Assembly (NCBI GenBank): GCA_041393255.1
Contig: JAWKKM010000025.1
Coordinates: 6,850 to 70,849, forward strand
Reading direction: 5' to 3'
Source: Bacteroidales bacterium
Lineage (GTDB): Bacteria > Bacteroidota > Bacteroidia > Bacteroidales > JAADJA01
Length of the DNA stretch: 64,000 nt
Shown here: positions 1 to 64,000 of the stretch, piece after piece
Position numbering within the stretch: the first letter of the stretch is position 1
Layout of the letters: each line of letters opens with the position of its first letter
Position numbers and translations under genes: made by a program
Notes under the pieces: generated by a model
What the model saw: only the letters and a program-made list of their open reading frames with translations
What the model was told of the DNA's origin: nothing
Database searches by the model: none

Positions 1-59
1 GCAAATGTGCATAGAAATAAAATCAAAAAAACTGTGGAAATGGTAATGATTTTCTTCAT
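1..59 (-). CDS. partial CDS (5' end only) with a signal-peptide-like N-terminus; the gene runs off the left edge
   Basis: The reverse complement of 1-59 reads ATG AAG AAA ATC ATT ACC ... = MKKIITISTVFLILFLCTF. The only support is the hydrophobic-leader pattern. Confidence 0.25.
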   Translation of the reverse strand, partial: MKKIITISTVFLILFLCTF

Positions 60-472
60 AATTATATAGTTTATTTTTTTTCTTTATTTCAAATCAACAA
101 TCAAAAAACTCCCCATAAAATTTGATTGTGGTCACAAAGTTAGTTTGTAAATATTCGATTTCCAAATTTAAATAAAAATTAATTTACGCAAATGTTTTTA
201 TAATTAATCATTGAATGAATGTTTGAAATTGCGAATAATTCATTTTAGCCACCAAGACAGAGAGTTAAAAAGCAGCATACTGCTTTGATCGTGCGAATAT
301 AAACAAACCGGTTAATTATTAGCACCCTGGAGACTTTGTGGCATTATAATTTTAAGTTCATGAATCGCTTTCGTCAACAAAAAGATAATAAAAGAATAAT
401 TCACCTTTTATTGATCACTATTACTAATTTTGCTTTTTAATCCAATAAGATTTATATGCGATACTCCAAAAT

Positions 473-1288
473 ATGATTCAAAAAAGTAAATTAACCACAA
501 AGAAAAGCGCTAAAAGCATTAGGCCTCCAGCACCCAAAAAAGTAAAGACTGTCAACAAGGATGGACAGGAGAACCTGATCCGTTTAAACAAGTACATTGC
601 CAATGCAGGAATATGTTCCAGACGTGAAGCGGATGAACTGATCCAGTCAGGTGTTATCAAGGTAAACGGTTTAATTGTTAAAGAATTGGGTACAAAAGTA
701 AAGCCAGATGACAAAGTTCAGTACGGAGATGAAACCCTGAAAAGGGAAAAAAAATATTATGTATTACTCAATAAACCCAAAGGATTTATTACAACAACCG
801 ATGATCCATATGATCGAAAAACAGTAATGTCCCTTGTAAGCAATGCATGCAATGAAAGGATTTATCCGGTCGGAAGGCTTGACAAGAATACTACCGGGCT
901 GCTTCTTTTTACAAATGACGGAGAACTTGCCAAAAAGCTGACCCACCCCAAACACGAAACTAAAAAAATATATCATGTTGTTCTCGACAAAAACCTAAAA
1001 ATGGCTGATTTTAATCAAATTTTAGAGGGCATCACCTTAGAGGATGGATTTATTAAAGTGGATAAGCTGGCATACATAACCGGTAGCGATAGTAAAAAGG
1101 AGGTTGGAGTCGAATTGCATTCAGGTAAAAACAGGATTATCAGGCGCATTTTTGAAGCATTGGACTACAAAGTGATTAAACTCGACAGGGTTTCTTTTTC
1201 AGGCCTCACGAAAAAAGATATACCAAGAGGTTCATGGCGATTCCTTACAAAGCAAGAAGTAGGATTCTTACAAATGCAGGGGCAGTAG
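473..1288 (+). CDS. rluB: pseudouridine synthase, RsuA/RluB family
   Basis: 271-aa ORF. It has an S4 RNA-binding motif (LNKYIANAGICSRREADELIQSGVIKVNG) followed by the catalytic motif PVGRLDKNTTGLLLFTNDGELAKKLTHP. There is a Lys-rich N-terminal extension. The subfamily (RluB versus other RsuA-type) is not certain. Confidence 0.85.
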   Translation: MIQKSKLTTKKSAKSIRPPAPKKVKTVNKDGQENLIRLNKYIANAGICSRREADELIQSGVIKVNGLIVKELGTKVKPDDKVQYGDETLKREKKYYVLLNKPKGFITTTDDPYDRKTVMSLVSNACNERIYPVGRLDKNTTGLLLFTNDGELAKKLTHPKHETKKIYHVVLDKNLKMADFNQILEGITLEDGFIKVDKLAYITGSDSKKEVGVELHSGKNRIIRRIFEALDYKVIKLDRVSFSGLTKKDIPRGSWRFLTKQEVGFLQMQGQ

Positions 1289-1421
1289 ATATTCCTTAAC
1301 ACATTTCTTTTCAATAATTTAAAATCAATATAAATTATTTTCAACTAATGATAATTCCGGATTTTAAAATACTTTTGCAAAAAAATGTCAGTCTATAAAT
1401 CTAATCTTTAAGGAGGTAATC

Positions 1422-2059
1422 ATGTCTAAAAAAATTTATCTGTTATTTATAATTGTTGCAATTATTGTATCCTGCAACAATTCGCAAAACAACCAGCCTG
1501 CCGAAACATCCGATCAGGAAGTTGTTGAAGAGAGTGTTATTCTTACAATCAATGATTTTGATGCCAGTGCAGTTGATTATGTTGGCAAAGAAGTTCAAAT
1601 TGCCGGCTTGGTAAACCACGCATGTAAACATGGAGGAAAAGAATGTTCCTCATTGATCCTGAAACAGAAATTACAGTCAAAATTGAGGCCAGTGAACAAG
1701 TTCCAAGTTTTGATGCAGAGTTAGAGGGATCTGAAGTTCTTGTAACAGGAATTGTCAGCGAATTGATCATTGATGAAGCCTATTTGCTACAGTGGGAACA
1801 AGAAATTAAAGAGGAGTTGGAAAACCCGACAGAACCGGAAGCCGATCATGCAGAAGGAGAGCAAGGACATGAAGAAGGAGAACACGAACATGCCAGCAGC
1901 GGATTGGGTGAAAAAGCCGATCAGGGTGAACATAAAGACCCGTTTGAAACAATTAATAATTACCGGAATGAAATCAAAGAAAGTGGTACTGACCATCTCG
2001 CATTCTATTCTATAGTATGTATTTCTTTTGAAATAATTCCACCGACAGCGGCTGAATAA
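1422..2059 (+). pseudogene. lipoprotein with a His/Glu-rich C-terminal tail, read across one frameshift
   Basis: ORF 1422-1724 has a lipobox-like IIVAIIVSCNN. ORF 1643-2059 overlaps it in a different frame. Joining them at the A-run near 1636-1642 gives ...NHACKHGGK(R)MFLIDPETE.... The tail reads HAEGEQGHEEGEHEH. Confidence 0.55.
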
Positions 2060-2076
2060 TAAAATAATTTCAAAGT

Positions 2077-2108
2077 AAAAAGGTCTGGAATATCCAGACC
2101 TTTTTTAT
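2077..2108 (+). terminator. rho-independent terminator
   Basis: Stem GGTCTGG (2082-2088), loop AATAT, stem CCAGACC (2094-2100), then TTTTTTATTTTT. An A-run lies upstream of the stem. Confidence 0.75.
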
Positions 2109-2136
2109 TTTTGCCGTTTTCTAAACTGAAAATAAT

Positions 2137-2889
2137 ATGCAATTTAAATGGCGTAAGTGGAACCGGGCGGTTCATCGTGATCTCGGATATATTTTTTTCG
2201 CTTTAACAATCGTTTACGGGCTTTCAGGTATAGCGATCAATCACCTCCACGACTGGAATCCAAACTACATAATTTCTGTTGATGAATTTCAGGCTGACAT
2301 TTCATCCGATAAATCCCAGATCAGCAAGCAAGATGTGATTCGTGTTTTAAGTGAGCTGGATGAAGAAGACAATTACAAAAATCATTATTTCCCGGGAAAC
2401 GAGCAACTTAAAGTATTTATTGATGGAGGGAATGTAATCATTGACCTGGAAACGGGGACAGGAATTGTGGAAAAAATAAAAAGGAGGCCGGTCTTCAAAT
2501 TATTCAACGATTTGCATTACAACCCCGGTAAATGGTGGACCTGGTTTTCCGATGCCTATGCAATCGCATTATTATTGATCGCAGTTTCGGGCTTGTTTAT
2601 CCTAAAAGGGAGCAAAGGAATAACAGCAAGGGGAGGATGGCTGACCCTTCTGGGAATTGTTTTGCCGATAATTCTGTTTTATCAATCCGGTGGTTCTTTT
2701 TTCTTCAGATTGAATATTTTTATGCAAATTATTAGCTTTTTCATACTGTATTTTGTTTCGCTGATAATATCTGAAACGTTGGGTAAAAAAAGCCGGCTTG
2801 GCATAGAATGGTCCTTTTTCCTGAGTATGATACTGACACCCGTTATAGCCATAATTCCCATATACCTCTTAAAGAAAAACAATTCCTGA
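2137..2889 (+). CDS. PepSY-associated TM-helix family membrane protein
   Basis: The N-terminus WRKWNRAVHRDLGYIFFALTIVYGLSGIAINH fits the PepSY_TM pattern. Several predicted TM helices follow. Confidence 0.65.
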   Translation: MQFKWRKWNRAVHRDLGYIFFALTIVYGLSGIAINHLHDWNPNYIISVDEFQADISSDKSQISKQDVIRVLSELDEEDNYKNHYFPGNEQLKVFIDGGNVIIDLETGTGIVEKIKRRPVFKLFNDLHYNPGKWWTWFSDAYAIALLLIAVSGLFILKGSKGITARGGWLTLLGIVLPIILFYQSGGSFFFRLNIFMQIISFFILYFVSLIISETLGKKSRLGIEWSFFLSMILTPVIAIIPIYLLKKNNS

Positions 2890-3128
2890 TTGTTTTTCTT
2901 GATTTGATAAAAAAAGTTTTTTTTATTCGAATTATTTTTTAACTTGCAGCCAAATAATACAACAAATAGAGGCAATTTACATTCCCGATACATCCTCATT
3001 TAGCTATGGATCAGCACTTTGCAAGTGATAGGAGTGTAAAACAAATCAAGGTAAGTGTAAAATAATTTAGATTCATTAAGAATCATTGCATTGCTATGTA
3101 ATGCAGTTTTTTTAATCCGGACATAATT

Positions 3129-6100
3129 ATGTCGTTAAAGGATATTGAGGACAACCGTTTAGAAAAACGGAAAAAAGATGGGAGTCAAAATCAATTGGAA
3201 TCAGGCCAAAACAATAACCGGCCGGATAAAGAATTGTTGTGGGAACAGTGCAATTTTTTATGAAGACATTTTTGCACGCGCTCCCCAAATCTTTTATTTC
3301 CATCTATAACCAGGCAGGCAAACACATTGAAGTTTGGGGAAATGCAGACATCAAAAACCTCTATGGCCTCATTCCTGGCAACGTAAAAGGGAAATTGCTG
3401 GAAGATGTTTTTTCGAAAAAAAATGCCACTGAAATCAAAAACCAAATCAACCTTGTTTTTGAGCAGAAAAAATCCAATAACCTTAGATTGTATGTGCAGT
3501 TTCCAAAAGGTAGCTTTTGGATTGAAACTTCATTGATTCCATTATTTGGAAACCAGCAGGAAGTTACAGCAGTAATCGGGTTTTTTAAGGATGTGAGTGA
3601 CAGAGTTAAGCGTGAAAAGGAACTCATTGAATCGAAGGAGAAATACAGAAACCTGATAGAACTGGCCCCTGAAGGAATAATCATTGTTAACCTAAGAGGC
3701 ATCATTACTTCTGTAAACACGACCCTGTTAGAAATGACAGGGATCAGGGAGTCAGATTTTATTGGAAAGAAATTAACCCACATACCCGGCCTTCAAGTTG
3801 AATACCTTCCCTATTTCCACGAGCTTACCCAAACCATTATAGAGGACGGGATACCCGGTTCCTTTGAGTTTGAATGGAAAGACAGGAATGGGGAGGATCA
3901 TGTGGAACGAAATTCAAACAAGCCCTGTCAGGAAGCACAACAAACTACTCGGCTTTCAATTTTGTTTAATGATATTACAGAGCGAAAACTAATTCAGAAA
4001 GACTTTTATTATTAAAAAGTAAACAGGCTTATAAAATCATTTTTGAAAATGCCAACAAAGTGTCTTTGTGTTACAAGATGGAAACATCCGTTTTTGCAAC
4101 TCTCAAATGCTTGAAATAACAAGCGGCAGCATGAATGCCTTAATGAAAATGCCTTTTGTTGACATGGTTCACATGCAAGACCGAGCTTTTCGATAGTATC
4201 ATGACAGATGTTTATCCGGTAAGGAAAACCTGCAAACCATGAAATAAGGATCGTTGACACCCGGGGTTTCGAGATGGATTGAAAACAATGCTGTTTTTGA
4301 TTGATTGGGAGGGACTTCCTGCATTACTATGCTTTGCTGAAGAAATTACCGAAAAAAGGATTTCAAAAGGAAAAAGAAGAGAAAAAACATTTGGCCAACC
4401 TGAAATTACTATCGGAAAAAGCCATTGAATTTATTGAGCTTGATGACCAAAACTGGCAACTTTTTCAGTTTATAGGCAAAAAATAGGAGAACTTGTCGAA
4501 GATTCGATCGTTATGATGGTTTTCTACAGTTATCCTATCCGTTACGAAAATTGAACATATTGAGAGCACCGGTGAACAGAAAAAAAAGTTTACTGAAAAT
4601 TCTTCAAAACAAAAGTGGAAAATACAACATTACACTTAATCATGAACTTATCAAAAACTTGTCGTATGGAAAACTAACTAAATACAACGATGGTTTGTTT
4701 GAGCTTGGTTATAATCTCTTCCCAAAAAACAGTTATACACTCATTCAACAATTGCTTCTTATTGGAGTATATACCTGATTGGGTTGGCCTGGGAAGGTAT
4801 TATGTTGGGAATGCGTTGATCTTTTTACCAAAAACAAGAAAATCAAAAACCCAGAGCAATTGAAACCATTGCTAAATTGGGTTCATTCGCCCTTCAAAAT
4901 AAAAAAACAGAAATAGACCTTCGCGCAGCGAAGAAAAATACAAAAGAATTTTTGATGCCTATCAGGATGTTTATTTCCAGGCGGATATTGATGGGACACT
5001 TTTGGAAATCCAGTCCTTCCGTTCTTCAAATTGCCGGATACCTTTCGGAAGAGAGCTTCAAAGGACGATCTATTGTAGATTTCTTTTCCAATCGAAAAAC
5101 CCATTTGAGCATTGCCAAAAAACTTTTAAACAGAGCCTGAAAATGGGATATTCAGTTGATTGTAAAAGACGGAAGAACGATGAGAAACCTCTTTAAATGC
5201 AAAACTAATTCTTGATGCAAGGGGAAATCCGATGGGTTTTGAAGGTGTAATCAGGGACATCAGTGAGCGAAAAAGAGCCGAAAGGGATTTCAGAAAAAGC
5301 GAAGAAAAATTCAAAATGCTCGCCGACTATACTTATGACTGGGAATATTGGATTTCACCGGATGATACAATCATTTACATCTCTCCCTCATGCGAAAGAA
5401 TTTCCGGTTATTCACCGATTGAATTTGAACGAGATCCCAATTTATTACAAGCCATAACGCTTCCTGAAGATCTGCCTGTATTTAACAAGCATATCAAAGA
5501 AATTGGTTCGGATAATTCATTGGTGAAATTTTCGTACAGGATAAAGACCAAAGACAACCAAATAAAATGGATTGATCACACCAGCCAGAGAGTTTACAAC
5601 CATGAGGGCAAATACTTGGGAAAGAGGGCAACCAATATAGATATTACCGACCAGAAAAAGGCAGAAGAAGATTTACGAAACAGTGAAGAAAGGTTTAGGA
5701 CCTTGTTCTTCGAGTCGCCAGATGCCATATTTGTTGAGGATTACGATGGTAATGTTTTGGATGCAAACCCGGCAGCCAGCTTACTGCATAAAATGGACAG
5801 GGAAGACTTGGTCGGTAAAAACATCGTTGACCTGGTTCCAAAATCACACCGGGACAAAGTCGCAAAAGAGTTTCCCAATTGGATCACAGGAGAGTTGGTT
5901 GACCATAGAGGTTTTGCCAAAACATCATTGGGAGAATGCATTCCGATTGAAATTCACTGCAGTAAAATAAAATACTCGGGGAATAATGCCTTATTGTTTA
6001 TTACCCGCGACATAACGAAAATAAAGGAATCGGAAGACAAATTGCGTGAGGCAGCTGAAAAAGCGGAAGAAGCTGACATGCTTAAATCTGTTTTCCTTGC

Positions 6101-7194
6101 CAATATGTCTCACGAAATAAGAACCCCCATGAATGCAATCATAGGGTTCTCTGAAATACTCTCTGACCAGGAATTGACAAAAAAAGAGCGTCAGGAGTTC
6201 ATCAATTATATCACTCAGGGGAGTAACACCCTGATGAATCTGATTGAAGACATCATTGACATTACAAAGATAGAGGCTGGCCAAATTAAAATCAATATTG
6301 CCGATTGCGATGTTGATAAACTGATGGATGAACTTTATGCCACATTCCTGAAAATGAAAAATAAGAACGGGAAACAAAATATTGAACTGCGCCTCAATAA
6401 GCCGCTTGTAAAAGAAGGCTTTTCAATTCCAACCGATCCCAGCAGGATCCGGCAAATTTTATCGAACCTCCTTGGCAATGCACTTAAATTTACGGATGAA
6501 GGGTTCATTGAATTTGGATTTACCCTTGATAATGATGACATGGTGAAATTCTATGTAAAAGATACCGGCATCGGAATACCCAAAGAAAAACAAGAATTGA
6601 TATTTGAACGATTTGGACAGATTGAAGATTTGGAAGGACGAGAACGTAAAGGAACCGGACTGGGGCTTTCAATTTCTAAAAAACTTGCTGAGTTATTGGG
6701 CGGATCATTATATGTATCCTCTGAAGCGGGCGAAGGCTCTGTTTTCTATTTGTCATTGCCGGTGAAAAGAGATTATACCCATAAAGATGTCATCGAAAAA
6801 CACACATCAAAACTCCCCGTTGACTGGAGTGACAAATTGTTCCTGATAGCTGAAGACTCCATATTAAATTACACTTACCTTGAGGCCCTTTTCCAAAAAA
6901 CAAAAGTTAAACTGCTTTGGGCAAAAGATGGAAAAGAAGCCGTTAACCTTTGTCTTGAGCATGAAGAAATAAGACCTTGAGTACTAATGGATATCAAAAT
7001 GCCGGTGATGAGTGGGCTTGAAGCCATTACAGAGATCAAAAAATTCAGAAAAGACTTGCCGATTGTTGTTCAAACGGCCTATGCCATGCCCGAAGACAGG
7101 GATCGCAGCCTTGAAGCCGGGGGCGATAGAACACCTCACAAAACCCATAAACCCTGATGAATTATTCTCAACCATCAACCGTTTCCTGAATTAA
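3129..7194 (+). pseudogene. multi-PAS hybrid sensor histidine kinase / response regulator, heavily frame-disrupted
   Basis: Pieces lie in all three + frames. 3129-3262 reads MSLKDIEDNRLEKRK..., and 3239-4015 is a PAS domain ending DITERK. 4016-5231 holds degraded PAS text (..IDWEGLPALLCFAEEITEKR.., ..FDAYQDVYFQADIDGTLLEI..). 5232-6980 is intact, with PAS domains, HisKA SHEIRTPMNAI, HATPase motifs NLLGNALKFT / DTGIGIP / GTGLGLSISKKL, and the receiver start LFLIAEDS. An in-frame TGA sits at 6978-6980. The receiver then continues VLMDIKMPVMSGLEAITEIKKF...AYAMPEDRDRSLEAGGD and shifts frame to ..HLTKPINPDELFSTINRFLN (stop 7192-7194). Confidence 0.85.
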
Positions 7195-7263
7195 CCTTTC
7201 TTAATTATTTCCTGCATTTTATAGTTTCCTTTTAAATTCATAATTTTGAGAAAAATTCAGACG

Positions 7264-9813
7264 ATGAAAAAACGCCTTCCTTTATTTGTATTGATTTCAT
7301 TAAGTTTAGCCTTCGCTGCATATTTCATTTCCTATGAAGAAATTAAGCTTGAGAATCCGGAAAATAACCTTCCCAATGATTGGTTTTTTAAACAGCGTGC
7401 TTACCCAACCGGTGAAATTAATCAACCAGTTTACCTGGCTTCCTTAAAACAATCTCAGGAATTTCGAAATCAGGCCTATGGATCAAAAGATTCATCTTTT
7501 TGGGAATTTGCCGGACCTTTAAATACAGGGGGAAGATTATCAGATGTAGAAATGCATCCTTCGAGTATGAATGTGATTTACATTGGAGCAGCATCGGGCG
7601 GTGTATTCAAAACAACAAATGCGGGCCTTTCATGGGATCCCATCTTTGACGATGCTTTGAGCCTTTCCATAGGAGACATTGCCATTGCCCCTTCTGATCC
7701 TCTAACAGTGTATGTGGGAACCGGTGAAGCCAACGCAGGTGGCGGTTCGCAAACTTATGACGGCGTAGGTATTTACAAATCTATTGATGGAGGGGATTCC
7801 TGGAATTATTCGGGATTGGAAGATAGCCGAAATATTGGAAGAATGGTTGTCCACCCAACCAATCCCGATGTTGTATATGCTGCCGCCATGGGTAATTTAT
7901 TTGCTGAAAATCCGGAAAGGGGAATTTACAAAACCATGAATGGAGGCCAAAATTGGGAGAACATTTTGTATGTATCCGATTCAACAGGAGGAATTGATAT
8001 AGTTATTCATCCAACACACCCCGATACACTTTATGCAGCCCTATGGGAAAGGGTGCGAAGGCCAAACAGAAGAAGCTACGGTGGTTGGACTTGTGGTATT
8101 TACAGAACCTACAATGGAGGTATCACCTGGGATGAACTGACAGATGGATTACCCTCTCCCGGATCGAATGTGGGAAGGATAGGGATTGATATTTCAAAAT
8201 CTGACCCTTCAATTCTTTATGCAATTTATGCAGATAAAACAGGCTACTTCGAAGGAGTTTATAAAACTGAAAACAATGGGGATTCATGGACGCAAACAAA
8301 CGACGGATCATTATCCGGTTCCTATCAATCCTACGGGTGGTGGTTTGGAAGAATTGTCGTTGACCCTGTAAATCCTGATAGAGCATTTGTAATCGGGTTT
8401 GATCTTTACCGGACCACCAATGGCGGAAATTCATGGTCGAACGTTTCGCAAGCCACAGTCCATGTTGACCAGCATGGCTTGTACATTCATCCTGAGAATA
8501 ACAATTTTGTTATCCTTGCAAATGATGGAGGATTTTATGTGTCTCAAAACGGAGGAAGTAGCTGGAATTGGATCAACATTTTGCCGATCACTCAATTCTA
8601 TACGTGTGAAGTGGATGAACAATTTCCTGAACGACTTTATGGAGGAACCCAGGATAATGGGACCAATCGGACAATGACCGGAAACCTTGACGATTGGGAA
8701 AACATATATGGCGGGGATGGATTTTACGTGCTGGTCGATCCCCAAGACAACAATTATATGTATGCCGAGTATCAATACGGAAACTTTGCGCGGTCAACCA
8801 ATGGTGGAGACTCTTTCTATACTGCCATGAGTGGAATCAGTTCATCTGACCGGATGAACTGGTGTACACCCGTTGTTATGGATCCAAGCAATCCGGGGAT
8901 TTTGTACTATGGATCACACAGAATGTACAGATCCACCAACAGGGCCCAGTCATGGTCACCAATAAGTACCGATCTTACAAATGGGCCAGGAATAAATCTT
9001 ACATACGGAACCATAACGACAATTTCCGTTTCCCCTGTTGACCCCGAAATTGTTTATGTGGGTACAGACGACGGAAACGTTTGGATAAGTGCTACAAATG
9101 GTATGGGTTGGGAATACCTGTCGGCAAACTTACCCAATCGCTGGGTTACAAGAGTGGCAGCCGATCCTTTTGATGAGAACACGGCATACGTAACATTTTC
9201 GGGATACCGCTTTGATGATTATTTACCCCACGTTTTCAGAACAACCGATAAAGGTCAAAACTGGGAAGATATATCAGGAAACCTGCCTGAATCGCCCATC
9301 AATGATATCATTATTGACCCTGCAAACAATCATACCCTATATATTGCAACGGATGTGGGTGTATTTGTCACCGAAGACATTGGACAAAACTGGGAGATGC
9401 TGGGATACAATCTTCCCAACATTCCTGTGAATGATTTAAGGCTCCACAATGGGTCAAGAAGCCTTTTGGCAGCAACCTTCGGAAGGTCGATGTATAAATA
9501 TGACCTCTACCAGGATACTGTTGCAACCCGAATTGATGAAAGGGATGAAGGCTTTGAAATATTGACACTGGATGCTTTTCCAAATCCTTTCCACAGAATA
9601 TTAAACATTGAAGTCAATATTGAACTTGAGCAGGAAGGGCTTGTTGAAATATATGATTTAAGCGGAAAGAAAACCGCAACCCTATTCAACGGGAGACTCA
9701 ACACAGAACATAACCAGTTTTCATGGAAACCCGGGAACAATTCAATGGGAGCATATATCGTCAGGGTAAAAAGCGGGAACAAAGTTTACAGCAGGAAAGT
9801 AGTCTATAAATAG
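7264..9813 (+). CDS. secreted sortilin/VPS10- or GH74-like BNR (Asp-box) repeat beta-propeller protein with a T9SS C-terminal sorting domain
   Basis: At least 10 Asp-box-like motifs are present (TTNAGLSW, SIDGGDSW, TMNGGQNW, TYNGGITW, TENNGDSW, TTNGGNSW, SQNGGSSW, STNGGDSF, TTDKGQNW, TEDIGQNW). It has a signal peptide and a C-terminus FPNPFHRILNIEV...YIVRVKSGNKVYSRKVVYK. The ORF track starts at TTG 7246; ATG 7264 (MKKRLPLFVLISL) is preferred. Confidence 0.75.
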   Translation: MKKRLPLFVLISLSLAFAAYFISYEEIKLENPENNLPNDWFFKQRAYPTGEINQPVYLASLKQSQEFRNQAYGSKDSSFWEFAGPLNTGGRLSDVEMHPSSMNVIYIGAASGGVFKTTNAGLSWDPIFDDALSLSIGDIAIAPSDPLTVYVGTGEANAGGGSQTYDGVGIYKSIDGGDSWNYSGLEDSRNIGRMVVHPTNPDVVYAAAMGNLFAENPERGIYKTMNGGQNWENILYVSDSTGGIDIVIHPTHPDTLYAALWERVRRPNRRSYGGWTCGIYRTYNGGITWDELTDGLPSPGSNVGRIGIDISKSDPSILYAIYADKTGYFEGVYKTENNGDSWTQTNDGSLSGSYQSYGWWFGRIVVDPVNPDRAFVIGFDLYRTTNGGNSWSNVSQATVHVDQHGLYIHPENNNFVILANDGGFYVSQNGGSSWNWINILPITQFYTCEVDEQFPERLYGGTQDNGTNRTMTGNLDDWENIYGGDGFYVLVDPQDNNYMYAEYQYGNFARSTNGGDSFYTAMSGISSSDRMNWCTPVVMDPSNPGILYYGSHRMYRSTNRAQSWSPISTDLTNGPGINLTYGTITTISVSPVDPEIVYVGTDDGNVWISATNGMGWEYLSANLPNRWVTRVAADPFDENTAYVTFSGYRFDDYLPHVFRTTDKGQNWEDISGNLPESPINDIIIDPANNHTLYIATDVGVFVTEDIGQNWEMLGYNLPNIPVNDLRLHNGSRSLLAATFGRSMYKYDLYQDTVATRIDERDEGFEILTLDAFPNPFHRILNIEVNIELEQEGLVEIYDLSGKKTATLFNGRLNTEHNQFSWKPGNNSMGAYIVRVKSGNKVYSRKVVYK

Positions 9814-9815
9814 CA

Positions 9816-10178
9816 TTAAGTCATAAACTTATTTATAGGCTTTAGTTTTTGTTTGAACCCTTCCTTTTCACAAAACGGACAATATTCCATATCTTCAGAG
9901 AAAACATAGCCACATTTTTCGCACTTATATGTTATTTCTGTGTAGGGATTCATTTTCCGCTCCTGTGAACTTGCTAAAAAGGCAAGGCCCAAAATAGGTG
10001 TTAAGAAAAGACTAAGCAGAAACAAAGTTCGTGTGCCAATTTCACGATTTCTTCCCAATCGCGAAAACAAATAAACTACAATGATATAAAGAACCACTGC
10101 GACAATTAGAAAAATATGTTTCTCCTCCATATACCTCTGAAATACAAATCCAACGATGTGCATAAAAAATATTTGCAA
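9816..10178 (-). CDS. small membrane protein with a C-terminal zinc-ribbon
   Basis: Two hydrophobic helices precede a CxxC...CxxC motif (YKCEKCGYVFSEDMEYCPFCEKEG). The start codon is uncertain because several in-frame Met codons occur. Confidence 0.5.
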   Translation of the reverse strand: MQIFFMHIVGFVFQRYMEEKHIFLIVAVVLYIIVVYLFSRLGRNREIGTRTLFLLSLFLTPILGLAFLASSQERKMNPYTEITYKCEKCGYVFSEDMEYCPFCEKEGFKQKLKPINKFMT

Positions 10179-10212
10179 AAATATTGTTTTACAATAACAA
10201 AACTGCTAAAAT

Positions 10213-11337
10213 TCAAAGAAATAATTCAGAAGCAATTCCATCAGCAAACAACTTACCATAATCTGACAAAGTGAAAATATTCTCCTTCTGAATGATCCTC
10301 CCGTCCTTTATATAAAGATTTACAAATTTCTGAAAATGTCTTGCCGTCTCCATACCAAAGGTTAGAAGGATATAGTCAATATCTGCTCCCCAAAGGGTGC
10401 GCAATGAAGTCATTACATATTCATTATATTGTTGATGGATAGATAAGGATTCCGACTCAAAAGGTAGTTTATCTTTTTGAATGGACTCAGAATATTTTGA
10501 AACACTGGAAACATTCCACTGCCGGGTTGAGCCACTAAAGGAATGAGCTGAGGGCCCCAATCCCAGATACGTCTGCCTGAACCAATAATTCTTGTTATGC
10601 GCCGAAAAAAAAGGCACTTTACAAAAATTCGAAATTTCGTAATGCACAAAATCCTTTTCTATAGCTTTCTTTACCAAAAGCTGAAACTGCGAAACAATGG
10701 TTTGCTCATCAACCGGCTTCATTTTCTTCTTTCGAATCAGAACATCAAGGGCTGTTTTCGGCTCAACCGTAAGTGCGTATGCAGAAAGATGCGGAACATC
10801 AAACGAAAAAAAAGTTTCCAGGTTCGATTGCCAGTCTTCATCAGACATTCCGGGGATGCCATAAATAAGATCAAGGCTGATATTATCAAACCCGACGTGT
10901 TGTGCATTTAAAACAGACAGCCTAGCTTGTTGTGATGAATGGATCCTATTGAGGTAATTTAAATCCTGATCACGAAAGGATTGAATCCCAATACTCAAAC
11001 GGTTGACCGCAGAATTTTTTAACTCTTTGAGTTTTGCCAAATCCAGGTCATCGGGGTTGGCCTCAAGCGTAATCTCCGCTGCTGAATTTATATTAAAAGC
11101 ATTTGATAATGCATCAAATATTCTTTTCAGCTCTTCATTAGAAAGCAATGATGGAGTACCTCCACCGAAATAAATTGTATTTACCTCCTCAGTACCGAGA
11201 TAATCCTTTTGCAATTTGATCTCCTTAAGCAAAGCAACCAAAAATTCATCCCTATGCTTTATCGAAGCCAGCGAATAAAAATTGCAATAATGACATTTTT
11301 GCCTGCAAAATGGAATATGGATGTAAATACCTGCCAT
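10213..11337 (-). CDS. hemW: radical SAM heme chaperone HemW (HemN-like, oxygen-independent coproporphyrinogen oxidase family)
   Basis: 374 aa. The N-terminus MAGIYIHIPFCRQKCHYCNFYS carries the CxxxCxxC radical-SAM motif. Length and GGGTPS motif are typical of HemW. Confidence 0.9.
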   Translation of the reverse strand: MAGIYIHIPFCRQKCHYCNFYSLASIKHRDEFLVALLKEIKLQKDYLGTEEVNTIYFGGGTPSLLSNEELKRIFDALSNAFNINSAAEITLEANPDDLDLAKLKELKNSAVNRLSIGIQSFRDQDLNYLNRIHSSQQARLSVLNAQHVGFDNISLDLIYGIPGMSDEDWQSNLETFFSFDVPHLSAYALTVEPKTALDVLIRKKKMKPVDEQTIVSQFQLLVKKAIEKDFVHYEISNFCKVPFFSAHNKNYWFRQTYLGLGPSAHSFSGSTRQWNVSSVSKYSESIQKDKLPFESESLSIHQQYNEYVMTSLRTLWGADIDYILLTFGMETARHFQKFVNLYIKDGRIIQKENIFTLSDYGKLFADGIASELFL

Positions 11338-11431
11338 TATTATTTTCTTGAATTATTCCCTGCAAAATAAAACAAATTCAATAAAATATGTATTTTTATC
11401 GTTTCGATGTTTGAATTAAAATATACAGCTT

Positions 11432-12355
11432 ATGAAACGCCGCGACTTCCTTAAAAAAACTACAGGGGCAACAATCGCAACATCTACTGCCTTTGCTTTT
11501 GGTAACCTGAACACTTTATTTGCCAACCAGAGCGACAAGACGGGCCTTCCCTATGACCTCGTTGCCGTTAGAAACGGAGAACCCGATGTAATGTTTGACA
11601 GTGCGATCAAATCCCTTGGAGGGATGGAATCGTTTGTAAAAACAGGGCAAACAGTTGTTGTAAAACCCAATATTGGTTGGGATGTTTCACCGGAAAGGGC
11701 AGGGAACACAAACCCCCAACTAATCAAAAGGATCATCCAGCAATGCTTCAATGCCGGGGCGAAGGAAGTTTATGTATTTGATAACACCTGTGATGAATGG
11801 AACAAATGCTACAAATCCAGCGGTATTGAAGACCTGGCCAAAGAGGCCGGTGCCAAAGTGGTTCCCGGAAATACTGAAAGCTATTACAAAGAGGTTCAAA
11901 TTGCTCAGGGTGTTAGTTTAAAAACAGCCAAAGTTCATGAATTAATATTGGATTCGGATGTTTTTATCAATGTGCCGGTTTTGAAACATCACAGTTCTGC
12001 CGATTTATCCATCGCTATGAAAAACCTGATGGGGGTAGTCTGGGACAGGATGTATTGGCACCGCAACGACCTGCACCAATGCATCGCCGACTACGCTTCC
12101 TTCAGAAAGCCTGACCTGAATGTAATTGACGCATACCGTGTAATGATGAAAAACGGCCCCAGAGGTGTTTCGGTTGACGATGTTGTAGAATACAAAACAC
12201 AAATTGTTTCTGCCGATATAGTTGCCGCTGATGCTGCTGCTGCAAAAGTTTTCGGGTCGGAGCCCGAAGACATTCCATACATTGTCAAAGCTGCTGAAAT
12301 GGGCATTGGGACCTATGACTTGGCGAGCTTAAACATCCACCGGATTAAGCTTTAG
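11432..12355 (+). CDS. DUF362 domain protein with a Tat-type signal
   Basis: Twin-arginine leader MKRRDFLKKTTGATIATSTAFAFG. The DUF362-like core reads VVVKPNIGWDVSPERAGNTNPQLIKRII...GAKEVYVFDN. Confidence 0.75.
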   Translation: MKRRDFLKKTTGATIATSTAFAFGNLNTLFANQSDKTGLPYDLVAVRNGEPDVMFDSAIKSLGGMESFVKTGQTVVVKPNIGWDVSPERAGNTNPQLIKRIIQQCFNAGAKEVYVFDNTCDEWNKCYKSSGIEDLAKEAGAKVVPGNTESYYKEVQIAQGVSLKTAKVHELILDSDVFINVPVLKHHSSADLSIAMKNLMGVVWDRMYWHRNDLHQCIADYASFRKPDLNVIDAYRVMMKNGPRGVSVDDVVEYKTQIVSADIVAADAAAAKVFGSEPEDIPYIVKAAEMGIGTYDLASLNIHRIKL

Positions 12356-12358
12356 AGA

Positions 12359-13913
12359 ATGGCCTTTTCGTTTTTAAAAAAGATCAGGGTTGTTGTTTCC
12401 CTCCTTTTCTTTTTATTGATTTCTTTTTTATTTATTGATTTCACCAATAGCCTTTCTCCCGAAGTTGTGAATGGAACCCTCTATTTTCAATTCATTCCTT
12501 CCATCCTTAAATTCATTAACCTGCTGGGAATTGCAACCACAGGTTTTATTGTTGTCCTTATTCTAACCTTGCTTTTTGGCCGGGTCTATTGCTCCACTTT
12601 CTGCCCCTTGGGAACCTTACAGGATATCACCAACCATTTCGGGAAAAAATTCAGGAAGAGAAAGATTTATAAATATGCCAGGCCCTACAATTGGATACGG
12701 TATTCTTTTCTGGCGATTACCATTCTGTTCCTGATTTTTGGGAGTATCTTTTTTGTGAATTTGCTGGATCCATACAGCAATTTTGGAAAGATCGTTTCCA
12801 ACCTTATTCGTCCTGTTTATTATGGTATCAACAATATCATCGCTGCCATTTTGCAAAAATTTGAAATTTTCGCACTCTATAAAGTTGATATAAAAAGTTA
12901 TAGCTGGCTGTCGTTTGGGTATTCACTTTTCATACTAACACTGGTGGTAAGGCTTGCCATGAAAAAAGGGAGATTGTATTGCAATACCGTTTGCCCGGTT
13001 GGAACCTTTCTAGGATTGATATCAAAGGTTTCCTTTTTTAAAATACGCCTTGATCATACCCTTTGCAATAGCTGCGGGACATGCGGGGCGATGTGTAAAG
13101 CGCAGTGCATTGATACCAAAGAGCGGAAGGTTGATTTTTCACGCTGCGTGGGTTGTTTAAACTGCCTGACCGTTTGCCCGGGCAACGGGGTGAAATTCGA
13201 CTGGCGAAAGAACCCGAAAGAATCAAATGAGAAGCCTTCACACAAAAACCGCAGGGAGTTCATTGGCAAATCACCTTGTTATCGGTGGGGGCCGTTGCCA
13301 TTTTGAAAATTCCTTCTCCGAAGGTTTGAATGATGGGATGATCCCGGTGGTGAAGGAATTTCCTGTTTCCCCGCCCGGATCGATCAGCATTGAGCATTTT
13401 ACCAATCATTGCACAGCCTGTCATTTGTGTGTAAGTGCATGCCCTACCCATGTTCTGCAACCCTCTTTCATGCATTATGGGCTTGCAGGGATGATGCAAC
13501 CCACCATGGACTACAAAGCCAGCTTCTGCAATTTTGAATGTACTATCTGTAGCGAGATTTGCCCCACAGGAGCCCTTCTTCCTGTTGATTCGGAAAGCAA
13601 AAAGACACTGCAATTGGGCAAGGCTAAATTTATAAAGGAGAACTGCATTGTGTATACAAAAGAAACTGCTTGTGGAGCCTGCTCCGAACATTGCCCCACC
13701 AAAGCGGTCAATATGGTTTTCTATAAAGAAAAGCTAACGATTCCCGAGGTGACATCAGAAATTTGTGTGGGCTGCGGCGCCTGCGAGTATGCTTGTCCTA
13801 CGGATCCTAAATCCATCTATGTAGATGGGAACCCGGTTCATTTAATTGCAGACAAACCCAAAATTGAAAAGATAGAACAAGAGGTTAATCCTGATGATGA
13901 TTTTCCATTTTAG
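12359..13913 (+). pseudogene. membrane-bound polyferredoxin (NapH/MauN-like, multiple 4Fe-4S clusters), two closely spaced frameshifts
   Basis: ORF 12359-13306 has TM helices plus CSTFCPLGTLQD, CNTVCPVGTFLG, CNSCGTCGAMC and CVGCLNCLTVCP. ORF 13227-13913 has CTACHLCVSACP, CTICSEICP, CGACSEHCP and CVGCGACEYACP. The junction reads through the third frame (..RREFIGKS / LLSVGAVAILKIPS / SEGLNDGMIP..) around 13275-13315. Confidence 0.75.
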
Positions 13914-13973
13914 ATAGATTCAATCAGAATATTTTTTTATAAATGAAGTATGGGTTTTTAATAAAATTAGTAT

Positions 13974-14086
13974 GGAACACAAATGACACAGATTATTGGG
14001 ATCATCGCTGATATTATTCGGCTATTGATTCAATGAGTCAATAACTAATCTGTGAAAATCTGCCAAATCTGTTATATCTGCGTTCC
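13974..14086. repeat. REP-like inverted repeat between convergent genes
   Basis: The left arm GGAACACAAATGACACAGATTA (13974-) pairs imperfectly with the reverse complement of TAATCTGTGAAAATCTGCCAAATCTGTTATATCTGCGTTCC (ends 14086). I recall this sequence family as recurrent in Bacteroidota intergenic DNA. Confidence 0.6.
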
Positions 14087-14126
14087 AAAATTTACAAATA
14101 TAATTATTTGATCACCATAATAATTA

Positions 14127-15638
14127 CTAAGATTCCTCCTTACGAAGAATTATCCGGAAAGTTGTCCCCTTATTCAATACCGATGATTTGACAAATATTT
14201 TTCCTTTGTGGTATTCATTTACAATCCGCTTGGCTAACGAAAGGCCCAAGCCCCATCCCCGCTTTTTACTTGTATAGCCAGGATTGAAAATGGTTTTAAA
14301 CTTTGATTTGGGAATCCCTTTTCCGTCGTCGGTAATATCAATCAGCACCAGTTTTTCTTCTTCCTGTATGTCAACTTCAATTTTCCCGTCGCCACCAATG
14401 GCATCAATGGCATTCTTACAAACATTCTCAATAACCCATTCGAAAAGGTGCAAATTGATCGGCACATTGATTTCCAGGTTATGAGGTTGCAGAATTTTGA
14501 AAGAAACCTTCTTCGAAGACCTTGATTTGATGTATTCAACACTGTCGTATACCACCTTTACGATGTTCTCATTTTTCAGCTTGGGTTCGGAACCGATCTT
14601 CGAAAACCTTTCGGTGATTTTTTTTAACCGTTCCACATCTTTGTTTAACTCCACAATGGTTTCGCTGTTCTGTCCTTCCATTTTCAGGAGTTCTATCCAT
14701 GCCATCATCGACGACATAGGGGTTCCCAATTGATGAGCCGTTTCCTTGGCAAGGCCTACCCAAACCTGGTTTTGCTCTGAGCGGCGGGCAGAACTGAAAA
14801 GGATATAGGAGATAAACAAAAAGATACCAATTACTCCCAACTGAAAATAGGGGAAAAACATAATTCTTTTTAACAGTTCCGAATCCTGATAAAAGATGTA
14901 GCGTTTTCCTTTATCTGCCAGTTCAATTTCAATCGGTTCGTTATCATCGGCCATGTGCTTCAGGGTATTTTGTATATAGAGCGAATCAGAAGCCTTTTTA
15001 GGGTCCAGCTTGCCATATTCCAGCACATTCTTCGCACTGTCGGTAATAATAACCGGAACCGAAGCCGCATTGATCACGACTTCGGAAAAGAATGACTCTA
15101 CCAAATCGTCGATCACGATCCTGAGTTCGGTAAATAGCCTGGAATCGGTATAAAACAAATAATCGTGCTGGTTGCCTTCGTAAGGGATTTTAACAGGTGG
15201 ATATTCCATAAAGCGCACTCGTAAATCCCCTTTAAGGAATTCCATAGTATCGGGATCAAAATCGATGTTTTTGGTAATTTTTATTTTACCCCTGCTATCG
15301 GTCAATATTACAGGAATAGTTATGTTATCAGCAAAAAACTTTTGGAAAAAACTTAGGGCTTCGTTTTCGTCCACAAGGGTAACAATGCGGTAGGCATCGG
15401 CAAGCAATTCAACCCGTTTGCGCTCTTCCTCTTTGATCTGTTTAAAAAACTCATCGGTGTAATTGACCAGTTCCGCTTTTTGGTGAATGGCATCGGCCCA
15501 TATCCGGATGTTGCTCCGTTCATCCATGGCGATTTCCCTCACGAGGATGTTGGTATACCAAAGCGATACGGCAACAATCACAACTGCAAGGCTAAACAGT
15601 ATCCATTTCCACCGTTTCTTTCTGGAGTATATATTCAA
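14127..15638 (-). CDS. sensor histidine kinase (N-terminal TM, large sensor region, second TM, HisKA, HATPase_c)
   Basis: 503 aa. H-box ETAHQLGTPMSSMMAWIELL. ATPase motifs NVCKNAIDAI, DDGKGIP and GWGLGLSLAKRIV. No response regulator lies adjacent. Confidence 0.85.
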   Translation of the reverse strand: MNIYSRKKRWKWILFSLAVVIVAVSLWYTNILVREIAMDERSNIRIWADAIHQKAELVNYTDEFFKQIKEEERKRVELLADAYRIVTLVDENEALSFFQKFFADNITIPVILTDSRGKIKITKNIDFDPDTMEFLKGDLRVRFMEYPPVKIPYEGNQHDYLFYTDSRLFTELRIVIDDLVESFFSEVVINAASVPVIITDSAKNVLEYGKLDPKKASDSLYIQNTLKHMADDNEPIEIELADKGKRYIFYQDSELLKRIMFFPYFQLGVIGIFLFISYILFSSARRSEQNQVWVGLAKETAHQLGTPMSSMMAWIELLKMEGQNSETIVELNKDVERLKKITERFSKIGSEPKLKNENIVKVVYDSVEYIKSRSSKKVSFKILQPHNLEINVPINLHLFEWVIENVCKNAIDAIGGDGKIEVDIQEEEKLVLIDITDDGKGIPKSKFKTIFNPGYTSKKRGWGLGLSLAKRIVNEYHKGKIFVKSSVLNKGTTFRIILRKEES

Positions 15639-16092
15639 CTTTCGAAATTTTTAATATTGTGATAACGAAAACACCGTCACTTTATTCCCATTACTTTCCA
15701 CAAACAGGCTGTAAAAATAGTAAACCATGATAAATATTGCCACACAAATATACATAAGGTGATTGATTTATTTTCAAAGGATGTTTGTGCTTGAATTTTA
15801 TATTTATTTCAGGTGATGATATGCCTGCAATCAAAAATTTTTCCTTTCCTTGCCGGGCATATTATTTCTTGCTTCTCAATAATATTAATTACATTAGCAA
15901 GGCGAAACCAGGGAAAGCTGATACCGGCTATTTTTATGAACACAAAGAATTTGATTTATAACAAGCGACTTGGCATAACTGCCCCCCCTCAGCAACTTGC
16001 ATAATGTCAATGTGGAATAAATGCACAATTAACGTGTACCGGTTTTCTTTATTTTAAAAAATATTTATGTGCTTTTTTTAACCTATTTATAG

Positions 16093-16976
16093 AAGTTGTC
16101 AAAAGTTGAATGTTAAAAAGAACGAACGATACACAGAAATTGGATTTCAATAAGTTGTATCATTCGTTCAAAAACTTCATGTTGAACAAAAGTATAATAA
16201 AAAAGAGATTTGTCCACATTTAAAGTTCGGAAATTCGATGGACAATACCAAGGTTAAAGTATATCAAGTGGTAGAATCGATACTATATCGGCTAAAAACA
16301 GGATGCCAATGGAGGCAACTGCCCATGAAACAATTTTTCAGGGTAAAATACCATTGGCAGAGCGTTTATTATCACTTTCAGAAATGGTGCAAAGATGGTA
16401 GCTGGGAACAAGTTTGGAAGTATGTTCTGGAAAAGTACAAGGATTTGCTGGACGTGTCAAGTGTTCAGGGCATTGGCACATACACCCACAAAAGGGGCGG
16501 ACAGGCAGTGGGCTACCAAGGCAGGAAAAAAGCAAGACCAGCAACTTATCTTATCCTAACAGATAATCAGGGTATCCCATTGGCCTGTAGTGAAGCTTTT
16601 TCAGGAAACCATAATGATGCATATCAACTTGAGCAGTCCGTGGACAAAATGCTTCAAGACCTACGATCCTCAAACATAAGAACAGACTGGTTGTTCTTAA
16701 ATGCCGATGCAGGGTTTGACGTAGAGAGGCTCGTGCTTTCTGTTACAGGAATGATATAATAGATAATATTGATAAAAATCAAAAGAAACGGCTGTGAAAG
16801 TGAGCACCTTTTGACAGTTTACTGTACAAATGCAGGTTTGTTGTGGAACGGACCAATGCATGGCCAGATGCTTTTAAAGCTATTTTGATCCGTTTTGAAA
16901 CAAATAAAATTCATTGGAAAGGATTGAATTTATTAGCTTTTTGCGTTATTTTATTACGTCAACTTTAAACAACTTC
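16093..16976 (+). mobile_element. IS5-family insertion sequence (884 bp) with a degraded transposase
   Basis: Terminal inverted repeats are GAAGTTGTCAAAAGTTGA (16093-16110) and TCAACTTTAAACAACTTC (16959-16976), matching at 16 of 18 positions. ATA flanks both ends. The internal transposase text is IS5-like. Confidence 0.75.
16141..16968 (+). pseudogene. IS5-family DDE transposase, frameshifted
   Basis: ORF 16238-16759 contains YQVVESILYRLKTGCQWRQLP (the DUF4096-type N-terminus) and LNADAGFD. The C-terminal piece, in another frame, reads YKCRFVVERTNAWPDAFKAILIRFETNKIHWKGLNLLAFCVILLRQL* (stop 16966-16968). The N-terminal piece is also out of frame. Confidence 0.75.
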
Positions 16977-17031
16977 ATAATGATGTTTACCTTTATAGCT
17001 CCAAAACAAACAGAAAAGTTCATTTAAAAAT

Positions 17032-18454
17032 TTGTTTGATTGTAAACCTCAAAATACATTATTGTTTTATCTTTTGTTTTACTTGCTTTTACTCTTGGGG
17101 ATAGCAAGTGAGTATTATGTGCCGTACAACGCAAATTCCATATGCATTAATGATATTGATTTAGATGGAGATGAGGATATAATAACAGGACATTTATTTA
17201 ATTTCACTACGGAATGGGGGATTTGGGCTACTTGAAAATGAAAATAATGGATATTTTATTTTAATCGATTCTATATATATATAGCAGTCAGGATATTATC
17301 TATTCAGCAAATATAAAAAATGACGAATATCCTGAAATATTAGGACGATATTATGATAATCAGCAAACCAATGTTTTAATTATTGAAATAAATAATGGGA
17401 ATTATATTTTTGATTTTTTCCAATGTGCAATAATCTTACTGATTTCAATATTGGCGATGTTTCTGGAAATAACACATTAGATATTGCTTTTATTTCAAAC
17501 AATGATTTCCTGTGGGGTTTAGTTTATAATGATGGAACCGGTAACTTTTCATCTCCTGAATATTACGATCTATCCTTTCCTCCAGTTGATATTGCCTGTG
17601 GAGACTTAAACAATGATGGCAGGGCCGATGTGGTGATTTGTGGTTCGGATACGGAAGTTTATTTCAGTAATGAAACCGGTTTCCAACAACTTGTTTTAAC
17701 TACCACATTAAGCCATGATGTATTGATCTCCGATTTTGATAATGATGGGGACAGTGATATAATAACTCACACAACTTTTGTATACCCTAACCATAGAGTA
17801 TATTTCTTTGAAAACCTTGGTAATAACCAATTCTTTGAGCACGATTATTTTCAGTTTTTACCTTTTTGTTCTTATGCCCAGATAGCTGACCTGAATAATG
17901 ATTCTTTGCCGGATATGGTTTTTATTGAATCATTTGGTGAAGGATTACAAATTTTCTACAATCAAGGGGCCTTTCAATTAGCTGATCAAAAATTTATTCC
18001 TGTAACATTCCCTTCACTTCAAAGGTTAGCCTGTGGTGATTTAGATAATAACAATTTTCAGGATATTGCAATAACCCATAGCCAGGGATCACAGGAAATG
18101 TATGTCAAACTACTTTTCAATGATGGTAATGGCAATTTTGTTGATGATCCATTACTTCATCACATGAAATAGAATTTTTTAAACAAATTTCATATTCTTC
18201 TTACCCAAATCCTTTTAAATATGAAACAAATATAAAATTCACGATAAAGAAAATTCAAATGTAGAACTCTTTGTTTTAGACCTTTCTGGCAGGTTAATAA
18301 AATCATTAATCAATAAAAACATGAAAGGAGGAACACATCAAATAAAATGGAGCGGGACTGGCATGAACAACCAGCCTGCAGTCCCGGCTCCTACATCGCT
18401 TGCCTGAAGGCAAACAAAGAAGCCCTACAAACAATTAAACTGCTCAAAATTTAA
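17032..18454 (+). pseudogene. FG-GAP/VCBS-repeat T9SS cargo protein, paralog 1, multiple frameshifts
   Basis: FG-GAP-like motifs are present (CGDLNNDGRADVVI, SDFDNDGDSDIIT, IADLNNDSLPDMVF, CGDLDNNNFQDIAI). The T9SS CTD is readable only across frames in 18190-18454 (SYPNPFKYETNIKF..., ...IKWSGTG...). Confidence 0.7.
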
Positions 18455-18513
18455 CCGTATTTGTAAGACTATGAAACATTTTTCAAAATTAACATTCTTA
18501 ATAACATGAATTT

Positions 18514-19966
18514 ATGAAAACTTTAAAGTATACTATAATCGCCATTTTCGCTTTTCTGATGCTTTCTTTGAAAGTTGGAGATAATAAAAGTGTTTATAAT
18601 GTACCATTATTAGCTCAATCTATTTATTCAACTGATATTAATAATGATGATTATATCGATATCATAATAGGTAATTCTTATTCAACAATTTCTGAATGGG
18701 GTGGTGTATCCATGTTGGAAAATATTGGAAATGGATATTTTATCTTCAATGATTCAATGTATTTTGAGCATGGATTCCAAGAAGTTGATGGTAATTATAT
18801 TGATGAAAATGACTACATTGATATTTATGGACGGCATCAAAGCAATAACCCGCATAAAGAAAATATTGCTATAATCTATAATTATGGATTATCCCAATTT
18901 GATAGTGTAAAAGTTTTTACTTATATGACAATAATGTTGTAATTGATGATTATTCAAATGGTGATGTTGATAATGATGGTGATATTGATATAGTATTTTC
19001 TTGCAATAATGACTTTTTTTGGGGTTTAATTTATAATGATGGAACCGGAAACTTCTCCGAACCGGAATATTTTGATTTAACCTTCCCCCCCATTGATATT
19101 GCCTGTGCCGACCTGAATGATGACGGCAGGGATGATGTGGTAATTTCCGGTTCTGATACGGAAATTTATTTTAGTACCGAAACAGGTTTTCAGCAACTTG
19201 TATTAACAACCACCTTAAGCCATGATGTATTAATTTCTGATTTTGACAACGATGGCGATAATGATGTTATAACGCATACTACTTTTGTTTATCCTAATCA
19301 TAGAGTATATTTCTTTGAAAATCTTGGCAACAACCAGTTTTTTAGAGCACGATGAGTTCTCTCCTTTTTGCTCTTATGCCCAAATCGCTGATTTTAATAA
19401 TAATTCATTACCAGATATGATTTTTTATTGACTGGGATCACGAAGGACTTATAATCTATAATAATTTAGGAAATTTCCAATTGGAATATGATCAGTATAT
19501 TGATATAGACAATTTGGGGTATCAATTGAATAAAGTACACTGTAATGACTTCGATGGAAATGGTTTCAATGATATAGTTACAACAATTGGCACACAAATG
19601 ACACTGCCCTATAATGTTATTATTCTTTTTAATGACGGTTCAGGAAATTTTGTTCCTGATCCAATAACAAACATATTAGAAACATCAATAACAAATACAG
19701 AAATTAAGACTTTTCCAAACCCATTTACAGAAATAGTAAATTTCGATTTCTCAAATATAAATTTCAACAGGATAGTACTTTCCATCTATGATATACAAGG
19801 TAAAAGAGTTTTTGAATTAACCACAAACTATCAGAAAGGAGGTAATAATTTAATAAGCTGGAATGCTTATGATTTAAGTAATAACCAGGTTAAGCCGGGG
19901 ACTTATGTTGCTATTGTACAAATAGACGGAGTTTATTATAATACAATTAAATTAATTAAAAATTAA
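18514..19966 (+). pseudogene. FG-GAP/VCBS-repeat T9SS cargo protein, paralog 2, multiple frameshifts
   Basis: Fragments are 18514-18942, 19137-19355 and 19481-19966. 19137-19355 is near-identical in protein to 17640-17850 (..TGFQQLVLTTTLSHDVLISDFDNDGD.D.ITHTTFVYPNHRVYFFENLGNNQFF). The CTD is intact (FPNPFTEIVNFDF...YVAIVQIDGVYYNTIKLIKN). Confidence 0.7.
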
Positions 19967-19980
19967 AAATTTGTAAGACT

Positions 19981-22900
19981 ATGAAACAGTTTAAATTTTT
20001 ATCGGTTTTGTTAGTTGCTCTCTTAATTGCAACAACAATTTTTGCTCAATTTACACGCCAACAGGCTATTGACTTAATTCTTAATGATGTCCTTTCTGAT
20101 GAACTGGACAACATTGATGTGTACGCTTCCTTTAACAGCTTTTCTGGTGACGCTGCATTAATTGATAATGATAATGCAACTAATCCTTATGCTGAATCAT
20201 GGGTGTTTTATGTTAATGATTCACCCTTTGCTTCGTGGTATCACCCTTGCCGTTATATTTTTGTAAACACTTCAAACGGGAATTATTCAACAGTTGATAA
20301 GGAAATCTATCCGCAGTATTTATCAACTGACTTCGAGGAGATATCTTCTGCTAATCGACCCGACCCAATTGTGATGGATGGGACTGCTTTTGTGCCTGAT
20401 CCTCAAAAAGTAGAGAGTAACTATAATTATGCACTGATTATAAGTGCCATAGATGATGTTCGCAATATCTCAAATGTATCGTTGATATTTAACGTGTTAA
20501 CTCAAAATTATAATTATAAAGAAGAAAATATTATAGTTTTATACAGCTATGATGGGCATAACTACTCAAATGATTGGGGTGATAATTTAAATAATATTGA
20601 CCCCGAAGACGACATAGACGGCCCCGCCACCTGGGCAACCATACAACAGGTGATTACAGAGATGAAAGGTGAAGAACCAAATCCTGTTTATGTCCTCGAA
20701 GCCCTTGGCCACGGTGACCAGCTTGCCGTTTTCTTTACCGGTGTGCCGGTAAATACCTCCGGTATAGAACCCATGCTGTATTTCCCAACAGAAGATCAAA
20801 TTATCGGGCCATACCCGGTTTCCGGCCTTTCAGAACCCATGGAGGACATCGACTGCGGGCAGATGATATTTACTTTTGATGTGAATTCTGCTTCTGAAAT
20901 AATACCTTATTTTATCGGCCCGGTAGGTTCAGAAACCAAATGTTTTAATCGCTATTTGTTTGGCTCAACGGGCAATGGTGAAAAAAACCAGGCAGAATGG
21001 TATATTACGGGTGGATTATACAGTGAACAAATTTATTATTGGGCTGCCGCTGTAAGGGGACTATTGCCTGAACCCACTGCCCCATGGAACACCCTTTTAG
21101 GATTTACCGTTGGAGAAATAGATTTTGGTCTGCTGAACCCTGTTTTGACTGGCCATACGGATTATCAACCTGATTTGGATGCAGATGGATATATTCAAAT
21201 GGATGAGGCATTTATATATGCATGTAACGAAAATACCGGGTGCAATTACCCGGATAATAATAACTTCTACTTGCCAATAACTCCAGGAACAGAAGTGAAT
21301 CCTTCACAAACCGATGAGTTCCCGTTTGTAGGTGAGAATGTTTTAACGCTGGCTGGATTGAGTGGATTATTGATTTCAAGTGCAAACCTACCCGAAAGAA
21401 GCTATATAATTGCAGATTCATTAAAAGTAAGTGGAAATTTAACTTTTGCGGAAAAGTCTGAAATATATATCCATCGTAATAGGATAAGTGACAATTTGCC
21501 TACCAATGCACGATTGATAATTGAAGCCACAGGCACACTTGAAATTGGTGAAAATTGCCTCGTTGCAAACTTTCAGGAGTTTTCGCCAGTCTGGGCATTT
21601 TCAGCAATCGTTGTATACGGTGATGAATTTATTATTGGCGAGCAAACCCATTTTTATAACATTAACTTTTCCATGTTAAAACCAGAAGGAATTGAATATT
21701 TCACGATGAAAAACATTTATATGGAAAATGGAATGGCCAGAATAGGGAATTCCCAAAATACCTTGATTGAAAACTGTACTTTTGAAAATGTGAATATGTG
21801 GGGATTGGCTACAAGCCATTTACAGGTATCGGATAACGAGTTTAATAAAACTCATACTATATTTTCAGGTGTTGACAGAAGTTCTTATATAAACCTGCTT
21901 AGAAATGAATATGAAGGGGTCTGCGAAATTTTATTCTCTTCATATTACACTTGCAATATTTTAAATTATCCGAAATATGTGGTTGACAGCAATAATTTAA
22001 CAAATTGCTTACATGGTATATATATTTATTATTCAGGGCACAGTGATAAATTTTTTATAAGTAATAACATTATTTCCAATTGCAGTGATAATGGATTGTC
22101 TATATATGCATCAGCGGCCAAACTCGCAAACAACAAAATATTTGAAAATGATGGTTGTGGTGTCAAGTTATTAGATCATACACATTGCAGTGTGCAAGGA
22201 AACCCATCTGCAACATATGTGTACCAAACACAAGAAATAAATAATAACGGACTTCAGGAAATTTATACAGACCAGGCAAGTTTCCCGCTTCCAATAAATT
22301 ACAATGCAATATATGATAATTTATCCCCTTCAGATTATTTATTGTATTGTGAGTTACCGGTTACAACTGTAAAAGATGTTCGAAATAATTTTTGGGGTGA
22401 TAATTTTTATCCGAATGTCCATTTATATCCAACTGCTCCAAGTGGGCTATATTTATGGTATCCGGTTTTTGAATTATCCTTTGAAGAGCAGGAGAAAAGC
22501 GATGCCCAATTGCTTTACGAATCTGCAACGGCACAGTTTGAATCCGGTGGTTTTTCCCTTGCAATGGATGATTATAAGCAGGTTGTTGAAGAATATCCTG
22601 AAACAAATTATGCAAAAGAATCGCTTAAGATGTTGTTCTCGGCAGAAAATAGCTCAAATGCCGAATTTATTTCCTTAAAACAATATTACGAAACCAATTC
22701 AACAATCCTGAATGATTCTGTTCTGGCAAAAATCGCTGGTTTCCTTGCAAACAAATGCGATGTGGAACTCCAAAACTGGGCCGAAGCGGTTGCCTGGTAT
22801 GAAAATGTTATATTAAACCCTCCGGCTTTTGCTGACAGCATTTATGCCATTATTGACCTGGGCCATCTTTACCAGCTAATGGAATTAAACGGTTACAAAT

Positions 22901-23301
22901 CCGCCTATACCGGCTCCATGCCCCAATACGTTCCCGTATCCGATATTTCACATATGGAATATACACATTACCTCCTCTCCTTGCTTCCGGGCGATCAACC
23001 CAATAACAAACAGCCCGAAAGTACCAATACCCTGAAACCCGGCGAACTGCTGCAAAATGCCCCCAACCCATTTGCAAAAACTACCCAAATCTGGTACAAA
23101 CTGCAAGGGGAAGCGATTGTTACGGTTAATGTTTTCGACTATACCGGCAAAAAGATACGCAGCAATAAGCTGGGAGTCAAACCCGAGGGTATCCACAGCT
23201 TTCATTTCTCAGCCGATGGGCTTTCATCCGGCATCTATTTCTACAGCCTCGAAATAAACGGGCAGGTAAGCGATTCGAAAAAACTTACCATTATCAAATA
23301 A
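19981..23301 (+). CDS. 1106-aa T9SS cargo protein: N-terminal caspase-fold-like region, parallel beta-helix repeats, TPR-like segment, T9SS CTD
   Basis: Signal peptide present. Beta-helix-type repeats include NNIISNCSDNGLSIYASAAKLANNKIFENDGCGVKLL. A TPR-like stretch reads YESATAQFESGGFSLAMDDYKQVVEEYPETNYAKESL. The CTD is APNPFAKTTQIWYKL...GIYFYSLEINGQVSDSKKLTIIK. The N-terminal fold assignment is by eye only. Confidence 0.7.
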   Translation: MKQFKFLSVLLVALLIATTIFAQFTRQQAIDLILNDVLSDELDNIDVYASFNSFSGDAALIDNDNATNPYAESWVFYVNDSPFASWYHPCRYIFVNTSNGNYSTVDKEIYPQYLSTDFEEISSANRPDPIVMDGTAFVPDPQKVESNYNYALIISAIDDVRNISNVSLIFNVLTQNYNYKEENIIVLYSYDGHNYSNDWGDNLNNIDPEDDIDGPATWATIQQVITEMKGEEPNPVYVLEALGHGDQLAVFFTGVPVNTSGIEPMLYFPTEDQIIGPYPVSGLSEPMEDIDCGQMIFTFDVNSASEIIPYFIGPVGSETKCFNRYLFGSTGNGEKNQAEWYITGGLYSEQIYYWAAAVRGLLPEPTAPWNTLLGFTVGEIDFGLLNPVLTGHTDYQPDLDADGYIQMDEAFIYACNENTGCNYPDNNNFYLPITPGTEVNPSQTDEFPFVGENVLTLAGLSGLLISSANLPERSYIIADSLKVSGNLTFAEKSEIYIHRNRISDNLPTNARLIIEATGTLEIGENCLVANFQEFSPVWAFSAIVVYGDEFIIGEQTHFYNINFSMLKPEGIEYFTMKNIYMENGMARIGNSQNTLIENCTFENVNMWGLATSHLQVSDNEFNKTHTIFSGVDRSSYINLLRNEYEGVCEILFSSYYTCNILNYPKYVVDSNNLTNCLHGIYIYYSGHSDKFFISNNIISNCSDNGLSIYASAAKLANNKIFENDGCGVKLLDHTHCSVQGNPSATYVYQTQEINNNGLQEIYTDQASFPLPINYNAIYDNLSPSDYLLYCELPVTTVKDVRNNFWGDNFYPNVHLYPTAPSGLYLWYPVFELSFEEQEKSDAQLLYESATAQFESGGFSLAMDDYKQVVEEYPETNYAKESLKMLFSAENSSNAEFISLKQYYETNSTILNDSVLAKIAGFLANKCDVELQNWAEAVAWYENVILNPPAFADSIYAIIDLGHLYQLMELNGYKSAYTGSMPQYVPVSDISHMEYTHYLLSLLPGDQPNNKQPESTNTLKPGELLQNAPNPFAKTTQIWYKLQGEAIVTVNVFDYTGKKIRSNKLGVKPEGIHSFHFSADGLSSGIYFYSLEINGQVSDSKKLTIIK

Positions 23302-23503
23302 GCATTGCAATTCATCCGGTGGCTTATCTCCAACGGATGAATGAAAAGATATTGTTAACTGCCGGCGAGCAACACGATCCAATGCCCGGGCGATGAAAAC
23401 ATTCATTTAAAAAACCGGCTTGGTTCATTTTAAAAAATTGCATGTTAATTCAGCAAAGTTCATTTATTTTGCAACGAATATAAACTGCAAAACGCTGAAT
23501 ACT

Positions 23504-24097
23504 ATGAGTGCCGAGTTTCTTAATTCCGATTTATTTGCCTGGGTGGTTTTGCCCATATTGATATTTCTATCCCGTATCCTGGATGTCTCCATCGGGACCA
23601 TGCGGCTTATTTTTGTTTCAAAAGGCTACAAATACATAGCACCCGTGCTTGGATTTTTTGAAGTTACGATCTGGCTACTTGCCATTGGACAAATTATGCA
23701 ACACTTAGACAATGCAATGTGCTATATTGCTTACGGGCTTGGATTTGCTTTTGGAAATTATGTAGGAATTGTACTTGAAAAAAAGATGTCAATCGGAATG
23801 GTACTGATCCGTGTGATCCCCAAAAAAGATACCAGCCAGCTTTCCGATTTTCTTCGCAGCCATTTGTATGGGGTTACGGAGGTGGAAGTGGAAGGAATGA
23901 CCGGAAAAGTTAAGATGATCCTTTCGATCATCAAACGGAAGGACATTAACCACTTTGTGAGTATTGTGAACGAATATAACCCACAGGCGTTTTATACCAT
24001 TGAAGATGTGGGCTCAGTGAAAGAAGGTTTTTTTAAAAAGCACCGAACCTTTTCCGCTTTTGATCATTTGCATTTCCTCCGAAGGAAAGGAAAATAA
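23504..24097 (+). CDS. UPF0316 / DUF2179-family membrane protein
   Basis: The motif LDVSIGTMRLIFVSKGYKYIAPVLGFFEVTIWLLAIGQIM, TM helices, and a C-terminal DUF2179-like domain (GVTEVEVEGMTG...QAFYTIEDV). ATG 23504 (MSAEFLN) is preferred over the ORF-track start 23420. Confidence 0.7.
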   Translation: MSAEFLNSDLFAWVVLPILIFLSRILDVSIGTMRLIFVSKGYKYIAPVLGFFEVTIWLLAIGQIMQHLDNAMCYIAYGLGFAFGNYVGIVLEKKMSIGMVLIRVIPKKDTSQLSDFLRSHLYGVTEVEVEGMTGKVKMILSIIKRKDINHFVSIVNEYNPQAFYTIEDVGSVKEGFFKKHRTFSAFDHLHFLRRKGK

Positions 24098-24117
24098 GAT
24101 TACCATTAACAAAACAA

Positions 24118-26244
24118 CTATTTTTTATCTCCTAATAATTTTAATGCAAACGCATACTCCAATGCATTTTCGCGATACCTTTCAAAACGGCCGGATGCGC
24201 CACCATGGCCAAAATCCATTTGGGTTGAAAGCAATAACAAATTGTTATCCGTTTTCATGTCCCTGAGTTTCGCTACCCATTTTGCCGGTTCCCAATACTG
24301 AACTTGTGAGTCGTGCAGGCCGGTAGTAACTAACATTGCTGGATAATCCTTTGCTTCCACCTGATCGTAGGGCGAATAGGAAAGAATGTAATCATAATAG
24401 GTCTTGTCGTTAGGGTTGCCCCATTCATCATACTCGCCCGTTGTAAGCGGAATGCTTTCATCGAGCATGGTCGTTATCACATCAACAAAAGGAACGGCAG
24501 CGATGACACCTTTATAAAGATCGGGGCGCATATTGACGATGGCCCCCATGAGCAATCCACCGGCGCTTCCGCCCCATGCAAAGCAACGATCAGGACTGGT
24601 GTACCCCTCATTAATGAGTTGCTGAGTGCATGCAATAAAATCGGTAAACGTATTTTTCTTGTTCAGCAATTTCCCATCCTCATACCACTGCCTTCCCATC
24701 TCCTGCCCTCCACGAACATGAGCAATGGCAACAACAAAGCCCCGGTCAAGCAGACTCAGGCGTACCGAACTGAAATAAGGCATTGAGCTATATCCATAGG
24801 CACCATATCCACTGATCCACAAAGGGTTTGTGCCATTTTTGTCCAGGCCTTTTCGATAAACGATAGAAATGGGAACCTTTACACCGTCGGTTGCTGTAGC
24901 AAATAATCTTTTTGACTGGTAATTCTGCGGGTCAAAATCTCCGATTATTTCATCTCTTTTAAGCAGGATCCGATCGCGGCTGGTCATATTAAAATCATAT
25001 ACCGATGAAGGCGTTGTGAGGGAAGAATACATAAACCGCAAAATTTCCGTATCAAATTCCGGGTTTACTGATAAGAAATTAACATAGGTTTCTTCATCAA
25101 ATTCAATGTAATAATCCTTGTTCGTTTTGAGGTTATAAATTCTGATCTTATCCAAACCATCAGCCTTTTCTTTTATTGCCAGAAAGTTTTCAAAAATCTC
25201 AAAATCCTCAATCAAAACATTGACTCGATGGGGAATAACCTCCTTCCAAAACTCTTTGTTTGTGCGGTTTACTGGTGTTTCCATCAGCCTGAAATTCTGA
25301 GCTTCAGAATTTGTAAGGACATAAAACTTGTCCTTGTAATGCTGAACCGAATACAACAGATCATCCTCACGTGGATAAAACACTTTGAACGCTCCATCCG
25401 GATTATTGGCATCAAGGATTTGGTATTCGGATGACAGCGTACTATAAGATTGAACAAAGAGAAACTTTCGTGACTTCGATTTTGAAATATCTGCTGTATA
25501 GGTAGCATCCTTCTCATGAAAGATCAATGCATCTTCACCCTTTTGCCCCAGCTTATGCCTATAAATTTTGCAAGGTCTTAAGGTTTCATCTTTTACAACA
25601 TAAAACAACGTTTGATTATCATTGGCCCAGGTAACAGATCCTGAAGTATTATCCACTTTGTCTTCGAAGAATTCCCCGGTTTCCAGGTTCTTTACAAAAA
25701 GGGAATACTTCCTGCGGCTGACGGTATCAACACTGTAGGCCAACAAATTGTTATCAGTACTTACACTCCAGTCACCAACCTGATAATAAGCATAACCCGC
25801 TGCCATTTCATTTACATTTAATAAAACTTCTTCCGATGATTCCAGGTTATCCTTTTTACGGCAGTAAAGCGGGTATTCCTTCCCTTCTTCATATCGGGTA
25901 TAATAATAATACCCATTGTACTTGTAAGGAACAGTTTCATCATCCTGCTTGATACGGCCCACCATCTCATCGAACAGCTCTTCCTGAAGTTCTTTTGTGT
26001 CTTTCATTTGGGCTTCGGTATATTCGTTTTCAGCAGTGAGATAAGCTATGACTTCCGGGTTTTCCCGTTCATTCAGCCAAAAGTATTCATCAATGCGGGT
26101 ATCGCCATGAATTGTTAATTCCTTTTGGATTTTTTTTGCAACCGGTGCCTTGTTGGATCCGGAATTCTGATCGGAACAAGAACCAAAAACCATAAAAACA
26201 AGAATACCAAATGTCAACACGAACAAACGGGATAAGCTTTTCAT
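24118..26244 (-). CDS. ptrB: S9A serine peptidase, oligopeptidase B type
   Basis: 708 aa. The N-terminal propeller starts HGDTRIDEYFWLNERENPEVIAYLTAENEYT. The catalytic Ser motif is GGSAGGLLMG, and the C-terminal catalytic domain carries D/H. The leader is lipoprotein-like (FGSCSDQ). Confidence 0.85.
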   Translation of the reverse strand: MKSLSRLFVLTFGILVFMVFGSCSDQNSGSNKAPVAKKIQKELTIHGDTRIDEYFWLNERENPEVIAYLTAENEYTEAQMKDTKELQEELFDEMVGRIKQDDETVPYKYNGYYYYTRYEEGKEYPLYCRKKDNLESSEEVLLNVNEMAAGYAYYQVGDWSVSTDNNLLAYSVDTVSRRKYSLFVKNLETGEFFEDKVDNTSGSVTWANDNQTLFYVVKDETLRPCKIYRHKLGQKGEDALIFHEKDATYTADISKSKSRKFLFVQSYSTLSSEYQILDANNPDGAFKVFYPREDDLLYSVQHYKDKFYVLTNSEAQNFRLMETPVNRTNKEFWKEVIPHRVNVLIEDFEIFENFLAIKEKADGLDKIRIYNLKTNKDYYIEFDEETYVNFLSVNPEFDTEILRFMYSSLTTPSSVYDFNMTSRDRILLKRDEIIGDFDPQNYQSKRLFATATDGVKVPISIVYRKGLDKNGTNPLWISGYGAYGYSSMPYFSSVRLSLLDRGFVVAIAHVRGGQEMGRQWYEDGKLLNKKNTFTDFIACTQQLINEGYTSPDRCFAWGGSAGGLLMGAIVNMRPDLYKGVIAAVPFVDVITTMLDESIPLTTGEYDEWGNPNDKTYYDYILSYSPYDQVEAKDYPAMLVTTGLHDSQVQYWEPAKWVAKLRDMKTDNNLLLLSTQMDFGHGGASGRFERYRENALEYAFALKLLGDKK

Positions 26245-26386
26245 TTTTTTAAATTTTATAAATAAATAGTAAAATTGATATAAATGCTGATTCGAAAAAT
26301 CGGGATGGACAAACTAAAGAATTCAAATTCATTAAGAATATGTTGAATTTAAATAATACTCATACTTTTATCTGTTTCCTAAAGTA

Positions 26387-28717
26387 CTAGAAATAAAACA
26401 TCAGGCCAAAACTTGGCATAATGGGTAATTGGTAAACATTTTCGCCCGTAATCCGCTCCCTGTAAAAAATATTTTCCCTGTCATAAACATTGGTTACACT
26501 TAAGTTTGCTTCAAGGCGCGTATGTTTATTGAACTTAAACGTTTTTTTCAATCCTATGTCGAGGCGGTGATAATTAGGTAGCTGGCCGGTGTTTATATCT
26601 GCATACAGAATCCCAAGCTCCTCATTGGTAGTGGTATAATCGCTGAAAATACCATCCAAAAACGTAATCTGCGGGTAATAACCCTGAGTTAAGGTAAACG
26701 GAAAGCCCGATCCATAGTTCCAGCGGGCACTAAACTCCCAGTCGTATTTACCTCCAAAAACATACGATGCCACCAGGTTGACATTATGCCTGCGATCGTA
26801 ATGCGGAGCATAAGTTTTTATGCTGCCATCAATATCTTCATAGTTTCGTCTTACATATCCCAATGAATATACTGCCCAAACATAAATCCTGTTGAAATCA
26901 TACTTAAGGGTAAAATCTACGCCTGTTGCGTAGCCTGTTTCAATAATAAAATCCTTTGTGATAATATCGGGCTCATCAGGGTTTTTATTCTCATCCAAAA
27001 GCTTATTTCGATTGATGTTCGTCAGTTGAGAAAAGTTTTTATAATACCCTTCAATATTAAGGGTTATATTTTTAAACACATCGTATTCAAATCCCAAAAT
27101 GGCGTGCTGGGCCTTTTGAAGCTTATGTGTAATTGGCTCACCATCATATTCCTTGGGAAGGTTATCAGGCCCGGACAAAAAGCCGTTGAACAGGTTGACA
27201 ACATCACGGTCGGAACGGGCACTGATCAGGTTTTGCGAATAAAATCCTCCGGCAAACTTAACCCTGAAACGATCGGAGGCATTAAATTTCATGGCCAGCC
27301 TCGGCTCCAGCGAAAGATTGGATAATGAGGCATAATATTGCATACGAACGCTGGGTTCGATCAACCATTTGCCGGCTGTTTTTTTATATTTCACATATAC
27401 GCCCAATTCTGTTGTATTTTCCTCTTGTGAAATTTCATAGCCCAAGGCATTATAAAACAAATAATTGGTTTTAAATCCCAGGATTTCAATCCCATACTTT
27501 AACTCATCTTTCCCGATAAAGTATGTAAAATCAAATCCCAGGTTAAAGCCATTAATAGAACTTGAACGCGGCAATGATGCCTCCTCTTCAAGTGTGATCT
27601 CATATTGCGAATAGGCCAGGTGTCCTTCAATCAATACGGGCGAATTTCCGGGAATAACCAGAAAATTGGTACCTCCGCCATACGATTCCCAATGATAATC
27701 GGACAGGGCTTTATAGTTGTTCACCCTGTCGGTAAAGCCGAAACCGAAAAAGTTGACTTTACTTCCATTGGCACCCCCCAACGAAATTTTACCATAGATA
27801 TCGGTATAGTTAAATGGCAAACCATCTTCATCAATATAATCATAGAAAATTTTTGAACTTTGTTCGAGATAAGAGTTTTTAGCCGATAATATAAACGACG
27901 AACTTCCCTTTCCTTCTTTCATTTTTTTAAGTGGCCCTTCAATCAATAAATTAGCACCAAAGGTACTGGCCCCAGCTTTACCTGAAATCCGCGTTTTGTT
28001 TCCATCTCGTGTAGTAATGTCCATGATGGATGAAATTCGTCCTCCGTACTCTGCACCAAAACCACCTGTATAAACGTCTGCATTTCGCAAAATATCGGTT
28101 TCAAAAACAGAAAACATTCCAATGGAGTGAAAAGGATTGTAGATGATCATACCATCCAGCAGCACCTTGTTTTGAATGGGCGAGCCCCCGCGAATGTACA
28201 ATTGACCACCCTGATCACCCGTAAAAACCACACCGGGCAACACCTGAAGATACTGGGCCAGATCGGGTTGGCCGCCAACAGCAGGAATGGAATTAATTTG
28301 TTTGGGTGTGATCTTAACAACCGATGTGCGGGTTTCGGTCCGGGCCTCTTCACGGTCGGCAGTCACCTGCACTTGTTCAAGGGTATAGGAAGCGCTCTCC
28401 AAAAAAAGTTTCTTTAATATAATTTCATCAGCACTTACACTAACCGGCATTTGAAGCGTATCAAAACCCAGGTAGGTTACCATAAGTGTGTATGAGCCCG
28501 ATGGGATTCTCGAAATGGAAAAATATCCGTTTACATCAGTTGCTGCCCCATAAGTAGTGCCTTGCAAATAAACATTGGTAAATATCACCGGCTCACCGGT
28601 TTCTTTCTCATACACAAAACCCCTTATTGTACCTTCCTGCGATTGAGCTTTTTGTGTAAAAGCAATTGAAAAAAATGAAAAAACAAGAATGAAAAAAAGA
28701 AGCTCTTTGGTTTTCAT
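26387..28717 (-). CDS. TonB-dependent receptor with an N-terminal carboxypeptidase-regulatory-like domain
   Basis: 776 aa. The CarboxypepD_reg pattern is TIRGFVYEKETGEPVIFTNVYLQGTTYGAATDVNGYFSISRIPSGSYTLMVTYLGFD. A plug region follows (IRGGSPIQNKVLLDGMIIYNP). The C-terminus ends in an aromatic beta-barrel signature (...GLMFYF). No SusD-like neighbour is present. Confidence 0.85.
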   Translation of the reverse strand: MKTKELLFFILVFSFFSIAFTQKAQSQEGTIRGFVYEKETGEPVIFTNVYLQGTTYGAATDVNGYFSISRIPSGSYTLMVTYLGFDTLQMPVSVSADEIILKKLFLESASYTLEQVQVTADREEARTETRTSVVKITPKQINSIPAVGGQPDLAQYLQVLPGVVFTGDQGGQLYIRGGSPIQNKVLLDGMIIYNPFHSIGMFSVFETDILRNADVYTGGFGAEYGGRISSIMDITTRDGNKTRISGKAGASTFGANLLIEGPLKKMKEGKGSSSFILSAKNSYLEQSSKIFYDYIDEDGLPFNYTDIYGKISLGGANGSKVNFFGFGFTDRVNNYKALSDYHWESYGGGTNFLVIPGNSPVLIEGHLAYSQYEITLEEEASLPRSSSINGFNLGFDFTYFIGKDELKYGIEILGFKTNYLFYNALGYEISQEENTTELGVYVKYKKTAGKWLIEPSVRMQYYASLSNLSLEPRLAMKFNASDRFRVKFAGGFYSQNLISARSDRDVVNLFNGFLSGPDNLPKEYDGEPITHKLQKAQHAILGFEYDVFKNITLNIEGYYKNFSQLTNINRNKLLDENKNPDEPDIITKDFIIETGYATGVDFTLKYDFNRIYVWAVYSLGYVRRNYEDIDGSIKTYAPHYDRRHNVNLVASYVFGGKYDWEFSARWNYGSGFPFTLTQGYYPQITFLDGIFSDYTTTNEELGILYADINTGQLPNYHRLDIGLKKTFKFNKHTRLEANLSVTNVYDRENIFYRERITGENVYQLPIMPSFGLMFYF

Positions 28718-28930
28718 ATTATATCTGAATTTCTTAATCTGATTGATCCATTAAATACTAAGCACAAAGTAAAAGAAAATATAAATGTGATAGAAAGATT
28801 ATTTAATTTACCAATGGCTTAAATCAGTTAACGGTAGGTTTAATTAAGCTAAAGGATGATTCAATCAAAAATGAACCAGGAAAAATCAAGTAAATCCTCC
28901 AATTTTTACCAATACCTGCTCACTTTCAAA

Positions 28931-29165
28931 CCCCTCTCAGCGTAGTCTCCTGACTACGCCGCTTGTGAACCAGCAATCTCCCATTACAACCTAACAACCT
29001 TTGCCCTCCGCAGCTTCAGCGTAGGAGGGCCCTGCTTCTTTTTGGTGTTGTCACCAAAAAGCAGATTTTCCGTTCCCTGATCCTTTTCAACCGATAACTT
29101 TTTTTTCTTGTTTTTCAAAAAAACATATTTATCTTAGCAAAACCAAAACAACAACATAAATGGCC
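28931..29165. repeat. composite REP-like hairpin block (R-block), copy A, at the 5' border of cassette A
   Basis: It contains hairpins GCGTAGTC-TCCT-GACTACGC and GCCCTCC-N14-GGAGGGC, followed by CTGCTTCTTTTTGGTGTTGTCAC.AAAAAGCAGATTTTCCG.TCCCTGATC.TTTTCAACCGATAACTTTTTT. This is near-identical to 36385-36550 and partly to 42745-42860. Confidence 0.8.
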
Positions 29166-29248
29166 AATATTATCAATACAGGGTCAAATAATAAAACTTC
29201 TTTTATAGATGCTATACAGGAATCTTTCAATATTGGAATTTTAAGTAT

Positions 29249-29381
29249 TGAGTCCACTCCGAAAAGACAAACAGGACGTCATTGCGAGGGCGAAGCCCGA
29301 AGCAATCTGTTGATCTTATGTGACGAAAGATTGCTTCGCTGCGCTCGCAAAGACGATAAATCACTTTTCGGCGTGGACTCA
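29249..29381. mobile_element. 133-bp palindromic MITE-like element built from an inverted pair of REP units
   Basis: The terminal inverted repeats are TGAGTCCACTCCGAAAAG (29249-) and CTTTTCGGCGTGGACTCA (-29381). Its interior carries GTCATTGCGAGGGCGAAGCCCGAAGCAATCT facing AGATTGCTTCGCTGCGCTCGCAAAGAC. AGTAT flanks both sides (29244-29248 and 29382-29386). The element is absent from the paralogous leader of cassette B. Confidence 0.65.
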
Positions 29382-29447
29382 AGTATCGGAATTTGGAATT
29401 TGATCCCCTTTGCAATTAACCCCGTTTTTTGTTCGGAATTTCTAATA

Positions 29448-29602
29448 CCCCCCCCCCTCAATAAGTTACACAACCGGCACCTTTATAAAGTATAATACCT
29501 ATGTACACCGCTTGTTTTTATTTTGAAAAATTCAAAAAGCTAACAGCCAATGCCAACCAATCTAAGCAAAAAACAAAAAGTATAATTTGAAATAAAAAAC
29601 CA
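29448..29602 (+). promoter_or_regulatory. conserved leader/promoter block of cassette A, starting with a C10 homopolymer
   Basis: C10 at 29448-29457 is followed by TCAATAAGTTACA.AACCGGCA.CTTT.TAAAGT...AAAAAGCTAACAGC.AATGCCAACCAATC. Identity to 36667-36820 upstream of cassette B is roughly 85-90% by eye, at least as high as the adjoining coding sequence. Confidence 0.5.
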
Positions 29603-30703
29603 ATGAAGAGGAATATTTTAATTTTAAGTATAGTAGCAGGGGCAATAATAATTGTATTTTCCTGCTCCAAGGAAATGTCAAACAATTTTGATACCGGCAC
29701 AAGCAAAAACAACCAATTGACCGAATATGAAATCCAGGTAAACAAGAGCATAAAAGATTTCAAACAGAAGATGGCTTATTGCCGCGAAAACCCCCACCTG
29801 AAAAGCGGGGAAACCATACCCGCCGATTCAGCCGTATGGCTATTGGAGGCAACCATCAATTTCTCCCATGCGTTCCCCAATGAGTACAGCTAAATGAATT
29901 TGAAACCGACAGCCTGACCTTAACAGTTGCCCGCAATGCAGATGGCAGTGTGGACATCAATGAGTTGACAACAAAATACGATGAAATGAAACAGGCTGTG
30001 GCCGATGTTTACCACAGTTCAGGGTTTGAGGGAAAAGGGCTGGCAGTAGTTGACCTTTCAGAAACTTCCCAATCCCCTGATGAAATTACCATTACTATTC
30101 AAACGGTTACCGGGGACAAAGGCAATGAAACACCTTCACCCACCTTAGGGGTAAATGGCCCGTTTATACAAGGAGATGATTGGTGGTATGGCGAATTGTT
30201 AGGTCATTGTGACCCCCATACGCCAAGCAGTACTGATGCTGCAATAAAACTATATACCGCAATGAATACTTATTATCTGAACAAAATGCAGGATTGTATT
30301 TTGTAAGCCCAGTTTCATTTTTTCGAAAAGGGGGTGATGATAATGTAAGAAGAGTAGGTGATCCTGATCCGTTAGATAATAATCAAGATTATTATCTCTA
30401 TAGTATTATTGAAGGAGATGAAAATATAAATTTTGATGTAGATATGCTATGTCTTGAATGGACCGAAATGAATATCCATTTCAACCTGATGAAATACTAT
30501 ATCTATTATCGGATCTATGGTGTTATTCTTCCTGCTAATTATAAACCGTTTGAACTAACTACTAGACTGGGTTTTTTTATGAAGGTTTTGAACCTAACGG
30601 TACTCATTATTACCATAGTTTCACATTTCGATTCGGTATCCCTATTGGGTATGGTGAAGGTGAAGGACCAGGAGGAAATTTGTTGAAACCTTCCTTTTCT
30701 TAG
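29603..30703 (+). pseudogene. cassette A gene 1: lipoprotein of unknown function (paralog of 36821-37885), at least 3 frameshifts
   Basis: The lipobox is IIIVFSCSKE. Fragments 29603-29893, 29950-30306 and 30294-30686 align colinearly with the intact 354-aa paralog (..FPNEY..EF.TDSLTL...DGSVD..EL...YD.MK..VA..). The last shift is at the T-run near 30571-30577, and the stop is 30701-30703. Confidence 0.7.
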
Positions 30704-30803
30704 GATAATTTCAATGAAGCCTGAAGCTAATTGGACAATTATTTTCTGACTTCAGGCTTACATTAAGAAAATATAGATCAAATTATTAAAAATTATACTC
30801 CTT

Positions 30804-32285
30804 ATGAAAATCATACAAATATTTATATTCTTTCACCTTGTATTGATCAGTAGTTTTTGTTGTGGACAATACTCATTTGAATATAAAAAGGTTGGAAGTA
30901 ATAATGAAGGTTTATTTTACACATTTGAAAACTCTTCAAGTAATTATATTTCCGTTGGAGGAGGAAACAGTCAATGGGGTGTTGAGGACCCAACTTCAGC
31001 CTTAATTGTCAGAAATTGGAAGCAGGAAATGTAATAAATGAAGTTTATCAAACCAAACCGGATACAAGTTTTTCTTACTGGTACGGCTTTGAAAAAGAAA
31101 ATGGAAATTATTTCATTGTCGGTACGCTTTCCGATTCTGTATCTTATTATGATGAAAATGTTATCTACGTCTGTGAATTGACAAATTCTTTCAATCTGGT
31201 TTGGGAAAAATTTCATTTGTTCCCTTCCCCTTACAGAGATTGCAAGATCATTCACCATCTGATATTGCCGGACAATACCGTATTGATTGAAGGGAAAGCA
31301 GATTCTTCGCAATACAGTTTTAACGATCTTTTATTCACTGTTTTATTAGATCAGGATGGCAGCCTACTCGATTTCAATTTCTATGAGCACTGGAAAGAAT
31401 ATGGTGTTTACAGTGATATGATTTTTAACCAGGATACTACTGCAATTCAGTTTTTCGGGTCGTTTGCGTATTTATCTATAGGCATTGTTGCCACTTATTT
31501 TGAGATGGATTTAGACCTAAACATTATTAATAGTAGCATAAAATCAGAATTGCCAAACGGAGATTATATTAACTCCCCTTTTTCTATTGCATGGTTACCT
31601 TCTGGCAACCTGATTTCGTCTGATAGATGGGTCGATTATGGCGTTGGGGATTTAGGCTTGAAAATGACATTGATGGATGAAGAATTGAATGTTCTTCAAA
31701 CCCATACCATTGAATACGGTGGATTTTGTTATACACCAGTTTACGATGGCCTGGGATATGTTGACCCCGATAATATATGGGTCACAACATTCAGGGGAGC
31801 ATCTACAAGCTGGCCGGGAATTGAATTGCTGCATTTGCACATTTTTGATTCCAACCTCAACCTGAAAGGGGTGAAAGAATACGGGGATACAAGGTACTGG
31901 TTATGGAACCAAGTGGTAACTTCAGACGGCGGGTGCCTTGTTACAGGAATGATCCCCGATTGCGAAGGCTGTGATAACCACGATGGCTATATATTAAAGG
32001 TTATGCCGAAAGATGTTATTACAAAAATACCTGAAATTTCAGATAGCCTGCAAAATAATATTTCGGTTTATCCAAATCCTTTCAATGAAAGTATCACAAT
32101 TAAATGCGGGTATTCTAGGCTTTGACTTTTACATGTTTGATTTTACAGGCCAGCTTGTTTTAGAGTACAGTAATCAGTTTAACAATTGCAATATCAATAC
32201 AATGGATGTAATAAATGGCCTGTATTTCTATAAAATTATTAAGGATGGCAAAACCATTCAAACAAGTAAATTATTGAAAAATTAA
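30804..32285 (+). pseudogene. cassette A gene 2: secreted beta-rich protein with a T9SS CTD (paralog of 37913-39392), 2 frameshifts
   Basis: Fragments are 30804-31034, 31016-32125 and 32013-32285. Shared motifs with the paralog are KENGNYF(I/L)(V/I)G, WLP(S/D)GN, DPDNIWV and DG(G/S)C(L/I)(V/I)TGM(I/V)P. The CTD reads VYPNPFNESITIK...GLYFYKIIKDGKTIQTSKLLKN. Confidence 0.7.
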
Positions 32286-32297
32286 AAAAATAAAACA

Positions 32298-34085
32298 ATG
32301 AAACGAATAATAATATTGACAAGTTTATGCATAAGCTTAACAAGTTTTGTTAAATCGCAAAATTGCACACAGTGCGACAACTCTGGAAATCCTCCGGGCA
32401 CCTATGCCAGTGAAATAGGGCAAAACACTACAGCCGATGGTGATTGGTCATTTGCCGGCGGTTATTCAAGTCAATCATCAGGGGTTTTATCTTTTGCGTT
32501 TGGGGCAAATTGTAATTCAGATGGACCTTACTCTGTTACGCTTGGTCATTCAATTGAAGCTTATGGTCTACAATCAATGGTAATTGGAACCGGTGCCGGA
32601 AATGAAGAATCTGAATTATTAAAAAATTACAATTCACAATCTTTAATGATTGGGTTTGGTTCGGAAAAACCGTCATTATATGTTGGCCCCTCCTCACCTG
32701 GCCACACTGGATCCATCGGCATCGGCGACATAACCAACCCCCAGGCCAAGCTCCACATCAAAGCCGATAATGGCGAGCAGGCAGCCCTGTTCATCGAGCC
32801 TTACACTTTTGGTGGTACATACGATGCCGAACTTTGGATGGGCACCTCCGCTTACGGCCTCAGAGCCGCCTTTGGCAAATTGTACTTCAACACAGGCGGA
32901 CATTACATCTTCAACTCAGCGGATGCCAATGTAGGAATCGGGGTATTAGCCCCTGTTGAAAAACTCGAAGTCAACGGCAATATAAATATATCTAAAGGAA
33001 ACGCCCTGCTAACTGATCGGGTTCAGGGTACCGGTCAAAAAGGTTTAAACCTTGCCGGTCCATCCGGGATTGGTATTTATGTTGCCTACAATGGAAAAGT
33101 AGGAATTGGATTGACTAACCCATCTAACGAACTGGAAGTTAACGGCAAAATTAAAACTTCATCAATTCAGATTTCAACAGGCTACGGAAACGGTAAGCTT
33201 TTACAATCAGATGCTATGGGTAATGCCTTATGGTCAGATCCTGCATGGACGATAAGCGGCAGTAATGTATATAGAACAGTTGGAAATGTGGGTATTGGAA
33301 CCCCGGCAACTTCAAACAGGCTTGAAGTAGCAGGAACCGTAAATGCAACTAACTTCGTGGGTGATGGTTCAGGATTAACAAATATTTCAGGTGATAACCT
33401 GGGAAACCATGTAGCAACCCAAAATATTCAGATGAGTGGCAGATGGTTGTCAGGCGATGGTGGCGATGAAGGGATATATGTTAAGAATGATGGAAGTGTG
33501 GGGATTGGGTTATCCCCATCTTGCAATCTGGATGTTTCACAAACTTTTAAATGTGGTGAAATCCTCGGAAATAATTCGATATCTTCAGATTATTTTCAAA
33601 TTGCAGGAAGTACTAATACAGATGCCGCCAGTATTTTATTCGGTTGTGGTTCACAATATTCTGATTTAAAACTTGTATCAAATGGTATTGGAGGAATAGC
33701 TTTTTATACTAAAGATGCAGGGGTTACTTATCAAAGGATGACAATAAATAATAATTCTGTATTTGTGGGAACATCAGTTAATCAGGGTACTTTAACCGTA
33801 TATGGTAAAATTGATGCCGAAGAAATCGAAGTTCACGATATAATTTGGCAAGATCAAGTTTTTAAAGAGGACTATAATCTGAAAAGCATTTATGATCTTG
33901 AAAAGTATATAAAAGAATTCGGTCACTTACCAGATATACCCTCTGAATCTGAAATAGATGAGAATGGTGCAAACTTAGGTGACATTCAGGCTATGCTACT
34001 TCGAAAGATAGAAGAACTAACCCTGTATGTAATAGAGCTAAAACATGAAAATGAAAGGATTAAAAATTCCATTAATAAGAATTAG
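32298..34085 (+). CDS. cassette A gene 3: YadA-head-like / tail-fibre-like repeat protein with a C-terminal coiled-coil domain and no T9SS CTD
   Basis: 595 aa with a signal peptide. SxAxG-type head repeats are present (SFAGGYSSQSSGVLSFAFGANCNS). Fibre-type repeats include VGIGVLAPVEKLEVNGNI, VGIGLTNPSNELEVNGKI and VGIGTPATSNRLEVAGTV. The C-terminus reads DYNLKSIYDLEKYIKEFGHLPDIPSESEIDENGANLGDIQAMLLRKIEELTLYVIELKHEN. I recall that domain from Bacteroidota proteins annotated as tail fiber domain-containing. Confidence 0.7.
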   Translation: MKRIIILTSLCISLTSFVKSQNCTQCDNSGNPPGTYASEIGQNTTADGDWSFAGGYSSQSSGVLSFAFGANCNSDGPYSVTLGHSIEAYGLQSMVIGTGAGNEESELLKNYNSQSLMIGFGSEKPSLYVGPSSPGHTGSIGIGDITNPQAKLHIKADNGEQAALFIEPYTFGGTYDAELWMGTSAYGLRAAFGKLYFNTGGHYIFNSADANVGIGVLAPVEKLEVNGNINISKGNALLTDRVQGTGQKGLNLAGPSGIGIYVAYNGKVGIGLTNPSNELEVNGKIKTSSIQISTGYGNGKLLQSDAMGNALWSDPAWTISGSNVYRTVGNVGIGTPATSNRLEVAGTVNATNFVGDGSGLTNISGDNLGNHVATQNIQMSGRWLSGDGGDEGIYVKNDGSVGIGLSPSCNLDVSQTFKCGEILGNNSISSDYFQIAGSTNTDAASILFGCGSQYSDLKLVSNGIGGIAFYTKDAGVTYQRMTINNNSVFVGTSVNQGTLTVYGKIDAEEIEVHDIIWQDQVFKEDYNLKSIYDLEKYIKEFGHLPDIPSESEIDENGANLGDIQAMLLRKIEELTLYVIELKHENERIKNSINKN

Positions 34086-34087
34086 CT

Positions 34088-35515
34088 ATGAAAACAAAAC
34101 TTTCCTTATACATAATGTTACTATTTCCAATTTTACATCTGTATTGTCAGCCCCCTCAGGTTATATGGATACTTCCATCGTCGGGATCTCCAATTCCATT
34201 TGTTTATTCAGGTGGTGATGAATTTAATGGAGAAAGCCTTGACTTAGATAAATGGGATACACATGGAGGGCTTCATAATAGAAGGTGTAATTATGAAGTA
34301 CAGTATTACACAGATGAGAATATTGAGGTTTCAGATGGGAGCTTAAAACTAATTGCTAAACATGAAGATATTTTTGGTAAACCAATAGAATATGAGCCAG
34401 AGGATTATATTATTGGTGACTGTGGCGAACCAAATACTGCCCGGACCTGGCATTATACTTCTGGCAATATTTCCTACAAGAGGCCAATAAAATGGGAACT
34501 AATGGATTTTAGATGTAGGTTGCCAAATGAAGGACAAGGGCTTTGGGCTGCATTTTGGCAACATGGAGGAGTGCCGCCTGAGGAAATTGACTATATTGAG
34601 GCTAAAGGAGAAAGTCCGGAAGAAATACATGTTGCTATTCATTATCCAGATGGTTCATTGGATGGAGATTGGTGGGATTTAGGTTTTGACCTAACAAATG
34701 AATTGCGAGACTATTTATTTTTATGGAAACCTGGTATGGTAATTGCAAAATGTGAAAATATTCATGTTTGTTCGTATGATTTAACACCTGAATTGACAAA
34801 AGCAACACGTCCGATTATAAACCTTGCAATAGCTGGTAATGGTGATGTTCCCTTTTCGCCTGGCCCCAATGATGACACTGATTTTCCTGCTGTATTTGAA
34901 GTTGATCATATTCGATTTTATTCATTACTTGAAGAGGGCTCAATAATTGAAATCTGCAATTATTCCCAGGATCCTGAAGATATGACTTCATTATCTGGAG
35001 ATCAAATTACTTTGGGCGGGGATAATAATTGTCATTTTGAAATAAAGGAAAACGAGTTTTTAAGTGTAATTGCCTCAGATAACATATTGCTAAAAAAAGG
35101 GTTTCATGTTCATAGTGGAGGTAATTTTTCGGCACATATTGTGAACCTATATGATGACAATACTAAATCAGATAGCAGTTTGTTTTCAAAACATAAGACA
35201 GAACAATATTCTGCAAAATCAAATGATCAGGAAATATCGAATAACGACAAAAATGTTGTACAATCAATTGACCAATATAATTCTATTAAGATTTATCCGA
35301 ATCCTTCTCAGGGTGAAATCAATATTGAACTGTCAAAAGGGATAGAAAACATTATTTCAATTTCTTTATATAACAATAATGGTGAAGAAGTATTTGTTAA
35401 AAGAGAAATATTGTTATTCAATACAATATATATATCACATTTACCCTCAGGCTTCTATTTACTCAAAATCAAAACTTCTGACAAAGAATTAATTAACAAA
35501 ATAGTATTGAAATGA
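34088..35515 (+). CDS. glycoside hydrolase family 16 enzyme with a T9SS CTD
   Basis: 475 aa. The GH16 catalytic motif is EIDYIE (ExDxxE), with GLWAAFW upstream and an N-terminal EFNGESLDLDKWDTH. The CTD reads IKIYPNPSQGEINIEL...GFYLLKIKTSDKELINKIVLK. Confidence 0.8.
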   Translation: MKTKLSLYIMLLFPILHLYCQPPQVIWILPSSGSPIPFVYSGGDEFNGESLDLDKWDTHGGLHNRRCNYEVQYYTDENIEVSDGSLKLIAKHEDIFGKPIEYEPEDYIIGDCGEPNTARTWHYTSGNISYKRPIKWELMDFRCRLPNEGQGLWAAFWQHGGVPPEEIDYIEAKGESPEEIHVAIHYPDGSLDGDWWDLGFDLTNELRDYLFLWKPGMVIAKCENIHVCSYDLTPELTKATRPIINLAIAGNGDVPFSPGPNDDTDFPAVFEVDHIRFYSLLEEGSIIEICNYSQDPEDMTSLSGDQITLGGDNNCHFEIKENEFLSVIASDNILLKKGFHVHSGGNFSAHIVNLYDDNTKSDSSLFSKHKTEQYSAKSNDQEISNNDKNVVQSIDQYNSIKIYPNPSQGEINIELSKGIENIISISLYNNNGEEVFVKREILLFNTIYISHLPSGFYLLKIKTSDKELINKIVLK

Positions 35516-36069
35516 GGTGCGATATCAAAGTATTCATCATATGTGTAGTTTTATTAATTATGTTTAATAAAACTCTCCCTGCACAGAAAACAAAAAACAC
35601 AGGCTATTTCAATAATACTGATATTTCCTGGATCAAGGGTGTCGGGTCTGTCAAAAGATATACCATTTTTGTAACTAATGACGAATCCAATTGGGCAATA
35701 GTTACAGTAAACGGAATTAAACACAAAAGCTCCGTTTTTGGTATTGGAGCGGGGTATGAACAATGGGCTAACTCCTATACCATCCCTGCATTTTTAAGGT
35801 ATCAGTTATTTATTAAAGATATCAAACCTTCAATATTTGAATACATTGATGCTGGATATGCTTTCGGTTCTGCAAAAAAAGACCCTGAAGAAAAGGGCCG
35901 GTTTATTTTTAGCATTGGTTTGGGTACCAATATCAAAATTGATAAAGGTACTCATATTTCCCTTGCCTTTTTCTACAAACTGCAACATTTACTGGTTGAA
36001 AGTTACAATGGGGATTATACTACAAATTACAATTTCATTGGTTTGAAAGTTGGTGTTGCTTTCTACTAA
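35512..36069 (+). CDS. small outer-membrane beta-barrel-like protein
   Basis: 185 aa. It has a signal peptide, alternating beta-strand patterns and a C-terminal ...GLKVGVAFY. Its start overlaps the GH16 stop (ATGA at 35512-35515), suggesting translational coupling. Confidence 0.45.
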   Translation: MRCDIKVFIICVVLLIMFNKTLPAQKTKNTGYFNNTDISWIKGVGSVKRYTIFVTNDESNWAIVTVNGIKHKSSVFGIGAGYEQWANSYTIPAFLRYQLFIKDIKPSIFEYIDAGYAFGSAKKDPEEKGRFIFSIGLGTNIKIDKGTHISLAFFYKLQHLLVESYNGDYTTNYNFIGLKVGVAFY

Positions 36070-36100
36070 AACCAACCAGCTCCCACATTAAAGCTTTACA

Positions 36101-36550
36101 TCTCGGCGGGGTCTCCCCGCTCCGCCGTTTGAACTATCAATCTCAGATTGTATTTCCATCAATAAAATTCAGTCATATCAACCACCCAAGCATTCACCAC
36201 CCTCGGCAGAGTCTCCTGACTCCGCCGCTTGAAGCAGCAATCTCCGATTACAACTTAACCACCCTTGCTCTCCGAAGCTTTAGCGAAGGAGTGCCCCATC
36301 AAATCAATCGCCTTCTTCAAATACCGGTTCTCCTCCCGCAGCCTCTCAACCTCCGCTGTCAGTTCATCAATACGTTGGTCCTTGCCCTCCGTAGCTTCAG
36401 CGCAGGAGGGCCCTGCTTCTTTTTGGTGTTGTCACTAAAAAGCAGATTTTCCGATCCCTGATCTTTTTCAACCGATAACTTTTTTTTTCTTGCTTTTTGA
36501 TAAAACATATTTATCTTAGCCACACCAAAACAAAACAAAAACCGAATGGC
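36101..36550. repeat. R-block copy B (expanded), at the junction of cassette A and cassette B
   Basis: Two hairpin copies are present (CGGCGGGG-TCT-CCCCGCTCCG and GGCAGAGTC-TCCT-GACTCCGCC). On the minus strand there is a short coiled-coil-like relic DQRIDELTAEVERLREENRYLKKAIDLM (36296-36380). The GCCCTCC-N14-GGAGGGC segment follows and is near-identical to 29012-29165. Confidence 0.8.
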
Positions 36551-36666
36551 CGTGATTTTCAGTATAGGGTCAGTAAGTAAAATATTTTCCGCCAATGGAA
36601 ACATTGTTTTTTTCCCTTTTGGAATTTCGAAACTTAAATATTATAATTTCATCCTGTCCCTAAATA

Positions 36667-36820
36667 CCCCCCCCCTCAATAAGTTACAAAACCGGCAACT
36701 TTTTAAAGTGCAATTCCTATGTGCACCGCTTGTATTTATTTTGAAAATTTCAAAAAGCTAACAGCAAATGCCAACCAATCCAAGCAAAAAAAAAAAAGTA
36801 AAATTTAAAATACAAAATCA
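36667..36820 (+). promoter_or_regulatory. conserved leader/promoter block of cassette B, starting with a C9 homopolymer
   Basis: C9 at 36667-36675, then sequence paralogous to 29458-29602. An A12 run lies at about 36787-36798. Confidence 0.5.
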
Positions 36821-37885
36821 ATGAAGAGGAATATATTAATTTTAAGTATTGTAGCAGCGGCACTAATAATTGTGTTTTCCTGCTCCAAGGAATCATCAAA
36901 TAATGTTGATGCCGACAAAAACATCCAATTGACCGGATATGAAATCCTGGTAAACAAGAGCATAAAGGATTTCAAGCAGAAAATGGAATATGTACGCGCT
37001 AACCCGTACCTGAAAAGCGGCGAAAGTGTGCCAGCCGATTCTGTACTTTGGTACCTCGAGGCAACCATCAACTATTCCCATGGGTTTCCCAATGAGTATT
37101 ATCAAGAGTTTCAAACGGATTCCCTCACCCTTTCCATTGATAAAAATGAAGATGGAAGCGTGGATATGGCAGAACTTACCCAGGAGTATGACCTGATGAA
37201 ATCCGAAGTAGCTACGGCTTACAATGCCTCCACCTTTACTAATAAAGGGCTTACATTGATTGATTTGGAGGTAACTTCTGAAACAGATGAAGAAATTGTA
37301 ATTTCCGCAACAAGTATTACCGGAAAAATTAACCCAAACCCCGATACCACAAAGTGGTATAATGTAGGTAGTTGGGAATATGGTGAAAATGGCGGATATT
37401 GTAATAGTTCATTAGGTGACGGGGACGCCTCTGAGCAATTTCTTCACAGGATTTATTGGCTTATTGCCTCCAATGGTAAAACAAATACCTTCTTTGATGA
37501 AATACAAGTAGTAGATGTAAAAGGAGGCGACCCCGATTTCCTTGTTAACCCTTCCCTACCGGCTGATAACCACCTCGACTATTATCTCTATTATTCCATT
37601 GATGGAACACCCATATACTGGGATGAGGATATGCTGTGCATTCCAAATGCCGACATGAATGCTTACAATAATTCTATCTACACATTACTTTACGATTACT
37701 TGCCAAACGACTACCTTCCTGCAAATTATGGTGGCCAGAATTATTATATTATTTCTTGTTTGCAATTTTTTGATGGGAAAGGCCCTGCTTTTCCAGCAGG
37801 GTACGAGTATTATCATAAAGGAAAATTCGAATATGGGTATGATATTGAATATTCAGAAGGGAATTACCCAACCGAGATTGAATAG
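36821..37885 (+). CDS. cassette B gene 1: lipoprotein of unknown function (intact paralog)
   Basis: 354 aa. The lipobox is LIIVFSCSKE. I recognise no domain. It is Tyr/Asp/Asn-rich, with a C-terminus GYEYYHKGKFEYGYDIEYSEGNYPTEIE. Confidence 0.7.
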   Translation: MKRNILILSIVAAALIIVFSCSKESSNNVDADKNIQLTGYEILVNKSIKDFKQKMEYVRANPYLKSGESVPADSVLWYLEATINYSHGFPNEYYQEFQTDSLTLSIDKNEDGSVDMAELTQEYDLMKSEVATAYNASTFTNKGLTLIDLEVTSETDEEIVISATSITGKINPNPDTTKWYNVGSWEYGENGGYCNSSLGDGDASEQFLHRIYWLIASNGKTNTFFDEIQVVDVKGGDPDFLVNPSLPADNHLDYYLYYSIDGTPIYWDEDMLCIPNADMNAYNNSIYTLLYDYLPNDYLPANYGGQNYYIISCLQFFDGKGPAFPAGYEYYHKGKFEYGYDIEYSEGNYPTEIE

Positions 37886-37912
37886 TATATGGAACTCATT
37901 TAATCCTGAAAT

Positions 37913-39392
37913 ATGAAAAATCTACTATTTATTGTACTATTTATACCTTTGGTTTCTTTATCCCAGGTGGGATTTGAATATATACTGGAAGATACCATAG
38001 ATTCCAAGTGTTATTCAAGTTTTATGGATGACCAGGGCTATATTGTTTCTCTTGGAACGATTTATAATCCAACTTCTGATTTGTATGATGCATTGATCCT
38101 CAAATACCAGGATTCCTCAGATGTATTAGAGAAAAAATTTAATCCTGGTGGGATGAATTGCGGGTTTTGGTTTGGAAGCCAAAAAGAAAATGGAAACTAC
38201 TTTCTAATAGGTTTGACCTGGGAGCCATATTTTAGCTTGTATTTTGCAGAAGTGGACCAGGAATTGGAATTAGTACAGGAAACCTATTATCAGGTTCAAT
38301 TCGATTACCATTGGATAAATGTACAAGAATCCTTTGAGGATGAAAATAATACAATAATACTAACTGGCGCATTGTATAATGAAATTTATCAGCAATTAGG
38401 CATGTTCGTTACCAGGGTCAATAAAAATGGCGAAGTATTGAAAACAACAATAATAACAGATCTTTATTGTAACTCTGGCATAGAATTTATCAAAAAACTT
38501 GATGGTTCCGGATATTATTTGATAGGCACATCTCAGGAGGATATTATTATATTTGATAACGATCTTGATGTTGTTGATTACCAGTTTTATCCTGTCGGCA
38601 GTGTATTTAATACACCACTTGCATTGCGATGGCTTCCCGATGGAAATATTATGGTCGCGAATATGATAAATCAGGGAGTACCCGGTGCGTATTATGATAT
38701 CCGATTAAGGATAGTGGATGAAGGTTTTAACACAATAAAAGACACTACATTCTTCGATGAGGGTAAAAACTGGCCGGCTGATCTTAGCAGTCTCGACTAT
38801 ATTGACCCGGATAATATCTGGGTGGTTTCCCAGGAGAAAAGCTGGAAATCTTCTAAAGATGAATGGGAGCATGCAAGGGTATATATTGTTGATTCGGAAT
38901 TGAATGTGAAGGGTGCAAAATACTTTGCCGGTGAGCTTGAGGTTTATTTGTTTTCGACAAAAGTTTTGGAAGATGGGAGTTGCATTATCACCGGGATGGT
39001 GCCTAAAGCTGGAAAACCTACTGACTATAATGCATATATCCGAAAAATAATGCTCGATGATGTTTTAACCGCTGCCGAGGAAACTGTAGCAGAAGATGAC
39101 AGCGATGTCCTCCTCTACCCTGTACCTTTCGAAAAGAGGCTAAATATCGAAACTTACCGGAAAAATTTATCCCTTTCGATCTTCAACGAAAATGGGATTT
39201 GCATTATTGAAAAACAAGCTTTGCAAATTCCATATACTTACTAGAGATAATACGAATGATTTAATAAGCGGGGTTTACCTCTATTCTGTATATGACAAGA
39301 ACAAAGTCATAGAAACAGGAAAGATTGTTAAAAAAATAGATTTTATTTACCCGGAATATACATTTATTAACCTTAGAAAATTTATCAAATGA
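37913..39392 (+). pseudogene. cassette B gene 2: secreted beta-rich protein with a T9SS CTD, one frameshift inside the CTD
   Basis: ORF 37913-39244 (443 aa) and ORF 39192-39392 overlap out of frame. The CTD text is LLYPVPFEKRLNIE... then ...GVYLYSVYDKNKVIETGKIVKKI. The stop overlaps the start of gene 3 (ATGA at 39389-39392). Confidence 0.7.
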
Positions 39393-41236
39393 AAAATTTT
39401 ATAGCAGTTTTAGCAGTATTAGTCGCATTATCAGTTAATGCACAGGTAAATTATTACAATACCACCACAAATGGCACATACTCAAGTGCAATCGGTTTAA
39501 ATAATGATGCCGACGGGGCTAATGCCTTTGTAGGAGGCGGAAATTCAAAAGCACATGGCCAAAACTCATTCGCTTTTGGTAATTCGGCAGAGGCTACAGC
39601 AACTGATGCTATTTCATTGGGATTATCTGCCAAAAGTAACGGAGTAGCTTCATTTACAATTGGAAGTTATCTCACAGCTCAAGGGACTAACTCTTTCATA
39701 ATTGGAAAAGGAATTACTTCAATCTATCGTTTAAATAATACGATTCCGAATTCCATTATGTTTGGAATGAATGCAACAAAACCAACTTTATTTATAAGCC
39801 CGACTTACGGTCTTGATAAAACTGGAAAGGTAGCCATTGGGAACATGACCAACCCACAAGCCAAACTCCACATCAAAGCCGACGATGGTGAGCAGGCGGC
39901 CCTGTTCATTGAGCCTTACACTTTTGGTGGCACATACGATGCCGAACTTTGGATGGGCACCTCCGATTATGGGCTAAGGGCCGCTTATGGCAATTTGTAT
40001 TTCAATACCGATGGGCATTACATCTTCAATTCAGCGGATGCCAATATGGGCATTGGGGTATTACTCCCCACCGAAAAACTCGAAGTCAATGGAAAAGTAA
40101 AAAGTACCGGATTCCAGCTTATAAACGGACAACAAGGAGAAGGGAAATACTTAAGCAGCGATTCGGATGGTAATGCCAGTTGGGAGGAATTTAATATTAA
40201 CAGTTTCGAATGCCTTGCATCAGGTGAATATGCCAATACGTTGGGAAAATGGGATACAGCATCAGGGGATTTTTCTTTTGCCGGAGGAGTAAATACAAAA
40301 TCCGAAGGACATGTTTCTTTTGCCTATGGTGCCTGGGCCCAAACTTCAGGATCCCATAGTTTTGCTTTGGGTGTAGGAACTAAGGCGACAAATACCAGTT
40401 CATTTGCCATAGGAAGCAGATGTGCTGCAACTGCCTCCAATTCTATTGTCATTGGCAGGGGGTTAAGCGCTGATGAAATGTTGATAAATAACATCGATAA
40501 TTCACTGATGATTGGATTTAGTTCTGATAAACCTACTTTGCTTGTTACTTCGGCTTTTGGCAAAGGTTCCACCGGAAAGGTTGGTATCGGTGATATCCCT
40601 GAGCCACAGGCAAAACTTCATATAAAAGGAGGCCAGAACGAACAGGCCACGTTGTTTATTGAACCCTACGTTTTCGGTGGAACATACTATGCCGCGCTCA
40701 GAATGGGAACTGAGGATTACGGCCTTGTAACAACCTACGGACGAATGTCATTTAAAACCGGTGGAAACTACATCTTTGATTCGCCCGGTGCCTTTGTCGG
40801 AATAGGGACTAACTACCCAATTGCAAAACTTCATGTTACAGGAAACATTTTTATTGATGATCAAAACTCAGGCATTATTCTCAAATCGCCCGATGGGCAA
40901 TGTTGGAAAGGGATGATATCAAATGAAGGGGCATTAGCTTTTGAGCCTATTGATTGCGACCTCACAACCAATACCTCTCCAGAACCAGAATCGGCAAACC
41001 CACATGTAGTTATATTTCCAAATCCGACAAAAGACAATATCCGTATCCGCAAATCAGATCAATCTGTATTGTTTGCAAGCATAATTGATATGAACGGAAT
41101 TTTGCTTCAAACCATAGAACTGTTTGAAAATGAAACCGAAATATCCTTAAGTGGATTTTCTGCCGGATGCTACTTCATAAGGATAACCAATGAAAATAAT
41201 CAGTTAATAGTCAACGAAAAAGTAATCAAAAATTAA
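39389..41236 (+). CDS. cassette B gene 3: YadA-head-like / tail-fibre-like repeat protein with an internal duplication and a T9SS CTD
   Basis: 615 aa. There are two copies of a module made of head repeats, (K)PTL(F/L).., NPQAKLHIK..EQA.LFIEPY.FGGTY.A.L.MGT.DYGL and ..IF.S. The CTD reads VIFPNPTKDNIRIRKSD...CYFIRITNENNQLIVNEKVIKN. Confidence 0.75.
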   Translation: MKNFIAVLAVLVALSVNAQVNYYNTTTNGTYSSAIGLNNDADGANAFVGGGNSKAHGQNSFAFGNSAEATATDAISLGLSAKSNGVASFTIGSYLTAQGTNSFIIGKGITSIYRLNNTIPNSIMFGMNATKPTLFISPTYGLDKTGKVAIGNMTNPQAKLHIKADDGEQAALFIEPYTFGGTYDAELWMGTSDYGLRAAYGNLYFNTDGHYIFNSADANMGIGVLLPTEKLEVNGKVKSTGFQLINGQQGEGKYLSSDSDGNASWEEFNINSFECLASGEYANTLGKWDTASGDFSFAGGVNTKSEGHVSFAYGAWAQTSGSHSFALGVGTKATNTSSFAIGSRCAATASNSIVIGRGLSADEMLINNIDNSLMIGFSSDKPTLLVTSAFGKGSTGKVGIGDIPEPQAKLHIKGGQNEQATLFIEPYVFGGTYYAALRMGTEDYGLVTTYGRMSFKTGGNYIFDSPGAFVGIGTNYPIAKLHVTGNIFIDDQNSGIILKSPDGQCWKGMISNEGALAFEPIDCDLTTNTSPEPESANPHVVIFPNPTKDNIRIRKSDQSVLFASIIDMNGILLQTIELFENETEISLSGFSAGCYFIRITNENNQLIVNEKVIKN

Positions 41237-41258
41237 AAAATGAATAGTACCTTATGCG

Positions 41259-41428
41259 GGGGCTACCAATTCCAAAGGTTGAAATGACAAAACCTTTCCG
41301 AAAAAGAAGTATTATAAAACGGGATCAATGTGGGCGAAATGAATGCTTTGCTGCTACAAAAAATTGAGGAACTCACACTTCATATTATCGAATTGGAAAA
41401 ACGACTAAGTGTTGTCGAAAATAATTAA
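41259..41428 (+). pseudogene. relic of the tail-fibre C-terminal coiled-coil domain, orphaned downstream of cassette B gene 3
   Basis: It reads GYQFQRLK*QNLSEKEVL*NGINVGEMNALLLQKIEELTLHIIELEKRLSVVENN* (stop 41426-41428). This is colinear with the A3 C-terminus ..DYNLKS...IPSESEIDENGANLGDIQAMLLRKIEELTLYVIELKHEN.., but has internal stops and a deletion. Confidence 0.65.
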
Positions 41429-41435
41429 CATACAA

Positions 41436-41957
41436 ATGAAAATGGGTGGCAATTTAACGCTAATCGTAATAATAACACTTATTTGGTTAAATAGCTTTCA
41501 ATCAGTAGGTCAGTCCGATACTACTAAAACACGTAAAATCAAATTTGATTGGGAGCTTGCCCCTCCGGGTGCCGGTTTTAATTTTTCACTCAACAGTAAT
41601 AATGCGAATTCTTTTGGAATCGGAATAAGTATATTAAACCCAACCATAGCTATTGCCCCAGTTGAAGTTGCCCGAGATGATGTGTTATATAGTATTGATC
41701 TTATATACTGGAAGTTTTTTTATAGAAATCGAATCAATAAACGAATTGCTATGGAGTATTCTTTAAAACATGGCTTTTCAAATTTAGTTTACGGACCAAA
41801 TACAGACTTATTTACTCAATTGCTTGGTTTTCAATTTGCCATCAGTTTAGGAGTGCGAAAAGTTAAATATAAACCTTCCATTTCAGTTGTACGTTCATTA
41901 GAAATTCCAACAACCTTTGTTTATGTAATGCCATTGGTTTTTAATTTTAATTTATAA
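41436..41957 (+). CDS. small secreted/outer-membrane-like protein of unknown function
   Basis: The ORF track starts at GTG 41409, inside the relic; ATG 41436 (MKMGGNLTLIVIITLIWLNSF) is preferred. The protein is hydrophobic at the N-terminus and beta-rich, ending ..MPLVFNFNL. Confidence 0.45.
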   Translation: MKMGGNLTLIVIITLIWLNSFQSVGQSDTTKTRKIKFDWELAPPGAGFNFSLNSNNANSFGIGISILNPTIAIAPVEVARDDVLYSIDLIYWKFFYRNRINKRIAMEYSLKHGFSNLVYGPNTDLFTQLLGFQFAISLGVRKVKYKPSISVVRSLEIPTTFVYVMPLVFNFNL

Positions 41958-41967
41958 ATACGAAAAA

Positions 41968-42366
41968 ATGAAATCAATAATAACAACCTTACTTTTATTT
42001 GTTTTTAGCTTTGCTAAAACTCAACCGATAATACCTGAGATAATTAGTATCTATCCTCCTTACTTATGTCCGTTACTTTGTAACTGGAGTAATTGCCAGC
42101 CGCATCTACCATTTGGTGCTTTGAGCCAACAAAATGTTGACAGGGACATTAAATTTAAAGCAGCATTTGGCAAAGATTGCCTATACAAGGACAGCAAAAC
42201 CGGATGGAATAAACTTGAAGTGATAAGGAGAGCATTTTATCAACAAGAAAGATCGCTCCGTCTTGGTTGGCGTACAAATCAAACAACGGAAGAATTTGAA
42301 ATTGGTTTGTATGCCCATATTGATGGGAAAATAGAATCCGTTAATATGGATTTTCAACCCACCTAA
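41968..42366 (+). CDS. small secreted protein of unknown function, possibly nonsense-interrupted
   Basis: 132 aa with a signal peptide (MKSIITTLLLFVFSFAKTQ). After the TAA at 42364-42366 the same frame stays open for another 56 codons (GLTKSYWYYLRMAWHGMYVRAGDNSYCIKRKIFEPGVTYITALVGIYFG*). Confidence 0.45.
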   Translation: MKSIITTLLLFVFSFAKTQPIIPEIISIYPPYLCPLLCNWSNCQPHLPFGALSQQNVDRDIKFKAAFGKDCLYKDSKTGWNKLEVIRRAFYQQERSLRLGWRTNQTTEEFEIGLYAHIDGKIESVNMDFQPT

Positions 42367-42744
42367 GGCCTAACGAAATCTTATTGGTATTATTTAAGAA
42401 TGGCCTGGCATGGTATGTATGTCCGTGCAGGCGATAATTCTTATTGTATCAAAAGAAAGATTTTTGAACCCGGTGTAACTTACATTACAGCTTTAGTGGG
42501 TATTTATTTTGGATAACCCCATGACCACGCTTGACATATCAAAAAATCAAAAGATAATACACTTAAGTAATGAAGGAGTATTTCTCGATTTGTGTCTGGA
42601 CATTGCCTTTTCCACCATCAGAACTTAACTAACAAACTTCCGGCATCTTTTGATGGTTTTGTAATTTGTGAATAATATATCATTTATTAATACTGTACTT
42701 TATTTGGCCCCAAATGGCGCAAGGCCCCCCTGTGCCCACCCAAA

Positions 42745-42860
42745 ACTCAGCATAGTCTCACGGCTACACCGCTTGTAGGAACCAGCAATCTCCGAATACT
42801 ACCTATTCACACTTGCCCTCCAGAAGCTTCAGCGCAGGAGGGCCCATCAATAGCCAATTG
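42745..42860. repeat. R-block copy C (truncated), at the 3' border of cassette B
   Basis: CTCAGCATAGTCTCACGGCTACACCGCTTGTAGGAACCAGCAATCTCCGAATACTACC...GCCCTCCAGAAGCTTCAGCGCAGGAGGGCC is colinear with 28937-29030 and 36201-36412. Confidence 0.75.
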
Positions 42861-43049
42861 CTCCCCGTCATTGCGAGCGCAGCGAAGCAATCTGATACAA
42901 AGTTTCAACTCCCCGTCATTGCGAGCACAGCAAAGCAATCTGTATTAAGCTACAACTCCCCGTCATTGCGAGCGCAGCGAAGCAATCTGTACAAAGTTTC
43001 AACTCCTCGTCATTGCGAGCACAGCGAAGCAATCTGTATAAAGTTGCAA
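42861..43049. repeat. tandem array of four 47-48-bp REP units
   Basis: The units are 42861-42908, 42909-42955, 42956-43002 and 43003-43049. Each reads CTCCCCGTCATTGCGAGC(G/A)CAGC(G/A)AAGCAATCTG + TA.AAAGTT.CAA. The same core also forms the MITE-like element at 29249-29381. Confidence 0.85.
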
Positions 43050-43166
43050 CTCAAGCAACCGCGATGCCGTTGGCTGCGTCACACCCAAAAGCCTTGCCAG
43101 CCTCGCCTTCGTCATCAACGGAGGCAGCTGTTCACCAATCAATTTCCCAATATGAACCCGCTCCAT
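42999..43166 (-). CDS. 55-codon HTH (XRE-like) mini-ORF, probably a truncated DNA-binding gene whose 3' end is replaced by REP sequence
   Basis: My manual reverse-complement translation is MERVHIGKLIGEQLPPLMTKARLARLLGVTQPTASRLLELQLYTDCFAVLAMTRS*. TKARLARLLGVTQPTASRLLE fits a helix-turn-helix. The last ~15 codons are encoded by the REP unit. 43050-43166 is about 56% GC by hand count, in an AT-rich context. It falls below the ORF-track length cut-off. Confidence 0.4.
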   Translation of the reverse strand: MERVHIGKLIGEQLPPLMTKARLARLLGVTQPTASRLLELQLYTDCFAVLAMTRS

Positions 43167-43185
43167 AATATTTTAGTTTCTTATA

Positions 43186-43458
43186 AAACTAACAAATTAT
43201 GTTAGTTTATTAAGCAGTTACTTTAATTTACTAAACACTTACTTCAACCTTTTAAACATTATCTTTAATTTATTAAACCTCGACTTTATTTATCTAACTA
43301 CATACTTCTATTTCTTAAGCACGGGCTTTAATTTCTTATACCTGTATTTTAATTATCTAAACACAGACGTTAATTATTTAAGCCTGATCTTTAATTTGGT
43401 TAACCTCAATAGCTATTTATTAAGCCTCGAAAGTAATTTGTTAAACGGGTTGCACAGA
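43186..43458. repeat. 13 head-to-tail, exactly phased 21-bp units, consensus TTnTTAARC-N5-CTTTAAT, non-coding
   Basis: The TAA cores lie at 43190, 43211, 43232, 43253, 43274, 43295, 43316, 43337, 43358, 43379, 43401, 43421 and 43442, so the spacing is 21 bp (20-22 at one pair). Example units are ttattaagcagttactttaat, ttcttaagcacgggctttaat and tatttaagcctgatctttaat. Stop codons occur in all six frames. Confidence 0.85.
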
Positions 43459-43527
43459 CAACCGGATGGGTGTTAGAAATACGTCCCGCAAAAAATGATT
43501 TACAGTATTACCTATACCTGCTCACCT

Positions 43528-44451
43528 TCAAACTCGAAACCGCAGCATCAATATCAATGAAACCTGAGATTTGGCAGATTCAGAAAAATTAGGGGTTTGG
43601 TACAAGCCCTTGTCAATTTTATTAAAGCCATCAATATCACGTCCCGAAAGAATAGTGGAAGTACGCAATTCACAGGCCGATGCAAAGGGGACTTTGATTT
43701 CAATGGCACTGGCGCCGGCATCAATCGTTACCCTTGTATGATTGTATAAATCGCCCAGCTTAAGTTCAACTTTTGATGCACCTCCGTCCAACTCAATTTT
43801 TTCAACTTTAAACGGACTAAGGTCCATTTCAAGATTGGCAGCCCCCACATCCACATTGAGTTTCCATACCGGCCCCGAATTCAGGTATAGCCAGGCATCG
43901 TTGTGAATTTTACCACGGTTGTAAGTTAGGTTTTTTTGGTTGATATCAATGGTGGCCGTAGAATTGCCCTGGGAAGTCAATACTTCAAAAGGGCCTGCAT
44001 TGCCTTCACTCTTAAACTCAAACAGCTCTGTGGTTTCATTCTCAACAATAAAATTGCCCACTGCTGCATTAAGGTTCAATCGGGCAGTGGAAATGTTCTC
44101 ATCTGGAGGTTCAGAAAAGTTTTGATCGTCCCATGAATATTCCTCATGATCTTCATCATCGTCATAATCCCGGTCATATTTATAGGAAAAATTATCAGGC
44201 CACCACCAGTTGTTTTTACTTCCCGGATGGTTCACCAAAATCAGTACCGCAAAAAATATTGCAACTACCGATAAGGTTAGCTTCATAAACGCTTTAACCG
44301 GCAATAGTGAGATGCCCCAAAAGATAAAAATAAAAGGCCACAGCTTAAATATGGAATGCCAGTTGAAAAAGAAAATATCAAAGTTTCTCAAGGTAAAAAG
44401 TACCCCAAGAGTGAGTAGCAAAACGCCCCAGAAAATTTCACCTTTTTTCAT
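43528..44451 (-). CDS. LiaF-like / toastrack-type membrane protein (cell-envelope stress family)
   Basis: 307 aa. The N-terminal TM region reads GVLLLTLGVLFTLRNFDIFFF..WPFIFIFWGISLL. An acidic linker follows. The C-terminal repetitive beta-strands are LNAAVGNFIVE, VDVGAANLEMDL, LDGGASKVELKLG and IDAGASAIEIKV. It lies immediately downstream of a PspC-domain gene. Confidence 0.5.
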   Translation of the reverse strand: MKKGEIFWGVLLLTLGVLFTLRNFDIFFFNWHSIFKLWPFIFIFWGISLLPVKAFMKLTLSVVAIFFAVLILVNHPGSKNNWWWPDNFSYKYDRDYDDDEDHEEYSWDDQNFSEPPDENISTARLNLNAAVGNFIVENETTELFEFKSEGNAGPFEVLTSQGNSTATIDINQKNLTYNRGKIHNDAWLYLNSGPVWKLNVDVGAANLEMDLSPFKVEKIELDGGASKVELKLGDLYNHTRVTIDAGASAIEIKVPFASACELRTSTILSGRDIDGFNKIDKGLYQTPNFSESAKSQVSLILMLRFRV

Positions 44452-44456
44452 TTCTA

Positions 44457-44909
44457 TTAATTATTATATCGGTTGTAGCTTTTGGATATTAAAATCACCC
44501 CGATTACAATTAAAATAACCGGCCACAGATCGCCGAAATCAATTCGGGGAACAAACCTGTCAATTAAAAAAAGAACGCCCAAAGTTATGAGGATTAACCC
44601 ACCCCATAAATTGGAATTATTCTTTTGTTGGTTTTTCTGATGTTCATTACTTTCATCAGGAATTTCAAAATCATTTTTTTCTTCAGCCATAGTATTGGTA
44701 TTTGATTGATTAGTGTATGCAATATTTTCAACCGGTATCGCAATCCACAGGATGATGTAGACCAGCAGGCCACTACCCCCCACAAAAAAATGCAACAGCA
44801 AACAAAACCCTGAAAAGGACAGGCGTCCGCTTTCAGGTAACGCCAAGGCCACCACAAACACCGGCAATAACAGAATTGCGATTACTCGGTATAAACGAGA
44901 TTGTTCCAT
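44457..44909 (-). CDS. PspC-domain membrane protein; the ORF is open but its N-terminal PspC motif is scrambled by compensating indels
   Basis: The frame-A ORF has ..FFVGGSGLLVYIILWIAIP (the end of the PspC domain). The canonical motif SNRNSVIAGVCGGLGV and the segment PVLFRVLFAVAFF are readable only in a second frame, and YLKAD only in a third. All of this falls between about 44770 and 44890. Confidence 0.7.
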   Translation of the reverse strand: MEQSRLYRVIAILLLPVFVVALALPESGRLSFSGFCLLLHFFVGGSGLLVYIILWIAIPVENIAYTNQSNTNTMAEEKNDFEIPDESNEHQKNQQKNNSNLWGGLILITLGVLFLIDRFVPRIDFGDLWPVILIVIGVILISKSYNRYNN

Positions 44910-45323
44910 AATTAGAATTTACAAATATAAATCTTTTTACCAGAAATAACCACCCCAATGCAGAACGTACAAGCCAAAAAACATAAGTTCAATATCTTTT
45001 TCAACGCCCTGTAAGGGATCCCAGATCAAACTTGTTAGGATAAAACCCACAGAGACCCTCCTTCCACTCAGATCAGTCGGACTTTTAAAAATTTGATTCT
45101 CAAAATTAAAGTCTTACTGATTTATGATGACGCAGAATTACCATTCCCGTTACAAAATTCAGAACAATTTTTAATATCATTTGTTAAGACTGTAATAGTA
45201 AAGTTATTTTGACAAATGTCTAAAAAAGCAGGTTTTTACATATAAGGTTAAGAAAATCTAAAATTTGTTTACTATTTTTACCATCATTTTTAACAATATT
45301 CAAATTAATAGTAAATCATTAAC

Positions 45324-46686
45324 ATGACAGGTGAAAGAATTCAAAATGGTGAATGGGCAATTAAATGTTCCCGGAACAACCCATTATCCCATTTATTAAG
45401 GAGACGGAACAGGTCCGGATATTTGGCGATCATCACAAAACGTATTTGATGCCGCCGTAGAAAAAGCGTATAACGGGAAAAGAAAAGTTATTTGGAAAGA
45501 AGTATATGCGGGTGAAAACGCATTCAACAAATACGGTGAGTGGCTTCCTGACGAAACAGTAGAAGCTTTCAAAGAATACCTTGTTGGTATTAAAGGCCCC
45601 CTCACAACCCCTGTGGGAGGAGGTATCCGGTCGCTCAATGTTGCCTTGCGTCAATTGCTCGATCTTTATGTTTGCCTGAGTCTAAGTATGTTCACGGAGT
45701 CCCTTCTCCGTAGTAAAACCCGAAGACGTTGACATTGTTATTTTCAGAGAGAACACCGAAGATATTTATGCCGGAATTGAATGGGCAGAAGGGTCCGAAG
45801 GGGTTAAGAAAATGATTGATTTCATACAGAACGAAATGGGTGTGAATAAAATCCGCTTCCCCGAAACTTCCGGTATTGGGATCAAACCCATTTCAAAAGA
45901 AGGTTCGTCCAGGCTCATCAAAGCAGCCATTGAATATGCACTTGCAGAAGGAAGAAAATCACTGACCCTGGTTCACAAAGGGAACATCATGAAATTTACC
46001 GAAGGAGCCTTCAAAAGTTGGGGTTACGAGCCTGCCGTCAAAGATTTCCGCGGCCAAATCGTTACCCAGCGCGAAAAAGCCGGATTATTGATAACAAAGA
46101 CAACGATCCCGATCTTTCCATCGAAGAAAATGCTAAAATGTTTGAGCCGGGCTATTTCATGATGACCGAAGACCAGCAGAAGGTCATCAGGGAAGAAGTA
46201 GAAGAAGCGATGAAATTGATGCCAACCCATGGTAACGGACAATGGCAAAACAAACTCATGGTCAAAGATGCCATAGCCGACATTACCCTGCAACAAGTAC
46301 TTACCCGTGCCAGCGAATTTGATGTAGTCGCAACCATGAACCTCAACGGGGATTACCCGATGCGCTTGCCGCGCAGGTTGGTGGCATTGGAATTGCACCC
46401 GGAGCCAATATCAACTACATAACCGGCCACGCAATTTTTGAAGCCACCCACGGAACGGCACCCAAATATGCCGGGCTTGACAAAGTGAATCCCGGATCAG
46501 TTATCCTTTCTGGTGCGATGATGTTCAAGTATTTAGGATGGAACGAAGTACACGATTTGATTTGGGAAGGGATTGGTTAAATCCGTTAGCCAGAAAAAAG
46601 TAACCTATGATTTTCATCGTTTGATGAAAGGAGCTCAATTGTTGAAATGCTCCGAATTTGGTAAAGCTATTATTGAGAATATGTAA
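45324..46686 (+). pseudogene. icd: NADP-dependent isocitrate dehydrogenase (homodimeric Icd type), many frameshifts
   Basis: Icd text is readable only by hopping frames: MTGERIQ / MVNGQLNVP.. / [93 protein letters not shown] / ..[21 protein letters not shown].. / ..[22 protein letters not shown] / ..[10 protein letters not shown] / ..[46 protein letters not shown].. (stop 46684-46686). At least 6 frame changes. Confidence 0.85.
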
Positions 46687-46705
46687 CTTATAACACAATT
46701 GTTTC

Positions 46706-48033
46706 ATGCCCACTTTAAAGGACAACCATACGAAAAAATAGAAGAATTCAGGCCCAGGACTGAAAGGCTTCTCAATGAATACGGCGATGTCGTAATCGAT
46801 CAGGTGACCATTTCACAAGCTATTGGCGGAATGCGAGGAGTGAAAAGCCTTGTTACTGACATTTCTTATCTCGACCCGGATGAAGGAATTCGATACAGAG
46901 GTTATACTCTTCAGGAGGTTTTCGACTTGCTTCCAAAACCAAAAGGCTCAGAAGTACCTTTTGTTGAAGGATTGTTTTTTTTGCTCAGGATATCCCAACC
47001 GAAGCGGAAGTAATGGACGTGGTTGATGAGTTTAGCAAAAGAAGAATCATTCCTGGCAGACATTTACGAGGTAATTGATTCCTTCCCGTGTTGCAGCCAT
47101 CCCATGACCATTTTTTCGACGGCGATATTATCCATGCAGTAGAACGTTTTTTACCAAAAAGTATTACGCCGGAATGAACAAAAAAGATTATTGGGATCCT
47201 ATGTATGAGGACTCTCTAAACCTTTTAGCCAAATTGCCTGAAATTGCAACCTATATTTATGTGACCTATCAGGAGATGGTAAGCGATTCAATCCAACTTC
47301 TGGCCAACCCGGATTTTGGTGCAAATTTGCATTTATGATGGATAAAACCAAAGCCCTACGATGATGTTTCAAGGTTTCATTTCATCATCCACAGTGATCA
47401 TGAAAAAGCGGTAACGTTAGTGCACATACCGGCCATTTGGTGGCGAGTTCACTTTCGGATATTTACCTGTCTATTTCGGCTATGATCAATGGACTTGCCG
47501 GCCCGCTTCACGGACTTGCAGCCCATAGTGTTCTTCAATGGTTACACGACCTGATTGAGCGTATGGGTGGCGCATCGGTTATCCCATCCGAAGATGAAAT
47601 CAACAATTCGCTTGGAAACTTAATTCAGGTCAGGTAATTCCGGTTTCCGGGCTATGCTGTTTGAGAAAACCGATCCTCGGTATACCTTTTACAAAGAGAG
47701 TTTAGCTCGAAACATTTAAAGGATGACCCCATATTTAAATATGTTGACATTCTTTACAAAGTAGTTCCACCAATTTTACAGGAGCACGGTAAAGCCAAAA
47801 ATCCTTGGCCAAACGTAGATGCTCAATCTGGAGTTATACAATGGCATTATGGAGTTCGTGAATACGATTTCTATACCGTATTATTTGGAGTTGGCAGGGC
47901 AATTGGTATTAGTGCCAACATTATTTGGGACAGGGCATTGGGCTACCCGCTCGAAAGGCCCAAATCGCTAACAACCGATATGCTTGAACAAATTGCAGGA
48001 ATTAAAGGCCCAAAGAAACCGTCTAAAAAATAA
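46706..48033 (+). pseudogene. gltA: citrate synthase (eukaryotic-like type common in Bacteroidota), many frameshifts
   Basis: Fragments include MPTLKD.. / YEKIEEFRPRTERLLNEYGDVVIDQVTISQAIGGMRGVKSLVTDISYLDPDEGIRYRGYTLQEVFDLLPKPKGSEVPFVEGLFF / ..KKYYAGMNKKDYWDPMYEDSLNLLAKLPEIATYIY / ..IIHSDHE / [38 protein letters not shown]... A clean 3' part runs from about 47715: [44 protein letters not shown]...[16 protein letters not shown] (stop 48031-48033). Confidence 0.85.
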
Positions 48034-48084
48034 AAACTGGACATTAAATAAAGAAATTTCTGAATAGGCCTTTTCATTTCAGGA

Positions 48085-48519
48085 ATGCAAACAAAGGGAT
48101 TTTGGCTCATGATAACACAAACAGAATTTCAGCTTCCACCATACAACAGGGGATTTCATTTGATCACCCGCCTTATCGAAAAGCAACTGCCCGATCTGCC
48201 CCAAACTGGTATGATCAACCTATTTATTCAACACACCTCAGCCGGATTAACCCTCAACGAAAATGCCGACCCCACAGTAAGGACCGATTTCGAATCCGTC
48301 TTCAACAACCTCGTTCCTGAAGGCAAAAGTTATTACCGCCATACCATGGAAGGCCCCGACGATATGCCGGCCCATATCAAATCATCCATAGTCGGACAAT
48401 CCATAACCATCCCAATTACCAATCACCGATTAAACCTCGGCACCTGGCAAGGCATCTACCTGTGCGAATTCCGCAATCATGGCGGAAGAAGAAGGATCAT
48501 CGCCACCCTGTTCTCTTAA
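48085..48519 (+). CDS. yjbQ: YjbQ/UPF0047 family protein (secondary thiamine-phosphate synthase)
   Basis: Family pattern IQHTSAGLTLNENADPTVRTDFESVFNNLVPE...YRHTMEGPDDMPAHIKSSIVGQSITIPITNHRLNLGTWQGIYLCEFR. The true start is probably ATG 48109 (MITQTEF). Confidence 0.85.
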   Translation: MQTKGFWLMITQTEFQLPPYNRGFHLITRLIEKQLPDLPQTGMINLFIQHTSAGLTLNENADPTVRTDFESVFNNLVPEGKSYYRHTMEGPDDMPAHIKSSIVGQSITIPITNHRLNLGTWQGIYLCEFRNHGGRRRIIATLFS

Positions 48520-48779
48520 CACCACTCTCCTAATGTACCTAAAAACGCTGCAATCCAATCAAAAAACACCATGCCCCTTTTCACACCCCAGCCCTGCCCC
48601 TCCTGCCATTTCGAACGAAGTGAGAAATCCCCCACAACAAACCAACGCATCATTGAAGCACTATTACCTTGAACCATTAAATCATAGTAGCATTCATTCA
48701 TTTCCAACTATTTCCTTCATGCAATAATTTTAGTCAGAAATTCCTCCCAATCCCCAAAATTTACTACTTTGGTCACACC

Positions 48780-49370
48780 ATGATATGGATATACATATTA
48801 GCCCCACTGCTTGCCATCATTGTATGGTTGCTGCTTGCTACACTTTATATCCGGGTCAGCACGGTCAACAATACTTACACTGTTGGGTTAAAAGGATTCT
48901 TCAAGATCAGCCTCCTCCCCGATGAAAAAGAATACATCATTATTCGTATCAGGATAGTGGGTTTCAATTCCGTCTTTTATCCACTCAAACCCATAGAGAA
49001 AAAAACCAGGAAAAAGAAAAAAAAGAAAATTAAGGTCAGAAAGAACAAGATGACAGGCCTGTTTGTTTTCCGTTATTTTCTAAAACTTGCTATCAGTGCC
49101 ATTCGATCCTGGAAAATAAAAAGCCTGAAAATCAACATTGACACAGGCGATGTAATAAAAAACGCTTACTTAATTCCCATATTCGTTGGCGTCAACGTCA
49201 AAAAAAACATTAATTTTACAGTAAATTATCAAAGCGAGATGAACCTGGAAGTGGATGTTGAAAACAACCTTTTCCGTATTCTGAAAGTAGTATTATTAGC
49301 ATATTTCAAATACAAAATATTTATACGTCATGGAAATAAATTTAGAAGAAACACTCAACAAGGTCATTGA
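48780..49370 (+). CDS. membrane protein, possibly DUF2953 (YtfI-like)
   Basis: 196 aa with an N-terminal TM helix and a Lys-rich linker (KKTRKKKKKKIKVRKNK). The assignment rests mainly on its position immediately upstream of, and overlapping, a GerW/YtfJ-family gene, as with ytfI-ytfJ in Bacillus. Confidence 0.4.
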   Translation: MIWIYILAPLLAIIVWLLLATLYIRVSTVNNTYTVGLKGFFKISLLPDEKEYIIIRIRIVGFNSVFYPLKPIEKKTRKKKKKKIKVRKNKMTGLFVFRYFLKLAISAIRSWKIKSLKINIDTGDVIKNAYLIPIFVGVNVKKNINFTVNYQSEMNLEVDVENNLFRILKVVLLAYFKYKIFIRHGNKFRRNTQQGH

Positions 49371-49713
49371 CCAGCTGCAAAATGTAGCCAGAACCGAAAC
49401 CGTTATCGGAGAACCTTTCAAGCTTGGTGAATTCGAATGTGTCCCCGTGATTAAAATCGGCATGGGATTCGGAAGCGCAGGAGGCGGTGGCGAAAGCGAA
49501 AAAAAAGGAGGAAGCAAAGGTGGTGGTGCCGGTGCAGGAATTGGATTGGAGCCCATTGGCTTCCTCGTATCCAAAGGAAGTGAAATTTCAATGGTTAGCG
49601 TATCCCGCTCAAAAGGAATGCAATCCATTTTCGAAAAAGTTCCTGATCTCCTTGAAAAACTCATGCAAATGAAAAAAGACAAAGACGAAAACAAAAAAAG
49701 CAAGAAAGATTAA
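49330..49713 (+). CDS. GerW/YtfJ-family protein
   Basis: 127 aa. TETVIGEPFKLGEFECVPVIKIGMGFGSAGGGGE...GGGAGAGIGLEPIGFLVSKGSEISMVSV matches the Spore_YtfJ pattern of Gly-rich loops between conserved strands. Confidence 0.7.
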   Translation: MEINLEETLNKVIDQLQNVARTETVIGEPFKLGEFECVPVIKIGMGFGSAGGGGESEKKGGSKGGGAGAGIGLEPIGFLVSKGSEISMVSVSRSKGMQSIFEKVPDLLEKLMQMKKDKDENKKSKKD

Positions 49714-49815
49714 TCGAGATAGAACCAGTACTTTTTGCTCAAGGCATTTTAACCATTGCAAATTCCTGGTATTCCCATTCTCAGACTATTCTTTCTTTGC
49801 ACAAAACCAATTCTT

Positions 49816-50730
49816 ATGAAAATCAATTTTCACTTACTCATCCTGGGGATACTTGTTGTATTACCCTTCTTTTCTTTCGCACAAGCTCTGATAACAGTGG
49901 AACAAAAAACCGTTTCCATGTCACAGGGCGAACAACCCGCCTACATTGTCAATGTCCCTGAAGCGGATTTCGATCAGGTTACTAAAGACTGGGAAAAAAT
50001 AATCCGCCAAAACACCAAATCAAAGGTTGAAGAAAGCGGGCAGGAACTGGTGATCATGGGCACCCAGATTCCTGAAATTCACCACAACCCAATTAATATT
50101 TTCAGCACTCTTTTCCAAGCTGACTCTTCCATTATAATCGTTGCAGTTTATGAAATTGACAGTACTTTCTTTTCTTTTTCAGAAGAAAACAAAAACCTGC
50201 ATAGCGAAAAAACAAACAATCACATTACGCATTTCATGCGCAATTTTGCTGTTGAACAATACAAAGAGTTTGTAGAAGAAGAATTTGAAACTGAAGACAA
50301 AAAACTAATTGACCTCAGCAAAGAACTGGAAGACCTTGCCAAAAAGCATCAAAGTTTTTTGGAAGAGATCGAAGAAAACCAGCAGGATATTAAAAACGCT
50401 GAAGATGTGATCTCCTCTTCCGAAAAAGACAATGAACGGAAACTGGAAGAAATCAACATCAAGAAAGAATCAATGGCCTCTGTTTCTGATGATCCCATAC
50501 AATTTGATGCAGCTAAAGATCAATTGAAAGACCTTGAAAAAGAGAAAAGAAATATTGAGAATATACTTGAAAAAGAAAAGAAGAACATTGTGAAATACAA
50601 TTCGAGCATTGAAGAATACAACCGGAAGATTGAGGCCAATTTGGAGCAACAGGAAATGGTGAAAGCTTCTATTGAAGAGCAAAAGATTGTTGTGAGCAAC
50701 GTTAACCTAAAATTAAAAGGCATAAAATAG
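49816..50730 (+). CDS. secreted coiled-coil protein of unknown function
   Basis: Signal peptide MKINFHLLILGILVVLPFFSFAQA (ATG 49816 preferred over the ORF-track start 49756). The C-terminal half is heptad-rich and Glu/Lys-rich (..KLIDLSKELEDLAKKHQSFLEEIEENQQDIKNAEDV..). Confidence 0.55.
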   Translation: MKINFHLLILGILVVLPFFSFAQALITVEQKTVSMSQGEQPAYIVNVPEADFDQVTKDWEKIIRQNTKSKVEESGQELVIMGTQIPEIHHNPINIFSTLFQADSSIIIVAVYEIDSTFFSFSEENKNLHSEKTNNHITHFMRNFAVEQYKEFVEEEFETEDKKLIDLSKELEDLAKKHQSFLEEIEENQQDIKNAEDVISSSEKDNERKLEEINIKKESMASVSDDPIQFDAAKDQLKDLEKEKRNIENILEKEKKNIVKYNSSIEEYNRKIEANLEQQEMVKASIEEQKIVVSNVNLKLKGIK

Positions 50731-50754
50731 GCTAATTTCGGTCCATTCCTCATT

Positions 50755-51339
50755 TCACAGTTTCATTCGCTCATTTTCACTGAACAATACAATTTCAGGG
50801 AAAAAGTTCTCAAATTCATTTTTGTAAAGATCGTAATCTATTCTCAGGTCTATAACAGCATTCTCCATGCGTGAATCAAACGGTGTACGCCTTGACATAC
50901 CGGTTAATGCCCTTTTCAAACCCTCCAGTTTTCCGTATCCAACAAGCCAGTTATCCTTTGCCATAAACGGTAGTATCCCTTTTGTTTTGGGGGGTAAAAT
51001 AAAATACTTTCTCAATAAAATTTTATACATCCTCATGGTAAACCGCTCAATGGGCTCATGTGAATATTGATGCCAATTGGCAGAAAGAAAGTGGTCGTAA
51101 TACATGTCAACAATTACACCGGCATATAAACGATAGTTCCCGGCCAACCTGCTTTTGCTTTGCAAAAAAACGGGATGGGCATCTGTATACTGGTCAATCC
51201 TGCGGTGCAGCCTTATCCCATCCTGAATTCCCTTGCTAAAAACACCAATCTTATTCCCCTTAACATGGTCAGCAATAAAATTACCTGTGATAATTTCTTC
51301 ATCATTCCCCGAAAGATATAAATGAGCCAGAAAATTCAT
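50755..51339 (-). CDS. acpH: acyl carrier protein phosphodiesterase
   Basis: 194 aa. The N-terminus MNFLAHLYLSGNDEEIITGNFIADHVKGNK and the overall length are typical of AcpH. Confidence 0.85.
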   Translation of the reverse strand: MNFLAHLYLSGNDEEIITGNFIADHVKGNKIGVFSKGIQDGIRLHRRIDQYTDAHPVFLQSKSRLAGNYRLYAGVIVDMYYDHFLSANWHQYSHEPIERFTMRMYKILLRKYFILPPKTKGILPFMAKDNWLVGYGKLEGLKRALTGMSRRTPFDSRMENAVIDLRIDYDLYKNEFENFFPEIVLFSENERMKL

Positions 51340-51442
51340 ACAATCAAATAAATCTGCAAAAGTATTTTAAATTCTAAGGATAACAAGCTTATTTATAATC
51401 ATTTTAGATAATCCATATGGTATGAAAATTTGATTTTTTATA

Positions 51443-51450
51443 TATTTTTG
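51443..51450 (+). promoter_or_regulatory. candidate Bacteroidota -7 promoter element (TAnnTTTG)
   Basis: TATTTTTG lies 39 nt upstream of the iorA ATG. No well-spaced -33 TTTG was seen. Confidence 0.3.
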
Positions 51451-51488
51451 TTGTTTGATGAAGAAAAATTTCAAGCACTAAAAAACGT

Positions 51489-53108
51489 ATGGAAAAATTA
51501 CTGTTACTTGGCGATGAAGCTCTGGCTCAGGGGGCAATTGATGCAGGAATATCAGGATGTTATGCATATCCTGGCACTCCTTCCACCGAAATTATGCAAT
51601 ACATCATCGCTTCAAAGGAAGCGAAGGGAAAAAACATCAGGTCGGGATGGGCTGCCAACGAAAAGACAGCTATGGAAGCTGCTTTGGGGATGTCCTATGC
51701 CGGTAAAAGAGCAATCGTATGTATGAAGCACGTTGGCCTTAATGTGGCTGCCGATGCATTTATCAATTCAGCCATCACCGGAGCCAATGGAGGCTTGATA
51801 GTGATTGTAGCTGATGATCCATCCATGCATTCATCGCAAAACGAACAGGATTCGAGGTTTTATGGAAAATTTGCCATGATTCCTTGCTTAGAGCCTTCGA
51901 ACCAGCAAGAGGCATATGATATGATCCATTATGGATTTGATATTTCAGAAAAATTTGAAATTCCTGTATTGCTGAGGATCACCACCCGCCTGGCCCATTC
52001 ACGGTCAGGGGTTCAACGAAAACAAGTACGTGAGCAAAATGAGATTCACCTTCCGGGAAACCTGAAACAGTTTATCCTGCTTCCTGCCAATGCCAGGAAA
52101 CAATACAAGCATTTATTGCAAATTCAAGCACTCTTTCAGGAAGAATCTGACCACAGTATATACAATACTTACTTTGACGGAACTGATAAAAGCCTGGGCA
52201 TTGTTGCTTGCGGTATCGCCTATAATTACCTTATGGAGAATTATCCTGACAGGGACATTCCGTACCCCATATTAAAGGTTGGTCAATATCCAATATCAAG
52301 GCCAATGATGAACAGGATCTACGAAGAATGTGATGAAATTCTCGTGTTGGAAGATGGATATCCAGTTATTGAAGAGCTGATCGGCAGCTTTTTCGGAATT
52401 GGTAAAAAAATCAAAGGCCGTTTGGATGGAACGGTTCCGCGCGATGGTGAACTTAATCCAAACATTGCCGGCAAAGCGCTGGGATTAGAAGTTCCTGAAA
52501 CCAGGCCAATACCGGATTTAGTTGTTGGCCGCCCCCCAAAACTTTGTAAAGGTTGCCCACACATATACTCTTACAATGCTTTAAATGAAGCCCTGTTGGA
52601 ATATGCAAAGGGCAGGGTTTTTTCCGACATAGGATGTTATACCTTGGGTGCCCTTGAACCCTTTGATGCTATTAACACCTGTGTTGATATGGGAGCTTCC
52701 ATAACAATGGCTAAAGGTGCAGCCGATGCAGGATTTGTACCTTCCGTTGCAGTAATTGGCGATTCAACTTTTACCCACTCAGGAATCACCGGCTTGTTGG
52801 ATGCTGTTAACGACGAATCACCCATTACAGTTGTTATCCTCGATAATGGTACGACTGCCATGACCGGTGGGCAAAAATCATCAGCCACAGGCAAAATTGA
52901 AGATATTTGTGAAGCACTTGGTGTGAAAAAGGATCATATAAAAATCATGGACCCATCGCCAAAACACCATGTAACCAATATGGAAACATTCCAAAATGAG
53001 ATTAAATACGAGGGGGTTTCTGTGATCATTCCAAGAAGAGAATGTTTGCATACAGCAGCCAAGAGGATCAGGGATGAAAAAAAGAAAAAAGAATTGCAAC
53101 AGGCATAG
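51489..53108 (+). CDS. iorA: indolepyruvate:ferredoxin oxidoreductase, alpha subunit (TPP-dependent)
   Basis: 539 aa. The N-terminus is LLLGDEALAQGAIDAGISGCYAYPGTPSTEI. The TPP-binding region reads GDSTFTHSGITGLLDAVNDESPITVVILDNGTTAMTGGQ. An iorB-like gene follows. Confidence 0.85.
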   Translation: MEKLLLLGDEALAQGAIDAGISGCYAYPGTPSTEIMQYIIASKEAKGKNIRSGWAANEKTAMEAALGMSYAGKRAIVCMKHVGLNVAADAFINSAITGANGGLIVIVADDPSMHSSQNEQDSRFYGKFAMIPCLEPSNQQEAYDMIHYGFDISEKFEIPVLLRITTRLAHSRSGVQRKQVREQNEIHLPGNLKQFILLPANARKQYKHLLQIQALFQEESDHSIYNTYFDGTDKSLGIVACGIAYNYLMENYPDRDIPYPILKVGQYPISRPMMNRIYEECDEILVLEDGYPVIEELIGSFFGIGKKIKGRLDGTVPRDGELNPNIAGKALGLEVPETRPIPDLVVGRPPKLCKGCPHIYSYNALNEALLEYAKGRVFSDIGCYTLGALEPFDAINTCVDMGASITMAKGAADAGFVPSVAVIGDSTFTHSGITGLLDAVNDESPITVVILDNGTTAMTGGQKSSATGKIEDICEALGVKKDHIKIMDPSPKHHVTNMETFQNEIKYEGVSVIIPRRECLHTAAKRIRDEKKKKELQQA

Positions 53109-53134
53109 GCCAGGATATTAATAAAGATATAAAA

Positions 53135-53722
53135 ATGAAGAAAGATATCATTTTAGCCGGAGTAGGCGGACAGGGAATTTTATCAATTGCAGCCATCATT
53201 GGAATGGCAGCCATAAACAAGGGTTATTATCTTAAGCAAGCCGAGGTACATGGGATGAGTCAACGCGGTGGTGATGTTCATTCCAACCTCCGGATTTCAG
53301 ATAAGGAAATAGCTTCAGACCTAATTCCAAAAGGTAAAGCAGACATGATACTATCAGTTGAGCCAATGGAGTCGTTGCGCTACATTCCAATGCTTTCGAA
53401 TGAAGGATGGCTGATAACCAATACGAAACCTTATGTAAATATTCCAAATTACCCGGATTTGGAAGACGTTTATAAGGAAATTAAGTCGTTTCCAAACCAT
53501 GTAGCCATTGACGCTGTTCAAATTGCTTCCGATCTGGGCTCGAAACGATCGGCAAACATGGTTATTTTAGGGGCTGCATCTTTTCATCTCGGATTTGAAT
53601 ATCAAGAACTTGAAAAATCCATCCAAACCCTTTTTAAAACAAAAGGTGAGGATGTAATTAAGGTAAATCTCGATGCTTTAAAAGCCGGAAAAGACTTTGC
53701 TCAACATTACATTAAAAATTAA
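53135..53722 (+). CDS. iorB: indolepyruvate:ferredoxin oxidoreductase, beta subunit
   Basis: 195 aa. ILAGVGGQGILSIAAIIGMAA...AEVHGMSQRGGDVHSNLRIS is the typical 2-oxoacid oxidoreductase gamma-type fold of IorB. Confidence 0.85.
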   Translation: MKKDIILAGVGGQGILSIAAIIGMAAINKGYYLKQAEVHGMSQRGGDVHSNLRISDKEIASDLIPKGKADMILSVEPMESLRYIPMLSNEGWLITNTKPYVNIPNYPDLEDVYKEIKSFPNHVAIDAVQIASDLGSKRSANMVILGAASFHLGFEYQELEKSIQTLFKTKGEDVIKVNLDALKAGKDFAQHYIKN

Positions 53723-53831
53723 ATATCATGTGTTTATCTTCAAAATTATTGTATTTTTGAAGGCTGATTTATTCAGGGACAGATTTTAAAAATTAATAAA
53801 ATAAATTTTTGTTTAACTAAATTAAATTATC

Positions 53832-55720
53832 ATGAAAAGGATTTTACTTTTAACTTTAGTATTTAGTATTGCCTTTGGAGTTTATGCCCAGCAAAGGGTA
53901 ACAGTTCCGAAGGATGTTCGCAATCATGCAGTTTTGATGCAAAAACCAACTGTTGAAACAAATAATTTCAGTCAAGAGGTGATGCCAGCTGCAAAAGCTT
54001 TCTTCCCTCCTGAAGAGGAAGTCATTGGAAATACATATTTCGATCTTCAATCCAATTCAAGTATGCAAAGCAGGATTCATGTATACGATGATGGAACTGT
54101 AGGTGCGGTATTTACAATAGGTTTTGACTTTCCAAACTTTTCAGGTGACCGTGGAACCGGATATAATTATTACGATGGAAATGCGTGGGGCGACTGGCCA
54201 ACAGAAAGATTGGAAGCCGACCGTACAGGATGGTGTGCCTATGATGCATGGGGTGACAATGGGGAAATTAACGTTATCCATTATTCCGGTGCAGCAACTG
54301 ATGGAGTAGTATTCTCGCGTAGAGATACCAAAGGAACAGGAGATTGGACTCAGTGGGATTTTCATGCACCAGACCCAGCAGCTGATTTCTTATGGCCACG
54401 AATGGCAACAGGTGGTATAAATCACGATGTTGTTCACTATATCGGACTTACAAAGCCGGTTGCTAATCAGGGGGCAGTTTATCAAGGTTTAGATGGAGCC
54501 ATCCTGTATTCACGATCAGAAGATGGTGGTACCACATGGAGTATTGAAAATATTATTCTTGATGGCATGACTTCAGCTGAATACACTGGCTTTGCTGGTG
54601 ACACTTACGAAATTATTGCAGATGGTGACAATGTTGCTATTCTAAACGGTGAATCATGGGTTGACCTGATGTTGATGAAATCAACCGACGGTGGAGATAC
54701 ATGGACCAAAACAGTTATTTGGGAAAATCCATATCCATTGTGGAATGCAACTCCAACAGATACATTCTACTGTGCTGACGGAGCCCATCACCTGGCATTT
54801 GACCAAAGTGGAAAAGTTCACGTTGTATTCGGTATCAACCGTGCAATGTCTCTCGATGGAACTGCAAATCATGGTTCCCCGGTGTAGCCAAGGTGGAATC
54901 GGTTATTGGAATGAAGACAGGCCTACTTTCTCAAATGATGTTGACGCTTTATGTCCTTTTTCAGATTGTCAATATTCCGAACTTATTGATGATTACAGTC
55001 TGATAGGATGGATGCAAGATGTTAATGGAAGTGGTGAGCTTGATATTTTATGGGATGGTATTCAGCATTGTATTATCTTGGTGCATCAAGTATGCACTCA
55101 AATGTTATTGATGACATGAACCAGATTTATGTAGTTTATGCTTCAAGTAGCCCGGAAACTTGCATGACAACGGAACACAAAACTACCGTCACTTATGGGG
55201 TCGTTATTCACCTAATGGTGACTTCTGAGGACCATTTGTTGACCTGTCATCCGACTTGATCCATATTTTTGATGAGTGTGTTCCCATCAATTTGCTACTG
55301 GAAATGATGACAACATCTATGGTTTATCAACAAGATAATGAGCCTGGTTTAGCTGTTAGGGGTGACGAAGATCCTTATTCAGAAAACTTCATCCGTTTCA
55401 TGAAGATTGATAAAAACGACTTAAAAGTTGGTATCGAAGAAAACAACACTCCAATTTATGATTATGATGTTGCTCAAAATGCACCCAACCCTTTCACAGG
55501 AACTACTAATGTTTACCGTGAATGTCAGGAAAGCTTAACTAACCTCAAAGTTGAAGTTGTTAATATGATGGGACAAATTGTTCAAACCATTGATGCAGGT
55601 TATGCTATGCCAGGTATGAACGAAGTTACCATTGACGGAAGCAGCCTTGATTCAGGTGTTTATTTCTACACTGTAAGAGCTGGCGAAACTTCTATTACCA
55701 AGAAAATGATTGTTGAATAA
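53832..55720 (+). pseudogene. BNR/Asp-box beta-propeller T9SS cargo, array paralog P1, multiple frameshifts in the 3' half
   Basis: ORF 53832-54887 is intact (IGNTYFDLQSNSSMQSRIHVYDDGTVGAVFT.., DRGTGYNYYDGNAWGDWP, YSRSEDGGTTW, MKSTDGGDTW). 54870-55330 is readable only by frame hopping (GGIGYWNEDRPTFSNDVDAL.., NYRHLWGRYSPNGD.WGPFVDLSSDLIHIFDECV). The CTD at 55256-55720 reads APNPFTGTTNVY...GVYFYTVRAGETSITKKMIVE. Confidence 0.75.
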
Positions 55721-55747
55721 GAATCCAATTATTTACATACAATACTG

Positions 55748-55784
55748 GGGCTGGTCAAATTTTTTGGCCAGCCCTTTTCATTTT
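55748..55784 (+). terminator. rho-independent terminator after P1
   Basis: GGGCTGGTCAAA / TTTGGCCAGCCC hairpin followed by TTTTCATTTT. Confidence 0.65.
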
Positions 55785-55842
55785 AAATAAACGATATAAC
55801 CATGTCTTTTATACTTCCTGCGCAATATTCCATTTTTATTTG

Positions 55843-55850
55843 TAGATTTG
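55843..55850 (+). promoter_or_regulatory. candidate Bacteroidota -7 promoter element (TAnnTTTG) for P2
   Basis: TAGATTTG lies 42 nt upstream of ATG 55892. No clear -33 element was seen. Confidence 0.3.
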
Positions 55851-55891
55851 TTTCAGACAAAAAATCAAATTTTAAATTTAAACTAACGACT

Positions 55892-57770
55892 ATGAAAAAG
55901 ACATTTATTTTATTCCTTGTAATATCGCGTTATAAACGGAATCGCACAGGATAGAGCAACGGTTTCGCAAGAGAAAAGAAACATTACTCTTAAAATGGCA
56001 AGTCCTGCCCTTGAAGGAACAGTCTTTGAAAAAGAAACCAATCCTACCGTAAAATCCTATGCTTTCCCTCCCGAAGAAACAAATCGGGGATACGCGTTAT
56101 GATGACCAGGCAAATGCCAGTATTCAAAACAGGATATATCTATACAATGATGGAACCCTCGGCGCCACATGGACCAGGGCCATGGAAGACGGCACATGGT
56201 CTGACAGGGGTACCGGATATAATTATTTTGATGGAAACAGTTGGGGAGACTACCCTGAAATTCAGGTGGAAGATGAAAGAACAGGCTGGCCATCCTATTC
56301 ACTATGGGGCGAAAATGGTGAAATTATTTTTGCACATGGAGCCAATGGGCTGGTTATTTCATCTCGAGCTGACAAGGAACCGGCGACTGGGAATATTCCA
56401 TTTACAAGGACCTGCCGGACACGAATACATGATTTGGAACAGGGCCATCACAAGCGGCGAAAACAACACTCGTGTTCATGCAATGGCAGTGACAGCATCC
56501 ACCGTCTACAGTGGAACCCCTTACGAAGGATTAAATGGTGCTTTGCTGTATTCCATGTCAATGGATGGTGGTACCTCTATAGGAGGTTGAAAATGCAATA
56601 CTCGACGGTATAGGTTCAGATAATTATGTTGGATATGATGGTGATACTTACACTTTTGCAGAGCCAAGGGATGATATCGTGAGAAAAGCGCTGATGTTGT
56701 TGGCGAAAGTTGGTATGATCTATTTTTAATGCAAATCAACCGATGGAGGACAAACTTTTTACCAAAACAGTAATATGGGACCATCCTTATCCATTCTTCG
56801 ACCCACCAAGCGCCAACAGCTACCGATACGTTTTACTGTGTTGATGGATCTCACAGCTGTGTAATAGACATGAATGGTAAAGTGCACGTCGCTTTTGGTA
56901 TTAACAGGGCACTATCTGATGGAACTGATCTTCTGTGGTTTCCCTATGTGGATGGAATTGGATATTGGAACGAAGACATGCCAACCTTCTCCAATAGCCT
57001 GAATGCCCTTAACCCATATGGAGAGGAAGGCACAGAACTGATTGAAGATTACAACCTGATTTGGTTGGTCACGGATCATAAATAATAACGGAACATTGGA
57101 CTTCGCAGATGATATAGGGACCTACTATGTAAGTTTATCAAGTTATCCGTAACTTGTTTATGGAAAGCAACCAACTCTATGTTTTTTCATCCGTAACTGA
57201 AACCTACGACAATGGATCATTGAATTATCGCCACCTATGGGCAAGAGCATCAACGGATGGAGGAGGATTGAGCTGGGGCGGGGATTTTGACCTTTCGTCC
57301 GAATTGATCCACATTTTTTTGATGAATGTTACCCTTCCTGTGCAGCTAATTCGGATGATTATATTATTCACCTTGTTTATCAAACGGATAACGAACCCGG
57401 ATGTGCCATCTGGGGAACTACTCATGCACCGGTCGATAACAAAACTGTTTATATGAAAGTTTCAAAGCAGACATTACAGGTGTTCAGGAAAACAGTTTGG
57501 CTCTCCGTAACGATGATGTTAGCCAGAACTTTCCAAATCCATTTAATGGGACCTCTATAATAAATGTAAATCTTAGGCAATCTGCAGATGTAAACTTAAG
57601 GGTGATTAATTTAATGGGTCAGTATATGTTGGAGAATACAGTTTTAAATGCCCCAACAGGCTTGAACAAACTAACTATTGACGCTGCCGGCTTTACACCC
57701 GGTATCTATTTTTTATACAGTGACTGCCGGATCTGCAGCAGCAATTACTAAGAAAATGATTATTGAATAA
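55892..57770 (+). pseudogene. BNR/Asp-box beta-propeller T9SS cargo, array paralog P2, very heavily frameshifted
   Basis: Family text is scattered over all three frames: IGDTRYDDQANASIQNRIYLYNDGTLGATWTRAMEDGTWSDRGTGYNYFDGNSWGDYPE..RTGWPSYSLWGENGEI; YSMSMDGGTS; GKVHVAFGINRALSDGTDLLWFPYVDGIGYWNEDMPTFSNSLNALNPYGEEGTELIEDYNLI; NYRHLWARASTDGG. CTD pieces read SQNFPNPFNGTSIINVNL...GIYF. The stop is 57768-57770. Confidence 0.75.
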
Positions 57771-57866
57771 TGTATTGTGGCCTGTTGGATTAGAAAAACC
57801 TAACAGGCTGATGCGTAAAATAACCTGCCATTACTAAGTTTTAGCACTCACAAAAACAATTTTACC

Positions 57867-59731
57867 ATGAAACGACAAATTGTTTTTACTAAGTATTTTG
57901 GCTTTCAGCCTGATAGGATATACACAAAACCGGGCCGTTGTGTCAACAATTAAGAGAAAAAGCGGTTGAGATTAGCGGGCATTCGATGAATGATATTGAA
58001 TATACAAATCAATACTTATCCCATTAAAAATTACATCTGACTTATATCTGAGGAAGAACAAATAGGTGATACCCGATATGACAATCAATCAAACGCCGGG
58101 GATTCAAACAGGGTTTTTTTGTATGCGTGATGGAAGCATAGGAGCAACATGGACAAGGGGTATGGAAGACCCATCTTTCGACGATAGGGGAACGGGCTAC
58201 AATTATTTTGATGGAAATGCCTGGGGTGATTGGCAGGAATGGCGTATCGAAAACCTGAAAACACACCGACCAACCTATTCACCTTACGGCGAAAACGGAG
58301 AAATGGTGGTATCGCATATTAGTTTTACAGGCTTGTACCTTGCAACCCGCGAAGATAAAGGAAGCGGAGCCTGGGACTTTGAAACCTTCCCTGGGCCTGC
58401 CGGTAATTCCTATATTCTTTGGAATCGTGCCGTTTCAAGCGGGCCTGACCGAAACCGTATTCATATGTTAGCTCTTACCCTTCCCAGCTCACATGGCGGA
58501 ATCCCTTATCAGAACCTTGATGCAGCATTACTATATTCCTACTCTACAGACGGTGGTGTAAGCTGGTATTGGGAAAATGAAATTCTCCAGGGAATGACAG
58601 CTGATGATTACAATGGTTTTAAAGGCGACAGTTATAACTTTGCCGAACCCAAAGATGATATTGTAGCCTTTGTTGTGGGCTCAAACTGGTACGATCTATT
58701 CCTGATGAAATCAACGGACGGAGGTGAAACATTTGAGAAAACAGTTATTTGGGAACATCCCTATCCCCTGTGGCAGTTTGGAACTGCAACAGATACCTTC
58801 TATTGTGCCGATGGTTCGAATCATTTGGCGATTGACAATAGTGGAAATGTTCATGTTGCCTTTGGTATTACGAGGGTAATGGCCGATAACGATGCCACTT
58901 TCTTGTTCCCCTTTGTTGATGGCATCGCCTACTGGAACGAAAGCATGCCCACTTTTTCGAACAACCTGAATGCGCTAAGCCCTTATGGCGAAACCGGTTC
59001 GGAATTGAGTGAGGATTACAACCTCATTGGCTGGTCACAAGACCTGAACAACAATGGAACAATAGACATTGTTGATATGGGTGATTACTGGATTAGTTTG
59101 TCAAGTATGCCTCAACTGGTCATTGATGATGATAACAAGTTGTTTCTGATCTACTCATCGGCAACAGAGTCGTATGATAACGGAAGCAAAAATTACCGTC
59201 ATATCTGGGGGCGCTACTCTTTGAACGGACAATCATGGGGGCCATTTGTCGACCTGACCAATGATCTGATCCAATTGTTTGATGAGTGCGTCTATCCCTC
59301 TTGCTCTCCCACCTCCGATGAAAACATATACCTAGTTTATCAATCCGATATAGAACCCGGTACCATTGTCTGGGGTGCACAACATTCCTATTTGGACAAC
59401 AAGGCTGTATTTATGAAAGTTCCCAAAAGCGATTTTTGGACTACTGGAGTTGATTCAGGCAACGAATTGGTAAATGATATTTCGGTCAGCCAAAATTACC
59501 CAAACCCTTGTACCGGCAAAACAGAAATCAGGGTAAGCCTCAACAATGCCTACGAAATCAATATTGAGATCACAACTTTAACCGGAAAGATTGTTTACCA
59601 AAATACAATGCAAGCCAATCCAGGCGAAAACAGGGTAAAATTAGAGACAAGCAAAGTTTTCAGCAGGAGTTTACTTCTATACGGTAAATTCAGGCGATTC
59701 AAGCGTCACGAAAAAGATGATTGTGGAATAA
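57867..59731 (+). pseudogene. BNR/Asp-box beta-propeller T9SS cargo, array paralog P3, frameshifts at both the N-terminus and the CTD
   Basis: ATG 57867 (MKRQIVF..) is followed by shifted leader text. ORF 58066-59853 carries the intact propeller body. The CTD begins SQNYPNPCTGKTEIRVSL.. and then shifts to ..AGVYFYTVNSGDSSVTKKMIVE* (stop 59729-59731). The ORF-track extension to 59853 is read-through in the wrong frame. Confidence 0.75.
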
Positions 59732-59757
59732 TTACTTTCAATTCATTTGTATACTTT

Positions 59758-59800
59758 GACCTGTTAGGTTTTTTTCAACCTAACAGGTCTTATTCTTTTT
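59758..59800 (+). terminator. rho-independent terminator after P3
   Basis: A perfect 13-bp stem, GACCTGTTAGGTT (59758-59770) with loop TTTTTC and AACCTAACAGGTC (59777-59789), is followed by TTATTCTTTTT. A related hairpin (GCCTGTTGG...CCTAACAGGC) follows P2 at 57780-57808. Confidence 0.7.
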
Positions 59801-59849
59801 GCACTCACTTAAATTTTTCTTACTTTTACAGGTATAAAACTTCCTGCCC

Positions 59850-61637
59850 ATGAAAAGGATCATTTTTATTCTTGTCGTTTCCAGTTTGGCTTTAATTACT
59901 TATGCCCAGTATTGGGGTCAAAAAGCTATGGCTTATCAGCCAGAAGAAGTAATCATAGGAGAATCCTATTTTGACCTTCAAACCTATGCCTCCTGTCAAA
60001 ACCGTATTTATTTATATGATGACGAAACCCTTGGGGCGGTATTCACCTATGGGATGGATCATACATATTACCCCGACCGTGGAACGGGATACATATATTT
60101 CGATGGATCAGAATGGGGACCCTGGCCCTGGGAGCGCATCGAAAGCCAAAGAACGGGCTGGTCGTGCTACGCACCATTGGGCGAAAATGGTGAAGTCGTT
60201 TTAACACATTTATCCGGAGCAGTAGATGAAGGACTTCTTTTTAGTAAACGCGAGGTGAAAGGGAGTGGTGATTGGACCGAGACTGTTTTTCACGGGCCAG
60301 GCGGATATGAGGCTATTTTCTTCCCAAGAATGGTTACCGGAGGAATTAACAACAATTCAATTTTTCTTTTGGCAAATACTTATGGAAACTCCCAATATCA
60401 GGGATTGTCCGGTGCATTATTGTATTCAAGGTCAATGGATGGAGGGGAGACCTGGGATATATTAAATCAGGTTTTGCCTGGAATGGATTCAACGGAATAT
60501 TCAGGGTTTTCATGGGATTGTTATGCCTTCGCCGAACCCCGCAATAACATTGTAGCCTTTGTTGTGGGCTCATACCAGCACGACCTTTTCCTGATGAAGT
60601 CAACAGATTATGGTGAGACTTTTGAAAAAACCCTAATCTGGGACCATCCCTATGATGAAGTTTCACCTTCAACCAGCCTGGAAGCTTTTTATAGTGTAGA
60701 TGGTTCATTGGATATTTCCATTGATCCTTATGGGAAAGCACATGTGGTTTTTGGAATTGTAAGAACATACTATTCAGCTGAAGATGAATATTGGCACTAT
60801 TACAAACTAACTGACGGTATTGGCTATTGGAACGAATCCATGAATTCTTTTTCATCCAACATCAATGCACTTAATCCAACAAACCACCCCGAAAGTGAAC
60901 TGGTGAAAGATGAAAGCTTGATAGCCTGGTCGCAAGATATGGATGGTGACAGTGTAATAACATTTTTAAATATTCCGGAACCTTATGTTGATTTTTACCA
61001 TAGCCTGGGAGCATCAAGTATGGTGCAGTTAATAGCTGACGAGCAGAACAGGTTGTTTCTTATCTATACTTCGATAACGGAAACATGGGATAACGGATGG
61101 ATGAATTACCGCCGGCTCTGGATAAGGTCATCCTTAAACGGAGGTCAAACATGGGGAAAATTCTATCACTACGACGGGGAAAACCCCAATTCCATTTTTA
61201 ATGAATATGCCTTCCCTTCCTGCTCCCCTAATTCCGATGACAATATTTATTTGCTTTTCCAAACGGATGTTCAACCTGGAATTTACAGAACAGAATGGCC
61301 ACCTCATTATAATAACTGGAAGGCTGCCAAAATCCCTAAAGACGAAATTGTAGGTATCAATAAAAACAATCAGCCAACCGCAGAATTTGAAGTTTCCCAA
61401 AACTTCCCCAATCCATTTTCAGAAAGCACAACTATAAATGTCAATCTCCAAAACCGGCAGCTATTAAACTTGAGGTGATCAACCTGTTTGGTCAAAAAGT
61501 ATATGAAACCAATATGATCAATACAAAAATGGGGTTGAATACTTTCACTATAGAGAGAAAGGGATTGGCCTAGGGTTTATTTCTATACTGTTGAAGCCAA
61601 TGGATCAAGAGTTACCCATAAAATGATTTTGGAATAA
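59850..61637 (+). pseudogene. BNR/Asp-box beta-propeller T9SS cargo, array paralog P4, intact body with frameshifts only in the CTD
   Basis: The 542-aa ORF has all family motifs (IGESYFDLQTYASCQNRIYLYDDETLGAVFT, DRGTGYIYFDGSEWGPWP, YSRSMDGGETW, MKSTDYGETF, RSSLNGGQTW). The CTD SQNFPNPFSESTTINVNLQ breaks at an A4 run where P5 has A5 (near 61450), then continues ..KLEVINLFGQKVYETNM.. to stop 61635-61637. Confidence 0.75.
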
Positions 61638-61675
61638 AAAGGGATAATTCGTATTTTTACAACAATATTGACGTT

Positions 61676-61915
61676 ATGAGTCCGACAGTATTCAGATTAG
61701 GAAAATACAGGTTTTTCTTTTTTAGCAGAGAAGAAACAAGAATGCATATTCATGTTACTTCCGGAGATGGGGAAGCAAAGTTCTGGATTGAACCGACAAT
61801 CTCTCTGGCAAATTACACAGGCTTATCTGCAAAACAACTAAATTACTTACAGAAAATAATTGAGGAACATAAAGATGAAATCCGTAAAAAATGGAAAAAG
61901 CACTTCCAAAACTGA
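61676..61915 (+). CDS. DUF4160 domain protein
   Basis: 79 aa. FRLGKYRFFFFSREETRMHIHVTSGDGEAKFWIEP matches the DUF4160 pattern. Confidence 0.8.
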   Translation: MSPTVFRLGKYRFFFFSREETRMHIHVTSGDGEAKFWIEPTISLANYTGLSAKQLNYLQKIIEEHKDEIRKKWKKHFQN

Positions 61916-62138
61916 GATAACAAATATTTCTGAACATGGCTTTTGGTTGTATTATAACGATAAAGAATTTTTAGTTTCATTTTCTGAGTTTCCTTTGACT
62001 AGGGAATGTAAATTATCAGATATTTTCAATTTTACTGTAGATAAATCCGGGAACTTCCATTGGCCTGTTTTAGATATTGATTTGAATACTGAAATTTTAG
62101 AAAATCCTGAAAAATACCCGCTTACTTTTGAACCTTAA
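61875..62138 (+). CDS. DUF2442 domain protein
   Basis: ITNISEHGFWLYYNDKEFLVSFSEFPLTRECKLSDIFNFTVDKSGNFHWPVLDIDLNTEILENPEKYPL matches the DUF2442 pattern. It overlaps the DUF4160 gene's 3' end, which is the usual paired arrangement. The start codon is uncertain (61860 or 61875). Confidence 0.75.
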   Translation: MKSVKNGKSTSKTEITNISEHGFWLYYNDKEFLVSFSEFPLTRECKLSDIFNFTVDKSGNFHWPVLDIDLNTEILENPEKYPLTFEP

Positions 62139-62163
62139 GAACAAACCATAAATCTATCAACCC

Positions 62164-63917
62164 ATGAAAAGAATTATCATTTGTTTTTTACTTGTAGCCT
62201 TTAACTCTTTACTTTATTCCCAGGAAGAAATTATTGGCGAAACTACATATGATTTGCAAACCAATGGTTCATGTCAGAACCGTATCTACTATTTCGAAGA
62301 TGGATTTATAGGTACAACTATACACCTATGGCATGCAATCTACAATGTGGTCTGACCGCGGCACCGGGTATAATAAATATAATGGTACAACCTGGCAACC
62401 AATTCCTACTGAAAGAATCGAAAGCCAGCGCACAGGATGGCCTTCTTATGCACCATTGGGGGAGAATGGAGAACTCATAGTGGCCCATTTATCAAATGCT
62501 GACATGGATGGCCTTTTATTCAACAAAAGAACTAACAAAGGTGAAGGTGACTGGGAAGAAAGCCTGTTTCAGGGACCTCAAAATCATGAAGATATTGTTT
62601 GGCCCAGAATGGTTACCGGTGGTGAAAATCATAGTCATATTTACTTGATTTCTTTATCCAAACCGATTGCTAATGGTGGAGCAATAAACAATGGTTTAAA
62701 TGGTGCTTTATTATATTCCAGATCAACAGATAGCGGAGAAACCTGGGATATTCAAAATCAAATCCTTCCGGGGATGGACTCAACTCAATATTTAGGTTTT
62801 AAGGGTGACTGCTATGCATTTGCCGAGCCGAAAGATAGCATTGTAGCATTTGTTGTCGGTTCTTATGCCACTGATCTGTTCCTGATGAAATCGGCAGACT
62901 ATGGAGAAACATTTGAAAAAACCATTATATGGGAACATCCCTATCCTTTTTTCGACTTTTCATCAACCATTACATCCGATACCTTTTATAGTGTTGATGG
63001 CTCACTTTCAGTTGCCCTCGATATGTATAATAAAGCTCATGTTGTTTTCGGAATAGTATCCAATCTATTATGATATTGAATGGAGATTCAATAGGTCTAC
63101 AGATGGCGTAGGTTACTGGAATGAAGACATGGAACCATTTTCTTCCAACATCAATGCGTTGAATCCACAAGGAGGTATGGGAAGTGAAATGATTCCAGAT
63201 TATAACCTGGTTGCCTGGTCTCAGGATTTGAATGGTAACGGAGAATTGGATTTTACTGCTTTTGGCAAACATGGTCCTTTTGGCATTTCAAGTATGGTCC
63301 AGATCATTATTGATGAGACGAACAGGATCTTTGTTTGTTATACTTCCATTACCGAAGGTTATCATTTTTATGGGGAGCACTACCGGCGTCTTTGGTTCCG
63401 GACATCATTTGACGGTGGAAATACATGGGGACAGTTCTACCATTACATTCCTGATTATCCTTTTCAGGATATGTTTGATTTTATGTTTCCATCATGCGCC
63501 TATAATACGGATGAAAATATTCACTGCATTTATCTTACCGGATTTGAACCCGGTACATATTGGTTCAGTGGGAACGAAACACCAGAGAATAATATGGTGT
63601 GGTATGCCAAAATCCCAAAAGACGAAATTGTTGGGATAAAACAAAATTACAAATCCGCCACCGATTTTGAAGTTTCCCAAAATTTCCCCAATCCATTTTC
63701 GGAAACAACATCCATAAATGTCAATCTCCAAAAACCGGCTGATATAAATCTTGAAGTGATCAACCTTTTTGGGCAAAAGGTATATGAAACCAACTTACAA
63801 AATGCAAAACCAGGTTTAAACGATTTTACGATTGTCAAAGGGGTTGGCTCATGGAGTTTATTTTTATACGGTAGAAGTTGGTGATACTCTATTACAAAGA
63901 AAATGATTGTTAGGTAA
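62164..63917 (+). pseudogene. BNR/Asp-box beta-propeller T9SS cargo, array paralog P5, several frameshifts
   Basis: Fragments are 62164-62355, 62333-63073 and 63129-63884 (IGETTYDLQTNGSCQNRIYYFEDGFIG, DRGTGYNKYNGTTWQPIP, YSRSTDSGETW, MKSADYGETF, RTSFDGGNTW). The CTD SQNFPNPFSETTSINVNLQKPADINLEVINLFGQKVYETNL.. shifts near 63840 to ..GVYFYTVEVGDTLLQRKMIVR* (stop 63915-63917). Confidence 0.75.
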
Positions 63918-64000
63918 CGATCATTTTTTCTTTGTGGCCTTTCGCATATTTTTTTGCGGTCTTTGCGTGAAATTTTATTCTAAACTATTTATGCTCAACA

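Follow-up and report, generated by a model that had tools for sequence, protein, structure and literature searches.

The window (the whole 64,000-nt stretch of DNA from a Bacteroidales bacterium that we analysed) contains two consecutive units on the forward strand: unit A (28930-36095) and unit B (36096-42740). Each unit opens with a hairpin block, followed by a promoter-like site, a leader with a poly-C tract, and three genes in colinear order, which we will call g1, g2, and g3. The array ends with a third hairpin block (block C) after unit B. All of the shared elements listed in a preliminary description of this DNA could be located, at or near where it placed them, and none was a chance match. 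The entire two-unit island is enclosed by a pair of 26-nt direct repeats, which are identical at 24 of 26 positions. The left copy (TTACCAATACCTGCTCACTTTCAAAC) is at 28906-28931, and the right copy (43508-43533) overlaps the stop codon of a LiaF-like gene on the reverse strand (43528-44451). Upstream of the island is a divergently oriented gene for a TonB-dependent receptor.

In unit B, g1 (B1, 36821-37885) encodes a 354-amino-acid lipoprotein with the lipobox FSC. The cysteine at the cleavage site is followed by SKE; the lipobox and a K/E after the cysteine are conserved across 30 homologues. B1 belongs to an unannotated family of 1,064 clusters (at 50% identity), with no match to any family in Pfam or NCBIfam. 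Its AF2 model is poor (pLDDT 67) and did not match any known fold. We found g1 of unit A (A1, 29603-30686) by using tblastn with B1 and other g1 proteins. A1 is 77% identical to B1 in the N-terminal 93 amino acids and 41–46% identical in the rest. The 354-amino-acid lipoprotein that had been described for both units is present in unit B, but A1 has no intact open reading frame: its pieces occupy all three frames, and the assembly shows three or more changes of frame (pieces at 29603-29887, 29893-30288, and 30270-30593, and a short return at 30587-30655).

[quoted passage not shown] The main reading frame is 37913-39244 and the end of the CTD is in another frame (39192-39392); by comparison to homologues of 473 amino acids, two indel corrections are needed, near 39235 and in a run of A at about 39330. 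The g2 of unit A (A2, 30804-32285), also a beta-propeller with a T9SS CTD, is split into three fragments (30804-31034, 31016-32125, and 32013-32285), across which A2 is 45–46% identical to the g2 protein of another locus (L003). A2 and B2 share the motifs KENGNYF, DPDNIWV, and DGxCxxTGMxP, as previously noted. Both units do carry a gene for a CTD protein of about 480 amino acids, but A2 is in three pieces and the tail of B2 is frame-broken. The body of g2 does not match any family in Pfam or NCBIfam. The AF2 model of B2 (pLDDT 81, pTM 0.80) matches propellers, and we are confident of this predicted fold. The propeller fold is generic; by model comparison, it resembles the propellers of sialidases and lectins.

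The g3 proteins are fibres. A3 (32298-34085; 595 amino acids) has a signal peptide and ends in a conserved non-CTD domain of about 95 amino acids. B3 (39389-41236; 615 amino acids) ends in a T9SS CTD (E = 2e-12), and its N-terminal module is duplicated internally. Repeats like those of the YadA head are present in the N-terminal part of g3 (PF05658, E = 1.3e-4, which is below the curated cutoff), and g3 matches the NCBIfam models for EmaA, Ata, and YadA with E values of 1e-8 to 1e-6, none of them at the curated cutoff. Just past the stop codon of B3, in the same frame, is a degenerate copy of the A3-type domain (41282-41410; SEKEVL*NGINVGEMNALLLQKIEELTLHIIELEKRL), as judged against an alignment of that domain. 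By its sequence, this is the remnant of a swap in which a CTD took the place of the A3-type domain. The C-terminus of g3 is exchangeable: either the 95-amino-acid domain or a T9SS CTD.

Other genes follow the triad. In unit A, A4 (34088-35515) encodes a glycoside hydrolase of family GH16 (PF00722, E = 1.4e-7) with a type-A T9SS CTD (PF18962, E = 4e-13). The start of A5 (35512-36069), which encodes a small secreted beta-rich protein, overlaps the stop of A4 by 4 nt. The GH16-CTD assignment was correctly described, but A5 had been called OMP-like, and it matches no family. Nor is A5 similar to B4 or to its counterpart in L001. In unit B, B4 (41409-41957) and B5 (41968-42366) are small predicted secreted proteins without family matches. 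The proposed link to T9SS holds, given PF18962 in the homologues of g2 and clear type-A CTDs in B3 and A4.

The triad of lipoprotein, CTD protein, and fibre is a real conserved module. In a census of gene neighbourhoods, 29 of 39 distinct homologous loci have g1, g2, and g3 in this order. These loci are from metagenome-assembled genomes (MAGs) of uncultured Bacteroidales or Bacteroidota, as are all of the homologues. The genomic contexts differ, and several genomes have 2–3 copies or tandem arrays. In most loci, the fourth gene after the triad varies or is missing. The preliminary description had not matched the triad to any described system; g1 and g2 indeed lack a curated family, and we did not find a matching system in the literature that we searched. 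The cassettes are an undescribed family, present in dozens of genomes of uncultured anaerobic Bacteroidales and related Bacteroidota.

The two units had been interpreted as a tandem segmental duplication, which implies a recent event. However, A2 and B2 are just 23–26% identical, lie in separate deep clades, and are each far more similar to genes from other genomes than to one another (A2 is 46% identical to its relative in L003; B2 is 63% identical to L009 and 79% to P0035). The units are 84–92% identical only in patches, namely the hairpins, the promoter, the leader, the 5' end of g1, and 267 nt of g3, with no nucleotide-level similarity between the units outside these patches. Because of the low identity of A2 and B2 and their closer relatives elsewhere, we view the units as ancient paralogues, two cassettes side by side that have been homogenised in local patches. 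This pattern fits partial homogenisation by gene conversion. Although A1, A2, and the tail of B2 are frame-broken, so are housekeeping genes in the window (icd, gltA, and a Fer4 gene), so we cannot claim that the cassette genes are pseudogenes.

As reported previously, there are hairpin blocks at all three borders. The earlier suggestion that recombination between these blocks brought the units together is a candidate mechanism only; tandem cassettes are found in other MAGs too. Block A (28930-29098) holds three hairpins rich in GC (approximately 28940-28959, 29003-29030, and 29032-29064). Block B (36096-36445) is longer, a mosaic made up of the hairpin units of block A. Block C (42740-42845) is followed by four tandem REP-like units of 47 nt each (42861-43052). 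The number of chance matches expected for the shared hairpin units is 0, and the z-scores of the folding energies relative to dinucleotide shuffles are -6.3 (block A) and -4.7 (block B). Next is a promoter-like site of the Bacteroidetes type (P1; TTG, 19 nt, TATCTTAG), at 29108-29137 in unit A and at 36490-36519 in unit B. The P1 regions are 92% identical across 152 nt. The P1 block is retained in seven other loci (L001, L002, L003, L032, L046, L064, and L068), and in all seven it is the sole TAnnTTT[GA] box 5' of g1. We infer that P1 acts as a promoter.

The tract is C10 in unit A (29448-29457) and C9 in unit B (36667-36675), although homopolymer lengths are unreliable in this indel-rich contig. 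From the tract to the start codon of g1 (29603 in A, 36821 in B) is 146–155 nt, and the leaders are 84–88% identical, which agrees with the conserved poly-C leader of about 155 nt described earlier. That reading treated the poly-C only as the start of the leader and overlooked its coding position. The tract lies within a small upstream ORF: in unit A, the frame of the ATG (29160-29495; 111 codons) reads through C10 and is broken by a 131-nt MITE-like insertion (29250-29380), and in unit B, the ORF (36546-36761; 71 codons) contains C9. At every locus with poly-C, an ORF with an ATG runs into the tract. A conserved tail in the +1 frame follows: SISYTTGTFIKYNTYVHRLFLF-stop in unit A (29448-29526 including the tract, with TGA at 29524-29526 and an invariant 17-mer, CCCCTCAATAAGTTACA, at 29454-29470), and SISYKTGNFLKCNSYVHRLYLF-stop in unit B, directly after C9 (36676-36744). 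The consensus for the tail is V-(Y/H)-R-(L/F)-x-L-F-stop, and it is encoded with synonymous changes (Arg and Leu are each represented by four different codons). The tail is +1 relative to the ATG at 7 loci, each with a slippery tract, and in frame at 5 loci, in four of which the tract is interrupted or missing. For instance, the leaders of L010 and L067 are nearly identical, but L010 has C7ACC and is in frame while L067 has C14 and is +1.

Simple repeats are about 90-fold enriched 5' of g1 (0.83 per kb, versus 0.009 per kb elsewhere in the same loci), and the C10 and C9 tracts are the only repeats of this kind in the window. A repeat or a conserved tail is detectable in only about a third of the loci. 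The sole possible comparison of tract lengths (L003 versus L004, identical across 4.9 kb) showed no polymorphism, and we looked for but did not find a conserved RNA structure in the leader. The slippery run of C in the leader gene probably switches the cassette on and off.

We propose, with a probability of roughly 0.55, that the region encodes two anciently diverged members of a family of switchable, T9SS-linked surface-fibre (adhesin) cassettes. g1 would be an outer-membrane lipoprotein, possibly exposed at the surface; g2 would be a beta-propeller that is exported by T9SS via its type-A CTD; and g3 would be a Sec-exported trimeric fibre, akin to YadA heads or phage tail fibres. Together they may assemble a fibre or adhesin at the cell surface, with the propeller and the lipoprotein as the putative anchor or assembly partners. 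Variable CTD-bearing enzymes or toxins, such as the GH16 in unit A, would often follow. Each cassette would have its own promoter and a leader of 200–470 nt that encodes a short peptide; a slippery repeat (C9 or C10 in the window) would interrupt the peptide. The conserved tail of the peptide would be reached only by a +1 frame change at the tract, whether the DNA itself slips (phase variation) or a +1 slip occurs as the leader is transcribed or translated, and translation that reaches the stop codon of the tail might gate expression of the operon. Gene conversion would move sequence between the two tandem copies, at the 5' ends and within g3.

We also considered that the fibre and a lectin-like propeller bind particulate polysaccharides, which the CTD enzymes (GH16, a pectate-lyase-fold protein, a protease) degrade. 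In function, the cassette would then be analogous to a polysaccharide utilisation locus, with T9SS as its basis. GH16-CTD genes follow the triad in three independent loci (unit A, L001/L012, and L019), a Pect-lyase-fold gene follows it in L008, and both the sialidase- and lectin-like propeller and the neighbouring TonB-dependent receptor would suit nutrient capture. However, all of the cassettes lack a SusC/SusD pair and a sugar-sensing regulator, and the inconstant fourth gene is toxin-like in L005 (SpvB/TcdB/RHS). Moreover, adhesins show on/off switching and multi-copy diversification more typically than catabolic loci do. We consider this idea unlikely.

Contact-dependent antagonism or prey recognition, with variable fibres that recognise cells and downstream enzymes or toxins as the payload, seems less likely still. 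Mosaic adhesive trimer (MAT) fibres of Bdellovibrio recognise other cells, and g3 is similar to the beta-helix region of one such fibre, Bd2133 (PMC10769870), but weakly (E = 0.006). The exchangeable C-termini of the fibres, the multiple diverged copies, the toxin-like gene of L005, and a trypsin-like protease after the triad in L001 are compatible with this scenario. But toxin-like cargo was found in that one locus only, and we identified no immunity gene, and no genes for T6SS or other delivery systems nearby.

That the region is mobile DNA instead of a cellular system, whether a degenerate tail-fibre module from a prophage or tailocin or some other island, is very improbable. g3 does match tail-fibre PHROGs, direct repeats enclose the island, the cassette of L008 lies between the genes for the two transketolase subunits, and a syntenic relative (L064) has its cassette at a different position. 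But g1 and g2 have no PHROG matches, g1 has no relatives among 2.9 million viral contigs, no other phage genes, integrases, or transposases are in or beside any cassette, and all of the products have export signals that are typical of cell-envelope proteins. Similarly, we give very little credence to an assembly artefact in which all or part of the array arose when two loci or strains were wrongly joined at the shared hairpins, promoter, and leader: although the contig is indel-rich and the similar stretches at the unit borders (150–440 nt, 84–92% identical) could mislead an assembler, the two units differ by far too much to represent collapsed copies, the junction (36070-36545) has unique sequence between the repeated blocks, and other MAGs have independent tandem cassettes (L021, with only about 80 nt between g3 and the next g1, L025, and L032).

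The switch that we propose for the surface-fibre cassette resembles contingency loci with simple sequence repeats, for example the fim promoters of Bordetella (poly-C) and surface-protein genes of Neisseria and Haemophilus (repeat tracts). Here too, homopolymer, dinucleotide, or tetranucleotide repeats are strongly enriched 5' of multi-copy surface-protein genes, but the tract is in a separate short leader ORF instead of a promoter spacer or a structural gene. The leader also recalls prfB (RF2), which has a programmed +1 frameshift, and TnaC, the arrest-type leader peptide of the tna operon. As in prfB, the frame of the conserved downstream coding segment differs among loci (some have it in frame, others have it at +1 past a tRNA-Pro slippery site), but the leader lacks a Shine-Dalgarno-like stimulator and an in-frame stop at the shift site. 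The slipperiness of CCC-C has been described (PMC4519876, PMC7577736). As in tnaC, a conserved peptide C-terminus and stop precede an A-rich, G-poor spacer before the operon, but the peptide is unrelated in sequence to known arrest peptides, and stalling, Rho dependence, and frameshifting are only putative here.

g2, B3, and A4 begin with a signal peptide and end in a Por_Secre_tail domain (PF18962 / TIGR04183), like T9SS type-A cargo. In the cassettes, however, such cargo comes in a fixed module of three genes, alongside a lipoprotein and a fibre. Counting against our main reading, the A3-type fibres have no recognisable T9SS signal (neither a type-A nor a detectable type-B CTD) that would explain how they cross the outer membrane. 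The YadA-head-like repeats in the N-terminal part of g3 are as in trimeric autotransporter adhesins (YadA, EmaA, Ata), but g3 lacks the YadA-type membrane anchor and instead ends in a T9SS CTD or the novel 95-amino-acid domain, so its export would not be type Vc. Finally, g3 is organised like the Bdellovibrio MAT fibres and phage tail fibres: after a signal peptide and a conserved N-terminal module comes the body of the fibre, and the C-termini can be exchanged (PMC10769870). Unlike the MAT fibres, g3 lacks the S74 chaperone domain, is found in a different phylum, and has g1 and g2 as its partners; in some members, a T9SS CTD forms the C-terminus.

The preliminary description of this region as two consecutive units proved correct in its layout: the hairpin blocks, the leaders, three genes per unit, and the extra genes were all found. 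Unit A runs from 28930 to ~36095 and unit B from 36096 to ~42740. Both have the same order, which is a hairpin block, a promoter-like site, a leader with a C tract, and three tightly spaced genes. These genes (the triad) encode a lipoprotein (g1; A1 or B1), a beta-propeller protein with a T9SS CTD (g2; A2 or B2), and a fibre protein (g3; A3 or B3). Unit A also has a GH16-CTD gene (A4) with a 4-nt overlap with a small ORF (A5), and unit B has two ORFs for small secreted proteins. The B1 protein is identical to R2764_16040 of the MAG "Bacteroidales bacterium".

Some of these genes are broken in this assembly: A1 is scattered over all three frames, A2 is in three pieces, and the CTD of B2 fits its 473-aa homologues only after two indels are corrected. 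The contig is indel-rich, apparently in patches. The genes for isocitrate dehydrogenase and citrate synthase (45300-48000, + strand) are shattered across all frames, and a ferredoxin-type gene (12359-13913, + strand) is split into two overlapping ORFs; its orthologue in L064, a syntenic contig, is an intact 523-aa ORF. The frame breaks in the cassette therefore cannot be read as pseudogenization and, as a practical warning, frame-broken ORFs of this contig should not be taken for pseudogenes.

The triad is conserved in other genomes. A word-indexed search found 33 homologues of g1, and an exhaustive profile search found 1064 clusters at 50% identity with E ≤ 1e-3 (617 with E ≤ 1e-10). There are 23 homologues of g2, and g3 is a member of a much larger fibre family (>1800 matches). 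For a census of gene order, as had been suggested earlier, we fetched 39 distinct loci via g1 and located the genes by tblastn. At 29 of the 39 loci, g1, g2, and g3 occur in that order, so the triad is a conserved module. Five of the remaining 10 loci end at a contig edge: four right after g2 or within g1, plus L032, where the contig end falls within g1 of a second tandem unit. Three others have g1, g2, and then other genes, and the last two have a divergent middle gene. All of the census loci are from MAGs and none are from isolates. Almost all are labelled as Bacteroidales or Bacteroidetes, with a few "Chlorobiota" and one Acidaminococcaceae. Several genomes have two or three copies of the cassette, and tandem units are found in L021, L025, and L032.

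The genes that flank the cassette vary between loci. In L008 (8857-18722), it separates the genes for two transketolase subunits (Transketolase_N and Transket_pyr) that are usually neighbours, a placement that suggests that the cassette was inserted as a unit. Positions 1-5249 of L064 are syntenic with 7246-13913 of the window (genes for an 855-aa BNR/sortilin-like CTD protein, a radical SAM protein, a DUF362 protein, and the ferredoxin-type protein). The L064 cassette comes immediately after the ferredoxin-type gene, and in the window it is 15 kb away, so the position of the cassette differs between close relatives. L066 has a natural deletion variant (5620-6000) in which the promoter/leader peptide region is fused to the last ~25 codons of g1, with an intact g2 after this remnant. 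The gene after g3 varies as well: it is a GH16-CTD gene in three loci, and elsewhere it encodes a pectate-lyase-fold protein, a trypsin-like protease, or an SpvB/TcdB/RHS protein. In L005 (14119-20930), the triad is followed by genes for a 161-aa CTD protein and a 2109-aa SpvB/TcdB/RHS-repeat protein.

We found no description of the triad as a combination in Pfam, NCBIfam, PHROGs, PADLOC, or the literature that we searched. It is a newly defined three-gene module, and the g1 family alone accounts for over 1000 clusters (at 50% identity) that lack annotation. B1 and ten distant members of the g1 family have no match in Pfam, and no family in NCBIfam, PHROG, or PADLOC matches B1. The AlphaFold2 (AF2) model of B1 is mediocre (pLDDT 67) and has no fold match in PDB or BFVD. 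The lipobox of g1 (..FSC, then SKE) is kept as (F/Y)(S/A)C in the full-length homologues. Bacteroidetes lipoproteins are exported with a signal of K-(D/E)2, or a sequence like it, between positions +2 and +6 (PMC5080379). The SKE of g1 recalls this signal but is not a full match: most members have C-S-K-E-x, with K at +3 and one acidic residue, and only a few have two acidic residues (KDD or KEE). Two cysteines of g1 are invariant, and its N-terminal motif NP.LKSGE.VPADSALWYLEATINYSHAFPNEYY shows strong conservation.

g2 comprises a signal peptide, a beta-propeller, and a type-A CTD. The propeller is predicted confidently (pLDDT 81 and pTM 0.80 with AF2), and the best fold matches of the model are the CylK propeller, Dfer_1899, and sialidases. 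The CTD corresponds to the Por_Secre_tail domain (PF18962 / TIGR04183), and PF18962 is found in most of the g2 homologues listed. In B2, the CTD is split by a frameshift and scores 13.6 bits, plus a TIGR04183 match of 3.7e-4 on the second fragment. The same domain is found in B3 (2e-12) and A4 (4e-13). Judging from the translations, g2, g3, and A4 have N-terminal Sec signal peptides: their N-termini are hydrophobic and end in ..SQ or ..AQ. Other CTD proteins are encoded in the window at 19981-23301 and 55256-55720, which suggests that the organism uses T9SS.

The fibre proteins have either of two kinds of C-terminus: a conserved 95-aa domain or a T9SS CTD. The 95-aa domain is novel and highly conserved; it ends in a coiled coil, with ...LLxKIEELTLYVIE as its last residues. 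A3 has no Por_Secre_tail domain (PF18962 / TIGR04183), and we rejected known domains as an identity for its C-terminal domain, since a PDB profile search and a Pfam scan yielded nothing but spurious coiled-coil matches. The fibre body of g3 matches phrog_9942 (tail fibre) at 2e-9 over ~100 residues. It also has a weak match (E = 0.006) to PDB 8ond (Bd2133), which is a MAT fibre from Bdellovibrio (PMC10769870). The YadA-head-like repeats of g3 all stay under the curated cutoffs: B3 scores 22.7 bits for the YadA head (PF05658), below the cutoff of 25; A3 has no match; and scores of g3 for the TAA models of NCBIfam are far under the cutoffs. The cassette is not a trimeric autotransporter, because neither A3 nor B3 has a YadA-type membrane-anchor domain at E ≤ 0.1. 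Nor does g3 match Peptidase_S74, the intramolecular chaperone. As the A3-type fibres lack a known T9SS signal and are always encoded beside a CTD-bearing partner, their route to the surface is a question that can now be asked concretely.

We propose that the products of the cassette assemble into a surface fibre or adhesin linked to T9SS, a reading to which we assign a probability of roughly 0.55. In our proposal, g3 would form a trimeric fibre, g2 would be exported by T9SS and attached to the surface through its CTD, and g1, as an outer-membrane lipoprotein, would be an anchor or an assembly factor. The variable CTD enzymes would be co-expressed with the triad. A binding function that is under diversifying selection is consistent with cassettes that are multi-copy, diverged, and recombining, and with the exchangeable ends of the fibres. 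The triad, seen only in uncultured anaerobic Bacteroidota, is a candidate for the attachment of these organisms to particles or to other cells. A5 was considered as a conserved OMP and rejected, as it is not similar to B4 or to its equivalent in L001.

We also considered that the cassette might capture polysaccharides, as GH16 is recurrent and the g2 propeller is lectin-like. However, neither the cassette nor the homologous loci have a SusC-like/SusD-like pair, so the cassette is not a PUL, and its fourth gene is variable; we consider polysaccharide capture unlikely. (A TonB-dependent receptor is encoded upstream of the island, with no SusD partner.) A device for antagonism or prey recognition would account for the likeness of g3 to MAT fibres and for one RHS-type neighbour, but it has little support beyond these and seems improbable. 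That the cassette is a phage or tailocin remnant is very improbable, and we rejected a phage module, given that g1 has no viral relatives, the neighbourhoods have no phage genes, and g1 and g2 have no PHROG match. A defence system was rejected because PADLOC found no match.

The preliminary description also explained the two units by a tandem duplication. Two homologous units do lie side by side, but the duplication is not a recent event. Nucleotide similarity between the units is restricted to four patches: the first hairpins (A 28930-29032, B 36196-36296; 82% identity), hairpins plus promoter (A 29001-29151, B 36382-36533; 92%), the leader plus the 5' end of g1 (A 29444-29886, B 36663-37098; 84%), and a segment of g3 (A 32720-32986, B 39835-40101; 84%). 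A2 and B2 are just 26% identical by tblastn, or 23% in the alignment of g2, and belong to different deep clades of the g2 tree: A2 with L003 and L019 (43-46% identity), and B2 with L009 (63%). Identity between A1 and B1 is 77% over residues 1-93 and falls to 46% and 41% after that. The N-terminus of A1 is closer to B1 (77%) than to the relatives from its own clade (61-65%), and in the middle part of A1 this is reversed (46% vs. 53-58%). A3 and B3 are 49% identical, in the N-terminal 250 residues only. In our reading, these are probably two ancient paralogous cassettes in tandem, with recent gene conversion between them at the 5' ends and inside g3. An artefact of assembly is most improbable as the source of the tandem arrangement, since the two units differ too much for collapsed copies of one another and other MAGs also contain tandem arrays.

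In B3, the N-terminal module is duplicated internally. A decayed A3-type C-terminal domain lies in the same frame directly after the B3 stop codon (41282-41410), and therefore the C-terminus of this fibre was replaced by a T9SS CTD.

Blocks A (28930-29098) and B (36096-36445), which open the units, are mosaics of GC-rich hairpins. They fold much better than shuffled sequences (z = -6.3 and -4.7), and within the 64-kb window their hairpin units are confined to this array. The array ends with block C (42740-42845), after which come four 47-nt REP-like units. These tandem units (42861-43052) each contain the hairpin GTCATTGCGAGCGCAGCGAAGCAATCT, and one inverted copy is inside the insertion in the unit-A leader (29328-29354). 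About 12 tandem 21-nt units with the consensus TTTAATTTAYTAAAC-NNNN-AC (43181-43430; periods of 21 and 63 by TRF) lie in non-coding DNA between the island and a convergent LiaF-like gene. Phased A/T tracts and protein-binding iterons are possibilities for this array. The island is followed immediately, on the other strand (43528-44909, -), by two adjacent genes with LiaF/LiaI-like transmembrane and PspC-like domains, which are typical of envelope-stress proteins. A 26-nt direct repeat (28906-28931 and 43508-43533, 24/26 identical) brackets the whole two-unit island: the left copy adjoins block A, and the stop codon of the LiaF-like gene overlaps with the right one. These repeats may mark an insertion between the genes for the TonB-dependent receptor and the LiaF-like protein; no recombinase gene is present. 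Known RNA families and tRNAs were not found in the window.

Each unit has a promoter-like box, TTG-N19-TATCTTAG, at 29108-29137 in unit A and at 36490-36519 in unit B. It aligns with the sole Bacteroidetes-type -7 box upstream of g1 in L001, L002, L003, and L046. If this putative promoter is used, then the leader of g1 is 200-470 nt. The leaders contain a C10 tract (unit A, 29448) and a C9 tract (unit B, 36667), although these lengths, like other homopolymer lengths in this contig, are uncertain. These are the only simple repeats of this type in the 64-kb window. At every poly-C locus, an ORF starts with ATG at 31-48 nt past the start of the -7 box and runs into the tract (shuffle p = 0.025-0.11 per locus; 0/2000 for unit A). 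At other loci, the same zone has (AG)19, (AG)8, (CCTA)14, (TGTA)4, C8, or C11, each within an ATG-ORF. Simple repeats are ~90-fold enriched upstream of g1 (0.83 vs. 0.009 per kb).

After the tract, the three frames show one pattern at all loci. One frame reaches a stop immediately (PPQ-stop), via a TAA within the invariant TCAATAAG. Another frame continues for 13-15 codons in most loci, or ~30 codons in unit B, L046, and L064. The third frame continues for 17-22 codons and, in most loci, ends with ...V-(Y/H)-R-(L/F)-x-L-F-TGA (...LYLFHLF-TAG in L046). We call this conserved end of the leader peptide the tail, and its stop codon is 76-114 nt before the ATG of g1 in most loci. Across loci, its arginine is encoded by CGC, CGG, CGA, or AGG, its leucines by TTA, CTT, CTG, or TTG, and its valine by GTA or GTG. 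This synonymous variation argues that the tail is translated and is under selection as a peptide. We rejected the zero-frame PLNKLQ as the conserved peptide: L002 and L010 read another frame, and the synonymous signature is in the +1-frame tail.

The tail is +1 to the ATG-ORF, with a slippery tract, at seven loci (units A and B, L001, L003, L046, L064, and L067). At five others, the tail is in frame with the ATG-ORF (L002, L010, L016, L018, and L068), and four of these five have an interrupted tract or none. No locus has the tail in the -1 frame. The rule that an interrupted tract implies an in-frame tail is broken by L064 (C7TC3, +1) and L068 (C9, in frame) and is therefore only a tendency. 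The leaders of L010 and L067 are nearly identical, yet they differ in tract (C7ACC vs. C14) and in frame state; L003 and L004 are identical.

From the tail stop to g1, the spacer is rich in A and poor in G, and in L064, L010, and L067 it is filled by an array of heptamer repeats: (GTCGGCA)6 and ~25 copies of AGCCAAC in L064 (5731-5950), and AACCAGY repeats in L010 (~6310-6375) and L067 (~1125-1170). The window has only about three degenerate copies (AGCTAACAGCCAATGCCAACC). RNAalifold found no consensus pairs and hence no conserved RNA hairpin in the leader, and a sigma-70/terminator scan found no enrichment, so we rejected an attenuator or terminator hairpin. A 17-mer from the leader has 17 metagenome matches, all without a poly-C tract or a g1 gene, which by our own estimate is within the chance range for a collection of that size. 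The leader ORF of unit A also contains a MITE-like insertion of 131 nt (29250-29380), bounded by terminal inverted repeats of 17 nt (GAGTCCACTCCGAAAAG). The leader of an unrelated locus, L003, has an inserted element with the same ends (9856-10008), and these are the only two copies in the window and all of the fetched loci.

We speculate that the leader peptide gates expression of the cassette: a ribosome would translate the arrest-like tail and arrive at its stop codon only if the frame shifted by +1 at the C tract, which encodes poly-proline. The shift could arise by slippage of DNA, giving heritable on/off phase variation. Or, it could arise by +1 slippage of tRNA-Pro on CCC-C, which is prone to such frameshifting (PMC4519876, PMC7577736), or by slippage of RNA polymerase. 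This second route would give conditional control, by a switch that might be sensitive to EF-P, tRNA modification, or proline status. On reaching the tail stop codon, the ribosome would then allow the lipoprotein, propeller, and fibre genes to be transcribed or translated; one option is that it occludes a Rho-loading region, as in tnaC. This specific mechanism is tentative, and we would not bet on it. That the leader ORF is a new kind of expression switch, and the triad a new T9SS fibre system in which a propeller with a CTD carries or anchors a fibre without one, is similarly doubtful. If true, on/off control in a translated leader peptide, instead of in a promoter or a structural gene, would be unusual.

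The leader resembles the contingency loci with simple sequence repeats in that the repeat tract is placed within the ATG-ORF, where a change in length would alter the frame or expression. It resembles programmed +1 frameshift or arrest leaders in that a conserved segment follows a slippery site in the +1 frame and is in frame in some relatives. The putative switch logic is like that of tnaC combined with that of prfB. The combination is undescribed in the databases and literature searched, and its parts (T9SS cargo, a TAA-like or tail-fibre-like fibre, a lipoprotein, and a repeat-based switch) are of known kinds. We class the cassette with the switchable surface-adhesin loci; what is unusual about it is that the putative switch lies in a leader peptide of the +1 frame.

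Follow-up and report, generated by a model that had tools for sequence, protein, structure and literature searches.

A phased array of 21-bp repeats upstream of a truncated Cro/C1-like HTH gene in a Bacteroidales genome: candidate binding sites for the adjacent protein

Analysis of a 64-kb stretch of a Bacteroidales genome (hereafter the window, i.e. the whole stretch of 64,000 nucleotides that was analysed) reveals a module in which a row of about a dozen AT-rich 21-bp units in strict phase lies directly upstream of the broken remains of a gene for a Cro/C1-like HTH protein (Table 1). A second locus of the same organization, found on a 1.9-kb Logan contig (L007), has kept the core motif, the phase and the number of units, whereas the spacers between the motifs have been randomised. 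We hold with roughly even confidence that the array constitutes about 12 putative binding sites for the Cro/C1-type HTH protein encoded immediately downstream of it. The module of the window is best read as a decayed copy, built like iterons, parC or stbS and not homologous to any of them.

The array (43188-43460) fills the gap between a LiaF-like membrane protein gene and the start codon of the HTH gene at 43166, as a first-pass annotation of this DNA had stated. When laid out in rows of 21 bp it forms a single register of about 12 good units (11-12) and one partial unit, with no indel in the rows covering 43186-43458. The first-pass annotation had counted 13 phased units; the strict register holds, but only 11-12 of these units are good ones, the distal being a half unit and the promoter-proximal a distinct palindrome, and one of the TAA cores listed for them, that at 43337, reads TAT. 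The autocorrelation over 43186-43458 reaches 0.57, 0.56 and 0.61 at lags of 21, 42 and 63, as against a maximum of 0.44 at whatever lag in shuffled controls (n=5000), and TRF reports a period of 21 together with a higher-order period of 63 bp; the claimed periodicity is thus real and goes beyond that of the AT-rich background. The consensus put forward earlier for the unit, when allowed up to two mismatches, recovers six matches in the 64 kb, all of them in the array (1.3 expected), and none of 100 shuffles reaches six. A sliding periodicity scan of the 64 kb recovered no further arrays other than the neighbouring 47-bp repeat. The GC content of the array is 26%, close to the earlier estimate of about 25%, as compared to 39% for the whole window.

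On the strand of the HTH gene the consensus of the unit is AAATTAAAGTnnnnGnTTAnn. Units within a single array are only about 57% alike (i.e. a divergence of about 43%), yet in the window as well as in L007 the row extends over 252 bp without an indel. Seven of the 48 minus-strand copies of GYTTAA in the 64 kb fall inside the array, which contains no plus-strand copy at all; this core is hence orientation-specific, and the sequence GYTTAANNNATTA is confined to the array within the window. At its distal end the array overlaps a small GC hairpin, CCGGTTG-N6-CAACCCG, which may be the terminator of the LiaF-like gene. At the opposite end, the promoter-proximal palindrome is a possible primary operator that overlaps the promoter, where a box is found (Table 1) that resembles the Bacteroidetes -7 promoter element, whose consensus is TAnnTTTG.

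Table 1. Coordinates of the array, the HTH gene remnants and the surrounding features in the window
Feature	Coordinates	Strand	Remarks
TonB-dependent-receptor gene	26387-28717		Counterpart of the TonB-receptor gene of the relatives
Left 26-bp direct repeat	28906-28931		24/26 identical to right copy
Insertion, ~14.6 kb	28932-43507		Absent from four related genomes
Second HTH-gene remnant	36258-36413	-	Encodes the C-terminal, coiled-coil region of a P0123-like protein (63% identity); between repeat hairpins
GC-rich two-hairpin element, ~100 bp	42746-42850	+	Further direct copies at 28936-29032 and 36196-36302
HTH remnant GEQLAIDGPS	42837-42866	-	Matches P0123 residues 78-87; gene resumes past the repeat
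47-bp GC-rich repeat, 4.1 copies	42861-43052		In place of HTH codons ~41-77
55-codon ORF	42999-43166	-	N-terminal part of a Cro/C1-like HTH protein (P0121/P0123 family) in codons 1-40 (43047-43166)
Open frame, 99 codons	43177-43473	+	Antisense to the HTH gene; xLNxxFN heptads; judged non-coding
-7-like box	43184-43191	-	TAGTTTTA, at -25 to -18
Promoter-proximal unit	43186-43208		Perfect palindrome with 9-bp arms, AAACTAACA-AATTA-TGTTAGTTT
Twelve head-to-tail 21-bp units	43188-43439	-	-273 to -22 relative to the HTH ATG
Distal 13th unit, partial (half unit)	43440-43460	-	GTTTAAC end alone retained
Right 26-bp direct repeat	43508-43533		Carries the end of the LiaF-like gene (last 8 codons and stop) in the authentic frame
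LiaF-like membrane protein gene	43509-44451	-	Upstream of the array; frameshift near 43560 versus orthologues

The 55-codon ORF downstream of the array had been described as an HTH gene truncated by a repeat array, and its relatives bear this out. It aligns with residues 1-40 of the related proteins P0121 and P0123, and the codons that follow codon 40 are read out of the 47-bp repeats. As the homology stops at codon 40, where the 47-bp repeat starts, and resumes past it over 10 residues, the gene is evidently broken. Its GC content is 52% and not the 56% previously given. An exhaustive HMMER search of 1.84 billion representative proteins recovered only two relatives, P0121 (accession MEZ5199711.1; 92 aa, from a Bacteroidales MAG, with 69% identity over residues 1-39) and P0122 (54 aa), to which a further search added a third, P0123 (146 aa); all three are singletons. 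No further members of the family were recovered in a word-index search with a 41-aa fragment or when the alignment of the close family was scanned against GTDB genomes and JGI metagenome contigs. The HTH-array module is rare, being represented by three or four loci, all from uncultured Bacteroidales, and is unannotated.

The assignment of this family to the Cro/C1-type fold is a probable one by transitive homology. The window ORF and P0121 score below the Pfam thresholds (13.7 bits vs 23 for HTH_3 and 16 bits vs 27 for HTH_37), and the AlphaFold2 model of P0121, with helices at residues 6-13, 20-27, 31-39, 45-54 and 57-66 followed by a C-terminal helix, has a mean pLDDT of only 55; both of these observations count against the binding-site reading. 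A sequence search of the PDB with the P0121-type protein yielded no match. However, homologues with 34-40% identity (L009, L010 and L017) score above the Pfam thresholds for HTH_3 or HTH_26, and they are linked to the close family by BLASTP with E-values of 1e-7 to 2e-11 (in a four-protein database) and by tblastn with an E-value of 5e-5 (in a phage collection). The earlier supposition of an HTH protein thus gains support from these distant homologues. They belong to a distant Bacteroidales subfamily, reached by tblastn at 34-40% identity and typified by a C-terminal coiled coil, for which 29 GTDB loci were found in Bacteroides, Phocaeicola, Prevotella and Parabacteroides. The members of this subfamily are encoded divergently from a mobile-element operon with excisionase-like and primase genes and show sense-strand GTTTAA sequences upstream of their own gene, fixed in position at -134/-127/-120 and at -29/-18, while a 21-bp array is present upstream of none of the 29. 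Since many of these loci represent one widespread element, which might have spread recently, the conservation of GTTTAA is supportive and does not constitute independent evidence.

The contig L007, which encodes P0123, is the sole relative found with full context, and there too the HTH gene is immediately preceded by an AT-rich array with units of 21 bp, for which TRF gives a period of 21 and the autocorrelation is 0.57 at a lag of 21 and 0.59 at a lag of 42. When the two upstream regions are anchored at the ATG, they align without a single indel, and each has 12 good units from -273 to -22. This agreement in unit number and register backs the earlier suggestion that array and HTH gene belong together, although the equal number of units could be a coincidence. 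The unit consensus of L007 on the gene's strand is TnATTAnTnTnnnGGTTTAAn, and the core common to both arrays is a direct repeat, GYTTAA-N3-ATTA. The first-pass annotation had described each unit as a pair of inverted half-sites; these (TTAARC/CTTTAA) do occur in the window copy but are restricted to it, not being kept in L007. The higher-order period also differs, being 63 bp in the window and 42 bp in L007. The box at -25 to -18 reads TAATTTTG, which agrees with the -7 consensus, in both L007 and L008, the contig encoding P0122, and the box of the window lies in the same place. L008 itself ends 40 bp upstream of the ATG, within what appears to be its last unit.

The two arrays together with their adjoining gene constitute a clean natural experiment. 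Between the window and L007 the 13 motif positions are 70% identical when units of the same ordinal are compared and 67% identical when those of different ordinals are compared, whereas the 8 spacer positions show an identity of only 29% (28% for different ordinals), with 24% expected from composition. Correspondence of individual units between the two arrays is undetectable (permutation p = 0.16). The adjoining coding sequence, over its first 39 codons, is 81% identical, with 13 of the differences at third, 7 at first and 2 at second codon positions; this preponderance of third-position changes fits recent purifying selection on the HTH coding sequence. The comparison suggests that the arrays turn over fast, while the motif, the strict phase and a count of about 12 units are kept. 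Retention of motif and phase alongside randomised spacers and an absence of indels is the pattern predicted by selection on a phased row of protein-binding sites.

Under the binding-site reading, each 21-bp unit would comprise one GYTTAA-N3-ATTA core on the gene's strand and about 8 unconstrained bases, and the Cro/C1-type protein would bind these cores. As 21 bp corresponds to two helical turns, all cores would lie on one face of the helix, and neighbouring bound proteins could touch one another and cooperate, with the C-terminal helix or coiled coil potentially mediating this contact. Given that the array ends at the palindromic unit and at the -7 box 18-25 bp before the ATG, the filled array would be expected to control the gene's own promoter, and such control would be switch-like. 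Some observations sit uneasily with this reading. Twelve operators far exceed what autoregulation normally needs. Owing to the truncation of the HTH protein, the array of the window has no cognate protein, although it still looks intact. Moreover, the two arrays known derive from one common ancestor, and the pairing of gene and array therefore counts as one evolutionary observation rather than two.

The genomic setting of the module was clarified by the comparison with related genomes. In four relatives (L001, L002, L005 and L011) a LiaF-like gene, the product of which is 60-82% identical to that of the window (itself 100% identical to P0001), is followed within about 160-270 bp by the TonB-dependent-receptor gene; in a fifth relative these two genes are parted by unrelated genes. 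As the two genes are directly joined in four relatives, the segment between them in the window represents an insertion, whose right-hand 26-bp repeat lies about 50 bp from the start of the array. Two marks of integrative elements that enter genes at their 3' ends are present, in that relatives lack the segment and the 3' end of the target recurs as a flanking direct repeat, while an integrase was not found. A scan of 13 ORFs of the insertion, ranging from 96 to 615 aa and comprising every one of the 12 that reach 120 aa, against Pfam and/or NCBIfam recovered no integrase, recombinase, transposase, Rep or Par. Most of the genes are without a family assignment; one encodes a GH16 protein, and this protein and one other bear T9SS secretion tails. 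The earlier notion of a mobile-element remnant agrees with this setting, and the module in the window is a relic, one among several in the insertion. For the source genome alone its practical meaning is small, as it amounts to a relic with a broken gene in an island of unassigned secreted proteins.

The main rival explanation, which we regard as unlikely, is that the array serves the maintenance of an element, plasmid-like or integrative, that has since decayed. It would then be either a centromere-like site bound by the HTH protein (motor-less, as for StbA/stbS or the Par of pSK1, or with the motor encoded elsewhere) or an iteron-type origin or copy-control site, with autoregulation as a side function. 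Phased tandem repeats directly upstream of the gene of a small binding protein are also the arrangement seen in parC, tubC, stbS and iteron origins, and 12 sites are more in keeping with a partition complex than with an operator. The locus lies just inside one end of an insertion with direct repeats on both sides, the module of L007 adjoins a PIN toxin-antitoxin pair, a typical stability neighbour, and the distant subfamily rides on mobile elements carrying a primase. On the other hand, no gene for ParA, ParM, TubZ or Rep adjoins the module in the window or in L007, and family and sequence searches detected no similarity of the protein to ParR, TubR, StbA, Par or Rep. Further, an HTH protein of 92 aa is below the size of a WH1-WH2 initiator, the window is chromosomal, and blastn and tblastn searches of 72,556 plasmids recovered nothing similar. 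A 53-bp match in an Enterococcus plasmid was rejected as a chance AT-rich similarity, as no array is present there. An IMG/VR pattern scan was empty, as was a protein scan. The first-pass annotation had offered a partition or replication module as one possibility; with ParA, ParM, TubZ, Rep and integrase all absent, such a role could be ascribed to the module by analogy only.

The analogies differ in how far they extend. The iteron origins of the Rep_3 type share with the array a head-to-tail arrangement of direct repeats, each 21-22 bp long or about two helical turns, the AT-richness and the location upstream of the binder gene, as well as an inverted repeat at the promoter, which in those systems is used for autorepression. 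A textbook case is provided by L044, one of the metagenome matches listed for a degenerate DNA pattern of the unit (see below), in which four 21-bp iterons precede a Rep_3 gene by about 75-160 bp. The 12 units of the array, at exactly 21 bp, agree with what is characteristic of iterons, i.e. direct repeats 17-22 bp in length, phased at roughly two turns of the helix. However, iteron origins have 3-7 near-identical units and an initiator of 300 aa with WH1 and WH2 domains, as opposed to the 12 degenerate units, the Cro/C1-type HTH protein of about 92 aa and the chromosomal setting seen here, and neither the island nor L007 yielded a match to a Rep family with WH1 and WH2 beside the array. In plasmid R388 the small HTH protein StbA binds cooperatively to direct repeats, which form two sets of five within the promoter of the operon that encodes it, and combines the functions of autorepressor and centromere-binding protein with no NTPase encoded by the plasmid; its repeats, stbDR, are of 9 bp (TTGCATCAT) with a phasing of 11 bp (bioRxiv 10.1101/2022.04.29.490116). 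The likeness of the module to this system lies in the row of repeats in the promoter of a small HTH protein's own gene. The stbS units nevertheless differ from the 21-bp units in length, phasing and sequence, stbS is located on a conjugative plasmid beside oriT, and StbA has a PadR-like HTH without detectable similarity to the P0121/P0123 family; the Pfam/NCBIfam results for the HTH protein contained no StbA family match.

In the ParR/parC systems of R1 and pSK41 and in TubR/tubC a small protein coats tandem repeats upstream, forming a superhelical complex that represses the promoter (PMC5016525). In these systems, as in the module, the tandem repeats are found in one locus upstream of the operon, but their units are of 10-20 bp and a ParM or TubZ motor gene adjoins them, which is absent here: no ParM or other NTPase lies beside the module in the window or in L007, and no TubR/TubZ family match was obtained. 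ParR, moreover, belongs to the ribbon-helix-helix proteins and TubR to those with a winged HTH, while the protein of the window is HTH-like. The Cro/C1-type (XRE, Pfam HTH_3) repressors are by transitive homology of the same superfamily and likewise have sites adjoining their own promoter, and the distant relatives with their divergent excisionase-like/primase operon resemble the arrangement of a switch repressor. Classical XRE repressors, though, use one to three palindromic operators and not 12 phased direct repeats over 250 bp. The module is thus outside the iteron, StbA, ParR and TubR classes, in that the protein is unrelated, the geometry of the unit is different and the partner genes are absent. 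Judging from the comparisons of sequence, it is best described as belonging with the phased repeat arrays that are paired with a gene for a small DNA-binding protein, among which its unit geometry is unusual and apparently selected.

A more far-reaching extension of the binding-site reading, which is speculative and in our estimate unlikely, is that of an undescribed Bacteroidales module in which a Cro/C1-like protein of about 90 aa would polymerise along some 250 bp of phased 21-bp sites. The resulting complex could serve as a self-contained nucleoprotein 'handle' for the motor-less segregation or anchoring of small mobile elements, or alternatively as an all-or-none immunity switch, with the units turning over fast while their number and helical phase would be under selection. 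Should the protein indeed coat the array, as the binding-site reading has it, the phased-repeat nucleoprotein complexes, known from plasmid iterons and centromeres, would gain a protein family and a repeat geometry that are both new, the latter consisting of twelve 21-bp direct repeats. To our knowledge such systems have hardly been described in the Bacteroidales, and a literature search for 21-bp repeats or iterons in Bacteroides returned nothing relevant.

At the other extreme the array might be a functionless AT-rich minisatellite that stands upstream of the gene in both loci through shared ancestry, which appears improbable. Non-coding 21-bp satellites are indeed common in metagenome contigs: a degenerate three-unit DNA pattern gave at least 120 matches in these, and most of the matches listed are unrelated AT-rich 21-bp satellites, with no P0121-type gene beside any of the matches listed. 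The lack of detectable unit-to-unit orthology between the window and L007 would likewise be in keeping with such an origin. Yet the divergence is position-specific (70% identity for the motif vs 29% for the spacers), and this pattern argues against a neutral minisatellite, as do the phase that has stayed strict in spite of a unit divergence of about 43%, the equal unit number and register of the two loci and the recurrence of the core motif upstream of the distant homologues.

The position of the array next to the repeat that bounds the insertion raises the question of whether it could supply accessory sites for the site-specific recombination of the 14.6-kb island, with the HTH protein acting as a directionality factor of the Cox/Apl type that coats att-adjacent DNA. 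In its favour, two proteins of about 90 aa, P2 Cox and 186 Apl, bind direct repeats arranged in rows. Also, the right 26-bp repeat lies some 50 bp away and is a duplicate of the target gene's 3' end, as is the case with integrative elements. This explanation is hardly probable, given that no integrase or recombinase was found in the island, that its opposite end is without matching repeats, that L007 offers no att context and that the register of the array is fixed to the promoter of the gene, which points to transcriptional control.

That the array encodes heptad repeats on the plus strand, or is a recent pseudogene of such a sequence, is very improbable. The first-pass annotation had dismissed it with the statement that every frame has stops, which is incorrect, as one plus-strand frame is open across the array (Table 1); with permuted columns 2.7 stops would be expected and the chance of there being none is about 0.02. 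The conclusion itself still stands on other grounds. The first ATG, GTG or TTG of this frame does not occur before 43399 (codon 75), the equivalent frame of L007 has 3-4 stops, and the most open frame of L007 is a different one. Conserved and variable positions form blocks along the unit, the 8-base spacer being the variable one, and third codon positions are no less conserved than the first and second; the frame has no Pfam match and it runs antisense through the HTH promoter. We accordingly treat it as a by-product of a period divisible by three.

The least probable proposal is that shape alone matters, whether through intrinsic curvature of the DNA upstream of the gene or through an RNA that is structured or derived from the repeats. 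The array is AT-rich, with AAATT tracts phased at two helical turns upstream of a promoter, but in the curvature check that the first-pass annotation had suggested, with a wedge model that gives approximate figures, the array proved unremarkable (end-to-end/contour ratio of 0.885 for the window and 0.888 for L007, shuffles 0.87 +/- 0.075; rank 418 of 1275 windows), the RNA folding z-scores are -1.4 and +0.1, and no Rfam 15 covariance model matches 42000-45500 at E <= 1.

The insertion is also repeat-rich in other respects, with an internal duplication as well. The GC-rich two-hairpin element of about 100 bp, of which it contains several direct copies (Table 1), also follows the HTH gene in L007.

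Other repeat families and gene remnants accompany the 21-bp array, its HTH gene and the surrounding ~14.6-kb island, and further repeats occur in other loci (see table).

Coordinates of repeats, fragments and frames in the window and in related loci
Feature	Location	Strand	Remarks
Fragment coding ...DQRIDELTAEVERLREENRYLKKAIDLMG...	window 36258-36413	-	shares 63% identity with the coiled-coil C-terminus of P0123
~100-bp GC-rich two-hairpin element	window 28936-29032, 36196-36302, 42746-42850		three direct copies
Internal duplication	window 29001-29186 vs 36382-36572; 29444-29500 vs 36663-36718		87-88% identity
47-bp repeat family, core GTCATTGCGAGCRCAGCGAAGCAATC	window 42861-43052 and 29328-29356		
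Open frame (FLIKLTNYVSLLSSYFNLLNTYFN...)	window 43177-43473	+	99 codons; spans entire array
7-bp repeat (TTCAAGG)n	L007 1-52		adjoins distal end of L007 array; at contig end
22-bp repeat AAAAATGATTGCAATGATTTGG	L041 1497-1604		five copies; palindrome within
Non-coding 21-bp array (GGGTTAAATATGATAAATTTG)	L101 9297-9499		at contig end

The frame crossing the array contains zero stops, for which column permutation gives a chance of ~0.02. It lacks a canonical start codon upstream of 43399 and is not kept in L007, a 1.9-kb contig with a related 12-unit array upstream of its HTH gene.

The two hairpins of the ~100-bp element are GCGTAGTC-N4-GACTACGC and GCCCTCC-N14-GGAGGGC. The element is also present 3' of the HTH gene in L007, and the GGGCCCTCC...GGAGGGC hairpin is translated within the 146-aa product of that contig, P0123, as GPSxAEAxEGK. 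Through the internal duplication the island falls into two halves that resemble cassettes, and the ~100-bp element stands at the start of both. The P0123-like C-terminal fragment has hairpin repeats on both of its flanks. Given that residues 99-133 of P0123 recover a weak NCBIfam match to IS3-family transposases (E 0.12), this segment may derive from the leucine zipper of an IS3 OrfA rather than from the HTH gene. The 47-bp repeat occurs as four tandem copies within the HTH gene and as one inverted copy close to the left island end, where there is also an imperfect 142-bp palindrome (window 29248-29382). In L007 the 7-bp repeat represents a further, GC-richer family at the module border.

Beyond the right end of the island, the LiaF-like gene shows a frameshift close to its 3' end (window ~43509-43580, minus strand). 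The annotated ORF closes with ...LILMLRFRV* at 43528, unlike the orthologous C-terminus, IDIDAAVSSLKVSRYR*, which is found in a different frame and terminates at the TAA at 43509-43511. This frameshift could be either a real mutation or an error in MAG assembly. L013, a more distant relative among those compared at the LiaF/TonB-receptor junction, has a pyruvate-formate-lyase-like gene and its activase between these two genes (7929-11177), indicating that the junction has changed more than once.

In gut Bacteroidales, genes of ~150 aa coding for an HTH plus a coiled coil, from L009 (4088-4223) and 26 of the 27 GTDB loci examined (L015-L043), are divergent from an excisionase-like plus primase operon, and are preceded by GTTTAA motifs whose positions are conserved, among them a run of three TGTTTAA. 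The 22-bp repeats of L041, from a Parabacteroides MAG, lie ~1 kb downstream of an HTH gene of this type and may form an iteron or operator set of its element. L101 has a 139-aa ORF (8680-9099) with no Pfam match, and its array lies 200 bp downstream of this ORF. The N-terminus of the ORF, KSFRFDDTLKDLIKEL, is ribbon-helix-helix-like in appearance and leads into a coiled coil. L101 may represent a further pairing of an array with a putative small DNA binder.
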